Part shown: in pieces, positions 1 to 50,440 of the stretch | Numbering within the stretch: position 1 is the first letter of the stretch | How the letters are laid out: each line of letters opens with the position of its first letter | NCBI GenBank assembly: GCA_002748055.1 | Contig: PDRI01000095.1 | Location: 69,081 to 119,520 of the forward strand | DNA from: Bacteroidota bacterium | GTDB lineage: Bacteria; Bacteroidota; Bacteroidia; Bacteroidales; GCA-2748055 | Direction: 5' to 3' | DNA length: 50,440 nt | The notes under the pieces: generated by a model | Database searches by the model: none | The model's input: only the letters and a program-made list of their open reading frames with translations | What the model was told of the DNA's origin: nothing | Translations under genes and position numbers: made by a program

Positions 1-2909
1 ATTCCATTGATGTGGCCGGACCCGGAGCTGTTCTGCACTATTCCTATGTGGGTTACCTCTCACAGGAGATTCCGGTGGGAAGTCAGACTGAAATCAATGT
101 GGAACTGCAGGAAGACATCCGGGCCCTGGAGGAAGTGGTAGTCATTGGCTATGGTACCGTGAAAAAGCAAGACCTGACTGGTTCGGTCGCAGTAGTTTCT
201 GCTAAAGAGCTAGCCAAAACCCCTTCGGCCAACCTGAGCCAGGCTCTGCAGGGACGAGCCTCAGGTGTAATGGTAACCCAGAGTGGAAAGCCCGGATCGG
301 GTGTTACCATCCGCATCAGGGGTATCGGCTCCATCAACCAGAACCCCAACCCGCTCTATGTGATTGACGGCGTCGTGGGTGGGAGTATTAACGATATCAG
401 TCCCAATGATGTGGAATCCTTCCAGGTGCTGAAAGATGCTTCGGCGGCTGCCATCTATGGTGCCGATGGTGCCAATGGTGTGGTAATCGTTACCACCAGG
501 CGGGGCAAAGAGGGGAAACCAAAGCTTAGCTTTTCGGCCTATGGAAGCATGAATCTGGCGCCCAAGCCCTTTGACATGATGAATGCTACACAGTACAGCA
601 AGTTCTACAACCAGATTTATGACGACAATGGCATCGAAAGGGATGAAGCCTATTCCGATGAATTCCGGCAGTTCTATTACGGCCAGGGCTGGGAAGAAGG
701 GACCAACTGGCAGAGCGAAATCCTCCAAAAGGCCTATACCCAGAATTACTACCTGAGAATTTCGGGCGGAGGAAAAGCAAGCAATTATTCCGTCTCGGCC
801 AATGTGCTGGATGAGGATGGAATACTACTTAGTACCGGTGCATCCAGGTACAATCTCAGAGCCAACTCAGACTTTAAGATAGGTCAATACATCAAAGTGG
901 GTGAATCATTCACCGTATCGCGGAACACCAGGTTCGACGAATCTGGATACCAGGGCAGTGTATGGCGTTCGAGCCTGATCGCTTCTCCCCTGATGACCCT
1001 TTACAATGAAAACAACAAGGGAGGCTATTCCGGTCCCCAGGAAGCCATCGAGTACACCACGGCAGCCGGTGATGTGGTTTTCTATAATAATACCGGGGGA
1101 AATGACAAGGCGAATCCGGTCGTTGCACAAGCCCTTGCAAAAAACCAGTCGAATTACAACAGCTTTGTGGGAAATGTTTACATCGAAATCAAGCCCCTCT
1201 CCTGGCTTAGCTTTAAATCCACGCCCTCGGTAATCGGGTCCTTCAGCCATACACGCAACTGGATGCCTCGGTTCGAGTCGGGTGTAAGAAGCAACTCCCC
1301 CGCATCGCTTACCGAGCTTTTCACGGAAAGCATGAACCTCTCGTTGGAAAACCAGCTGATGATTATGAAATCCTTTGGGGAACATACACTCACCATTACC
1401 GGGGTTCAACATGCCCGGAAATACGATGGCTACAGCTCCAGTGTTACAGCATCCGATTTTGCTTACGAAAAGCTGAATACCCTGCAAAATGCAACCAGCA
1501 TTGATAATGTGACTGGCTACATCACCCCGGTAAGGTGGAACTCCTATCTGGTCAGAGCCATTTACGACTACAAGAGCAGGTACCTTCTAACTGCCAGTAT
1601 CCGGCGTGACGGGAATTCCCGTTTCGGTCCGGGAAATCGCTGGGGAACATTCCCTTCGGCTTCTCTTGCCTGGAAACTGAACGAAGATCTGCTTCCCGAT
1701 GTGGAACAGATTGACATGCTCAAACTGAGAATGGGTTACGGAAAAACCGGATTCTCCGAGATTGGCAATTTTGCCTATGAAGCAAACCTGAGTGCCTACA
1801 GCCAGTTCTCCCCTGTTTTTGGCACTTCGCAGTCTTTGAATCCCGCCCTGAATGTGCTCGACAGCTTTGGCAATGAACTGATACAGTGGGAGTCTTCTGC
1901 CATGACCAATATAGGGGTGGATGTCAGCCTTTACAGGAATAAGCTGACGGCAAGCCTTGAGTACTATATCAAGAATACCGATAACCTGATTGTTGACAGA
2001 TCTGTCTCCAGGATTTTTGCACGTATTACAGAACCAAAAGTAAATCTGGGAGACCTCCGGAACCGGGGACTTGAATTCAATGTCTCCTATCGCGAAATGG
2101 AAGGCAATGTCAATTATGAAATCAGTGGTATGCTAACCACCATAAAAAATGAAGTGCTGGACATTCCCGAAACCTATATTGATGGCAATAACATTGCCAG
2201 AGTAGGAAACACCGTGGGCTCCCTGTATGGGTATATAGCCGAGAGGATTGTAACTCCCGAGGACTTTGATACCGATGGCAACTACCTCTTCGCTATCCCC
2301 TCAGAAGGCATCCCCTCCCCTGGAGATCTGAAATTTACAGACCTCAACCTCGACGGGGAAATTACGGATGAAGACCGAACCATTATCGGGAAACCTATTC
2401 CGGATCTGATCTACTCCATCAATGTGAATCTCTATTACAAGAATTTTGATTTGGGCATGTACTGGTATGGTTCCAGGAATGTGGATGTTTATAACTCGCA
2501 GCGCGCAAGCGTGGAGTGTTTTGCCAGTCAGGATCTGGACCACAATAAAACAGTCGGATTTGCAGAGAACTATTACCGCAGCGACCGTCCTTCTGCAGAA
2601 TATGTTCGGGCAGACATCAACAACACCAACCTGAACGATCGCATCTCTACCTGGTGGGTAGAGGACGCCTCTTTCCTGAGAATGAAAGATGTCCAGTTGG
2701 GGTATACACTTCCGAAGCACCTGGCACAGCGTATCGGAATGTCGGGAGCAAGGCTGTATTTGAGTGGTGTGAACCTCCTCACCATTACTAAATACAAGGG
2801 GCCCGATCCGGAATCTGCCACCACAGGTCCGCCTATGCGGGTGGGAACCGACTGGGGAACCTATCCCATGCCCAGGATCATTACCGCAGGTGTCCAGATT
2901 GATTTCTAA
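1..2909 (+). CDS. susC: SusC/RagA-family TonB-dependent outer-membrane transporter (5'-truncated by window edge)
   Basis: LEEVVVIGYGT, DLTGSV, NPLYVIDG, VLKDASAAAIYG..GANGVVIVTT plug motifs; C-terminal Phe (QIDF); frame open back to window start; followed by SusD. Confidence 0.96.
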   Translation, partial: SIDVAGPGAVLHYSYVGYLSQEIPVGSQTEINVELQEDIRALEEVVVIGYGTVKKQDLTGSVAVVSAKELAKTPSANLSQALQGRASGVMVTQSGKPGSGVTIRIRGIGSINQNPNPLYVIDGVVGGSINDISPNDVESFQVLKDASAAAIYGADGANGVVIVTTRRGKEGKPKLSFSAYGSMNLAPKPFDMMNATQYSKFYNQIYDDNGIERDEAYSDEFRQFYYGQGWEEGTNWQSEILQKAYTQNYYLRISGGGKASNYSVSANVLDEDGILLSTGASRYNLRANSDFKIGQYIKVGESFTVSRNTRFDESGYQGSVWRSSLIASPLMTLYNENNKGGYSGPQEAIEYTTAAGDVVFYNNTGGNDKANPVVAQALAKNQSNYNSFVGNVYIEIKPLSWLSFKSTPSVIGSFSHTRNWMPRFESGVRSNSPASLTELFTESMNLSLENQLMIMKSFGEHTLTITGVQHARKYDGYSSSVTASDFAYEKLNTLQNATSIDNVTGYITPVRWNSYLVRAIYDYKSRYLLTASIRRDGNSRFGPGNRWGTFPSASLAWKLNEDLLPDVEQIDMLKLRMGYGKTGFSEIGNFAYEANLSAYSQFSPVFGTSQSLNPALNVLDSFGNELIQWESSAMTNIGVDVSLYRNKLTASLEYYIKNTDNLIVDRSVSRIFARITEPKVNLGDLRNRGLEFNVSYREMEGNVNYEISGMLTTIKNEVLDIPETYIDGNNIARVGNTVGSLYGYIAERIVTPEDFDTDGNYLFAIPSEGIPSPGDLKFTDLNLDGEITDEDRTIIGKPIPDLIYSINVNLYYKNFDLGMYWYGSRNVDVYNSQRASVECFASQDLDHNKTVGFAENYYRSDRPSAEYVRADINNTNLNDRISTWWVEDASFLRMKDVQLGYTLPKHLAQRIGMSGARLYLSGVNLLTITKYKGPDPESATTGPPMRVGTDWGTYPMPRIITAGVQIDF

Positions 2910-2926
2910 TGGTAAAAATGTATGTC

Positions 2927-4606
2927 ATGAAAAATGCAATTCATAAAACAACCCTCCTTGTTCTGCTGGTATTGAGCAGCGCTTGCAGTGAGGAGTTCCT
3001 TGAGGTCGAAAACAAAAACAACCTGACCGACGCGAGTTTCTATCAGACACAGAATGACTTCCTGCTGGCCCTGAACTCCTGTTATTGTCCCCTGGCCGAC
3101 GGGGGACTGTTTGGTCTGGGCATGCAGCTTGCAGCCGGGACCTGGGAGGACAGAACCCTTTTTGAGACCACCAACAGAGACAATCTGAGCATGATGAGTT
3201 CGAGCAGTGATGAATGCCACACAACCTGGCAGGCGCTGTATTTTGGGGTATACCGCACCAGTGATTTCCTCAGAAAGCTGGCCGAACAAACCAGTGTTGA
3301 AGGTTTTACCCAGGAAGAAAGGGCGCTTTACGAAGCCCAGATCAGAGGACTTAGAGCCATGTACTATTTTTATCTCGTAACCTTATTTCATAAACCCGTT
3401 TATTACGACGAGCTGAATTTCCCGGTAGACTATAATCAGAATTTCAGCAATGGGGATCCCTTACAATTCTGGGATAAAATTGAAGAAGACCTGGCCTTTG
3501 CCATCGCACATCTTCCCAAAAAATCGGAGTATGCCGACGAAGACCTGGGAAGGGTTACATCGGGGGCTGCCAGTGCCCTTCTGGGGAAAGCCCTGCTTTA
3601 CAAACACTACCACTATTATGTGGCCGGCGGAAGCAAAGGTGGATCCGAAGATCTGGAAGATCTGTCAAAGGCCAGGGATGCCTTTCTGGATGTTATGAAC
3701 TCGGGGGAATATGCGCTGGTACAGCCCAAAGCACCCAAAACCAGGAAGGACTACATGATGGCACTGCTGTCGAATACAGCCTACACTGACCTACCCTCGG
3801 AGAACAACAGTTACCAGTCGGAAAACAATGTGGAATCGGTATGGGAGGTGCAATACGACGATGAACTCATCCAGAGTGGATGGCTTCCTGGATGGCAGTG
3901 GACCGGGTCACTCAATACGCAGTATTTCTCGCCCCACAGCAATAGTTACAAGAACCATGAAGTGCATCCCGACTGGTTTTTTGCCTGTGATACAGTGGGA
4001 ACGCCTGCCGGTTTCGACAGAGATCCCCGTGCTTATGCTTCATGCTATCTGGATGGCGATACCATGCACATTGATCCGGCCAATCCCTATTTTAAGAAAT
4101 TCAATTCCTATGTCAATACCAAGCGGATTGCCCGATCGAGAGGACTTGCACATGACGATCAGCCCTCGGTCTCCTTTGGGATGAAAAAATACTATTTCCC
4201 GATCTATGAAGAGAGTGGCACAGCCTCGCCCAACAACGACCCCACCAACCGCAGGGTGATTCGTTATGCCGATGTGCTGCTCATGTATGCCGAGGTCATG
4301 TTCCTGTTGGGTGACGATGGCAGCGGGCTAAGTGCCCTGAACCAGGTGCGTGCCAGGGTAGATATGGATCCAATACCGGCTCTAAGCAGCGAGGCAATCG
4401 TACACGAAAGGGATATTGAACTGGCCTTTGAGAGTCACCGCTGGGGTGATCTGGTGAGGTGGAGTTTTGATCCTGCCTGGGGAATCGACTGGGATGCCCT
4501 TTTAGGGCCCGGCGTGTTTAAGGTCGGCAAACATGAGTACTATCCCATTCCCATCTCAGAAATTGATGTAAACAGCGGAGAATTAAAGCAAAATCCCGGC
4601 TGGTAA
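2927..4606 (+). CDS. susD: SusD/RagB-family surface glycan-binding lipoprotein
   Basis: Lipobox LSSAC after MKNAIHK (start taken as ATG 2927); IRYADVLLMYAE, ERDIELAFESHRWGDLVRW, C-terminal QNPGW. Confidence 0.95.
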   Translation: MKNAIHKTTLLVLLVLSSACSEEFLEVENKNNLTDASFYQTQNDFLLALNSCYCPLADGGLFGLGMQLAAGTWEDRTLFETTNRDNLSMMSSSSDECHTTWQALYFGVYRTSDFLRKLAEQTSVEGFTQEERALYEAQIRGLRAMYYFYLVTLFHKPVYYDELNFPVDYNQNFSNGDPLQFWDKIEEDLAFAIAHLPKKSEYADEDLGRVTSGAASALLGKALLYKHYHYYVAGGSKGGSEDLEDLSKARDAFLDVMNSGEYALVQPKAPKTRKDYMMALLSNTAYTDLPSENNSYQSENNVESVWEVQYDDELIQSGWLPGWQWTGSLNTQYFSPHSNSYKNHEVHPDWFFACDTVGTPAGFDRDPRAYASCYLDGDTMHIDPANPYFKKFNSYVNTKRIARSRGLAHDDQPSVSFGMKKYYFPIYEESGTASPNNDPTNRRVIRYADVLLMYAEVMFLLGDDGSGLSALNQVRARVDMDPIPALSSEAIVHERDIELAFESHRWGDLVRWSFDPAWGIDWDALLGPGVFKVGKHEYYPIPISEIDVNSGELKQNPGW

Positions 4607-4623
4607 CCCAAAAACACAGAAAG

Positions 4624-5007
4624 ATGAAAAACAGCACAATAGCAGCAATGATCCTGGCCTTCCTGCTTATTCTCTTCGGGTGCAACAAAGAGGAGCCTGC
4701 AGCCGTTTCTGCTGCTTTCACAACCAATCTGGTGAACAATACAGTAGGTGTCGGTGATCCGGTTACTGTTTATCTGCAGGATGCGACCGGCGAGTTCCTG
4801 ACCTATTTCATGGGCCTGGACTCAACGGACAGCTATGGTACAGGAACAGGAAAAAGCCTGGAGACAGGCACTGATTCCCTGGTACTTACCTACTATACTG
4901 CGGGCAGATATGCATTTACCCTGGTGGCCATAAGCTACGGAAACTGGGGAGAAACTGTCAGCGAAGCACGGCAGTCGCTAGATATCACCGTTGTGGCTGA
5001 TGAATAG
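4624..5007 (+). CDS. Small lipoprotein with PKD/Ig-like beta-sandwich (PUL accessory)
   Basis: Lipobox LFGC; 'LTYYTAGRYAFTLVA' resembles the PKD-domain pattern; 17 bp after susD. Confidence 0.7.
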   Translation: MKNSTIAAMILAFLLILFGCNKEEPAAVSAAFTTNLVNNTVGVGDPVTVYLQDATGEFLTYFMGLDSTDSYGTGTGKSLETGTDSLVLTYYTAGRYAFTLVAISYGNWGETVSEARQSLDITVVADE

Positions 5008-5048
5008 TAGTTCCGGCAGACTTTTCAATTCCCCGGAAAGCCTGTAGG

Positions 5049-6206
5049 CTAAGGCCTGATCAGGTCGAGGAGTTTTTTGTCAAGCTTGTAGCCATACCAG
5101 TCTTCGTAGTCCACATCCTTGCGCCCGGAATTCAGGATGCCGAAATCACCGACAAAATTCCAGAGGGCAAAGCCTATGTTGTGACTGCCGATGATGTCGA
5201 GTATGTCTCCGAACCAGGAAAGAAAGATCGCATGTGGGGTCTTGTTGTAGCATCCACATTCCCCGCAATGAACACCGACCCCCTTCTCGACCAGTTCGAT
5301 CCAGGGCGCATAGAAGGCTTCCAGCATCTCACGGCTCAGGTACTGATCGCCTACCTGTCCCGGATATTTCAGGGAGGGCAACCCGGCAATCTGCTCGGGA
5401 GAATAGACCCATTGAGCCTTGTAATGCGAGACAATGTGTGGGAAATACCCCCTGCAGCTCTGGACAATTGGCAGGTGGGTGATCTCCGGAATCACCTTCG
5501 TTCCTATATCGTTCCCGTCGGCTACAACCAGGTGGTCGGGATTCACCGCCCATATCGCTTTTGCTGCTTTTTCAACCAGTGTGGCATAGGCATATCCGGA
5601 AACAATTGTTTTCGATGAATGCTGGTCATTCATCGCCTCGACCCAGGCAGGTTCATTCAGCAGGTCAAAACTAATCTGCTCCCGGCTGAGTTGCTTATAG
5701 CGTCTGGCCCACATATCCCAATGCCAGTAAAAGGCCTCCCGGGCTTCCTCATCAAGCCAGAGGTTGTAGGGCTCTCTGAACCCGGCATTGATGCAATAAC
5801 CCGGAGCCCTGTGAAGGTTTATGCTTGCATGCATGCCATACTTGTTAATCAAAAAGACCAATTCATCCACCTTTTCCAGTGCGGCTTCATCCACTTGGTA
5901 AACCTCCTCGGGAAGGATGTCCCGGCTACGGTCAAAGTCCAGGTAGGACGGATAAGCAATGGGAATACGCACAAAGTCGAAGCCCCAGTCCGCCATCCAT
6001 TTAAGCTCTTCCTCTGTCGTCTGCCTCCAGGCATGCTGTGGATCGGGCGAGAAAAAATCCTGAACATTAAAGCCCTTCCAGGTGGGAATGGGTTTTGGGG
6101 CTTTTTCCGGTGTATTCGCAAATAGGATGGCCGAATTTCCTGCCAGGCCCACAGTCCCTGTGAGCAATGCGCTTTGCTTTAAGAAAGTCCTTCGGTCTGG
6201 TGACAT
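5049..6206 (-). CDS. Glycoside hydrolase family 5 (cellulase-fold), Tat-exported
   Basis: Twin-arginine signal RRTFLK; GFDFVRIP, NLHRAPGY, acid/base LLNEP, nucleophile HCGECG, ALWNF. Confidence 0.9.
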   Translation of the reverse strand: MSPDRRTFLKQSALLTGTVGLAGNSAILFANTPEKAPKPIPTWKGFNVQDFFSPDPQHAWRQTTEEELKWMADWGFDFVRIPIAYPSYLDFDRSRDILPEEVYQVDEAALEKVDELVFLINKYGMHASINLHRAPGYCINAGFREPYNLWLDEEAREAFYWHWDMWARRYKQLSREQISFDLLNEPAWVEAMNDQHSSKTIVSGYAYATLVEKAAKAIWAVNPDHLVVADGNDIGTKVIPEITHLPIVQSCRGYFPHIVSHYKAQWVYSPEQIAGLPSLKYPGQVGDQYLSREMLEAFYAPWIELVEKGVGVHCGECGCYNKTPHAIFLSWFGDILDIIGSHNIGFALWNFVGDFGILNSGRKDVDYEDWYGYKLDKKLLDLIRP

Positions 6207-6335
6207 CTGTGTTTGAGTTTGGTTTGCTTAAAGGTAGAGGATTGTGGGAACTATGCAAACTGCAGGTACAAATGTGCCCGCTTGCCCAGCCTGCCGGCTC
6301 TTCAAATTCGAAACGGATCTGTTCGGGCCGTTTTA

Positions 6336-7271
6336 TTACCGGCCTTTTAGATGCCTGTCGAGAAAGGAAAAGACTTTAGCTACATTTTCTGTCCCGTAAA
6401 ATGCGGGCCAGTATCCATGCCCCGTAGCAGGAAACAATTCCAAATAAACATTTTCATAGCCGATGGCCTTTCCCAGGGCACGGGCAAGCATCACCGAACC
6501 CTGGTAGGGGACCAAGTTGTCTTCACAGCCATGTTGAATAAAAAAAGGCGCATCGTCGGAAGAAACCCAGGTAGTCGGATCTGCTTCTTTTACAAGCCCG
6601 GGAAGCTCAACAATGGCTCCACCCAACAGTAGCGATTCGGGAGAATCCGGTGTTGAATGGAGCAAAGGATGCGCTACCCTGCTCGCCTTCAACTGCTCAT
6701 CCATTTCCAGAAAATCCGTTGGGCCAAACCAGTTTACCACGGCCTGTACCCGGCTCGATTGGTCGGAATGCCCCAGACTTAAGTCCTCCAAATGAGCAAC
6801 ATCACCTGTCGTCCCCAGCATGGATGAGAGGTGTCCGCCAGCCGAATCCCCCCAGGCGGCTATCTTTTCAGGATTGAGTTTGTAGTTGCCTGCATTCGCT
6901 CTCAACCACCTGAGGGCTGCCTTGCAGTCATGGATCTGAGCGGGCCAGATGGCTTCACCGCTAAGTCGGTAATTGATTGAAACAACAGCATAACCCCGCT
7001 TCAATCCGCAAAGCATTGGCTCAAGCACGCGGTCTCTCTTGTCGCCTTCCATAAAAGCCCCCCCATGAATGGAAAGGATAACCGGGAAGGGCCCTTCACC
7101 ATCTTCGGGGAGATAGATGTCCAGTTTTTGGGCCTCTGAAACAGTGGCATAAGCGATATCGAGGTATTTATTCCTTATTCCACTTATATCAGCTTTTTGG
7201 GCCTGGACTATTGCGGAAACCTGGATGAATACTATTGATGCACAGATGATTGCCTTATTCATGATGCTCAT
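6336..7271 (-). CDS. Secreted alpha/beta-hydrolase (HSL-like / BD-FAE-type carbohydrate esterase)
   Basis: Signal peptide; IHGGAF oxyanion motif, GDSAGG nucleophile elbow, HGCEDNLVP, GHG. Confidence 0.9.
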   Translation of the reverse strand: MSIMNKAIICASIVFIQVSAIVQAQKADISGIRNKYLDIAYATVSEAQKLDIYLPEDGEGPFPVILSIHGGAFMEGDKRDRVLEPMLCGLKRGYAVVSINYRLSGEAIWPAQIHDCKAALRWLRANAGNYKLNPEKIAAWGDSAGGHLSSMLGTTGDVAHLEDLSLGHSDQSSRVQAVVNWFGPTDFLEMDEQLKASRVAHPLLHSTPDSPESLLLGGAIVELPGLVKEADPTTWVSSDDAPFFIQHGCEDNLVPYQGSVMLARALGKAIGYENVYLELFPATGHGYWPAFYGTENVAKVFSFLDRHLKGR

Positions 7272-7295
7272 TTGCTTTTCGTAAGAAGAGTTTTA

Positions 7296-7303
7296 CAAAG
7301 TTA
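7296..7303 (-). promoter_or_regulatory. Bacteroidota sigmaA -7 element (TAACTTTG) upstream of esterase
   Basis: Exact TAnnTTTG match ~25 bp upstream of the esterase start. Confidence 0.55.
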
Positions 7304-7514
7304 GTTTATTCGTGCAAGATATCCCTAAAATCATCTCAATGGGGGAAAAAACGAAATGAAAAATATTTCTTAAATTTATACATGAATCTGCCCAAAAAGG
7401 CAGGAGGCTAAACACCCCCGATTAGAAAACTCAGCTTTACGGCAACCCTCCTGAAATCAGTACATGAACCAACAGGCGCTTAGCCGCTATTGAAAAACCG
7501 ACCCTTCCTGTGCA

Positions 7515-10500
7515 ATGAAACGTATTCTTCTGCTCATAGCCTTATTTATTCCTGTTGCCAGCCTGAGTGCACAAAATGCCCCCGTCATCGGAACCCCTCA
7601 GGATGCGACCCTTTTCGTGGGTTCGGGTTTGAATTTCCTGATGATTCCCAATGTGAGCGATGGAGATGAAGGAGTCGGCCAGGAGATCTCTTTCTCGGCA
7701 ACATCCTCAGATCCGTCCATCCTCGAGATCAATGACGTGAGCTATTCTGCCGGACATACCATGGCTGTGATTCATGCGACAGAAAAGGGGCTTAGCGGAA
7801 CTGTAAGCATTGGCGTGGAAGCCACCGATGAAGATGGTTCCGTGCAAACCTCCTTCGATGTCAGCATAGGCGCGTACCACAATCAGGGAATTAATTTCGA
7901 GATTCACGACATCGTATTCTGGCAGACCCATGTTCCGCTGAATTCCAGTCCGGCTTTCAGCATGATTGCGGAAAACGGAATGGCCCCTTACAGCCAGATC
8001 GATCTGAAAGGACTGGACCTTTCAGTATACGCCGATTGTGATGGAGACATCTGTACCGGGACCGACTTTTTTACGGCGCTTTTCAAGGGATATTTAATTC
8101 CTCCCGTCAGCGGAGACTATTATTTCTATATGGTTTCGGGCGACCATAAAAGTATCGGAATAAGCGACAGCGAAGACTTCGACGATGCCGAAGTCATTCT
8201 GCACTCCGTTGACGGAATAGGAACTAATGCGGGCGAGAGGGAGTGGAAATCGGTTCAGATTAGTCTGGAAGCCGGAAAATGCTATGCGATATACGGCACC
8301 CACTGGAATGTTCACACCCTTATGGGAGGCCTGAAATGGGAAGGCCCCGGGATTGAAAAGGAATACATACCGGGGGAGTATCTATCCTATGTTTATGACG
8401 TATTTAAACCATCTGTACCGGCTAACTTCAAGCTTCTGAATACAGGAATCACAGATATCGTGCTCAGTTGGTCGGAGGCAACGGATGATCGCAACATAGC
8501 TGGCTACAACCTTTATCTGAATGGCCTCAGATTCAACGATACACCCCTGAAGGATACAAGCTGCCAGCTTGGCAATCTAAGCCCGGGAACAGACTATTGC
8601 ATGGTGGTTACTTCAGTTGACATGGCCGGAAATGAATCAGCAGAGAGCAATCCTGTTTGCACCACTACCTACCTGGAAGATGAAGTAGCCCCCCTCTCCC
8701 CCACAAGCCTTGAAGCGAAAATTGTTTCAGATCTTGGACTCAAAGTGGAGTGGAGTGGAGCCAGCGATGGCGAAACCGAGATCAGGGGCTATCGCTTGTA
8801 TGTGAACGGGGAGCTCTACACTGTCGATGGACTGATCTATGAAGAAGAATCCGAGATTCTGGGCCTGACCCCGGAAACAGACTATGCGATTGAAGTGGAA
8901 GCCCTGGATGCTGCCTATAATGTATCTGATAAAAGTGAAGCCCTGATTGTGAGTACCACTGCTTTTTCACCCTACGACACCAGCATAAGCAGCACAAAGG
9001 GGCGTTTGAGCATTCTGATGGACCCCATTGGCAGGAGCGAGGGCATAGGCATTAACCCAAACTATGTATCGGGAGAATTCCTGAACGATCCTGAGCAGGT
9101 CAGACTGATTAAAGAACTGGAGGCAGGAGCCATCCGCTGGGGTGCCCTGGATGCGAACCCGCTGAATTTTAAGGATTTTACAGGCCCCGGAAAGCCAATA
9201 ACCTTTGGCCGGTTTATGGATTTCTGTAACCAGACAGGGGCCTATACGGTCATCTCCTGTGGGGTGGAAGATGGAAGCGACTGGCGAAAGCATCCCGAGA
9301 CCTTTTCCAACTTTCTGGAATACCTCGCAGGCGGTGCTGAAACCACCTATGGAGCAAAACGGGTGGCAGAAGGCTACAGCCAATCCTTGCTTGAAGGAAG
9401 CCCGGGAATGGTATTTGAGTTTGGAAACGAAGTGTGGGGTGCAGATGCACATGCTGCCCAAATTGGCTCGGACTATGCTGAATATGGCCGCTGGTGCCGA
9501 GAGATGGCCACCGTCATGCGTGCATCAAACTACTTTGATGATGAGAAGATATTCCTGAGCTATAGTGGCAGGCGTCCGGTGGCCAGCGATAGTTATGGAC
9601 TCTATGAAGAGCTTTTTAAAGGAGATACGGGTGAGGTCGACTGGCTGGCGGTGAGCGGATACCTTGGGGGAAACCTGAACTATTCACCGGAAATTGATCC
9701 GGGTGAGAGCGAACTGGAATACTATAAAAACGGGATCAGGGAAATGATTCGCAACCTGAACGGGCTTGAGGAGACCATGGATGTGGTTTTGCAGACCTGT
9801 GGAGACATCAAACCCACCTACTTCTACGAGTCAAATATGACCACATCCGCTTACTACGGGCGGCTTGGTCAGGCTGTTATTCAGACCGATTACTATGCAT
9901 CGCTTGTGGAAAAAGGAGGAGTCCTTCCCACCATCTTCCATCTGACCGATGGCCAGTGGAAGATGGTCGTTCCATCGCAGGACTACAAGAAACTTCCGCT
10001 CTTCCATACCACCATGTACTACAACAGGTATTGCAAAGGGAATGCACTCAAAACAGACTTTGTCACAAGCCTGAATACCTCGTATGATCCGGTTGGTTGT
10101 CATATCTATTCGGAAGGTGATGCCTTTGGACTGATGTTAGCGAGTCGTGATTTTGAGAACGACTGGACCGTACAACTCGATCTTCCCGATGAGCTTGAAT
10201 TAATGAGGCCGGAATCGGTTAAAATGTACACCATTACCGGAAACGGATACAGCACCAGAAAGGCAAGGATCGATTCTTCGGTAGTAAGCATGTCGGACAG
10301 TATGCTCATAAAGGTGCCTAAATACAGCATGGTGGTCATGGGTTTTGAGGGAAGCGGAGCGGGTATTGAGAATGTCCCGCTGGGGTTTTATGACTATAAG
10401 GCGGCCGATTCCATTTCGATTTATGCACTGGGAGGCATTGAGGTATATGAAATCAATGGCCGGGATAAACTGATATTTAAAGCAGATGTTTTTCCCGAAG

Positions 10501-10961
10501 GTATTCTGTCCGACGCCGTAATCTGGAGCCTTGAACCGGATAGTGTTGAAGCCAGCTATGCTTTAATGCCTTATGGCTTTGATGTCAGGGGGTCAGGAAC
10601 CTGCAACGGAAATGGAACCGTCAGGGTTCGTGCACATGCCTGGGACAATCCCGCGGTCTATGACGAAGTGGAAGTGACCATTTCGGGACAGGGGAGCAAC
10701 TGCAACGTGGGGATTGAGGGCTCAATGAAGGAAGAATTGCGTATTTATCCGAATCCTGCCAGTGGCCTGCTGTATGTAAGCGGTTTACCAGATGGTACAA
10801 AGAAACTGGAGGTGTTCGACATAGGCGGACGTCTGTGCCTTTCGGCAGAGAGCGTGGATAAAGAAGCTGAAATAGACCTGTCGGATTTCGATTCCGGGCT
10901 CTATCTTCTGAAGGTTTCCGGCTCGCGTGAACTGTTGATCAGGAAATTCATTTGTGACTGA
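7515..10961 (+). CDS. T9SS-secreted multidomain protein: Ig-like + PA14 + 2xFN3 + clan-A-like (GH51-related) TIM barrel + Ig + T9SS CTD
   Basis: Signal peptide; PA14-like KGYLIPPVSGDYYF...LEAGKCY...LKWEGPG; two FN3 (LSPGTDY, LTPETDY); IRWG, FEFGNEVWG, YFYESN; CTD IYPNPA...GLYLLKV. Confidence 0.8.
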   Translation: MKRILLLIALFIPVASLSAQNAPVIGTPQDATLFVGSGLNFLMIPNVSDGDEGVGQEISFSATSSDPSILEINDVSYSAGHTMAVIHATEKGLSGTVSIGVEATDEDGSVQTSFDVSIGAYHNQGINFEIHDIVFWQTHVPLNSSPAFSMIAENGMAPYSQIDLKGLDLSVYADCDGDICTGTDFFTALFKGYLIPPVSGDYYFYMVSGDHKSIGISDSEDFDDAEVILHSVDGIGTNAGEREWKSVQISLEAGKCYAIYGTHWNVHTLMGGLKWEGPGIEKEYIPGEYLSYVYDVFKPSVPANFKLLNTGITDIVLSWSEATDDRNIAGYNLYLNGLRFNDTPLKDTSCQLGNLSPGTDYCMVVTSVDMAGNESAESNPVCTTTYLEDEVAPLSPTSLEAKIVSDLGLKVEWSGASDGETEIRGYRLYVNGELYTVDGLIYEEESEILGLTPETDYAIEVEALDAAYNVSDKSEALIVSTTAFSPYDTSISSTKGRLSILMDPIGRSEGIGINPNYVSGEFLNDPEQVRLIKELEAGAIRWGALDANPLNFKDFTGPGKPITFGRFMDFCNQTGAYTVISCGVEDGSDWRKHPETFSNFLEYLAGGAETTYGAKRVAEGYSQSLLEGSPGMVFEFGNEVWGADAHAAQIGSDYAEYGRWCREMATVMRASNYFDDEKIFLSYSGRRPVASDSYGLYEELFKGDTGEVDWLAVSGYLGGNLNYSPEIDPGESELEYYKNGIREMIRNLNGLEETMDVVLQTCGDIKPTYFYESNMTTSAYYGRLGQAVIQTDYYASLVEKGGVLPTIFHLTDGQWKMVVPSQDYKKLPLFHTTMYYNRYCKGNALKTDFVTSLNTSYDPVGCHIYSEGDAFGLMLASRDFENDWTVQLDLPDELELMRPESVKMYTITGNGYSTRKARIDSSVVSMSDSMLIKVPKYSMVVMGFEGSGAGIENVPLGFYDYKAADSISIYALGGIEVYEINGRDKLIFKADVFPEGILSDAVIWSLEPDSVEASYALMPYGFDVRGSGTCNGNGTVRVRAHAWDNPAVYDEVEVTISGQGSNCNVGIEGSMKEELRIYPNPASGLLYVSGLPDGTKKLEVFDIGGRLCLSAESVDKEAEIDLSDFDSGLYLLKVSGSRELLIRKFICD

Positions 10962-11012
10962 TGGGAGAACTAAAAATCCTTAAATTTACCGACGGGAACT
11001 GATTCCCCTCGC

Positions 11013-14000
11013 ATGAAGCGGTTTTTATTACCAATTCTATTTCTGTCCGGCTTTTTGCTTGTCCTTCAGGGACAACATACCGAGGTGAGGTTTCACCATC
11101 TGGGCGTTGAAGACGGGCTTACACATAGCCTGGTTTCGGCGATTGTGGAGGATACACTGGGTTATATCTGGATCGGCACCCAGGATGGTTTAAACCGCTA
11201 TGATGGTTATGAGTTCCGGACCTACTACAAGGGCGAGGGCGACCGAAGTCCCTCAGACAGCTGGATCGCCACGATTTATGTGGACAGCCATAATCAGTTG
11301 TGGATTCAGTATGTCGGCCATGGGCTCAACCGCTTCGATCCGACCACAGAAACCTTTAAGGACTATGCACCGGATCCGCTCAATGAATCCAGCATCTCGA
11401 GCAATCTAACTCCTTCTGATTATGCAGCGGACCATATGTTTTTTGAAGATTCCGACCAACAGCTTTGGATCGGTACAGGTCATGGCCTCAACCGCTATAA
11501 CAGGGAAGATGACAGTTTCACCCGGTTTTTGAGTGATCCCGATAATCCGGCAAGTTTAAGTGGTGACAGGATTACATGCCTGTTCGAGTGTAAAGAGGGC
11601 TACCTGTGGGTTGGAACCACAAACGGGCTGAATCGCTTAAACCGGGCAAGCGGCGAAGTTAAGCAATTTACGGCTCAGCCTTCCAGCAACAGGCATATAC
11701 GCGAATCGCTTATTTGCTCGGGCTATTGTGCCGAAGACGGATCCATCTGGGTGGGTACCCAGCGGGGGCTGGATCTTATTCTCAATCCCGGTGATGAGCA
11801 TTCTAAGGTACTTCATCTGTTATCGGAACCTCTGAATCCCAATGATCTTGTTGGCATCAATAAGATCATCAGAACACCCACAGGGGAAATGCTTGTGGGT
11901 TCCAGTCAGGGCCTTTACAGAATCCATCGGGAGGGCGATCAGTACCAGGCCATCCTCTATCCGCAGACCAGGGGTATTCCTGTTTCTCGCATGCTTGTCG
12001 ATTCCAGGAATTACATCTGGGTCTCTTCCGGTGAAAATGTAGAGCGGAGCCTTTTCAGGCTTAGTCCCGATGCAGCACATCTTGAGTCCTTTGAAATTGG
12101 CCGAAACGATCCCTTCATGTTCAAAGGCGGACGGGTAAAAGGCCTGTTGGAGAGCCGGACCGGCCTGGTTTGGATCGGATCCGAAAAAAATGGGATATAC
12201 CGGGTCGATCTGAATGCACGACAGTTTAAAACCATCGACAACTACCCGGGCAGGGGCCTGTATATCAGCGACAATGAAGTCTATTCCATCTATGAGGATG
12301 ACAATCAGCAGCTTTACATTGGAACGAAAACAGAATTGAACCTGATCGATTTGAAAGACGGTTCCACCAAAGGCTTTAATAACAGGAAAGAACTGAAACG
12401 GGACATTCCCTGGGAGTATTCCCCCAATCTTTGTGCAGAGCTGGTGGGGGTGTTGGAGCCCAACCATGAGGGTAAAATCTGGATGGGCGCTTTCGATTAC
12501 AAAGTGAGCCTCTATGATCCGGGAAAGCAACAATTTCTGAATTTTCACCTGGATGAGTTCAATCCCGAGTCCTTTCTTCTATGGTCCATGCGATCCATCT
12601 GTGTAACGAAAAGTGGCGAGGTTTACTTTGGATCTACAGGCCTGGGCCTGGCACAGCTCCGGGATGATGCATATTCTTTTGAATACTTTCCGAAAGTGGA
12701 AACCGGGGATTCAAGCGGGCCCAATGACGGCCATATTCAGTCCATTTATGAGTCTTCGGACGGAATTCTCTGGCTGGGTACCCTCAATGGCGGACTGAAC
12801 CGTTTTGATGCGCAAACCCGCCTTTTTAAACACTATGTAAACGATCCCGGGAATCCCGGATCCATTTCCAGTAACCGGGTAACCTGCATCCTGGAACCGG
12901 AGATTCACAGCGGTGATCTACTCTGGATCGGAACCAATAACGGGGGATTAAACCGCTTCGATACGAAGAAAGGCGCATTCAGCAGCTATGATATAGAGGA
13001 TGGTTTGCCCAGCAATACCATTCATGGGATTCTGGAGGATAAACTTGGAAACCTTTGGCTGAGTACAAACAAGGGGCTCGCGCAGTTCGATCCCCTGACA
13101 GAGCGTTTTAGTGTTTATTCGACAGAAGACGGACTGGTGGGTACAGAATTCAATGAGGGAGCCTTCTTCAAAAACAAGAAAGGGATCATGTATTTTGGCG
13201 GCACAAAAGGTGTCATCTACTTCGATCCGGGAGAGATTCGCGAAAAACCCGACTATGAAGTCCCGGTGATTTTTACCGGGTTCTATATTTCGGGGGAGGA
13301 GGTACGGCCTCTGGACACGATCAATGGACGAGTGATTCTGGATCGGTCCATCTCCATGACCAGGGAGATCAGCCTGAGTCACAGGGAACGCTTTATTTCA
13401 TTTGAGTTTGCCTCCCTGGACATGGCCGCAGCCATGAAGATCAGGTACAGGTACATGCTCGAGGGCTTTGAGAAATCCTGGAAGGAGGTGGACGCAAATC
13501 ACCGTTACATCTCCTATACCAACCTGCCCAGTGGAAGCTATCGCTTAAAGGTCATGGGGACCACCAGCGATGGAAACACCTTCAGGGAGCCCACAGAAAT
13601 TGTGCTCAATATTCTCCCCCCATTCTGGAAAAGAACGGTTTTCAAAGCAATCCTGGCCTTCCTCATTTTCCTCATCTTCCTGTCAATTTTGTCCATCAGG
13701 ACCCGGGTTCTTCAACATCAGAAAAAGCTCCTGGAACGAGAGGTAGAGGAGCGAACCCGCGATCTGAAAGAGGCCAACAGTTTGTTGGGCAATCGAAATG
13801 AGGAGATTCAGGAAATGGCGCAGCGTCTGCATGAAACGGATCAGATGAAATTGAAGTTTCTCACCAATATTTCCCATGAATTCAGGACCCCCCTGACCCT
13901 GATTCTCGGTCCTACCGAGAAGCTCCTGAAGCTTGAGAACTATGAGGATGCAGCGGGCGTAAAGCAGGAGCTTAAACTGATGTATCGAAACGAAAGGAGG

Positions 14001-15449
14001 TTGTTTAAACTGATCAACCAACTGTTGGAGGTCAGGCATGTGGAAACCGGAAATCTGAAGTTGTCCGTTGCCAAAGATGATTTACTTGCGTATCTCAGAG
14101 GCATCTATCTCCTGTTCCTGCCTTATGCCGAAAAGAAGGAAATCGATTTTTGCTTCGAATCCGGATTGGACAGCATTCGAATCCTATTCGATGCTGATAA
14201 AGTGGAAAAGATCTATTACAACCTGCTTTCCAATGCCTTCAAATACACCCCTGTCGGGGGGAGGATTGTATTCTCTGTGAGCAGGACTAAGGAAGCAGGC
14301 GACTGGGTAAAGATCTGCGTGGCAGATGGGGGCCCGGGTATTCCGAAAGAGCACCTGGAACATATATTTGACCGCTTTTACCAGGTCAGCAATAAGCACC
14401 AGTCTGCGAAGATCAGTTCAGGAATCGGACTTTCCCTCTCCCGCGATCTGGTCAAGAGCCATCATGGATTGATCAATGTTCGGAGCGAGGAGGGGCAGGG
14501 AACCGTTTTTGAGGTTCTCCTGCCTGCAAACCCCGATGCTTACAGTGAAGAAGAGATTTTGGTTGAGCCTGAACGCGACCTGAATATGGAGTATATTTCC
14601 TCCATGCTGGAAAACTATGAGAGTGACGGCAGTGAGGGCCTGGACAGCGCCCCCGAAGACGAAGAACTTTTCCGGATTCTGCTGGTGGAAGACAACCCCG
14701 ATCTGCAAATGTTTCTCTACAATGAAATGAGCCCCACCTACAACATTGTATCGGCACAAAACGGGGAGGAAGCATTGAGGCTTGCTACCGAAGGCCTTCC
14801 CGATCTCATTATCAGCGATATAATGATGCCCGTGATGGATGGCATTGAGCTTTGCAAGAGAATCAAGGAGAATGAAATCACCTGTCATATCCCGGTCATT
14901 CTTCTAACGGCAAAAACCGGAACCGAAAGCCAAATCGAGGGTTTTGAATCGGGCGCAAGCGACTTTATTACCAAGCCCTTCAATCCCGAAATCCTGAGAC
15001 TAAAGGTGAAAAACATTCTGGATTCGAGAAAGCGGCTGGCTAACAGGTTCTCGGAATCGGCAAAGTATATCCCCGAAAACATCAGTATTACCGAGATCGA
15101 TCAGGGTTTCCTGGAGAAGCTTGTAAGAATAGTGGAGGAAAACATCGATGACCCCGAGTTGTCGGGTGACCGGCTGGCAAGCGAACTCGGGATAAGCAAG
15201 GGAAATCTGTACAAGAAGTTGAAAACCCTGACCGGCATGACCGTCAATATTTATGTGCGGACCATTCGGTTGAAGATCGCTGCAAGGCTCCTTAAGCAGG
15301 GGAATTACAATATCTCTGAGGTGGCCTATGCCGTCGGCTTCAACAATCCAAAGTACTTTTCGACCTGTTTCAGCGAGATGTTCAGGGTCTCACCCAAGGC
15401 CTACATGAAAGACTGTCCCCCTGTTCTAAAACGAACGGCCAGCTCCTAG
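11013..15449 (+). CDS. Hybrid two-component system sensor/regulator (Reg_prop repeats, YYY, HisKA, HATPase, REC, AraC HTH)
   Basis: Repeated LWIGT..GLNR blades; YTNLPSGSY; TM helix; NISHEFRTPL; NLLSNAFKYT; SDIMMPVMDG; SEVAYAVGFNNPKYFS. Confidence 0.97.
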   Translation: MKRFLLPILFLSGFLLVLQGQHTEVRFHHLGVEDGLTHSLVSAIVEDTLGYIWIGTQDGLNRYDGYEFRTYYKGEGDRSPSDSWIATIYVDSHNQLWIQYVGHGLNRFDPTTETFKDYAPDPLNESSISSNLTPSDYAADHMFFEDSDQQLWIGTGHGLNRYNREDDSFTRFLSDPDNPASLSGDRITCLFECKEGYLWVGTTNGLNRLNRASGEVKQFTAQPSSNRHIRESLICSGYCAEDGSIWVGTQRGLDLILNPGDEHSKVLHLLSEPLNPNDLVGINKIIRTPTGEMLVGSSQGLYRIHREGDQYQAILYPQTRGIPVSRMLVDSRNYIWVSSGENVERSLFRLSPDAAHLESFEIGRNDPFMFKGGRVKGLLESRTGLVWIGSEKNGIYRVDLNARQFKTIDNYPGRGLYISDNEVYSIYEDDNQQLYIGTKTELNLIDLKDGSTKGFNNRKELKRDIPWEYSPNLCAELVGVLEPNHEGKIWMGAFDYKVSLYDPGKQQFLNFHLDEFNPESFLLWSMRSICVTKSGEVYFGSTGLGLAQLRDDAYSFEYFPKVETGDSSGPNDGHIQSIYESSDGILWLGTLNGGLNRFDAQTRLFKHYVNDPGNPGSISSNRVTCILEPEIHSGDLLWIGTNNGGLNRFDTKKGAFSSYDIEDGLPSNTIHGILEDKLGNLWLSTNKGLAQFDPLTERFSVYSTEDGLVGTEFNEGAFFKNKKGIMYFGGTKGVIYFDPGEIREKPDYEVPVIFTGFYISGEEVRPLDTINGRVILDRSISMTREISLSHRERFISFEFASLDMAAAMKIRYRYMLEGFEKSWKEVDANHRYISYTNLPSGSYRLKVMGTTSDGNTFREPTEIVLNILPPFWKRTVFKAILAFLIFLIFLSILSIRTRVLQHQKKLLEREVEERTRDLKEANSLLGNRNEEIQEMAQRLHETDQMKLKFLTNISHEFRTPLTLILGPTEKLLKLENYEDAAGVKQELKLMYRNERRLFKLINQLLEVRHVETGNLKLSVAKDDLLAYLRGIYLLFLPYAEKKEIDFCFESGLDSIRILFDADKVEKIYYNLLSNAFKYTPVGGRIVFSVSRTKEAGDWVKICVADGGPGIPKEHLEHIFDRFYQVSNKHQSAKISSGIGLSLSRDLVKSHHGLINVRSEEGQGTVFEVLLPANPDAYSEEEILVEPERDLNMEYISSMLENYESDGSEGLDSAPEDEELFRILLVEDNPDLQMFLYNEMSPTYNIVSAQNGEEALRLATEGLPDLIISDIMMPVMDGIELCKRIKENEITCHIPVILLTAKTGTESQIEGFESGASDFITKPFNPEILRLKVKNILDSRKRLANRFSESAKYIPENISITEIDQGFLEKLVRIVEENIDDPELSGDRLASELGISKGNLYKKLKTLTGMTVNIYVRTIRLKIAARLLKQGNYNISEVAYAVGFNNPKYFSTCFSEMFRVSPKAYMKDCPPVLKRTASS

Positions 15450-18373
15450 CGGGTCGTAAATGTGCTGATTTTCGCAGTTCCGGAGAGCCCAGCCGGTATT
15501 AAACCATATTCCTCCCTGGGAATGGTTTCAAGGGGGTAGGCCCATGCGATGGGCAGGCGGCTCACATTGGTTCGGGTTCGTCTTTGCTGCGCCGGGAGTC
15601 TGGCGTCTCCAACCAGGCCATTTGCCCAGGTATTGGCCACATCCACCCTCAACAGATTCTTTCCAGTTTGCAGCTGAGCTGTAATATCTGCCCGGAAAGG
15701 CTTCTTCCACAATACACCTAAGTCCTCGCCATTCAGGTACACCCTGGCCACCTCAACAACTGAGCTAAGCTCAAAGAATACGCGCTGATCCGGGTTAGCC
15801 TCGCCATTCCAGTCAAAGGCCTTTTCATAGGTGGCTATTCCCGAGAAGAAGCGAATGCCATCCTCGGGTCTCCTGTTCCAATACACAAGCGAATCGAAAA
15901 CCACCTCTCCAATCCCACCCGATTCCTCCGGGAAACAGATCTGCCAGGGCCCTTTAATTTCGCGGGTAGCAAGCATTTTATCTTCCCTGAACCAGGCGGG
16001 TGGATGCCCCTGTTCCAGGCAGGCTTCATTTTCATCATCCGCATAAAAAACAACAAAGACTGAGCCATGGGCATCCAGATTCAGGTCCAGCTCCAGGCCG
16101 GAGGCTACTTCCCTGCTTTCGGCCCTGTACATGAGTCCGCTTGCAGGATCCCAGTATTCTGCCCTGCCTCCTTTCTGCCTGAAAACAGCTTTACCCGAAA
16201 CCGGCCGGTCAATTGCATTTCGGATAAAATAGATTTCCGTGTCGCCCCTGCTGCGATGGATGAAATCCAGCGCATCCTTTTCCGTGCTTCCCCTGAAATC
16301 AAAATCGGGACCTATCCCTTTCTCCCTGAGTATGGAACGCAGGTCCTCCCCGCAGATGATCTCTCCCAATCCATATTCCTGGCGCCTTACATGAATGCCG
16401 TCGCAATCCCCCCATATTTTTTCTGCCAGTTCGCGGACCCTTATGTCGTGTTGCTCCCGCTTGTACAAACCATGGCTTCTCAAGGGTTTTGGACCAACGA
16501 TGGTGGCGCCTGCCTCGGTCAGTTTTCCGATCTTTTCCAGAATGCCGGCTTGTATATGGTCTTCATCGGGAAGAACCAGCAATGCATAATTCTGCCCATG
16601 TGGGAGGACCAGTCTGCCATCCTTTACTTCAAGCTTATTCAGAAGGATGTCGGAATTGCATACATCATAGTCGAACCCAAATCCCAGGCCCTCCACAATA
16701 TGTTTCGGGGGCACAAAATTGGGTGCCGAATCGCCATAGTAGAAAAGTACATCACCTATAAATTGGCCCTGCTGAAGCATGTAGGAGCACCTTCCAAGGT
16801 ATTCGATAAAGGGTTTGCTCATGGGCCACCATATCCGGTTTTCATTGATGAGGGTGCCAAAAGCATAGGCCCATCCGGGAGTGCCTGCCTCTTCAGGTGT
16901 ATGGGGCCAGGTATGGAAATTTATCCGGTTCAGCCCCTCACAAAAAGCCCTGTCGACAGTTGGTTTCAAATCGCCCGGGCCCTCATTCCAAAGGTGGATG
17001 CCGGTAAAGGCTTCTGCCTCGACATACTTTTGGTTGTAAATGTGGGAGGCACATGCAACGCCCTTGATCACATTTAAATCGGTCAGAAAATGCCTCTCAT
17101 CCTCCGTTCCTCTGTATGCCCTCCAGTAATCGCTATTCTGAGGAAGATGCCAGAATTCGCCCCTTGGAAAAGAAAGGGATCCCGATGACAGGAGCGATTC
17201 AAACGGACAATTGTGGATGGGCATCCCGGGGCCTGCAGCCTCGGCCACAAAACCCACACCGTGCTCTTCACAAATCTCGCGGGTGCGGCGGTAGTGGTTT
17301 TCAATAATGAGGTCGGACAATACCCTGCGAAAGTCGTACATAAAGCGGCGGCTAATCTCCGGGCTCTCCACTGTTTCTCCGTCCAAAACCGGGAGATAAG
17401 GAAGCAAACTATAGCCCATTCTTTCCTGAAATTCGTCGAGCATTTGGGGTGTCCACAAGCGGCCCTTCACTTCATAACTATCTGTATAAAAATAACTGAG
17501 TCCTGATTCTCCAAGTGATTTCCCCAGGGCTTTCTCCAGTTTTTCGATAAAATACCGGATATGCCTTTCACTGGCCTCTGCATTGAAATGATCAATCATG
17601 GGCCCGTGCGAATTGGGTGTGCTCGAAAACATTGGCTGACCCGTGTTGGTACACACATAGCGGACCACCGTCCACTCCCCCTCGGGGACATCCCAGTTCA
17701 GCACTCCTGAGGCATCCATCCGCTCACTCAGATCCAAAACCTTCCCTTCGATGCATTCATTTTCCCCCTTAACTGAAGGCCACGCCAAAACCGCCACATC
17801 TTTATAAAAGACGGGCAGGCCGTCCACGCCAAGAGTTATAAAGACCTTGTTCTCATCGTCTTCTTCAGTTGTAAGCGGAAGTTCGGGAAAAGGCAGTACG
17901 ATCTTCTGTTTACCCGGGCCGGAAACCTTAAGCCTGGAGTCAAACAGCCCCATGGTCTGGTGCTCGGGAAGGGTCCAGCTTCCCCCCGCATTCCATCCAC
18001 TCGAAATGATCAGTCCCAGGTCCAGCCCAATCCTTTCAGCCTCATTAATGGCATGGCAAATAGCCTCAACCGACTCGTCCCCCATAAAAGGAGGCCCTGC
18101 CGGTACAACCCCCGCCTCATCCATCACGCTTCGAACATCCCAGATGTCAAAACCCCCAAGTCCCATGCGCCTGGCCTCTTCCATCTCCCGTGTAATCTCC
18201 TCTAACTGAAAATTCCCATCCACCCAGTCCCACAAAGCCCTGGGACGAGCCTCAAGGGGCGGAGACCTGAACCCCTCGCGGAGCCCGTCGATTTCATCCT
18301 TCTCTGTGCGATTACATGCCGGCAGCAATGCCACTGCCATCAGCATGGAAAACATCGTGAATTTCAGTTTCAT
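15446..18373 (-). CDS. GH106-family alpha-L-rhamnosidase-like lipoprotein
   Basis: Lipobox LPAC; RPRALWDWVDGN, SSGWNAGG, TDSYEV, AEAFT, EGLNRINFH; C-terminal GH2-type sugar-binding domain (NLLRVDVANTWAN). Confidence 0.88.
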   Translation of the reverse strand: MKLKFTMFSMLMAVALLPACNRTEKDEIDGLREGFRSPPLEARPRALWDWVDGNFQLEEITREMEEARRMGLGGFDIWDVRSVMDEAGVVPAGPPFMGDESVEAICHAINEAERIGLDLGLIISSGWNAGGSWTLPEHQTMGLFDSRLKVSGPGKQKIVLPFPELPLTTEEDDENKVFITLGVDGLPVFYKDVAVLAWPSVKGENECIEGKVLDLSERMDASGVLNWDVPEGEWTVVRYVCTNTGQPMFSSTPNSHGPMIDHFNAEASERHIRYFIEKLEKALGKSLGESGLSYFYTDSYEVKGRLWTPQMLDEFQERMGYSLLPYLPVLDGETVESPEISRRFMYDFRRVLSDLIIENHYRRTREICEEHGVGFVAEAAGPGMPIHNCPFESLLSSGSLSFPRGEFWHLPQNSDYWRAYRGTEDERHFLTDLNVIKGVACASHIYNQKYVEAEAFTGIHLWNEGPGDLKPTVDRAFCEGLNRINFHTWPHTPEEAGTPGWAYAFGTLINENRIWWPMSKPFIEYLGRCSYMLQQGQFIGDVLFYYGDSAPNFVPPKHIVEGLGFGFDYDVCNSDILLNKLEVKDGRLVLPHGQNYALLVLPDEDHIQAGILEKIGKLTEAGATIVGPKPLRSHGLYKREQHDIRVRELAEKIWGDCDGIHVRRQEYGLGEIICGEDLRSILREKGIGPDFDFRGSTEKDALDFIHRSRGDTEIYFIRNAIDRPVSGKAVFRQKGGRAEYWDPASGLMYRAESREVASGLELDLNLDAHGSVFVVFYADDENEACLEQGHPPAWFREDKMLATREIKGPWQICFPEESGGIGEVVFDSLVYWNRRPEDGIRFFSGIATYEKAFDWNGEANPDQRVFFELSSVVEVARVYLNGEDLGVLWKKPFRADITAQLQTGKNLLRVDVANTWANGLVGDARLPAQQRRTRTNVSRLPIAWAYPLETIPREEYGLIPAGLSGTAKISTFTTR

Positions 18374-18630
18374 ACCACAATAATTAATTCAATATGAATG
18401 ATTTATGAGATACTGTGCCATCCCCCTTTCCTGGCTGTCACTTCCCGGCCAAACATATTGCAATGACGCATAAAGGTAACTATAGCTGAAGGATTAGTCA
18501 ATGCACAAGGGGGAATGAGTATATTTATCCGATGCTTGCTGGAAAATACCATACTTTATCAGAAAAATAGGGAACCATGCCCATGCTACATATTCATACT
18601 TTTAGGGTTGGGTTGAAAAACACAATAAAC

Positions 18631-20583
18631 ATGATTCGAAATACGCTCAAGTCGGTCTCTTTCTTGCTACTCTTTCTGAGTTGCTTCTCCTGTCAGCATA
18701 AATCGGGCCCATGGAAACTGGAGTCGCCTGATAAACAACTCTGTGTCGAGGTATTCCTGGACCACTCGGAAAAGTCCGGAAGGCTTCACTATACCGTCAG
18801 CCGGGTTATCGATGGCAGCACGACAGAAATAATGGATCCCTCTCCCCTGGGAATTAAAAGGGAGGATGCTGCCTTTGTTTCGGGCCTGGAATTTGTTTCT
18901 GCTTCCTACCGGGAAGGAATCGAAGATGCCTATACCCTGGTAAGTGGTAAAAAGCTGAAGAATTCCAACACCTACAACAGCCTCTGGTTAAATGTAAGAA
19001 ACCGGGAAAAGGAAAAACTCACCCTCGATCTGAGAGCCTATAATGGAGGTGTCGCATTCAGGTATCATTTCCCGGGAGAAAGTGAAAACAGTGTAAGGGT
19101 ATGTGAAGAACTCAGCGGCTTCAACTTTAAGGACGGGAATTTCTGGGCCCATCCCTATGACACAGTCAGTATGTGGACCCCCAGTTATGAAACCTACTAC
19201 CAGGGCCCTGTAGCTGTTGGAACCAAGGCTCCACCGGGTAAAAGCGGCTGGGCCTTCCCCATTTTGGTGGAGTCGGCAGGAAGCTGGATGATGGTTTCGG
19301 AAGCAGGTTTTGATGGAAACTATGGTGCCTCCCACCTTCAACCCGGCTGCGAAAACGGAGAATACCTGATCCGGTTTGCCGAAGCAGGTGAGGCAGAGGG
19401 CTATTATGAAAATACTTCGCATTCGGTCCTTCCCTGGAACACGGCGTGGAGATTTATTGCCATTGGAGCCAGCCCGGCATCTGTTGTGGAAACTTCGCTT
19501 CCCACAGACCTGGCTGCCCCCTCCGAATTGGACGATCTCTCCTGGATAAAGCCTGGCCGATCCTCCTGGAGCTGGTGGTCGGATAGCGACAGCCCCAGGG
19601 ATTACGAAAAGATGCTCCCCTTTATCGATTTGGCTGCTGCCATGGGCTGGGAATACCATTTGGTGGATGCCGGATGGAACAGGATGAAAAACGGGGACCT
19701 GGAGAAACTGGTGAGCTATGCCGACAGTAAGAATGTAAAACTGCTGGCCTGGTACAACTCGGGAGGAAAACACAATGTAGTTGGGGAAGAACCCCGCGAT
19801 CTGATGGATCAGCCAATGATCAGGAGAAAAGAATTCGAACGCATCAGTCAGATGGGAATCAAAGGCGTTAAGGTTGATTTTTTCCAGTCCGACAAGCAGG
19901 AGATCATAAAGCAGTATCTTGAAATACTCAGGGATGCCGCCGAATTCGGACTGCTTGTAAACTTCCATGGTTGTACCATCCCCAAGGGCTGGAGGAGAAC
20001 CTGGCCCAACCTCCTGACGATGGAAGCCTTAAAAGGCGGGGAATGCTATCGCTTTAATCCGGATTATCCCCAAAAGGCCCCTGCCCATTTAACCATCATA
20101 CCCTTTACCCGGAATGCAGTGGGCCCCTGCGACTATACGACGGGGGGCTTCTCGGACAATACCTATCCCCACCTCACCACCTTTGGCTTTGAACTGGCCC
20201 TGCCGGTGGTGATTGAATCGGGCATCATGCATCACATCGACACCCCGGAACAAACGCTGGGGCTTCCTTCCTTTGCAGTGGATTTTTTGAAGCGGATTCC
20301 GGTGACCTGGGACAATACAAAATACCTGAGCGGCTACCCCGGAAAGGATGTGGTAATTGCGCGTCAGAAGGGTGAGCATTGGTATATCGGCGGAATCAAC
20401 GGGGAAAAGCGGAGCAAAGAAATCACCATTGATCTTTCCCTTACAGGACAGGCCCCCACCGAGGTTGAACTGATCATCGACGGGGATGGCCCTCGCCACT
20501 TGCAGGCAGGCAGGGCAAAAACAAAGGATGGGAAACTGACCCTCACCCTCCAACCCTTCGGCGGATTCACGGGCTACTGGTAG
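18631..20583 (+). CDS. Glycoside hydrolase family 97, probably retaining (alpha-galactosidase-type) subgroup
   Basis: Start taken as ATG 18631; GVAFRY, SWIKPG, VDAGW, GVKVDF (Asp nucleophile typical of retaining GH97), NFHG, GPCDYT. Confidence 0.92.
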   Translation: MIRNTLKSVSFLLLFLSCFSCQHKSGPWKLESPDKQLCVEVFLDHSEKSGRLHYTVSRVIDGSTTEIMDPSPLGIKREDAAFVSGLEFVSASYREGIEDAYTLVSGKKLKNSNTYNSLWLNVRNREKEKLTLDLRAYNGGVAFRYHFPGESENSVRVCEELSGFNFKDGNFWAHPYDTVSMWTPSYETYYQGPVAVGTKAPPGKSGWAFPILVESAGSWMMVSEAGFDGNYGASHLQPGCENGEYLIRFAEAGEAEGYYENTSHSVLPWNTAWRFIAIGASPASVVETSLPTDLAAPSELDDLSWIKPGRSSWSWWSDSDSPRDYEKMLPFIDLAAAMGWEYHLVDAGWNRMKNGDLEKLVSYADSKNVKLLAWYNSGGKHNVVGEEPRDLMDQPMIRRKEFERISQMGIKGVKVDFFQSDKQEIIKQYLEILRDAAEFGLLVNFHGCTIPKGWRRTWPNLLTMEALKGGECYRFNPDYPQKAPAHLTIIPFTRNAVGPCDYTTGGFSDNTYPHLTTFGFELALPVVIESGIMHHIDTPEQTLGLPSFAVDFLKRIPVTWDNTKYLSGYPGKDVVIARQKGEHWYIGGINGEKRSKEITIDLSLTGQAPTEVELIIDGDGPRHLQAGRAKTKDGKLTLTLQPFGGFTGYW

Positions 20584-20686
20584 GCCTCTCAGTCCCCGTT
20601 TACCTGCGCGCAAGCCATTCTGTTTGCACCCGTTTTGGAATGGCCGCCGATGCTCAGCCTTTCATCCTCCGGCTTTGCCTGAATGC

Positions 20687-22432
20687 TTATTCTTTGTCGG
20701 GCCAGCCCGGATTTTGCTTCAGGTTCGGATTCAGTTCCAGCTGATTCAGAGGAATGGGGAGCAGATAGTCCTGGCCGGGCCTGAAGCCATAACCCGAAGG
20801 AAGGGAATGCTGCATGGGATCCAACAGCCCATCTTCATCTACAAACAGGTCGGTTCCCGGGACCAGATCCGGATAGTCTTCCTGTACAAAGCGCATCCCT
20901 TTTGGTCGCTTGCCTGCGAACAGGTGATGGGCCCGCCACCTCAGGATATCGTATTTCCGAAAGCCTTCGAAGGAGAGTTCAATATGCCTCTCCCTTCTGA
21001 CCTCATTGATCAGGGCACTCACTTCCGGATAGAGCCAGTTTGGGTCGTGATCGATGGAACTGATGTCCATGGGGACCATTCCAACGCGATCCCTGAGGAG
21101 ATTGATGCTTTGGTCCACATCGCTCTGGGTCAGCGTGCCCAGTTCTGCTTTTGCCTCAGCAAAGTTCAGCAGAAGCTCTGCATACCTGAACAGGATCGAG
21201 GGGGAGTCATCTTCTCCGGCCACACGCAATTCCATATCCGGCAGGCCTCCCTTTTTCATCATATAGCCAGTTTTTGTGTGGTATTTCTTTTTCCTGCCCC
21301 TGGACTCCAGAATGGGAATGTCAAAGCTCTTAATTACCTCCCCATTCTTGCGTTCAAGAACGTCTCCCCGGGTATTCATTGTCTGTAAAAGCCTGGGATC
21401 GCGGTTGAGGACAAGGGAATCCAAATTGTCGTCGCCCCGGTAGAGGGGGCTGGTGGTGATGGGTTTCCCATCCGAACACAGGTAGTCATTCACAATGGAC
21501 CTGGTCATCCCGATACCGGCCGGTTGTGCAATTCTCGACTTGTGTTCGTGAACAAATTCAAAGGACTTGGCCCATTTTTTCTGTAGCAATACCTCCGTGT
21601 TTTCGGACAGATCAAGGCTGTTGAACATGCTATAGTAATCGGTTTCCGGGTTGTTATCCTTTTTGTAAATGCTGAACATCCCTGAGGCCATGGCTTCTTC
21701 TGCAGCTGATACGGCTTCTTCCAGGAAATGCTCATAGTCCGAGCCCGGTACCCCGAAGGCCGTGCCTTCATGGTACTTTTCCCAGGTGCCTTCAAATAAA
21801 CAGACTCTCGATTTATAAAGCAATGCTGTTTCCCTGTTCAGCCGTTCACGGTCCTGGTTGTTCCCGGATATCATATATGCTGCAGCCCGATCCAGATCGG
21901 CAATTATACTGTCGACCACTACATTACGTGAGGTCCTTGGGGTATAGAGCTCCGGCGAATCTTCGTCCAGGACCTCATCCACCCAGGGAACATCCCCGTA
22001 AGACCTGACCAGCTCGAAATAGAGCAGAGCCCTGAAGAAATAAGCCTCCCCCAGGTATTGCTTGTATTCATCGAAGGGGGCTTTGCATTTGCTGTAGTTT
22101 TCGAAAAAGTAATTGATCTTGCGTATCCATTTATAGTTCCATCCAGCTCCGCTGACCTGGGCCACCTTCTCGCCATTCCAGAAACTGCTGGGAACGGATT
22201 CCACCAGGTCGTCGGTTCCCAGATCGAAGCCCTGGATGCCCATAGACCATTGGCCTCCGTCCCGGAATCGAAGGTAAAACTGGTTCACGTAGTACATGAG
22301 TTCGCTGGGGGTCGACCAATAGTCCTCAGCGATAGGTGTATCCAGCGGTCGTCTGTCCAGAAAATCATCCTCACAGGCTGTAATTAAGATCATTAAAACT
22401 AAAGCGATCCGTATGGCATATCTTGTTTTCAT
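20687..22432 (-). CDS. susD: SusD/RagB-family lipoprotein
   Basis: Lipobox ITAC; GEAYFFRA, YGDVPW, RDPRL, RYAELLLNFAEA, ERHIELSFEGFR, QNPGW. Confidence 0.95.
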   Translation of the reverse strand: MKTRYAIRIALVLMILITACEDDFLDRRPLDTPIAEDYWSTPSELMYYVNQFYLRFRDGGQWSMGIQGFDLGTDDLVESVPSSFWNGEKVAQVSGAGWNYKWIRKINYFFENYSKCKAPFDEYKQYLGEAYFFRALLYFELVRSYGDVPWVDEVLDEDSPELYTPRTSRNVVVDSIIADLDRAAAYMISGNNQDRERLNRETALLYKSRVCLFEGTWEKYHEGTAFGVPGSDYEHFLEEAVSAAEEAMASGMFSIYKKDNNPETDYYSMFNSLDLSENTEVLLQKKWAKSFEFVHEHKSRIAQPAGIGMTRSIVNDYLCSDGKPITTSPLYRGDDNLDSLVLNRDPRLLQTMNTRGDVLERKNGEVIKSFDIPILESRGRKKKYHTKTGYMMKKGGLPDMELRVAGEDDSPSILFRYAELLLNFAEAKAELGTLTQSDVDQSINLLRDRVGMVPMDISSIDHDPNWLYPEVSALINEVRRERHIELSFEGFRKYDILRWRAHHLFAGKRPKGMRFVQEDYPDLVPGTDLFVDEDGLLDPMQHSLPSGYGFRPGQDYLLPIPLNQLELNPNLKQNPGWPDKE

Positions 22433-22449
22433 AGCTGTAATCCGATAAT

Positions 22450-25400
22450 CTACAATGTAATACTTAAGCCCAGGGAGATATTCTTTCTTAGCGGGTACAG
22501 CTTCCCTGTTCCCAGATAGGCCCGGCCCAGGAGTTCGGGATCAAACTGGCTGGGAATCTTTGTCAGGGTGAACAGGTTTTCGCCGGAGAGATAGATTCGT
22601 AAGCGCTCGATCCGCATTTTTCTGGAAAGCGATAAGGGAAGCGTATAGCCGATTTGCACGTTCTTGAGTCTGAGGTAGGCCCCACTTATGATGTACTTGG
22701 ATTGTACCTGTTCGTTCTTCCAGTTGTGGTCGGGATTGGAATAGGGCTTAGGCAGATAGGCATCCGTGTTCTCGGGGGTCCAGTAATCCAGATGGTTCAC
22801 GAAGTAATTGTCCTGTCCCACTCCCCTTGCGTAGCCAAAAAACTTCGTCTTTCCGTGTCTCCGGTTCAGGTAGGTCCAGTCCCTTTTGGCAATCCCCTGA
22901 AGGAAGAAGGAAAGATCGAATCCCCTGTAATCGGCACTGAATGTGATCCCAAAATTGAACCGGGGTGTTCGGTTACCCAGAATCACCAGATCTCCGTGGT
23001 CTTCAAGGGTGCCTGCACCAATGGATATAACGCCATTTGTATCCAGGTCGGCATAGCGGACATCTCCCGCACTCCAGCGACCGTTGTACAGGTAGGTGGT
23101 CTGGTTGGCATGGGCGTCCACTTCACTGTCATCCTGAAAGAATCCCTCGGTCTTAAACCCCCAGATCGCACCTTCTTCGGCACCGGTATAGACAGGACTG
23201 ACATGTTCATCAAGTTCGTAAACGGTTTTGATTTCTTTGGGATAGTAAGTCCACTTCCGCCTGCTGTCGCCAACCACAGCCCTGATCCCATAGCCAAACT
23301 CACCCTCCCTGTCCTTCCAGCCCAGCGTGAGCTCCATACCGCGGTTCTCCTCCTTCCCGGCATTGACATACTCCGACGGGGCACCCAGTACACTGGGCAC
23401 CTCCGTGGTCGCGGGAATAATAATGTCAGCGCGCTCGGTTATGAAGTAATCGAAACTCGCCTGGAGCCGGTTATCCAAAAAACGCAGATCCAGTCCCCCG
23501 TTCAGCGTTGTGACCGTTTCCCAGGTGATGGTCGGGCTGGGGATGGAGGGCATGTCCGCGTAACGCATGGGTTCACCGCTCATCATGTAAAAGTTGGAAG
23601 GCCAGGATGCATTCGGGTCCACCGCGGTGATGGACGGCATGAAGGCCGTATAGCTGTATTCGGTGTAGTCGTTGCCCACCGATCCGTAAGATGCGCGGAT
23701 CTTCATCAGGTTGATCACATTGGCCAGGGGCTCCCAGAAGGCTTCCCTGGAGAGCACATAGGCGGCGGAGGCTGAAGGGAAGAATCCCCATTGGGTATTG
23801 GCATTCTTGAAATTGGACGACCCATTGTAACGGGCATTAAACTCGACCAGGTATTTCTCCAGATAATTGTAGGTCAGTCTGCCAAAAAATCCCCTGGTAG
23901 CCCAGTGACTCCAGGAATCCCCTGCGTCACGTGCCTGGTACCCCGGAAAGGCCGGATCGCCCAGGCTGCTGTCGATATTTGGGGAATCCTGGGACAACTG
24001 CCCCCTTCCCAGTCCCCACAATCCGGACAACTCCTTTTGCTCTTGCTCAAAGCCCAGAAGCAGATAGAGGTTGTGGTTCCCGAAACTCCTGAGATAACTG
24101 GTTCGGACATTGATCTGGTCATAGTCGTTCACCCCATAGTAGCGACTAAAATTACTGGTGGAATTATAGGAAGACATGTATTCGGTCCCATCGGGATAAT
24201 GGGAGTAGTACACCTTTTGCAGGTCCCTGTAGTTCCTGTTGAAATGGTTCCGGGAATACCTGAAAAAGCTTTTCCATCCCTTCAGAGGCTCAAGCTCCAT
24301 TTCGCATGTCAACCAGATATCCTGATCTTCCGTATTTCTATATCCGCCTTTTTCCAGGACCAGAACCCGGCTGTAGTAATTGATTTCGCCATTGGGCAGG
24401 TAGAGTGGCTCTGTTGGAGTCAGGCGCAGCATATTGTGCCAGTGCACGCGGTAGTCAAATCCCTCCTCACCAAAAGGGGTAAGGGTTGTCTGTTTCATGT
24501 ACTTGGCATTGAAGCTTAGTTTCAACCACTCGGTTATCCCCGCTTCGAGACTCGAATTGAAGTTCTGTCTGCCATAGGAGATGTCTCCGTAATTGAGTTC
24601 TCCCTCCTGGTCAAAGAAACCGGCCGATGCATAGTAGCTGAGCCTCTCGCCTCCGCCCCGGATACTCAAATCGTGCTTTTGGCGTAAGGTATTCTTCCTG
24701 AAGAACAAATCTCCCCAATCGTTGTTTGCATTCCCATTCATACCGCGATCCCAGACATTTCCATTGGCTTTGGTTTCATAATCGATCTTGCCATCGATGT
24801 AGTCCTGCATTTCCTGTATGTCTTCGTCCGTATAGTAGGCAGGCTGTCCGCTGTTCAGACAGGCATAGTTGAATTTCCTGGCATGGTCCACCGAACTCAT
24901 CCATTCCGGAACCCGGATGGGGTTAGACCAGGACATGTTGCTAGAGTAAGTAAGCCTGGCCTTCTCCCTTTTCTTTCCTTTCTTTGTGGTAATCAGAACC
25001 ACCCCGAACGGAGCCCTGGATCCATAAATCGCCGAAGCCGCAGCATCTTTCAAAACCGAAACCGACGCGATGTCTTCCGGATTGATCAGGTGGGCATCGG
25101 TGGGAACACCGTCCACCAGGACGTAGGGCTGTCCCAGTCCACGGATGCTCCAGTTCATCCGGGCACCCGGTTCGCCACCGGAGAACCTGTTTGTCGAGAT
25201 GACCAGTCCGGGTGCAGTACCCTGTAATGCCTGTGATACATTCGCAATCGGGCGGTCTTCAATGGCATCTGCCTTCACCACATCTACCCCACCGGTCAGA
25301 TTTACCTTTTTCTGAGTTCCGTAGCCAACCACAACGAGTTCATCTATGCTCTGGGTATCCGTTTGCATGTTCAGGTTGATCACAACCCTTCCGTCAATCT

Positions 25401-25758
25401 CGATCATTTCAGTCTTCATTCCCACGAAGGAGAACTGCAACCGGGTGGTTTGGGGGGGTAAGCTGATGCTGTAATTTCCGTCTGCATCAGTGACGGTGCC
25501 CAATGAACTTCCAGGAACAGAAACAGTAACTCCGGGAAGCGGCTGCCCGTGTTGGTCCACCACCCTTCCGGTGATCCGGATCTCATCCTGTTTAGTGATC
25601 TGGTCTTTAGCCTTTGCCGGCAGACTGGTCCCCGGGGCCTCCAGGCCGCAGAGCAGCAGGAGGATTGCAGCCAGAGAAATACGGCAAACGGGTCCGACTA
25701 TCCGGATGAGGCACGGGAAGCCCGAAGGGAATCGTTTGTCAAATCGTTTTTCTTTCAT
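22450..25758 (-). CDS. susC: SusC/RagA-family TonB-dependent transporter
   Basis: Carboxypeptidase-regulatory-like N-domain (GRVVDQHGQPLPGVTV), VVVGYGTQKKVNLTG, VLKDAAASAIYGSRAPFGVVLITTKKG; 17 bp from susD. Confidence 0.96.
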   Translation of the reverse strand: MKEKRFDKRFPSGFPCLIRIVGPVCRISLAAILLLLCGLEAPGTSLPAKAKDQITKQDEIRITGRVVDQHGQPLPGVTVSVPGSSLGTVTDADGNYSISLPPQTTRLQFSFVGMKTEMIEIDGRVVINLNMQTDTQSIDELVVVGYGTQKKVNLTGGVDVVKADAIEDRPIANVSQALQGTAPGLVISTNRFSGGEPGARMNWSIRGLGQPYVLVDGVPTDAHLINPEDIASVSVLKDAAASAIYGSRAPFGVVLITTKKGKKREKARLTYSSNMSWSNPIRVPEWMSSVDHARKFNYACLNSGQPAYYTDEDIQEMQDYIDGKIDYETKANGNVWDRGMNGNANNDWGDLFFRKNTLRQKHDLSIRGGGERLSYYASAGFFDQEGELNYGDISYGRQNFNSSLEAGITEWLKLSFNAKYMKQTTLTPFGEEGFDYRVHWHNMLRLTPTEPLYLPNGEINYYSRVLVLEKGGYRNTEDQDIWLTCEMELEPLKGWKSFFRYSRNHFNRNYRDLQKVYYSHYPDGTEYMSSYNSTSNFSRYYGVNDYDQINVRTSYLRSFGNHNLYLLLGFEQEQKELSGLWGLGRGQLSQDSPNIDSSLGDPAFPGYQARDAGDSWSHWATRGFFGRLTYNYLEKYLVEFNARYNGSSNFKNANTQWGFFPSASAAYVLSREAFWEPLANVINLMKIRASYGSVGNDYTEYSYTAFMPSITAVDPNASWPSNFYMMSGEPMRYADMPSIPSPTITWETVTTLNGGLDLRFLDNRLQASFDYFITERADIIIPATTEVPSVLGAPSEYVNAGKEENRGMELTLGWKDREGEFGYGIRAVVGDSRRKWTYYPKEIKTVYELDEHVSPVYTGAEEGAIWGFKTEGFFQDDSEVDAHANQTTYLYNGRWSAGDVRYADLDTNGVISIGAGTLEDHGDLVILGNRTPRFNFGITFSADYRGFDLSFFLQGIAKRDWTYLNRRHGKTKFFGYARGVGQDNYFVNHLDYWTPENTDAYLPKPYSNPDHNWKNEQVQSKYIISGAYLRLKNVQIGYTLPLSLSRKMRIERLRIYLSGENLFTLTKIPSQFDPELLGRAYLGTGKLYPLRKNISLGLSITL

Positions 25759-25975
25759 CAATCAGATAGTTTAGTTCGGTTTTTAGCTCCTGATGTCCGG
25801 GCACTTTTGTTCCTCCCCAGTTTTCGGGCACAGGCATTGCCTCATGCTGAGAGCTCTGGCTCTGTCAGGATTCTGCTCAACTTAGGTGGCACGAGCACAG
25901 CCATGATGGCTTCAGTCCTAAATCTTTCGCAGGCCACAGTATGCCATCGGATATGGAAGCAGACCGTTTAAGGGC

Positions 25976-28495
25976 TCAACGTTTTATAAACTTCAGGAAA
26001 TGGTCCTGGCTGCCCGATTCGATCCGGATAAAGTAAAGGCCTTCCCCCAGGTCCGACAGGTCGATGGCTGCCCGCTCCGAATACAAACCGCTGAAAAGGC
26101 AACGTCCGGAAATATCGTAGAGGCTGAGACCCGAATTCAGGGGCAGAGGTTCAACATACAGGACCTCCCCGGCCGGATTCGGGAAAACCCGGAAAGATCT
26201 TGCATCCTCCGCTTTCTCCGGCCCGGCTGACACAATCCCCAGGCTTTCTCCCAGGCTGATCCCGGCTTCTCCCCGTGTATGGATTGTGTCGATCTCTCCG
26301 GCACTGAGCAGCCGGTCCCAGATCGCAAAATCATCGATGCTGCCCAGGGCTTCCCCGCGTTCGGTTTCGCCCATCTGGTCCATGCCCAGTTCAAACGATC
26401 CCGTGATACTCGCCTGTTCCTCCCCGTTCACATAAAGGGTAAGTTGCTCGTCGTCGGAGGTGATCACCAGATGGGTCCAGGTATTCAGGGGAACCACATA
26501 GCCGAAAGAATGGTCTTTCACCTTGTACTTGGTATATCCCACTTCTGAGTCGGTGTCCCATTGTTCGATCCTGAGGGACACCCTGCTGTTGCCAATCAGA
26601 TGGGTGGCCAAATGGTTTTTGCTGCGCAAAACCCAGACCGATACAGTCCACGGCGGAGGAATGCTGTCACTGAAGATGTCTATCGTCTGACGGTTTTTTG
26701 TAAACGAAATTCCCCGCCCGATTTTTCCATCCACGTAAGTCATTTCAGAGGATGGCTGGCCGTGAAGAGCATTTCCGGACAGATCCCGGGTGTGGCCTTC
26801 AAAAGGCCAGTAAGCCACCAGGGTCCCGGAACTAAAGTCCCTGATATACAGAATAACCCAGGTGGTATCTCCGCAATATAAAGCATCACAGGCAAGATAG
26901 CTGAATGAATCCACTCCACTGAAACCTTCCTCGGGGCTATAGCTAAAAGAACCGTCGGAACTCAAATCCAGGCTACCGCGGAATGTGCTGTCGGCCAGGG
27001 TGGCATGCAGGGTGTCCATGTTGAGATCACTGTCGTTCGACAGCACTCCTTCCAGGGCTGTCACGTGAAGGACCTCACCACTCTTCACCCGAAAGACATC
27101 GGGTTCCGATACCGGGGGGGCTTCCTCGATAACATCTATTTTCACGATGGCCACGTTGCTCTGGGCAGAGTCATCTAAGGCCACGTAGCGGAAACTGTCC
27201 AGGCCAACGAAACCCGCATCGGGCTGATAGCTAAAGCTGCCTTCCGGAGAAAGATCAAGCCTGCCATGAGCTGTACTGTCGACAAGTTGCGCACGAAGGG
27301 TGTCCTCGTTGTAATCGTAATCGTTGCTCAGAATACCATTTGCAGCACTCAGCCGGAACAGCCTTCCGGAGGTTGTTACAAAGGAATCGTTTTCTGCCAC
27401 CGGAGGGTATTCAATTCCTGCAACGGCCTCGGCCCATGGCGACTGGTCCAGGTTCAGATCGACAAATGCGGTGCCAGGGGGTGCTTCGCCCACTTCAGCC
27501 CAGGACCTGCCCTGGAACCAGTGATCGAAGTACCCTCCAATAGAATGGATCGCGATCCTTTCATAAGAAAGGTAGTTCAGGAAGGAAAGCTCGACCGTAT
27601 CCATATCGCCTTCCAGTTGATTGAAACGGGTAAGATCGTCTTCCGCCTGGATTTCATCGGCATAGGTTTCCAAAATCGCGCTGGGCCACTGACCGACGAT
27701 GTCGTTGGTTTCCACACCCAGAACCACCCGCTGGTCGCCCTCAATCTCATCGGCCCACTGAAGAATTCGTTCACCCCACAACTTGAAACTGTTCCTGTTG
27801 CTGGTATAGTTCATTACCGTGGCGTGCTTGCACTGCGTGAGGTAGTGGTAGGCCACAAAGTTGTTCGTTCCGTTGTAATCAACCTTTGTAGTATGAATCC
27901 AGCCGGGTCTGAGTGCAGCCGAATGCAGGAGAGGCCTTGCTCCTTCGGCGATCAGGGTGTCGTTCCAGTCTTCGGCCCGGTCGTTTGCGGCCTTGCAGTA
28001 TTCCAGGTAGGGGACCAACAACTCGTTCAGTTTCGGTTCATTGTCGTTTTGCATACCATGCAGACCGGCATGGGGATACTTCCTGTTGAAGGCCGCTGCG
28101 GCATCCATGACCTTTCGTGCATGTTCGATGTGTTCATCGCTATCCGGATCGCCCAGGTAATTCAGGCCGTTTACGTCATCCCAGAAATAGTAACAGCCCC
28201 AGACCTTAATGCCCGCTGCATTGGCCTTTTCAATAAAGGCTGCCAGTCCCGCCTCATCATTGATTCGGATATCCCCGCCCCAGTAGTACTCTGCGATCCA
28301 CATATAAATCTCGTTGATGGATTTATTCCTGCAGAAATCAATGATCAGATCCTGGTTCTGTTGGTATCCTTTCCAGCTCCAGATGGCTCTCCGGACCGGT
28401 TTATCGAGTAAATCCCATTCCTTGTGGGCTGTATTCTGCGCCTGCAAAGCAATGCTGGCAAAAAGGACCAGGCAACTGAGCAATTTCATTTTCAT
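25976..28495 (-). CDS. T9SS-secreted protein: uncharacterised TIM-barrel GH-like domain + 2x Big_9/tandem-95 Ig + LamG + T9SS CTD
   Basis: Signal peptide; RAIWSW...AFIEKANAAGIKVW...HGMQNDNEP; two 'GILSND...GSFSY.P..GF.G.DSF.Y' repeats; LamG (WTHLVIT, LYVNG, IDDFAIWDRLLS); CTD VFPNPA...GLYFIRI. Confidence 0.8.
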   Translation of the reverse strand: MKMKLLSCLVLFASIALQAQNTAHKEWDLLDKPVRRAIWSWKGYQQNQDLIIDFCRNKSINEIYMWIAEYYWGGDIRINDEAGLAAFIEKANAAGIKVWGCYYFWDDVNGLNYLGDPDSDEHIEHARKVMDAAAAFNRKYPHAGLHGMQNDNEPKLNELLVPYLEYCKAANDRAEDWNDTLIAEGARPLLHSAALRPGWIHTTKVDYNGTNNFVAYHYLTQCKHATVMNYTSNRNSFKLWGERILQWADEIEGDQRVVLGVETNDIVGQWPSAILETYADEIQAEDDLTRFNQLEGDMDTVELSFLNYLSYERIAIHSIGGYFDHWFQGRSWAEVGEAPPGTAFVDLNLDQSPWAEAVAGIEYPPVAENDSFVTTSGRLFRLSAANGILSNDYDYNEDTLRAQLVDSTAHGRLDLSPEGSFSYQPDAGFVGLDSFRYVALDDSAQSNVAIVKIDVIEEAPPVSEPDVFRVKSGEVLHVTALEGVLSNDSDLNMDTLHATLADSTFRGSLDLSSDGSFSYSPEEGFSGVDSFSYLACDALYCGDTTWVILYIRDFSSGTLVAYWPFEGHTRDLSGNALHGQPSSEMTYVDGKIGRGISFTKNRQTIDIFSDSIPPPWTVSVWVLRSKNHLATHLIGNSRVSLRIEQWDTDSEVGYTKYKVKDHSFGYVVPLNTWTHLVITSDDEQLTLYVNGEEQASITGSFELGMDQMGETERGEALGSIDDFAIWDRLLSAGEIDTIHTRGEAGISLGESLGIVSAGPEKAEDARSFRVFPNPAGEVLYVEPLPLNSGLSLYDISGRCLFSGLYSERAAIDLSDLGEGLYFIRIESGSQDHFLKFIKR
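26845..27408 (-). repeat. Two tandem ~93-aa Ig-like (Big_9) repeats within CDS
   Basis: PPVAENDSF...GILSNDYD...SFSYQPDAGFVGLDSFRY vs PPVSEPDVF...GVLSNDSD...SFSYSPEEGFSGVDSFSY; boundaries approximate. Confidence 0.8.
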
Positions 28496-28622
28496 TGTCG
28501 GTGTATTTAGAAACGATTTACAACTCTTTTTCTCTCCTCCAGGGGATGAATCGACAGGCTCAGATGCATTCCGGTTCGCTCTTCCAGTCCTTCCTGATTG
28601 CCTATCCTGGCCGATGGACTAT

Positions 28623-28653
28623 TCTCTGTCGTTTTGAAGAAATGCGACAGAGA
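28623..28653. other. Inverted repeat/hairpin in the probable leader of the 25976-28495 operon
   Basis: TCTCTGTCG-N13-CGACAGAGA, perfect 9-bp stem. Confidence 0.55.
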
Positions 28654-28840
28654 TTTGCCACTAATTTAAAAAATAGCAAATCCATTTCAAAAGAAAACCC
28701 TGATTGTGTTCGTGCACACATACAGTTCCAGGCACTTCTCATCGAATGCCCGAACCAGGGAGAAAACGCCCCCCCCCCGCCGGGCCTGAGCTAGTCATCA
28801 GCGGGGATAGCCCCTGCGAGCTGCAGGCAGGCAAGGCAGC

Positions 28841-28963
28841 GCAAAAGAACATGCCGACAGCCATCCCGATCAACCAAGGCTGATCACCATCAATGCATGG
28901 AAAGAATGGGGCGAGGGAAGCCAGCTCCTACCCGACTGTAAATCGATTTCACTACCTGGATGC
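28841..28963 (+). pseudogene. Degenerate copy of the 3' end of the GH99-like gene (33139-33263)
   Basis: Hand alignment: 9 mismatches in the first 96 nt, then two 1-nt gaps; encodes AKEHADSHPDQPRLITINAWKEWGEGSQLLPD vs AKEYADCHPDQPKLITINAWNEWVEGSYLLPD. Confidence 0.9.
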
Positions 28964-29027
28964 GCCCATAGAGGCGGTGATGGGTTCGAAGCAGTGTTGA
29001 ACCGTAATTGCATCAGACCGAAAAGGC

Positions 29028-29837
29028 TTACCCGGTCTGTTTATAGTCTTTTACGATTTCGTTGACGCCATGCAAGACATAATGCGGATGATAAGCAAAT
29101 TCACTGATGGTTTGCTTGTTCGAAATACCAGATAATACAAGACATGTGTCTATTTCAGCTTCAATGCCTGCAACAATATCGGTATCCATCCGGTCACCGA
29201 TGATTATGGTTTCCTCGCGCCGAACACCAAGCTTTTTCAAAGCAATTCGCATCATTAATGGATTTGGCTTACCTACAAAGTAGGCCTGTTTCCCTGTGGC
29301 CAGTTCAATGGGGGAAATAAGCGCTTTGGTAGCCGGAGCGATCCCGTTCTCTATCGGGCCGTTCAAATCGGGGTTTGTACCTACCAGCTTGGCACCCTGG
29401 TTCACCAGGTTTACAGCCTTTTCAATCATTTCGTAACTGTATGAACGGGTTTCCCCCATCACCACGTAATCCGGATCGATGTTGTTACTTGAATAGCCGA
29501 CATTGTAGAGCGCATTAATCAGTCCGGCCTCCCCGATGATATAGGCGCTGCCATTGGGTTTTTGATTTTGAAGAAAAGAAGCGGTTGCCAGGGCACTGGT
29601 GTAAAAGTGCTCCGCGCTAACATCAAGCCCCATGCGGGATAGCTTTCCCTGAAGCTCCCGAATGGTTCTTTCACTGGAGTTGGTCAGAAAAACAAACTTT
29701 TTATGTTCATTTTTTAACCACGATACAAATTCTACTACACCTTCAAGAATCTTATTCCCGTGATAAATCACACCGTCCATATCACAAATGAATCCGGACT
29801 TGTTTCGTATTTTTTCTATGACTGACTTTCTGACCAT
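29028..29837 (-). CDS. nagD: HAD-IIA family phosphatase, NagD-like
   Basis: Motif I DMDGV, LTNSS, GKPNPLMMR, IGDRMDTDI; start taken as ATG 29837. Confidence 0.88.
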   Translation of the reverse strand: MVRKSVIEKIRNKSGFICDMDGVIYHGNKILEGVVEFVSWLKNEHKKFVFLTNSSERTIRELQGKLSRMGLDVSAEHFYTSALATASFLQNQKPNGSAYIIGEAGLINALYNVGYSSNNIDPDYVVMGETRSYSYEMIEKAVNLVNQGAKLVGTNPDLNGPIENGIAPATKALISPIELATGKQAYFVGKPNPLMMRIALKKLGVRREETIIIGDRMDTDIVAGIEAEIDTCLVLSGISNKQTISEFAYHPHYVLHGVNEIVKDYKQTG

Positions 29838-29969
29838 CTGAATCAATTAATTGCGTTTTACGTATGAAATTAGTCCTGCCCGATTGGGTGCAAAAGTGAA
29901 GGGCGCTCTCCGGAGCTTTTCCCTGCATGTTTCCGTTTGATTCTTACAACAGCGCCAAAACGACATACG

Positions 29970-29977
29970 CAAAAATA
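29970..29977 (-). promoter_or_regulatory. Bacteroidota -7 element (TATTTTTG) upstream of nagD-like gene
   Basis: TAnnTTTG match on minus strand; no clear -33 element. Confidence 0.4.
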
Positions 29978-30106
29978 AGGAATTAGAATTTTATTGGACT
30001 GCCGGGCTATCAGATCGGGCTTCAAACGAGGCGACAATAGTCCGGGAAAAAGCTGTTATGGAAATAAACAGGGCAAACATACAAAGCATTCATGCATACG
30101 GGAATT

Positions 30107-30325
30107 TCATGTGGAAGGTGCTGAATAGTAGGGGCGCATGAACAGTTGATCGAGCGGCAAGTTAAAGCCACTTGCCGGCGATGCCCGGTTGAACTCCACT
30201 CCCGACTGCGCTTCAATATACTGTCCGCCAGTGTGGGTCAGCAGGCCTTCCCGGATAACCCCCGATCTTAGCGGTGACCAGAACCATGTCCTTTTTCCCG
30301 GGGCATCACTTTCACTCAATCGCAC
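30107..30325 (-). pseudogene. Internal fragment of a DUF5107-like gene
   Basis: DAPGKRTWFWS..SGVIREGLLTHTGGQYIEAQSGVEFN resembles the PGKK.W.W...G..WE.LLTD.DGQY.E.QSG motif of Bacteroidota DUF5107 proteins as I recall it; bounded by stops, no full-length frame. Confidence 0.6.
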
Positions 30326-30612
30326 TGAAAGGCTGTAACTTTAAGCAGATAAAGGGCTTACCTTGGAGGCGATCAAAAGCTTTAGCTTAATCCGCATAGA
30401 ACCATGATTCCGGTATTCCCAAGCCCCCAAAAAATTATAAATTACTATCTTTGAAGGAGGTAGCAGGGATGGTGCAGTCCGGACAAGGGGGGGCACACAT
30501 CCCTGAAAGCGCAGACAGCCTGCGGGCATCCGCCCCCATAATGTAAAGCAAAATTGTCTGATGCGGTAAACTTAATCAGCGTGATTCTGATCTGTCATCA
30601 AATCGAAAAAGA

Positions 30613-32001
30613 ATGAAACACCATAGAGGCTTACTTTCGATTTTACTGCTGGTGTTTCTTTCCGCTGGAGCCCTCTCATGCCGAAAGAATACGGTTGGTG
30701 TGCTTTTGAATAAGCGGGCGACTGTAGACGGATATACCCTTTTCAGCGTATTTGACAAAACTTACCTGATCAACAATGATGGCAAGCTTGTACACCAGTG
30801 GGAAAGTCACTACAGTGTGGGGCAATCGGTTTATCTGCTCGAGAATGGAAATCTGTTAAGGGCTGCAGAATTGCCTGGTGAGAGTCGTTTTACGATGCCA
30901 AGTGTTGGCGGAAGAGCAGAGATGTTTGACTGGAATGGCCATTTGATCTGGGAGTATACCTATTCAAATGCAACCGCCACCCAACATCATGACCTCTTCC
31001 CCATGCCCAATGGAAACATATTGATTCTGGCCATAGAGGTAATGGATGAGGCAGAGGCCGTTCAATTGGGAAGAAAGCTGCTGACTCCACCCGCCATGCA
31101 GTTATACAATGAACAGATTCTGGAACTCAGACCAACGGGGCCAAATGGAGCCGAAGTCGTTTGGGAATGGAATGTGAAGGATCATCTGATCCAGGATGTT
31201 GATGAGACGAAGGACAATTATGGTGAAATCAGCCAAAACCCTCAACGCCTCAATATAAATTATACAGGAACATCCTCAGAGGGAGCCAACTGGATTCATT
31301 TTAACTCGGTGCAGTACAATGCAGAATTGGATCAAATCGCGCTCACCAGCAAGCATCTGGGCGAAATTTACATCATTGATCATTCAACCACAACTGCAGA
31401 AGCTGCAACAAGTGCAGGAGGAATCTATCAGAAGGGAGGCGATTTCTTATATCGATGGGGAAATCCCGCTGCATATCAAAAGGGAACAATTGACGACCAA
31501 AAGCTTTTTGGTGCGCACTACGCCCATTGGATTGGAAAGGGACTGAAAGATGAGGGCAAAATAATTGTGTTCAATAACCGTGAACATCGTGAAAAGGAGT
31601 ATTCCGAGGTTTTGATTATTGCCCCCCCGACTTCTGAACCAGGGATCTACACCCGTTTAGCCAATGCTTCCTATGGCCCGGAAAAAGCGGATTATACTTA
31701 TGGAGGGCCTGCTAACACTGATTTCTTCTCACCTTTCAAATCAAGTGCTCAGCGATTGCCTGGGGGGCATATACTCATCTGCGAAGGGGAATCCGGACAT
31801 TTTTTTGAAATAGACGAAAATGATAAGCCTGTTTGGGAGTACCAAAGCCCAGTTGGCGAATCAAAGCTATTGCATCAGGGCGATGATCCGGGCAATCACA
31901 AGACCATAGTATTCAGAGCAATCAAGTATCCCATAAACTATAAAGCATTTGAGGGAAAGGATATGACCCCGGGACAGCCCATTGAAAAACCTCGTTTGTG
32001 A
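30613..32001 (+). CDS. Aryl-sulfate sulfotransferase (ASST) family lipoprotein
   Basis: Lipobox ALSC; YLLENGNLLRA, QHHD..PMPNGNILIL, VWEWNVKDHLIQD, WIHFNSV, IIDHSTTTAEAA...GGDFLYRWGNP, SAQRLPGG. Confidence 0.85.
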   Translation: MKHHRGLLSILLLVFLSAGALSCRKNTVGVLLNKRATVDGYTLFSVFDKTYLINNDGKLVHQWESHYSVGQSVYLLENGNLLRAAELPGESRFTMPSVGGRAEMFDWNGHLIWEYTYSNATATQHHDLFPMPNGNILILAIEVMDEAEAVQLGRKLLTPPAMQLYNEQILELRPTGPNGAEVVWEWNVKDHLIQDVDETKDNYGEISQNPQRLNINYTGTSSEGANWIHFNSVQYNAELDQIALTSKHLGEIYIIDHSTTTAEAATSAGGIYQKGGDFLYRWGNPAAYQKGTIDDQKLFGAHYAHWIGKGLKDEGKIIVFNNREHREKEYSEVLIIAPPTSEPGIYTRLANASYGPEKADYTYGGPANTDFFSPFKSSAQRLPGGHILICEGESGHFFEIDENDKPVWEYQSPVGESKLLHQGDDPGNHKTIVFRAIKYPINYKAFEGKDMTPGQPIEKPRL

Positions 32002-32097
32002 AGCAGAATCATGTTGAAAAAAGGTTCTAAGGTTGTTTCGTTAAAATCAGTGAATAACAACCCCATTTCAAAAGAAAGCCCTAAACAAACACCCGCC

Positions 32098-33288
32098 ATG
32101 AAAAAACAACAGCTCATAGCCCTGGCCTTGCTTTGTGCAACAGCCTCCTGCCGCCTAAAACCCACAAACGAGAGTGAACCATCCACCGGGAAAAACCCTT
32201 ACGACTATTTTGTAGCTGCTTATGTCTGGCCTTCGTGCCACCACGACGAACGCTTTGGGGATCTGCTCTGGCCCGAAGGGCTGGGCGAATGGGAAGTCAT
32301 CAAAAAGGGCAATCCCCGTTTCGAGGGGCATTACCAGCCACGTTTCCCCCTGTGGGGCTATGAAATGGACAATGACCCCCGGGTAGTGGAGAGATGGATC
32401 GATGTTGCGGTGGAACACGGGGTCAATGTCTTTGTCTACGATTGGTATTGGTTCGATGGCGGCCCATTTCTGGAAAGCGCCCTGAACGACGGCTTTCTGA
32501 AAGCAAAAAACAATGCAGAGATGCAGTTCTATATCATGTGGGCCAACCACGATGTAAAGCGGAACTACTGGAATGTGCATAAATATAAGGACGATACCTC
32601 CCTGCTCTGGGACGGGGCCGTAGGCTGGGAAGACTTTAAAACAATCGTTGACAGGGTCATCAGGCAGTATTTCAAACAGCCCAATTACTTTAAAATTGAA
32701 GGCAAGCCGGTAGTCTCCATATTCAGTGTGGAAAACCTTGTGGAAGGACTGGGAGGCGTGGAAGAAAGCCGCAAAGCCCTGGACTATTTCAGAGAGGAGG
32801 TGAAAAAAGCCGGATTCCCCGGATTGCATATTCAGCAGAACCAGGGAGGAGGCCCGGTGTTGTCGGAGCAGGAGGCCCGACAGTATGCCGATCGGGTCAA
32901 AAAACTGGGATTCAACAGCGTGGCCATGTATAACATGGGCGGGCTTAATGAGGACTACCTGGTTTACGGGGCAAACTCAATGAAGATCAGGGCTCAGCTG
33001 GATGCGGCCCTGGATGTGCCATTCTTCCCCTGTGTTTCGATTGGCTGGGATGACACCCCACGCTTCCCCGCAAAAGGAATCAGGGATGTTGTCCATTACC
33101 ACAACTCTCCGGAAAGCTTTGCAGCCTTGCTCACCAAAGCAAAAGAATATGCCGACTGCCATCCCGATCAACCGAAGCTAATCACCATCAATGCATGGAA
33201 TGAATGGGTCGAGGGAAGCTACCTCCTACCCGACATGCTGAATCGATTTCAATACCTGGATGCAGTCAAAGAGGTCATGAAACCATGA
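32098..33288 (+). CDS. GH99-like / WbsX-like glycoside hydrolase lipoprotein
   Basis: Lipobox TASC after MKKQQ (ATG 32098); PRFEGHYQPRFPLWGY, YDWYWF, MWANH, GWDDTPR, INAWNEWVEGSYL. Confidence 0.88.
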   Translation: MKKQQLIALALLCATASCRLKPTNESEPSTGKNPYDYFVAAYVWPSCHHDERFGDLLWPEGLGEWEVIKKGNPRFEGHYQPRFPLWGYEMDNDPRVVERWIDVAVEHGVNVFVYDWYWFDGGPFLESALNDGFLKAKNNAEMQFYIMWANHDVKRNYWNVHKYKDDTSLLWDGAVGWEDFKTIVDRVIRQYFKQPNYFKIEGKPVVSIFSVENLVEGLGGVEESRKALDYFREEVKKAGFPGLHIQQNQGGGPVLSEQEARQYADRVKKLGFNSVAMYNMGGLNEDYLVYGANSMKIRAQLDAALDVPFFPCVSIGWDDTPRFPAKGIRDVVHYHNSPESFAALLTKAKEYADCHPDQPKLITINAWNEWVEGSYLLPDMLNRFQYLDAVKEVMKP

Positions 33289-33365
33289 TCATCCAGGCCT
33301 TCAGCCCAGCGAAAACACATACTGCAGCAGGGAAGAGTGAATGCGGGACAGGGAAAGAAGCAGGG

Positions 33366-34604
33366 CTAATCAAAGAATCTGTTCTGGAAAAAATTCACGG
33401 CAATGAACCCGTAGAGTCCGCAAACCGCTACGATCAGCAGATCGGTCAGGTTGTTGCGCAGCCTCAGGCCGGTCTTCCGGATGATGAAAAACTGAATGAC
33501 CAGCAACAGCAGATGTAAAAACAGGAAGTTAAAGCCCCTGGTCCTTTCCACATAGAGATTCAAAAAACGACTGTTTCCCCTTGCCAGGCCGATCTCGGCG
33601 GGAAACAGGAAGCCGGCTATACGGCCCTGAATGCTTTCGGCCCGCGGACGCCAGTGTTCTTCATACTCATCCACCTTGCGGTAGAGGCTGTCGAGGGCAA
33701 CAACCTTTATGTATGCTTGGCGGCGCATGCTCAGGGTATAGTTGAACATATTGCCGAAGATGCGCAACTCATCGGTCTCGGGAACCAGCCCATCGAGGGG
33801 CAGGCGGACAAATTCATAATCGTCCTGGCTAAGGATCCAGACCGAGTTATCCGCGGAAATCAGGTAGCAATAGTACTTCTTGTCGGGGAAATCGACGCAG
33901 GCAATGTGCTTAAAGGGAAGGCCCTTTGGCGGGCTTATCTTCCTCACTGAGGGTGCGGCCCCGATCATCTTGACATGAAAGAGCTCGTTTTGGCTGTCGA
34001 CGATAAAGTAGCCTTCGTCGCAGGATTTTCGGGTGGTGGGCAAACCCGCAACCATCGTTGCCGGAAACTGAAAAGACTGCTTATTCAGGGCTTCGGTAAA
34101 GGCCTGGCTCTTGGCTTCGTTCAGCGTATTCGATTCCGCATCAATAAATTCCATACGTGCATCAATCCGGAAATAATCATCCGGCAACTCCAGCCTGGCC
34201 CTTCCCGACGCCGACTCAAACATCGGATAGAGGCCGGGCTTCGGGCTCCGCATATCGGATGGTCGGTACCTGAACGATGAGCGGGCCTCGGCAATGGCCT
34301 GCATCTCCATGGCTTTGCCATGCAGGCTGTCGGGCATGCTTCCTGAAACAAAGAGCTGGCGGGCAAAAAAGAGGGGAAGCTTCTTCTCGTAGTCCTCACG
34401 GGTATATACAGTCCCCTTCCTGTCGGTGCGGACCACCTCCCCCTTCAGGTGCCGGAGTATGATGAAATCGTTCTCCGAGGCGCTGTAAAGGATGAAGGGG
34501 GCTGAAACCGGCTTTTCGAAAGCCAGCCAGTACAAGGCCGGAAGGCTCACCGCCGCTGCGAGGACAGTCATCAGCACCAACATATATCTACTCATCTTGC
34601 TCAT
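33366..34604 (-). CDS. DUF4857-like inner-membrane protein with large periplasmic domain
   Basis: N-terminal TM (LPALYWLAFEKP..PFILYS), LPLFFARQL, LYPMFESASGRARLELPDDYFR, PTTRKSCDEGYF, two C-terminal TMs; start taken as ATG 34604. Confidence 0.75.
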   Translation of the reverse strand: MSKMSRYMLVLMTVLAAAVSLPALYWLAFEKPVSAPFILYSASENDFIILRHLKGEVVRTDRKGTVYTREDYEKKLPLFFARQLFVSGSMPDSLHGKAMEMQAIAEARSSFRYRPSDMRSPKPGLYPMFESASGRARLELPDDYFRIDARMEFIDAESNTLNEAKSQAFTEALNKQSFQFPATMVAGLPTTRKSCDEGYFIVDSQNELFHVKMIGAAPSVRKISPPKGLPFKHIACVDFPDKKYYCYLISADNSVWILSQDDYEFVRLPLDGLVPETDELRIFGNMFNYTLSMRRQAYIKVVALDSLYRKVDEYEEHWRPRAESIQGRIAGFLFPAEIGLARGNSRFLNLYVERTRGFNFLFLHLLLLVIQFFIIRKTGLRLRNNLTDLLIVAVCGLYGFIAVNFFQNRFFD

Positions 34605-34633
34605 CGTGCATCTCCTATAAGCATGGGGGTTCA

Positions 34634-35302
34634 TTAGACGGCGCCCTTCCTGAACCGGTAAGCAGAAAAAGTCAGGGAGGTACTCAAGGCCACAGTCATG
34701 GCTGCAAGCGTCCAGTTAAAATGGGCATAGCCTCCGGCTACACTTTTCTTAAAAAAGAAGAGGACAAAGGCTGCGGAGGCTAGCAGATAGGCCATGCGGT
34801 ATTTCCAAAGCGTCTCCATCACAATCAGTGCAGCCAGGGCATAGGCCACAAATCCGGCCAGGAACCAGGGAGTGACAGAGATGACCGCTGCCCGGACGAT
34901 TTCGGATGGAAAAAAATGGGAACTCAGCAAAAGGAAGAGCGCAAAGATCAGCCCATAGCAAATGCAGAGCAAAAGGTAGCCATAGCCCAGCATCATCAGC
35001 AGCACCCGGTTTTCACCAAGGGGAAGGTGGAAGCTTAGTTTAATCCGTTTATTTACGATCTCGGGAATGTACTGGACCAGGGCAATAAGCACCCCGGTGG
35101 CAAGGGGTATATACTTCATTCCATTGAAATACAATAGATTCTGAAAAAGAATAAAGTGCCAGTATTTGTGTGCATCGTTAAAGGTTATGCTGTGCTGCAC
35201 CTTCAGAAAGACGGCTCCGCACCCGGCCATTCCAAGCACAAGCACAAGCAGGAAAAACCACCTGGTCTTGATCCATTCTTTGTATATCAACGACTTTAGC
35301 AT
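34634..35302 (-). CDS. Multi-pass membrane protein, probable ABC permease
   Basis: LIYKEWIKTRW N-terminus typical of ABC-2-like permeases; ~6 hydrophobic segments; starts 4 bp after the ATPase stop. Confidence 0.75.
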   Translation of the reverse strand: MLKSLIYKEWIKTRWFFLLVLVLGMAGCGAVFLKVQHSITFNDAHKYWHFILFQNLLYFNGMKYIPLATGVLIALVQYIPEIVNKRIKLSFHLPLGENRVLLMMLGYGYLLLCICYGLIFALFLLLSSHFFPSEIVRAAVISVTPWFLAGFVAYALAALIVMETLWKYRMAYLLASAAFVLFFFKKSVAGGYAHFNWTLAAMTVALSTSLTFSAYRFRKGAV

Positions 35303-35306
35303 ACCA

Positions 35307-36194
35307 TCAGTATTTTCCGGTCAGGCCGATAAAGGCATCCTCCAGGCTCATTGGAAGCATCCTGAAATCGGCATATTTCATTCCCTTGCTGTCGAGGAAG
35401 CCCCTCACAAAATGCTCCTGTTCGAAGGTATAGAGCACCACCTCGTTTCCCGACTTTTCAATGCTTAGTACAAAGCCTTCTTTTGCCAGCTCAGGGTTTT
35501 CCCTTTCCAGGCTGAACTTATATTGCCTGAAGCTGCTCATAAATTCATCCAGGGGCCCATGCGCCAGTACCCGGTTATAGTCCATGATAAGGACATCGTC
35601 GATCAGGCGCTCCATGTCCTGAACAATATGAGAAGTGGCAAAGACAGTCTTGTTTCCCTCCCTGACATAGTCCCTCAGATAGTCGATAAAAAGCCTCCGG
35701 TAGCCCGGGTCAAGCCCCATGGAAAAATCGTCAAGGATAAGCAAATCGGGGTCCTGGGCCAGGATGAGCCCGAGGGCCACCTGCGATCGCTGGCCACAGG
35801 ACATGGTAGCGATCTTCTGCCGTGGGCCAACCTTCAGCTTCGACATCAGTTCCCAGTAGGGTTCGCTGTTCCAGTGCGGGTAGAAGCCTGCGTAAAACTT
35901 CTCAATCTGGTGGATATCCATAAAGGCATATTGTACATGCCCCTCAATCAGGAAACCGATGCGGCGCTTGGTCCGGGGTGAAAGCCGCTGGGTATCTTCC
36001 CCGTAAATCAGGCATTCTCCCTCCCGGGGTTGCAGAAAACCGTGAAGAATATTGATGGTTGTCGTCTTCCCCGCACCATTCTTACCGAGGAGGCCGAGAA
36101 TACTTCCCTCCCTGACATCGAAGCTGAGGTTCTCATAAACCAGCCTTTTCCCGTAATAGTGGGTCAGGTTTTTGCATTCGATCACATTGCTCAT
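35307..36194 (-). CDS. ABC transporter ATP-binding protein with variant motifs
   Basis: Walker A GKNGAGKTT; signature MSCGQ; Walker B LLILDD; H-loop ATSH. Confidence 0.93.
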   Translation of the reverse strand: MSNVIECKNLTHYYGKRLVYENLSFDVREGSILGLLGKNGAGKTTTINILHGFLQPREGECLIYGEDTQRLSPRTKRRIGFLIEGHVQYAFMDIHQIEKFYAGFYPHWNSEPYWELMSKLKVGPRQKIATMSCGQRSQVALGLILAQDPDLLILDDFSMGLDPGYRRLFIDYLRDYVREGNKTVFATSHIVQDMERLIDDVLIMDYNRVLAHGPLDEFMSSFRQYKFSLERENPELAKEGFVLSIEKSGNEVVLYTFEQEHFVRGFLDSKGMKYADFRMLPMSLEDAFIGLTGKY

Positions 36195-36204
36195 CTATCT
36201 TGTC

Positions 36205-37776
36205 TTAAAACATCACAGCTGCGGCGAAGGTCCATACAGCCCGTCGGTATTCTTCCCCCGGATAAAGTGCCGACCAGGCCAGGTAGCGCTGCCCCCCCAG
36301 TGAGAAATGGATTTGGTCAAATACATGTTCCAGGGCCCGGGCATAGCGCAGGCTGAAGCCGGGTGCAAAAAAATCGCAGCTAAGATAGTTAAATTCGGGA
36401 AGCAGGAGCTTCTGGGCCAGGAAGCCTCTTTCATCATAGTCCCTGAAGCTGTCCATGTTTTGCTTCCACCTGATATGAACACCCAGCTCCAGCTCATTCT
36501 CTCCGAATAGGAAAGTCCTGTCCACAGCAAGACTTACCAGGGCCTGCCTGAATCCTTCCTGCATATCGGGCAGGTAATAGGCCCGTTTCTGCTTCCAAAA
36601 ATGCAAACCAATCTCCAAGCCGTACAAAGGCCTGTATTCCTCCCTGAAACGGAGAAAGCGATAATCAAACCCCAGCTTGCTCAGCGATGCGGCATACTTT
36701 TCCTCCTCACCGTAGTCCACCCAGTCGACTGCACCCAGATCACCGACCTGCTCGAGCCGCTGCATGATCTCTGCTCCCACCATGTAATGCAGGCTATAAG
36801 AGCTGCTCAGCCTGTGCATGGCCCCCGGACGATGGAGGGTGGTCAGGTTTTGCAAGAGCATCTTGTTGCCCTCCAGTTTCGAGTCGTTTTTGACAAAGGA
36901 CCAGGTGGCATCCCCGGCCTTCCTCCCGTCATCGGCATTCTCCCTGAAATACAGAAAGCGCCCGATAAAAAGCGATTTCAGCTGCCGGAACGAAAGGTTC
37001 AGCTGCCCTTCTCCACCCGCCGTACCAGCCTTGTAAAGGCGGTTGTAGGAGGCTGCCACATGATAGGTGTAGCTGTTAAACCCATGCAATTGAAAAAACG
37101 CCAGCTGGGTATTCTTCCGGATAATGTCGACCTCTATGTCCTCGTTGTAGTAGCTGAATAGCCCGTTTACCCCCAGCTGCAAGGCCTCCCCTTTGTAGAG
37201 CAGTCCGGGAGAAAGCCCAAGCCGCATCAGCTTGTTGGCCGGCCTCGGATCCCTGTCCTGTGAAGCCAGTCCCACATCCAGGCCCGCCGAAAGCCCCCAG
37301 TAGAGCCCGGGAAGCAGAGGCGCAGATACATCACCCTTCAGGCTAAAAAACTCCCTGTCGGTCACCTCATTTTGCGCCATGGTATCGATCAGTAAATAGG
37401 GCGTAGCCCGGTAGGGATTTTCCACCTCCGAGAACCTGGATCCCTGTTCAAAACTCCTTTCGTAGGAAAAAAGCCCGTAGAGGGCAGTTCGATTGATCCG
37501 CCGGTATTTCTCTGTACTGAAACGGTAGGCCCGCAGCGAATCGCCCTGCATAACACGCCTGTAGTCCCCTGCTTCCGCATCATGGCTAAGCCCGAGCCTG
37601 CCTGCCTGCAGGGTTGGCGGATCATATTCGTGTGCGGCCGGGTTGCTGCTGTTCAGCCAGGGGTTGTAGAGCTCCATCCGCTCAAAAACACCCGCCGGGA
37701 TCTTCGTGCTGTCGCTTTGAGCCGGCAGCAAAACAGGCAGGAGCATCAACAGGCAGGCCAGCACGCTACTCTTCAT
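36205..37776 (-). CDS. Outer-membrane beta-barrel protein (DUF6850-like)
   Basis: Signal peptide from MKSSVLACLL (ATG 37776, overlapping upstream stop); NPWLNSSNPA, ASQDRDPRPAN, alternating beta-strand pattern, C-terminal Phe. Confidence 0.72.
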   Translation of the reverse strand: MKSSVLACLLMLLPVLLPAQSDSTKIPAGVFERMELYNPWLNSSNPAAHEYDPPTLQAGRLGLSHDAEAGDYRRVMQGDSLRAYRFSTEKYRRINRTALYGLFSYERSFEQGSRFSEVENPYRATPYLLIDTMAQNEVTDREFFSLKGDVSAPLLPGLYWGLSAGLDVGLASQDRDPRPANKLMRLGLSPGLLYKGEALQLGVNGLFSYYNEDIEVDIIRKNTQLAFFQLHGFNSYTYHVAASYNRLYKAGTAGGEGQLNLSFRQLKSLFIGRFLYFRENADDGRKAGDATWSFVKNDSKLEGNKMLLQNLTTLHRPGAMHRLSSSYSLHYMVGAEIMQRLEQVGDLGAVDWVDYGEEEKYAASLSKLGFDYRFLRFREEYRPLYGLEIGLHFWKQKRAYYLPDMQEGFRQALVSLAVDRTFLFGENELELGVHIRWKQNMDSFRDYDERGFLAQKLLLPEFNYLSCDFFAPGFSLRYARALEHVFDQIHFSLGGQRYLAWSALYPGEEYRRAVWTFAAAVMF

Positions 37777-38968
37777 TGATCCACGGTTTTGGCAGTACAT
37801 CCTTTTCAAAGTCCTCCGTAGAATTGTTCGTGTCCTGGTAGATAAAGCGTCCATCCACCACGGCCTCGACCTTGCGGCGAACACAGAGGCCCGACCTGGA
37901 TCCCGAAGCTACGTAGGTATAACCTGCATCAAGCTCGGGCGGAAATCGTTTGTAGATGGCATGTGCCTCATCCCAGGTCACTTCCACAGCATCGAGAATG
38001 TATTCGTTAGGCACCCTGGCGTAGTAGCGGGTCGAAGAATTGAGCTTCAAAACCAGATGATGGTCGATATAGTCCTGCCATTCCTCCTGCGTTCCCGGAT
38101 AGAGTGCAAGTGCAATTGCGCTGCCCCCACGGGTATGAAAAACATAGTCGCTTCCCCTGAAAGTAAAGAGGGTCTCAAGCATGTTATCGGCGTGGGGAGC
38201 ATCCAGGTCGCTCCCATTCTCATGCTTCACCCAGAACTCGAAGTCGGCAAACTCCAGGTTTACCGGAGAAAGCGGATTCCCATATTCCGGATCCTGGTGG
38301 TTGATGCCATCCCTGGCAATCACCACGCTCTCGCCCGGTGCCAGGGGATAGTCATCGCCGTCGCCCGGGATGGTCCATATAGCGCGCGCTACAATGGTGT
38401 CCTCGATGTCTTTCCAGTAATTCTCCTCAATGGCATAAGATTCATGCTCCACAAGGGCCAGCCGGTCGATGTACTGCAGCTGCTCCGAATTGTTGTGGAT
38501 CTCGATAAACTGATCCGAGGAATACTGCTTCCCGGCCGGGGTCAGGCAGGCACTGTAATAGTATTGCTTAATAACAAAAGCACTGGTCTGGCTCAGGACA
38601 ATATCAAGGGTATCGCTGAGATCGGAAAAAACATCCACATTCTGCAAACCATTGATATGGTAAGACTTACCCCGGTGGCTGAAGCTATGCAAAATGGTAG
38701 CACTGTAGAAACCGGGTTCGATACCCTGAAAGGACACCCGGCCCGAATCACCGGTGTAGCGGGTGAGGCTGTAATTCTTGGTCAGATTACTCAACACAAG
38801 CTTTGCTCCCTTCCGGTGTTCCTCCGGTACATCCTCACCGAAATCAACCACCAGTTCAAGGGAAAAGGCATGGTAAACAGGCGCGGGATCGACACAGGAC
38901 GCCAGAATCAGCAGCATACAACAGATGCCGGCAGAGAGAAATGAATGGGGCCTGTTGGTCGTTCTCAT
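37766..38968 (-). CDS. DUF4876-like surface lipoprotein
   Basis: Lipobox LASC; DQFIEIHNNS, WTIPGDG..YPLAPGES, ADFEF, ILDAVE, YQDTNNSTEDF. Confidence 0.78.
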   Translation of the reverse strand: MRTTNRPHSFLSAGICCMLLILASCVDPAPVYHAFSLELVVDFGEDVPEEHRKGAKLVLSNLTKNYSLTRYTGDSGRVSFQGIEPGFYSATILHSFSHRGKSYHINGLQNVDVFSDLSDTLDIVLSQTSAFVIKQYYYSACLTPAGKQYSSDQFIEIHNNSEQLQYIDRLALVEHESYAIEENYWKDIEDTIVARAIWTIPGDGDDYPLAPGESVVIARDGINHQDPEYGNPLSPVNLEFADFEFWVKHENGSDLDAPHADNMLETLFTFRGSDYVFHTRGGSAIALALYPGTQEEWQDYIDHHLVLKLNSSTRYYARVPNEYILDAVEVTWDEAHAIYKRFPPELDAGYTYVASGSRSGLCVRRKVEAVVDGRFIYQDTNNSTEDFEKDVLPKPWINEE

Positions 38969-41700
38969 ATCTTTACAATCAACTCTGAACCAAAATAGAT
39001 CGACGGATTCCTGCGGGTATAGCTTTCCGAACGGATGTACTGATACATGGGCCTGTAATTCATAAAGTTGTTCACAAAGAAACTCAGCTTCATCCTTTCA
39101 CCAATTTCCTTTGAGAGCCGGATATTCGCCAGGAAAAGCGGCGGCAGCAGTTCGGTCAGATAGTAGTTGTCGCGTTTCTCATTGTAGTAACGCATGTAAG
39201 CCGGATCGCTCCGCATGGCCTCGGTATAGGGCGTGATGTTCCCCTTGCGGTCGAAGAGGTAGATGGGAGCCTCGTCGTAAAAAGGATAGTAATACTTGTC
39301 GAACCAGACCATCTGCAGGGTGGTTGAGAGGATCATTCGAAGGGCGGGTACCTGGGTAACCATGCGCAGATTGGTATTCAGGCGCTCCGACACCTTCGAC
39401 TCGCCGGCCGGATACATCCCAATTCTTTTGAATTGCTCGGGCGAGGCACTGGAGGGGAGACGGGGATAATCGACCGTACTGAAACAGCGCACTGTCCTGA
39501 GGTAAGCTCCATCAAGATTAAAGGAGGTATAGAGGGCATCGATTTTCCCGAATTTGAATACGAATTCAATGCCGGACTTCAGGGTTCGCCGGTTATTCCC
39601 GGGACTCCGGTACGAGATGATATACGCAAAGTCTTCGGTGGGCAGGCTTCCCGGGTCGGGTTTCGTCCCGGGCGGAATGCTGTCGCGCAGGTAGCGGTAC
39701 GAACTGATAAATTCGTAGCGGGAATTGAACTGAAAACCATGGCTCAGGTTCTCACGGAAAAAGGTAATGCTCCCGCTCACCGGCCCCGCCACGAATTCCA
39801 GCCCAAACTCCTGTTTCAGGTTATCGGAAGGCCGCAGACCGGGGTTTTCCGTATCGTAAACCAGGGTGTTGAAAACCGACATCCGGGTTTCCGGATTGCC
39901 GGTATAATAGTCCAGCACACTCAGGTCGTAATAGGCCCTGTCGGGATAGAGGTAGAGCAGGGAGGGCGCTTTGTGGGTCTTCCCGATTCCGGCATTCAGG
40001 CAAAGCATCCTGAAAAGCCGGTTGTTTCGCCTATTCAAGAGTTCGAAAGAGATGTTCAGGCGGGGCTCAAGGTAGAAACCCACATCGCTTTTCACCAGCC
40101 GACGGGGCTGAAAGTTATTCAGCCGGAGGCCCCCTTGCAGCTTCAGCCTGCGGGTCCCAAGAGGAAGCACCAACCGGTCCTCCAGATAGAGCGAATAGTG
40201 GGCTTGAGCAGGGATGCTGCGAAAGGACCTGGGCCGACTGCTGAGGCTCGAAATAAAGGGAGGATTGGCCACATCATAGAGCTGTCCCGCCCCATAGTTC
40301 TTGTTGAAACGATAGTCTCCCCCGGCCAGCAAGCTATTAATGAAGCCATTGTCGAAATGAAGGACCTTTTTGAGGGTAAGCTGACCAAAAACATTGACTG
40401 GCCTTCCGTCGATGCGAAGCTCCGTCAGCTGCTCCGTGGGCAGGTAAATGCCTTCGTTTTCTCCCGCCTCCAGGGCAAGCGAGACCGGAGCAACACCTCC
40501 ACTGCTGCTCCGGTACATCTTCTGATAGCTTTCCTGGCGGGCAGATGAAAGGGACCAGGTATAACTGATGTCGCTCAGAAAGCGCTTGTTCAGCAGCCAT
40601 TTCCCCCCCAGGTTAAGCCTCACTCCTTTCTCAGCGCTCTCATATTCCTCCTCTGCCACCAGGGCATCGGGATCGGTTCTGGCGTTGTCGAGGGTCCCGA
40701 ATGCGCCCAGCCGGGCATGAAAGGTCAGGGGCATGCTTGCCTTCATCCAGGTGGTGGAATAGGCTAGCTGACCGGTCAGGCGTTTATAGCCCTCATACCT
40801 GCTGACCACATTGCTGTAGGAAGAAAGATAATCGATGTTCATATTCAGGAATCCCCCCGAAGACGGAAGCCTGACTCCTTTTTCGGCTGCAAGTTGCTTA
40901 GTCTTCGGATCGGCCTTCAGACGGAAGCTGAAGGGACTGTAGCCAGCCTTCGTTTTCACCACCACCGCCCCGGAAGTCAGGTCACCATAAACAACCGAGG
41001 GAATGCCCCTGATTACTTCAACGGACTCAATATTGTCGCTCGAAATCCGGCGCAGATCCACACCCGCACCCGCAACTGAAGAAAAGCCCCCCTTCCGGGC
41101 TACAGAGGTAGCCATGGCCTGCAAATTAGCATCGTTCGACAGGGGGGCATTGTCGACCAGAATACTGGTCCCCATGGCCGAGTTAACATCCCTGCCTATC
41201 TCACGAATGGCCATCTGCTGAGGCTTCGACAAATCGGGGTTCACCGCCAGATTTCCCGGCAAGAGCTGCATAACATCGCTCAAACCGGTAGCCTGGACAT
41301 GCTCAATGGCTGCCGAAGCAATGGTGGAAGAGCTGGCCATGCTGCTCCCCTTTTTAGCCAGGACATTGACTTCTTCCATGTCATAGGCCGTTGGCACAAG
41401 CAGCACGGTCAGCTCTACCCCCTTATCGAAGCGAAAAGCTTCGACCTTCTGTTCATAGCCGAGGCATCGAATCTCCAGGGTGTAGGCACCCGGCTTCAGT
41501 TGCCCGAAAACAAAGTGCCCCTGCTCATCGCTGATGGTCCAGCGCTCTGTTTCCCTGATCTGAATCGCGGCACCGATGACCGGTTCCCGGGTCTTCCTGT
41601 CCCTTACCTCCCCTTGCAATCCCCGCGATTCCTGGGAAGTGAGGGGTAAGCATGTGCAGCTGAGCAGCAGGATCGACCATATAAAAAGACGCCTCAACAT
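38965..41700 (-). CDS. TonB-dependent receptor (non-SusC type) with carboxypeptidase-regulatory-like N-domain
   Basis: Signal peptide; AIEHVQATGLSDVMQLLPG, APLSNDANLQ, GVDLRRISSDNIESVEVIRGIPSVVYGDLTSGAVVV plug motifs; start taken as ATG 41700. Confidence 0.92.
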   Translation of the reverse strand: MLRRLFIWSILLLSCTCLPLTSQESRGLQGEVRDRKTREPVIGAAIQIRETERWTISDEQGHFVFGQLKPGAYTLEIRCLGYEQKVEAFRFDKGVELTVLLVPTAYDMEEVNVLAKKGSSMASSSTIASAAIEHVQATGLSDVMQLLPGNLAVNPDLSKPQQMAIREIGRDVNSAMGTSILVDNAPLSNDANLQAMATSVARKGGFSSVAGAGVDLRRISSDNIESVEVIRGIPSVVYGDLTSGAVVVKTKAGYSPFSFRLKADPKTKQLAAEKGVRLPSSGGFLNMNIDYLSSYSNVVSRYEGYKRLTGQLAYSTTWMKASMPLTFHARLGAFGTLDNARTDPDALVAEEEYESAEKGVRLNLGGKWLLNKRFLSDISYTWSLSSARQESYQKMYRSSSGGVAPVSLALEAGENEGIYLPTEQLTELRIDGRPVNVFGQLTLKKVLHFDNGFINSLLAGGDYRFNKNYGAGQLYDVANPPFISSLSSRPRSFRSIPAQAHYSLYLEDRLVLPLGTRRLKLQGGLRLNNFQPRRLVKSDVGFYLEPRLNISFELLNRRNNRLFRMLCLNAGIGKTHKAPSLLYLYPDRAYYDLSVLDYYTGNPETRMSVFNTLVYDTENPGLRPSDNLKQEFGLEFVAGPVSGSITFFRENLSHGFQFNSRYEFISSYRYLRDSIPPGTKPDPGSLPTEDFAYIISYRSPGNNRRTLKSGIEFVFKFGKIDALYTSFNLDGAYLRTVRCFSTVDYPRLPSSASPEQFKRIGMYPAGESKVSERLNTNLRMVTQVPALRMILSTTLQMVWFDKYYYPFYDEAPIYLFDRKGNITPYTEAMRSDPAYMRYYNEKRDNYYLTELLPPLFLANIRLSKEIGERMKLSFFVNNFMNYRPMYQYIRSESYTRRNPSIYFGSELIVKI

Positions 41701-41731
41701 TTTGTCCGTTGGCCGCAAAGGCCAGAGCGAA

Positions 41732-44143
41732 CTAGTGGGAAACCACCAGCTTTCTCGTGGTCACTTCACCGCTGCGATCGCGGAAGGAGATGAAATAGAA
41801 CCCATTCTTCAGGGCTCCAAGATCCAGGGTGGTGTTCACCGAGGAAGCTTCCACGTCCATCACCAGGCTTCCGGTGGCCGAGTGGAGGGTAATCCTGTCG
41901 ATACGCTCCAGATTCTCCAGGTAAAGCAGATCCCTGACCGGATTCGGGTAAAGCCTGATCGAATGGTTCGCGTCATTCAGATCCTTTTCAATGATGCCTG
42001 TATTGTTCTCAGGTGCCTTCAGACCGGAAAGCGGAATCTTATACAGGTCTGTCTTGGCAAGGGCGACAAGCTTGTCGTCCATGATCCCGCCAATGCTCCA
42101 TATCGTGCTACCGGGGTAGCAATCGGTCCAGTTCTGGCCGGCATCCCAACTGATTTTTGACTTGGTGGAAGACCCCAGGACAAGGATGGTGGTATCGTTC
42201 AACAAGGTCATGCCGTTTCCACCCCCGATCCCGGGCAATAAGGCATAGTTCTCTCCACCGTCCTCGGTGACAAATACCCCGTCGACTGAGCTGAGCAGGT
42301 ACCATTTTTGTGCATCGACATAAACCATATCCTTCAAAAAGAGCGTCGAATCATCGGGGCTGCCCGTCTGCTGTAAGGCGGGATAAAGGTCGCTGAAAGT
42401 CTTCCCTCCGTCTTCCGTTTTTTGGAAAAAGGTGTTGCCCAGGAAATAGCCGGTCGATTCACCGGTGAAGACAATCTTGTTGAAGACCTTGTTGCCCTGA
42501 TCCTCAAATACAGGGGCCCAGGAAGCACCGCCGTCCTCGGTCCGGAATACATTGCAATGGCTCAGTTTGTTGTCTATTCCGGCAAGGCTGTCGAGCCACC
42601 TTGCGCCCAGGAAGGCAAGCGTATCGTTGATGCCTTCCACAAGCAAGGGATCGAAACCATAGGCTCCCTCTGCACTTGGATTCATGGCCGGATCATCGCC
42701 CTCTCCAACAGCCGTATAATCGAGTAATTCCCAGGTTTCCCAAAGGTCGGTACTTTTATACATCAGGCCGTGCCCATAGACATCCTGAAGGTCGGAGGAA
42801 GAAGGGTAATCAATCATGTAGAGCCGCTTGCTCACTGCATAGGAGACACCGGCAGCCGTACTAACCGATTCAAAATCGTAGTCGGCACCATTTACGAAGA
42901 GCGCGGGCGTTTCCACAGGGCTCCAGCTGATGCCTGCGTCGCTGGTGGCTACAAGGGTCTGCCCGTATCCGGCAATGATGGCATGCGTGGCATCGACTAT
43001 GTGCATCTTCTGCAGATTCTCGCCCGGGTTGATCTCCTGGCTCACCCAGACATTGTTCCGCAAGACGGCATCGGCCACAGCACATTTATAGAGATTCGAT
43101 TTCGCCAGCGCGACGATGCTGTCATTCATGATCCCTCCAATCTCATAGCAGGTAGCACCCGGATAGAAATCGGTCCAGGTCGCTCCCCCGTTTGTGGTGA
43201 TCTTCGATTTGGTTGAGGACCCAAGGACCAGGTAAGTACTGTCGTTCACAAGCAGCATATCGAATCCGCCACCGGGGGCATTGTCCCCGGCCATCAGCTC
43301 GAAAGAGGCCCCTTTGTCGAGGCTCTTGTAGATTCCGTTTGTGGAGGTAACAAGGTAAAAAGTATCTGCATTTACAAAGGCAAAGTCAAACACGAAAACG
43401 GTCTCATCCTCAGCAGCCAAAGCCAGATTATCATAAATATTCGTCACCGTCCCCGTGGCGATATCGGCCCTGAACAGGTGATTCAGTCCTCCGTAGTACA
43501 CATCTTCGGCTGTGGATTCGATGGCAACCGAGTAATTTCCTCCGTCGGTAACCGACGACCAGCTCGTTCCATCGTCCGACATCAGTACCCCCTTCACCGT
43601 TTCCTTTGGGGCCTGTGCCGATTCGTAATAGTACCATTCCACGGCAAGGTATACACTTCCGTTCTCAAGGACATCTACTCCCCTAAAATGCATGGCGTAA
43701 CAGCCCATCTCGTTCGGATTCTCCATGTAGCCTTCTTCCGATCCGATTTCACTGATATCGACCAGCTCCCAGCTGACGCCATAATCGGAGGTCTTCAGCA
43801 ATACCCCGTCGGCATAGACATCCGGTTCCCCATCAGCGGGATTATCGATCACCTTAGCGTCGGCCGAGATGGCATAACCCAGTCCCGAACTGTTGATGCT
43901 CAGATCTTCGAAATTATACTCCGGAGCAAGAACCCCGATGTCCTGCCAGCTGGCACCCCGGTCGGCCGAGGTCATCAAAGTTCTGCCATATCCGGCCAGG
44001 ACGGCAAAGGTATCGTTTACGATATCCAGGTCTTTCATATTCTGTTTCTCCCTGATATACTGCGATTCCCACTCAAAAGTATTCTGGGCAAAAACAGTGA
44101 ATGACAGCAGCAGTGCTGCAACAATGGTAAAGGTTCTTTTCAT
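41732..44143 (-). CDS. T9SS-secreted double BNR/Asp-box beta-propeller protein
   Basis: Start MKRTFTIVAALL (ATG 44143; upstream extension is non-coding-like); many S/T-x-D-x-G-x-S/T-W Asp boxes; ~350-aa internal duplication; CTD LYPNPV...GFYFISF. Confidence 0.85.
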   Translation of the reverse strand: MKRTFTIVAALLLSFTVFAQNTFEWESQYIREKQNMKDLDIVNDTFAVLAGYGRTLMTSADRGASWQDIGVLAPEYNFEDLSINSSGLGYAISADAKVIDNPADGEPDVYADGVLLKTSDYGVSWELVDISEIGSEEGYMENPNEMGCYAMHFRGVDVLENGSVYLAVEWYYYESAQAPKETVKGVLMSDDGTSWSSVTDGGNYSVAIESTAEDVYYGGLNHLFRADIATGTVTNIYDNLALAAEDETVFVFDFAFVNADTFYLVTSTNGIYKSLDKGASFELMAGDNAPGGGFDMLLVNDSTYLVLGSSTKSKITTNGGATWTDFYPGATCYEIGGIMNDSIVALAKSNLYKCAVADAVLRNNVWVSQEINPGENLQKMHIVDATHAIIAGYGQTLVATSDAGISWSPVETPALFVNGADYDFESVSTAAGVSYAVSKRLYMIDYPSSSDLQDVYGHGLMYKSTDLWETWELLDYTAVGEGDDPAMNPSAEGAYGFDPLLVEGINDTLAFLGARWLDSLAGIDNKLSHCNVFRTEDGGASWAPVFEDQGNKVFNKIVFTGESTGYFLGNTFFQKTEDGGKTFSDLYPALQQTGSPDDSTLFLKDMVYVDAQKWYLLSSVDGVFVTEDGGENYALLPGIGGGNGMTLLNDTTILVLGSSTKSKISWDAGQNWTDCYPGSTIWSIGGIMDDKLVALAKTDLYKIPLSGLKAPENNTGIIEKDLNDANHSIRLYPNPVRDLLYLENLERIDRITLHSATGSLVMDVEASSVNTTLDLGALKNGFYFISFRDRSGEVTTRKLVVSH

Positions 44144-44280
44144 CGTTTCAATTTTTGTATTCAGCAATTCGTTTTCTCTTTTGTGCCGCGCTTCCATACC
44201 AGGAGTGCCAGCTCCGGGAAGGGCTTGTCCCCATCCCAAAAGCTTGCTATTCAATAGCCCGATAAAACCCCGCACAACCG

Positions 44281-44342
44281 CGAAAGATATCAAATGAGGG
44301 CGTCCTTTACAATCCCTATTTTTAGCTATTTTAAGCCCTATT
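44281..44342 (-). promoter_or_regulatory. Putative promoter of the 7-gene operon with upstream direct repeats
   Basis: TATCTTTCG (-7-like, 44281-44289), TTG ~20 bp upstream, CCCTATT repeated at 44314 and 44336. Confidence 0.4.
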
Positions 44343-44567
44343 CCTTCCCCCTGTTTCTGTCCCCTTCCCGACAAAAAACGCCCCGGATTTCCTTCACCGC
44401 TTTTCAATTCTGTGAACACATTCCGGTCCAAAGCATGGCTTCCTTCATGCAAAAACGGGAATTATTCGATAAATAAACTAAATTTACAGGGCTCAGATTT
44501 CATTCAGCTCTGCAAGCCTCGTCTCCACCCGGAACCATTCAATCGAAAAATAAGACCCCCTAACTAT

Positions 44568-45971
44568 ATGTACTCCCTGAGAAATTTAAACGCCCGAAAG
44601 AAAAACCGCGACAGAAGCTTTCAACAGCTCCCTGGTCTAATGCTGCTTGTCTCTTCCATATTCATTTTTTCCTGTCCGGAAGGGAGAGCCCAGGAATTGC
44701 CACTCTTACAGGTCACCAGGAATGGCCACTACCTCGAAACAATGGAAGGCAAGCCCTTTTTCTGGCTGGGCGACACAGCCTGGGAATTGCTGCATCGAGG
44801 CAATAAAGAGGAGATCCGCTTCTACCTGGAAGACCGTGCGGAAAAGGGGTTTACAGTAATTCAGACTGTCATACTGGCCGAACTCGACGGACTCAATACC
44901 CCCAATGCTTTGGGCGACCTGCCCCTGATCGACAATGATCCCTCCCGTTTGAATGAAGCCTACTTCCGGCTGGTTGACTATACCATTGAGCTGGCGGAGG
45001 AACTGGGCCTCTATGTTGGCTTGCTGCCCACCTGGGGAGATAAATTCAGCAAACTATGGGAAACCGGTCCTGAAGTGTTTACCCCGAAAAATGCATTGCA
45101 ATACGGAAAGCTGCTGGGAGAACGTTACAGGGAGCATAACAACATCATCTGGATCCTGGGGGGCGACCGTATTCCAGAGAAAAAAGTGCATTTTGAGGTG
45201 ATAGAAGCCATGGCCGAAGGCATCCTGAAAAAGGACAATAGACACCTGATAACCTATCATCCTTGGGTTACCCACAGGGCCAGGTCCTACTTCGACGCTG
45301 AATGGCTCCAACTGGATATGTACCAGAGCGGACACGAGCGCAATGCAAAGGAATATGTTTACCCCCTGGAAAGCAGGGCAATGCTTCCTGCTAAACCCGT
45401 AATCAACGGGGAGGCTCGCTATGAAAACATTCGTGAACATTTCTGGAAGGAAAACCCGGGCCCATGGCTCGACCAGGCCGATGTACGAATATCCGCATAC
45501 TGGAGCATGCTTGCCGGAGCGGCCGGCTACAGCTATGGCTGCAATGATGTTTGGCAATTGTATGATGAGCACAAAGAACCTTCGATTATGGCCCGCACGG
45601 GATGGAAGACTGCACTGGACCTGCCCGGAGCCGTACAAATGGGCTATATGCGTGCTTTCTTCGAAACACTGCCATGGCAGAGCCTGGTGCCGGACCAGAG
45701 CCTGATCCTTTCCGATAATCCTGAAGGGCCTGCTCACTGCCGCGCAGCCAGGCTCGAGGACGATGGCAGCATACTGGTTTATGTGCCCCGGGGAACTCCG
45801 GTTAAGGTAGATCTTTCCGGCATACCCGGAAAAGCAAAGGCTTCCTGGTTCAATCCCCGTTCCGGGCTGTCTCATCCCATCGGCATTGTAGCCGGGGGCA
45901 AAAGCCGGGAATTTAAACCCTGGGCCAGCGGGCGTGGAAGCGACTTTCTGCTTGTCCTTGATCTGGAATAA
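44568..45971 (+). CDS. GH140 / DUF4038 family (apiosidase-like) with C-terminal collagen-binding-like domain
   Basis: GKPFFWLGDTAWEL, KGFTVIQTV, LLPTWGD, WILGGDR, ITYHP, YQSGH, NGEARYE, ASWFNPRSG; start uncertain (44568 or 44640). Confidence 0.87.
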   Translation: MYSLRNLNARKKNRDRSFQQLPGLMLLVSSIFIFSCPEGRAQELPLLQVTRNGHYLETMEGKPFFWLGDTAWELLHRGNKEEIRFYLEDRAEKGFTVIQTVILAELDGLNTPNALGDLPLIDNDPSRLNEAYFRLVDYTIELAEELGLYVGLLPTWGDKFSKLWETGPEVFTPKNALQYGKLLGERYREHNNIIWILGGDRIPEKKVHFEVIEAMAEGILKKDNRHLITYHPWVTHRARSYFDAEWLQLDMYQSGHERNAKEYVYPLESRAMLPAKPVINGEARYENIREHFWKENPGPWLDQADVRISAYWSMLAGAAGYSYGCNDVWQLYDEHKEPSIMARTGWKTALDLPGAVQMGYMRAFFETLPWQSLVPDQSLILSDNPEGPAHCRAARLEDDGSILVYVPRGTPVKVDLSGIPGKAKASWFNPRSGLSHPIGIVAGGKSREFKPWASGRGSDFLLVLDLE

Positions 45972-45974
45972 ACC

Positions 45975-47246
45975 ATGAAATACCATTTCCAACACCTCTG
46001 TTTCATATTCTTTCTTGCCCTCACCCCGGGACTCAATCCCATGCTTCAGGCTCAGAAACCGGGGCAAGCCGGGGATTCCCTGAAAGCCCGTGAGTCCCTC
46101 CGGACCCCGGCATCTCAGGCCTCCACCCGAATTTTACCTCCCCAAGGGGTTCTTCCCCGCGATCTGGGCATAGTCATCGGCGAAATGGAAACGGGAAGAT
46201 TCAATGCCATCACCGATGTAAGCGGTGTAAGTGTGGGACACGTCACCAAAATCGAAGGCTGTGATACCCGCACGGGCGTAACAGCCATTCTGCCTCACCC
46301 TGGGAATATCTTCCAACAAAAAGTCCCTGCTGCAATCTACATCGGGAACGGTTTTGGAAAACTAATTGGCTACAGCCAGGTAAGGGAACTGGGAAATATC
46401 GAAACCCCTATCATCCTGACCAATACCCTAAGTGTCGCCATTGCTGCGGATGCACTCATTGACTACAGCCTGGAACAACCGGGAAATGGAGACCTGCGGA
46501 GTGTTAATCCCCTGGTTGGCGAGACCAACGACGGCTATCTCAACGATATCCGTAAGCGTGGAGTTAGCAAAGCAGATGTATTTGAGGCCATTGCCAATGC
46601 CGACACCGGCAGGATAGAACAGGGAAATGTGGGTGCCGGAACCGGAACTGTCTGCTTTGGGTACAAAGGCGGAATTGGGACATCGTCCCGTATCCTCCCT
46701 TCTGCGCAAGGCGGTTATACAGTCGGAGTACTTGTACAGAGCAATTTCGGGGGGCAGTTGACCGTAGCCGGAGTAGCGCTGGGCCAAGAACTCCTGGCTC
46801 GCTCCGATGCGGCCCATATTCCGCCCGGGCAAAGCACCGGTATTGAACATGCATCAGAAGGGGATGGTTCCTGTATGATTGTTGTGGCTACCGATGCGCC
46901 TCTGACCTCCAGGAACCTGGAACGGCTGGCAAAACGAGCGCTGCTGGGGCTTGGCCGAACGGGTGGAACCATGTCCAACGGGAGCGGAGACTACGTTATT
47001 GCCTTTTCCACCAGCATAGAACTACGCGTGCCTCACAAAGGCTATGCCAGACATTGCAATGCCGAACTGCCCAACGAAGCCATGACACCACTCTTCCAGG
47101 CTGTGATTGAGGCCAGCGAAGAAGCAATACTATGCTCGCTTTTTGCCGCAGAGGACATGAGCGGATACAATGCCCATGAAGTGTCTGCCCTACCCCTTGA
47201 GGAAAGTATCAGGATCCTCAAGAAACACGGTTGTCTGGAGGAATAA
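45975..47246 (+). CDS. DmpA/P1-family (S58) L-aminopeptidase/D-Ala-esterase, exported
   Basis: NAITDVSGVSVGH, NGFGKL, LTNTLSV, GETNDG.LND, VGAGTG, autoprocessing GDGS, ATDAPL, NGSGD. Confidence 0.9.
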   Translation: MKYHFQHLCFIFFLALTPGLNPMLQAQKPGQAGDSLKARESLRTPASQASTRILPPQGVLPRDLGIVIGEMETGRFNAITDVSGVSVGHVTKIEGCDTRTGVTAILPHPGNIFQQKVPAAIYIGNGFGKLIGYSQVRELGNIETPIILTNTLSVAIAADALIDYSLEQPGNGDLRSVNPLVGETNDGYLNDIRKRGVSKADVFEAIANADTGRIEQGNVGAGTGTVCFGYKGGIGTSSRILPSAQGGYTVGVLVQSNFGGQLTVAGVALGQELLARSDAAHIPPGQSTGIEHASEGDGSCMIVVATDAPLTSRNLERLAKRALLGLGRTGGTMSNGSGDYVIAFSTSIELRVPHKGYARHCNAELPNEAMTPLFQAVIEASEEAILCSLFAAEDMSGYNAHEVSALPLEESIRILKKHGCLEE

Positions 47247-47267
47247 CACCCTTGCTAAGCTATTGTT

Positions 47268-47474
47268 TCAGACCACTTCCGGCTTCTTTCGTCTGGTCGA
47301 AGGAATCATCAGGCCGATGAGTATCCCAACAGCTAAACAACAAAAGATCAGCAGGGCTCTTGGTATCTGGAGTTTCCAAAACAACAACTGGACATTTACG
47401 GCTTCGGTATTCTGAACAGCAAAAATAACGATGAGTATTGTCAAAATGACAACGACAATGGTTTTGGTTTTCAT
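47268..47474 (-). CDS. LapA/DUF1049-family small membrane protein
   Basis: IFAVQNTEAVNVQLLFW..QIPRALLI pattern, two TMs; start ATG 47474. Confidence 0.8.
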   Translation of the reverse strand: MKTKTIVVVILTILIVIFAVQNTEAVNVQLLFWKLQIPRALLIFCCLAVGILIGLMIPSTRRKKPEVV

Positions 47475-47587
47475 ATCATTAAACTTCAATAGTATAAACA
47501 ATCGTTTCGGATCCTGGATACTGAAATGATTGCAGCAGGATACAATTCTGAATTGCAACTGGCAAAGAGGCTAAAGGCCAGGGGGGG

Positions 47588-48265
47588 CTATTTCTCCTTC
47601 CTCTTATTCTTTAAGTCTTCCAGAATTTCTGCGGCAGCGTCCTTACCTCCAAGGCCAAATGCAATTCCAAAAGCAAGGCAAAACGCCCCAAATAACAGGA
47701 TAAAGGCGTTTGTGATGATATCCTGAGCGATCCTGAGCTGCCCCAGAACAAGAAAAATAGTAAATATAACGATTGAGTAGTATGCAACCTTTTCAATCAG
47801 ATCGGCCGTTTTATCCTTCATATTCTTCAGCGAAGATGATAGCAGAGTGGCTACGAACTTGGCTGCATACAAACCAAACAGCAGAATGATCAGGGCAACA
47901 ATGATATTCGGAATAAACAAAATGATGCTGTTAAACAATTGCTGTGCACTTGTAAGCTGTAAAGAATTGAATACCGCCAGAATGACCGTCAGCATGATGA
48001 TCCAGTAAAACAGACTGCCCAGCATATCCACAGAAGACTTCTTTAAGCCACCTTCCTTCAGGAACTGTTCAATCCCCACTTTATCTGCAAGCTTGTCAAT
48101 TTTAACCACATACAATAGTTTGACAATGGCCTTTTTAATCAACCGGGCAATTATCCATCCGATCAAAAGGATCAGCAAGGCACCAACAATTTTGGGCAGA
48201 GCCACTGCAATTTCGTTCAGGAATTGCTGGGAGCTTTCGAGAAAAATTCTGAATTGTTCTTTCAT
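47588..48265 (-). CDS. CmpX-like / MscS TM-helix-repeat membrane protein
   Basis: LPKIVGALLILLIGWIIAR, FIPNIIVA, AFGIAFGLGGKDAA. Confidence 0.8.
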   Translation of the reverse strand: MKEQFRIFLESSQQFLNEIAVALPKIVGALLILLIGWIIARLIKKAIVKLLYVVKIDKLADKVGIEQFLKEGGLKKSSVDMLGSLFYWIIMLTVILAVFNSLQLTSAQQLFNSIILFIPNIIVALIILLFGLYAAKFVATLLSSSLKNMKDKTADLIEKVAYYSIVIFTIFLVLGQLRIAQDIITNAFILLFGAFCLAFGIAFGLGGKDAAAEILEDLKNKRKEK

Positions 48266-48447
48266 AACAGTAAGGTTTAGGATTAATTCAAGTTGCCAAG
48301 TCTAACATCAAACACCAGTGGGTTTACCTCCACCAATAAGCTGGCTAAGCAGAAGATCTTGCAGTCCTTTATCCGCAATGGACCGGCTGGAAGCCTTGAT
48401 TTCTGCAGGTTAATCATTGTGGTGTAATTGAGCGTAGCAAGTATGGT

Positions 48448-48975
48448 TTATGTATCGACTAATATAGAAAAATACTCCCGATTTTTGTTGCGAAAGCCTG
48501 AAACTTGAGGACGATTGTAAATAAGTTTGCTGAAATCTCCGCATTTACTGAAAAACTGCCCCGAGAGACCTGTTGCAATAAGCTTAATATCAGATATATC
48601 TGGTATCAGAGTCGTGTTAAAATCTTTTTGTAAGAGCAACGAATATCTTGGAACCTTAAACTTTTTATTCATTCTCGCATATATGTAAGCATATTTCCCA
48701 TCATTTAATACACCCTTACACATATCTCCAATTTCTGTTACAACTTCTTTGATTTTAAATTGCTGTTCTGGTGTTACGTGTATATCTGGATTATATTGAT
48801 TATCTACTTGCTTTATTTTTGTTTTTGGAGGCTGACTGTAATTATTTATTTCTATTTTGTTGTTGTTGCCATCTATGACCGTATTGTTATTGCCGTTTAT
48901 ATTAAATCTAGCATTAGCTGGATTAGACAGCATCTTTTCCATACTTCGCTTAACTGCTTCATCATTAATCCTCAT
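48448..48975 (-). CDS. Phage ORF6C-like protein, apparently truncated/fused at ~48615
   Basis: HVTPEQQFKIKE...IYARMNKKFKVPRYSLLLQKDF matches an ORF6C-like pattern; residues after KDFN lie in higher-GC DNA; start overlaps repressor end, SD AAGGA. Confidence 0.6.
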   Translation of the reverse strand: MRINDEAVKRSMEKMLSNPANARFNINGNNNTVIDGNNNKIEINNYSQPPKTKIKQVDNQYNPDIHVTPEQQFKIKEVVTEIGDMCKGVLNDGKYAYIYARMNKKFKVPRYSLLLQKDFNTTLIPDISDIKLIATGLSGQFFSKCGDFSKLIYNRPQVSGFRNKNREYFSILVDT

Positions 48976-49354
48976 GGGCTTTCCTTATTTTTAATAATTT
49001 TTCTTCAAATTCTCTTATTAGTTTTGGCGTTGCATATTCTTCTATTAGCTTAAATAAATTTTGATATTCAGATGTTGATTGTTGTGTTTTTATAGTGTTA
49101 TTATTCCCTAGTGTCTGAATATTATTATTGCCAAGAATTAATTGAGATTTATCATATTTATCCTCATCCAATAAACATTCATAATCTACTTTTGTCATTT
49201 GACTACATTCAAGAATATATTTTTTTGGAATTTTTTTTCTATTTCTCCATGTACCAAAAGTTGTTTTAGATACTTGCATTATTTCTGCTAAATCGTCCAT
49301 ATTATGGCACTTATAAGCTTTTTTCATATTCTTTAATACTTTTGTAACATTCAT
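48965..49354 (-). CDS. Phage CI-like repressor (HTH)
   Basis: DLAEIMQVSKTTFGTWRNRKKIP HTH typical of Phage_CI_repr; AGGA SD before ATG 49354. Confidence 0.8.
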   Translation of the reverse strand: MNVTKVLKNMKKAYKCHNMDDLAEIMQVSKTTFGTWRNRKKIPKKYILECSQMTKVDYECLLDEDKYDKSQLILGNNNIQTLGNNNTIKTQQSTSEYQNLFKLIEEYATPKLIREFEEKLLKIRKAHED

Positions 49355-49375
49355 TTTCAATTGTCCTATAATTGT

Positions 49376-49413
49376 AGTCATATCTTGACTTTTTATATTC
49401 ATTTGACTATAAT
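49376..49413 (+). promoter_or_regulatory. sigma70-type promoter TTGACT-N17-TATAAT with overlapping operator-like palindrome
   Basis: -35 at 49385-49390, -10 at 49408-49413; AGTCA-TATCT-TGACT at 49376-49390. Confidence 0.7.
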
Positions 49414-49530
49414 ACGTTTATATTTTATCAAACATTTGCACGAATAATACACAAATGATTTATAAAAAGAGATAAAAGTTCTTTAATTTTTCATTGTTAA
49501 GGGGATAAATTTAACCATAAGGAGTAAAAA

Positions 49531-49737
49531 ATGGATAAGTATGAAGAGTGGTTAGAGGCAGAGAAAGTGCGTGGCAAAATTGATGATGATTGTCGCCCTA
49601 AGAAAGAAAATCCTACACTTTTTGAAAGTGCAGAATTTATATGCGATCATTTAAAAAAGTATCACGACAAAGATACAATTATTGTCTTACGACTTTGTGC
49701 ATCTATTTTTGGGTTTCGTTTGGTTTTGATGGATTAG
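49531..49737 (+). CDS. Small phage hypothetical protein
   Basis: AAGGAG SD 6 nt before ATG; first ORF after rightward promoter. Confidence 0.55.
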   Translation: MDKYEEWLEAEKVRGKIDDDCRPKKENPTLFESAEFICDHLKKYHDKDTIIVLRLCASIFGFRLVLMD

Positions 49738-49867
49738 CTTTTAGCTCGTTAAGAATTTTATTGTAGAGCTTGGCGATCCCCTCTGGATAAGAACTGGTTT
49801 TTATACCATTTAATGCTTGAGGCAAAATAAGTTTGACAAGCTCTAGTGCTATCTCTTTATCGTTCAT
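49703..49867 (-). CDS. 54-aa phage hypothetical protein (not in ORF track)
   Basis: AGAAAGGAC SD then MNDKEIALELVKLILPQALNGIKTSSYPEGIAKLYNKILNELKANPSKPNETQK*. Confidence 0.6.
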   Translation of the reverse strand: MNDKEIALELVKLILPQALNGIKTSSYPEGIAKLYNKILNELKANPSKPNETQK

Positions 49868-49966
49868 TTTTAAGTCCTTTCTTATGAATTTTGTTTGCAG
49901 ACTAATTATATCAAAGGGCTTAAAAATATCCCCTTAACAATGAAAAAAAGAATAAAGGAGGAAAGT

Positions 49967-50179
49967 ATGACAATAAATGACAGAATCCGTGAAGATTACG
50001 GAACGTTGACGCATTTTTGTAGGAAAAATGGCATAAATATTACAACTTTAAAAGTTGTTTTGAGTGGTCATGGAACATCTAAGCCACTGGCAAAAAAGCT
50101 TAAAAAGATGGGGTATATAAAAAATATTGATGAGCTTAGGAAGATAAGACAAGCGGTACTGGAGAGAAAAGCGGTATGA
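49967..50179 (+). CDS. Ner/Cro-like small HTH DNA-binding protein
   Basis: AAGGAGG SD; YGTLTHFCRKNGINITTLKVVLSG HTH pattern; divergent from repressor. Confidence 0.65.
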   Translation: MTINDRIREDYGTLTHFCRKNGINITTLKVVLSGHGTSKPLAKKLKKMGYIKNIDELRKIRQAVLERKAV

Positions 50180-50440
50180 ATAGCAAAGAGGTTTCTACTT
50201 TAGTTGGTTGTTCTGCTCAGAATATACGCAAGAAAACCAAACAAGCACTTGAGAGGGGTGAAAATACTTTGTCGGTAAAAGGCAAGGTGTTTGAGTTTGC
50301 TTTGGTGCAAAATAGAAGCGGTAAGGCTTATGAATATAAGGAGGTGGTTGATGCTACATATAGACACGATAGACATCTTGATAATTTGCATGACATTGAT
50401 AATTTTAAAAACAATAAGGAGATAAAAGATGAAAAAAATA
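50176..50440 (+). CDS. Putative Mu-type/excisionase-like winged-HTH DNA-binding protein (3'-open at window edge)
   Basis: ATGA overlap with previous stop; MNSKEVSTLVGCSAQNIRKK...GKAYEY; no stop before window end. Confidence 0.5.
   Translation, partial: MNSKEVSTLVGCSAQNIRKKTKQALERGENTLSVKGKVFEFALVQNRSGKAYEYKEVVDATYRHDRHLDNLHDIDNFKNNKEIKDEKN

Follow-up and report, generated by a model that had tools for sequence, protein, structure and literature searches.

Several described loci resemble the operon analyzed in this work, which lies in a 50,440-nt stretch of a Bacteroidota MAG (hereafter, the window). BT3625-33 of B. thetaiotaomicron is listed with a DUF4857 protein, hypothetical proteins, an ABC ATPase, two DUF4876 proteins and a TonB receptor (excerpt of PMC10434189), and PG1019-22 of P. 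gingivalis, as far as its excerpted list goes, with a DUF4876 protein, a TonB receptor and hypothetical proteins; these are families in common with the window, an orthology that rests on shared families and not on alignment. Further members of BT3625-33 are two PepSY membrane proteins and a surface lipoprotein of the fimbrillin family, with no T9SS propeller among its listed genes, and PG1019-22, unlike the window, is listed without an ABC module. DUF4857, DUF4876 and DUF6850 were each matched in B. thetaiotaomicron in our control searches. Upon iron depletion, BT3625-33 rises 36-128-fold and PG1019-22 20-214-fold (excerpt of PMC10434189), which bears out the iron link of similar loci named in the original prediction, and in the absence of haem a hemH mutant shows higher levels of PG1019/1020 together with the Hmu genes (excerpt of PMC13096392). 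Both loci are termed uncharacterized in the excerpted texts (PMC10434189, PMC13096392), and our literature searches found no characterized system of known substrate that matches the cluster.

Other systems share parts of this architecture. BtuB-BtuG and XusA-XusB, like the window, combine a TonB-dependent transporter with a non-SusD lid lipoprotein, and in BT1939/BT1938 and BT3633/BT3632 a DUF4876 lipoprotein encoded on the same strand comes after a non-SusC receptor (excerpt of bioRxiv 10.1101/2023.03.17.533168); unlike the window, however, none of these pairs has an obligatory second barrel or a linked DUF4857 ABC unit. The SusC/SusD loci have in common with the window outer-membrane uptake in Bacteroidota by a receptor plus surface lipoprotein, with an N-terminal carboxypeptidase-regulatory-like domain, but the window operon contains no SusD, CAZyme or sensor and its receptor fails the SusC model. 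Fus (FusA/B/C/D) and YddB-PqqL, which pirate iron from a small protein, couple a TonB receptor to an M16 protease of the periplasm and to an inner-membrane transporter lacking a binding protein (excerpt of PMC6793856). M16 genes occur in three related clusters (L089, L091, L093), but the protease is absent from the window cluster and none was found in the MAG; besides, FusA/YddB belong to a different receptor clade, and Fus lacks the lid, the second barrel and DUF4857. NosDFY and CcmAB are ABC-2-like ATPase/permease pairs acting on a periplasmic partner. Together with NosR, they resemble the window in the ATPase class, the six-span permease and a dedicated periplasmic partner replacing the binding protein, and NapH/NosR-like polyferredoxins are encoded in many clusters related to the window. 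In contrast, they are not known to work with a TonB receptor, and no NosD, NosL, NosZ or CcmC/E family was matched in the seven proteins of the operon, all NCBIfam scores being far under the equivalog cut-offs.

The operon spans positions 33366-44143 on the minus strand and comprises seven tightly packed ORFs, listed here in gene order:

41732..44143, minus strand: T9SS double propeller, 803 aa with signal peptide, the operon's first gene
38965..41718, minus strand: non-SusC TonB-dependent receptor, TTG start
37766..38968, minus strand: DUF4876 lipoprotein, with a 4-bp ATGA overlap with the receptor gene
36205..37776, minus strand: DUF6850 barrel, with an 11-bp overlap with the DUF4876 gene
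35307..36194, minus strand: ABC ATPase, 10-bp gap after the DUF6850 gene
34634..35302, minus strand: six-span (6-TM) permease of 222 aa, 4-bp gap after the ATPase gene
33366..34604, minus strand: DUF4857 membrane protein, 29-bp gap (alternative 33366-34634, 1-bp overlap)

The TTG start of the receptor leaves a 13-bp gap after the propeller gene (31 bp with the alternative ATG at 41700), and for DUF4857 the 412-aa start is the one used by database homologues. The translations themselves showed the six hydrophobic spans of the permease, the DUF4876 lipobox and the signal peptides. ORFs and Pfam matches thus agree with the co-directional, tightly packed genes and the families originally named, and, as had also been claimed, no SusD, solute-binding protein or CAZyme family of Pfam or NCBIfam was matched in any of the seven proteins.

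Synteny was analyzed in 60 related loci whose upstream sequence reached 7.5 kb or more. All six core genes were present in 56 of them, 51 in the window order and five circularly permuted (ABC-permease-DUF4857-TBDR-DUF4876-DUF6850); these counts indicate that the arrangement is not due to chance. The ABC-permease-DUF4857 triad was found in 18/18 distant genomes and the TBDR in 56 of 58 long loci, while DUF4857 and DUF6850 lay at most 6 kb apart in nine of the ten sampled genomes carrying both. The two halves of the cluster also occur separately: the TBDR-DUF4876-DUF6850 trio can stand without an ABC module, as does a second copy carried by this genome, and the ABC module exists without DUF6850 in L096, L100 and L101, the first of which, devoid of both DUF4876 and DUF6850, has retained a divergent TBDR immediately ahead of the ABC genes. 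The cluster is a real operon conserved across Bacteroidota, a six-gene unit of two modules in which an outer-membrane TonB-dependent importer (TBDR-DUF4876-DUF6850) is joined to an ABC unit without binding protein (ABC-permease-DUF4857). The prediction of a single, co-conserved non-Sus system is upheld for these six genes, although not for all seven, since the propeller is a frequent accessory outside the constant core: its homologues were found in 31 of the 60 loci, adjoining either the TBDR or the ABC gene. The two-module split, the permease-DUF4857 fusions and the recurrent redox/metal neighbours described below are new here.

Within the outer module, the receptor matches CarbopepD_reg_2 (2.1e-15; N-terminal carboxypeptidase-regulatory-like domain) and Plug (1.3e-10) in Pfam and reaches 61 bits on TIGR04056 (SusC/RagA; cut-off 368), and is therefore not SusC-type, as had been proposed. 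Partial FepA-type barrel matches were obtained in NCBIfam, together with weak matches to the solved PfeA structure. The DUF4876 protein (Pfam DUF4876, 1.6e-45; lipobox LILASC) is related to the solved structure 4q1z, a “putative lipoprotein” (8e-41), and is predicted to be the surface lid of the receptor; for its B. thetaiotaomicron homologues, a TBDT lid with an opening of ~20 A was predicted (excerpt of bioRxiv 10.1101/2023.03.17.533168). The DUF6850 protein (Pfam DUF6850, 1.4e-67) is, in outline, an outer-membrane beta-barrel without plug domain, with about 18-20 long strands in its AlphaFold model (pLDDT 84.4), and fold searches returned generic barrels only (Foldseek TM ≤0.40; best VIA Z 17.6, with CymA, FhaC and porins). 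A role as dedicated exit duct was ruled out for DUF6850, as it exists without the ABC module and vice versa.

The propeller matches PSII_BNR (5.6e-15), Sortilin-Vps10 (1.2e-10) and Por_Secre_tail (3.4e-09) in Pfam, and reaches 34.8 bits on TIGR04183 (cut-off 23); by sequence, its solved relatives are limited to Ycf48-like proteins. It is a secreted double beta-propeller with two Ycf48/BNR-like halves and a type A T9SS C-terminal sorting domain, an architecture that recurs in the distant clusters L086, L089, L091, L093 and L116.

Turning to the inner-membrane module, the ATPase (Pfam ABC_tran, 2.4e-22; 68-82% identity across related loci) gave partial best NCBIfam matches, all under the cut-offs, to PmtA, DrrA, NodI, GldA and CcmA (4.4e-21), and the solved structures it matches best are the ABCA3/7/4/1 NBDs, 4yer and NosF (1.2e-21). 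It belongs to the ABCA/DrrA/NosF/GldA-like class, whose partners are ABC-2 type permeases. The permease gene, always located between the ATPase and DUF4857 genes in related loci, encodes a six-span inner-membrane protein of an orphan family: no Pfam or NCBIfam family and, by profile search, no solved relative was matched, and one of 18 family members touches ABC2_membrane_4 (1.8e-4). The DUF4857 protein (Pfam DUF4857, 1.3e-87) starts with an anchor helix, continues with a periplasmic domain rich in beta structure and ends with two helices; it was oriented from the sequence by the positive-inside rule. Its model is of moderate quality (pLDDT 68.2), and residues 119-318 resemble part of a beta-propeller with Z values of 7-9, near background. 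In L096, L100 and L101, as in eight of the best 150 family representatives, a single polypeptide comprises both permease and DUF4857, and these fusions show DUF4857 to be one of the subunits of the ABC unit. It was suggested to stand in for a binding protein, but the family has no universally conserved Cys or His.

Taken together, we propose that this operon of two modules serves the TonB-dependent acquisition of a metal in short supply. The most likely substrate would be iron, carried by a chelate, a cofactor or a small protein; we give this reading an even chance of being correct. The substrate would be captured by the non-SusC receptor with the DUF4876 lipoprotein as an open lid, possibly aided at the surface by the T9SS-exported propeller, and carried into the periplasm by TonB energy, with the DUF6850 barrel as fixed third partner of the outer module. 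ATPase, six-span permease and DUF4857, the latter as built-in periplasmic domain, would form one binding-protein-independent ABC complex that takes the imported cargo at the inner membrane and may translocate it, or its metal, inwards rather than performing periplasmic work alone; iron may also be the substrate in this organism. Consistent with a metal, the recurrent neighbours of related clusters are redox/metal proteins, namely NapH-like polyferredoxin, di-haem peroxidase, FeoB and M16 protease. Of 10 stand-alone trios, 4 have a di-haem cytochrome c peroxidase next after DUF6850, and L093 carries FecR and an STN-type receptor. The response of the homologous loci to iron depletion points the same way. 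Against this reading, the window cluster contains no reductase, FeoB or protease, this MAG (82% complete) yielded no polyferredoxin or M16 homologue, glycan-degrading genes neighbour the operon in the window, and no operator, riboswitch or regulator gene adjoining the operon was recognized. The ATPase class, the lack of a universally conserved Cys or His in DUF4857 with its moderate model, and the outer trios without an ABC module also count against it. In addition, the B. thetaiotaomicron homologues had no phenotype in 519 fitness experiments, according to the excerpted text of bioRxiv 10.1101/2023.03.17.533168.

Metal acquisition might also proceed with the ABC-permease-DUF4857 unit acting as an ATP-driven periplasmic engine or exporter instead of an importer, which we regard as possible but rather unlikely. 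To our knowledge, the ATPase class (ABCA, DrrA, NosF, GldA, CcmA) is known from exporters and periplasmic mechanotransducers and not from importers; the nearest relatives of the window ATPase (ABCA-type, DrrA, NodI, GldA, NosF, CcmA) and the tethered periplasmic domain fused to the permease, which resembles mechanotransducers, speak for this alternative. By analogy with NosDFY and CcmAB, such a unit could strip or hand over the metal or cofactor; PvdRT-OpmQ expels the emptied pyoverdine carrier after reductive release, and a similar expulsion is conceivable here. The metal would then enter via FeoB or another route. With FeoB two genes upstream of the cluster, as in L095 and L096, iron might be taken across in the form of Fe(II), and membrane electron carriers stand alongside, such as the NapH/NosR-like membrane polyferredoxin of 18/58 loci and the PepSY proteins of BT3625-33 (excerpt of PMC10434189). 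However, the window cluster codes for no further inner-membrane transporter, and NosD, CcmE and membrane-fusion proteins were absent from the Pfam and NCBIfam matches of the seven proteins.

Import of a non-metal nutrient (an oligosaccharide, peptide or small protein), with the propeller as a surface protein that binds or degrades glycans or peptides, seems improbable to us. The window is rich in polysaccharide-utilization genes (two SusC/SusD pairs, GH97, GH106, GH5 and a hybrid two-component regulator, with an apiosidase-like gene divergent from the operon), the propeller weakly matches Sortilin-Vps10 and the F510_1955 “glycosylhydrolase” family (47 bits, cut-off 175), and M16 or C10 proteases lie near some related clusters. 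Nevertheless, these CAZyme neighbours are not conserved among 80 related loci: the apiosidase-like query gave a weak 28% match in two (L009, L011), the WbsX-like query a match in one (L006, 21%), and the S58 and arylsulfotransferase queries none. No CAZyme or SusD was found inside any related cluster scanned, whereas redox/metal proteins are recurrent neighbours and homologous loci respond to iron (excerpt of PMC10434189).

An envelope-spanning export or assembly machine like LptB2FGC-LptDE or Lol, delivering lipid or lipoprotein to DUF6850 or maturing the propeller before export, is highly improbable: the cluster formally parallels the Lpt parts list (ATPase, 6-TM permease, anchored periplasmic beta domain, large outer barrel and outer lipoprotein) and the propeller gene directly precedes the ABC genes in L020, L050 and L057, but the constant partner of the ABC module is a TonB receptor, an importer (56/58), trio and propeller both exist without the ABC module, and DUF4857, found in 19 of 401 sampled Bacteroidota genomes, is therefore not a general biogenesis factor.

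The metal acquisition operon proposed above has a tentative promoter:

44284..44310, minus strand: tentative promoter, resembling the Bacteroidota -7 box context upstream of orthologous propeller genes

The motif (A/T)TATGTTYGATTT with AAAGT ahead of it occurs in 11 of 22 upstream regions and has no exact match in the window. The candidate stretch gtaaaggacgccctcatttgat, chosen by eye, is similar to this motif, TAnnTTTG being what we take to be the Bacteroidota -7 box consensus for the candidate promoter.

The cluster at 33366-44143 of the window represents a real, conserved and so far uncharacterised system, a new variant of lidded TonB-dependent uptake. Its seven ORFs are all encoded on the minus strand, with gaps of at most 31 bp or overlaps of 1-11 bp, and family searches of their products gave the following assignments:

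Gene 1, minus strand, 803 aa, secreted: two Ycf48/BNR-like propeller halves and a type A T9SS sorting domain (Pfam, NCBIfam)
Gene 2, minus strand, 917 aa: TonB-dependent receptor (TBDR) with an N-terminal carboxypeptidase-regulatory-like domain and a Plug (Pfam, NCBIfam)
Gene 3, minus strand, 400 aa: DUF4876 lipoprotein, 1.6e-45, lipobox LILASC (Pfam)
Gene 4, minus strand, 523 aa: DUF6850 protein, 1.4e-67 (Pfam)
Gene 5, minus strand, 295 aa: ABC ATPase (Pfam, NCBIfam)
Gene 6, minus strand, 222 aa: six hydrophobic spans, without a family match (Pfam, NCBIfam)
Gene 7, minus strand, 412 aa: DUF4857 protein, 1.3e-87 (Pfam)

This layout and parts list agree throughout with the original prediction of a seven-gene, non-Sus import system, and the claim that it holds no SusD, binding protein or CAZyme stood as well, as none of these families was found among the seven genes (Pfam, NCBIfam). 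The co-occurrence of the genes in other genomes, on which that prediction depended, was borne out by a synteny survey. We fetched 80 loci from reference genomes with the DUF4857 alignment, mapped the seven window proteins onto them by tblastn and restricted the synteny count to the 60 loci that extend 7.5 kb or more upstream of DUF4857. All six core genes (TBDR, DUF4876, DUF6850, ATPase, permease and DUF4857) were found on one strand in 56 of these 60 loci, while in the four exceptions (L012, L020, L050 and L057) DUF4876 and/or DUF6850 could not be detected. The gene order of the window is kept in 51 of the 56, and the other five show a circular permutation, ABC-permease-DUF4857 followed by TBDR-DUF4876-DUF6850. 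The permuted loci are broken between DUF6850 and the ATPase, the same site at which 11 loci (L009, L011, L018, L021, L030, L045, L047, L048, L061, L070 and L075) carry an insert encoding a secreted protein of 722-740 aa, at about 6200-8430 in each locus, with weak HEAT-repeat matches and, in L048, a weak Peptidase_C25 match as well. This shared break and insertion point indicates that the cluster consists of two modules, an outer trio (TBDR, DUF4876 and DUF6850) and an ABC unit.

The window's own MAG holds a single ABC module versus two outer modules, the second of which lies at a contig end without an ABC module (G000:C106:12095-19902, equivalent to 8095-15902 of the fetched locus L102, minus strand) and comprises a TBDR about 40% identical to that of the window, DUF4876, DUF6850 and a 751-aa secreted HEAT-repeat protein; such a protein also follows the stand-alone trios L107 and L116. 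Among 401 sampled Bacteroidota genomes, DUF4857 was present in 19 (13 of 180 genera) and DUF6850 scored above cut-off in 30; both were present in ten, with the two genes at most 6 kb apart in nine of them. The ATPase and permease precede DUF4857 in all 18 other DUF4857 genomes, and in 56 of the 58 loci of at least 19 kb the ABC module comes together with a TBDR.

The window receptor scored 61 bits against the SusC/RagA model TIGR04056 (cut-off 368.25), with only residues 34-260 aligned, which places it outside that family, and the lipoprotein beside it belongs to DUF4876 and not to SusD (Pfam), so that the locus is not of the SusCD type. A Plug match of 42.2 bits (cut-off 23.9, Pfam) and FepA-type barrel segments aligning at residues 489-657 (NCBIfam) support its assignment as a TonB-dependent receptor with a large beta-barrel; the receptor itself matched no barrel family in Pfam, and its homologue in locus L084 matches TonB_dep_Rec_b-barrel at 2.4e-09. 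The DUF4876 protein (PF16215, 155.9 bits, cut-off 27.9) matches the solved structure 4q1z at 8e-41 and, judging from its family score and lipoprotein signal, is a member of the predicted lid lipoproteins. According to a preprint on these proteins (10.1101/2023.03.17.533168), they are predicted to act as open lids on their receptors, the receptor-DUF4876 pairs are adjacent in 59-81 genera, and the pairs gave no phenotype in 519 fitness experiments.

Membership of the second barrel in DUF6850 is clear (PF21012, 229.3 bits, cut-off 27). In its predicted structure (pLDDT 84.4), about 18-20 strands close into a large barrel without a plug, about equally like all big barrels in Foldseek and across VIA; as neither search picked out a single family, the fold does not reveal its role. 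A FadL/PorQ-like reading was dropped, since FadL appeared among the Foldseek matches and was missing from the VIA top 50, and an N-x-A stretch near residue 45 was conserved only partly. DUF6850 comes after DUF4876 wherever the latter occurs, with or without the ABC module, and is missing in those lineages where the ABC module adjoins a divergent receptor without DUF4876. DUF6850 thus belongs to the receptor-lid module.

The propeller protein is accessory to these modules. It scored 37.3 bits against PF18962 Por_Secre_tail (cut-off 27) and 34.8 against TIGR04183 (cut-off 23), and this C-terminal domain marks it as a T9SS type A cargo. We take its architecture of a double propeller plus CTD to be the same as that of PorZ; a specific likeness to PorZ was dropped, as PorZ (5m11) was not recovered by sequence search. 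The T9SS double propeller was found in 31 of the 60 related loci, adjoining the receptor or, in three loci, the ATPase, and its architecture recurs in the distant clusters L086, L089, L091, L093 and L116. Where the propeller is absent, a NapH/MauN/NosR-like membrane polyferredoxin (~640 aa) occupied its place in 8 of 12 loci examined. Overall, this protein occurs in 18 of the 58 long loci; it lies upstream of the TBDR in L015, L017, L019, L026, L056, L073, L076 and L077, and further loci with it are L089, L091, L093 and L094. These proteins of ~640-660 aa combine Fer4_5 and a dicluster domain; they are weakly MerTP-like at 295-410, and their long C-terminal half is without a known family. Other recurrent neighbours are double M16 proteases in L089, L091 and L093, FecR with an STN-type receptor in L093, and FeoB two genes upstream in L095 and L096. 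A di-haem cytochrome c peroxidase (CCP_MauG) directly follows DUF6850 in 4 of 10 stand-alone trios (L108, L109, L110 and L112). In the MbnT/MbnP/MbnH group the receptor is associated with a MauG-like di-haem protein, and MbnH lies next to MbnT in copper uptake; by analogy, the stand-alone trio with its peroxidase is reminiscent of MbnH beside MbnT. No CAZyme or SusD was found inside any cluster scanned, and the accessory genes suggest a link with metals and redox chemistry.

Published expression data on loci sharing these Pfam families are in line with this. In one study (PMC10434189), BT3625-BT3633 of B. thetaiotaomicron rose 36-128-fold, PG1019-22 of P. gingivalis 20-214-fold and BT1933-39 3.5-7.4-fold on iron depletion, and some of the genes most strongly induced by iron starvation in these two species belong to this cluster family; BT3625-33 is listed there as encoding DUF4857, hypothetical proteins, an ABC ATPase, two PepSY proteins, a fimbrillin-family protein, two DUF4876 proteins and a TBDR. 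The window cluster has the layout that marks this type of locus, with its TBDR, DUF4876, ABC ATPase, permease and DUF4857 genes grouped together on a single strand; the PepSY genes of the B. thetaiotaomicron locus are absent from it. A 2026 report still terms PG1019/1020 an uncharacterised transport system (PMC13096392). Another study (PMC11554821) used BT_3630, a lipoprotein encoded in the BT3625-33 locus, as the source of a signal peptide that serves as a secretion carrier, and found that cargo so equipped is displayed on the outside of outer-membrane vesicles. A search on individual locus tags, with supplements outside its reach, found nothing further.

In the window, neither an operator upstream of the operon nor an adjacent regulator gene was recognised, the search for a riboswitch or other RNA leader gave no Rfam match at gathering scores over the whole window and none at E<=1 in 43900-44700, sigma-70 and terminator scans stayed near shuffle expectation, and a look-up of sequencing runs for this DNA came back empty. 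A k-mer recurring upstream of orthologous operons was discarded as a regulator site because it resembles the usual -7 promoter box of Bacteroidota. A perfect 8-1-8 palindrome (TTTAGATT-N-AATCTAAA) upstream of the paralogous receptor on contig C106 was rejected as an operator as well, as it is part of a ~70-bp repeat (C106, about 19950-20040) that is also present on contig C81 (about 2300-2375, opposite orientation) and could be a MITE or the end of a small mobile element.

The cluster is best read as a metal acquisition system, most probably for iron, given that its ABC unit is constantly coupled to a TonB-dependent receptor, that redox and iron genes lie nearby and that an iron response has been published; we give this reading about an even chance. 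A precedent for such an arrangement is found in Fus/PqqL, where a receptor works with an M16 protease and an inner transporter lacking a binding protein in iron piracy (PMC6793856). Whereas Fus/PqqL-YddB includes an M16 protease, there is none among the seven genes of the window cluster (Pfam), and no homologue of the M16 protein of L091 was found at E<=1e-6 and at least 40% coverage in the MAG, which is 82% complete (2.5 Mb, 160 contigs).

In the inner module, DUF4857 membership is unequivocal (PF16149, 294 bits, cut-off 25). In L096, L100 and L101 a single ORF of 657-662 aa encodes the permease followed by DUF4857, with the N-terminal ~230 residues aligning to the permease family from its first motif on, and the same length and offset were seen in 8 of the best 150 of 768 family representatives. 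Since such fusions exist, DUF4857 is a subunit, physically part of the ABC unit. Its AlphaFold model (pLDDT 68) shows an N-terminal helix, a beta-rich domain at 37-350 and two C-terminal helices; from the charge distribution, the beta domain probably lies in the periplasm. Residues 119-318 bear a near-background likeness to part of a beta-propeller in fold searches, and no Cys or His is universally conserved in DUF4857. The ATPase is closest to ABCA-type, DrrA, NodI, GldA, NosF and CcmA ATPases (NCBIfam, solved structures). For the window permease no Pfam match and no solved relative were found; one of 18 permease relatives matched ABC2_membrane_4 (1.8e-4), and the ATPase class fits ABC-2 / type V. 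As a side observation, the DUF4857 locus L087 (G119:C2) lacks a nearby TBDR and has an atypical context: ThiF and thioesterase genes lie on the upstream side, a C10 peptidase on the downstream side; its DUF4857 is shorter (355 aa) and misses the C-terminal helices.

Because the ABC unit is the only inner-membrane transporter encoded, parsimony favours it as the inner-membrane step of the receptor's pathway. Alternatively, it might perform periplasmic work in the manner of NosDFY or CcmAB, or serve as a carrier-recycling pump, an option that the ATPase class and the tethered periplasmic domain bring to mind and that we regard as possible, if less probable than the main reading. NosF is one of many solved ATPases matched by that of the window (1.2e-21), but no Nos family was present among the best 25 of its 185 NCBIfam matches, and the seven genes, DUF4857 included, gave no match to a NosD-type family (Pfam, NCBIfam); the periplasmic NosD beta-helix partner and the NosF/NosY equivalog that mark NosDFY are missing from these matches. 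Import of a non-metal nutrient is unlikely, ranking below both the metal and the periplasmic-work readings, and an Lpt-like export machine, ranking below them too, is highly improbable.

It is tempting to speculate, although we consider it rather doubtful, that the unit is a new class of inner-membrane engine, independent of a binding protein and dedicated to TonB-dependent uptake, either an ABC-2-like importer or a metal-stripping machine, with DUF6850 as third component. As an importer, it would be the first bacterial ABC-2-like one with a built-in propeller-like receptor domain; as a stripping machine, it would spend ATP, in the style of NosDFY/CcmAB, on freeing the imported carrier of its metal or cofactor within the periplasm. 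Lidded TonB transporters would then have the DUF6850 barrel as a third component that had so far gone unrecognised. Either variant, if true, would raise the interest of the system, providing a new solution for the periplasm-to-cytoplasm step and a target in oral and gut Bacteroidota. Iron and metal uptake is poorly mapped in Bacteroidota compared with Proteobacteria, and a list of DUFs has been turned here into testable hypotheses: two swappable modules, DUF4857 in the ABC unit, the constant second barrel of the outer trio and the redox partners. The nearest relatives of the MAG are Bacteroidales MAGs and Prolixibacteraceae such as Draconibacterium, Maribellus and Tangfeifania, and cultivable carriers of the full cluster, among them Draconibacterium orientale DSM 25947 (L071), Draconibacterium mangrovi GM2-18 (L062) and Maribellus luteus XSD2 (L072), make the system approachable.

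The remainder of the window holds mostly polysaccharide-utilisation genes and T9SS cargo:

12-4606, 11013-15449 and 15446-25761: ordinary polysaccharide-utilisation loci (two SusC/SusD pairs, hybrid two-component regulator, GH106, GH97, GH5)
7515-10961 and 25976-28495: two further T9SS cargo proteins

Four neighbouring genes were excluded from the system for lack of conservation next to it: across the 80 loci, the apiosidase-like neighbour was matched in L009 and L011 only (28%), the WbsX-like one in L006 only (21%), and the S58 peptidase and arylsulfotransferase-like ones in none. At the far end of the window (48001-50440) the G+C content falls to 0.33 from about 0.50, and this stretch could mark the border of a mobile element; it encodes a phage CI-repressor-like HTH protein (48965-49402, minus strand) and contains an ORF without a family match (48448-48975).
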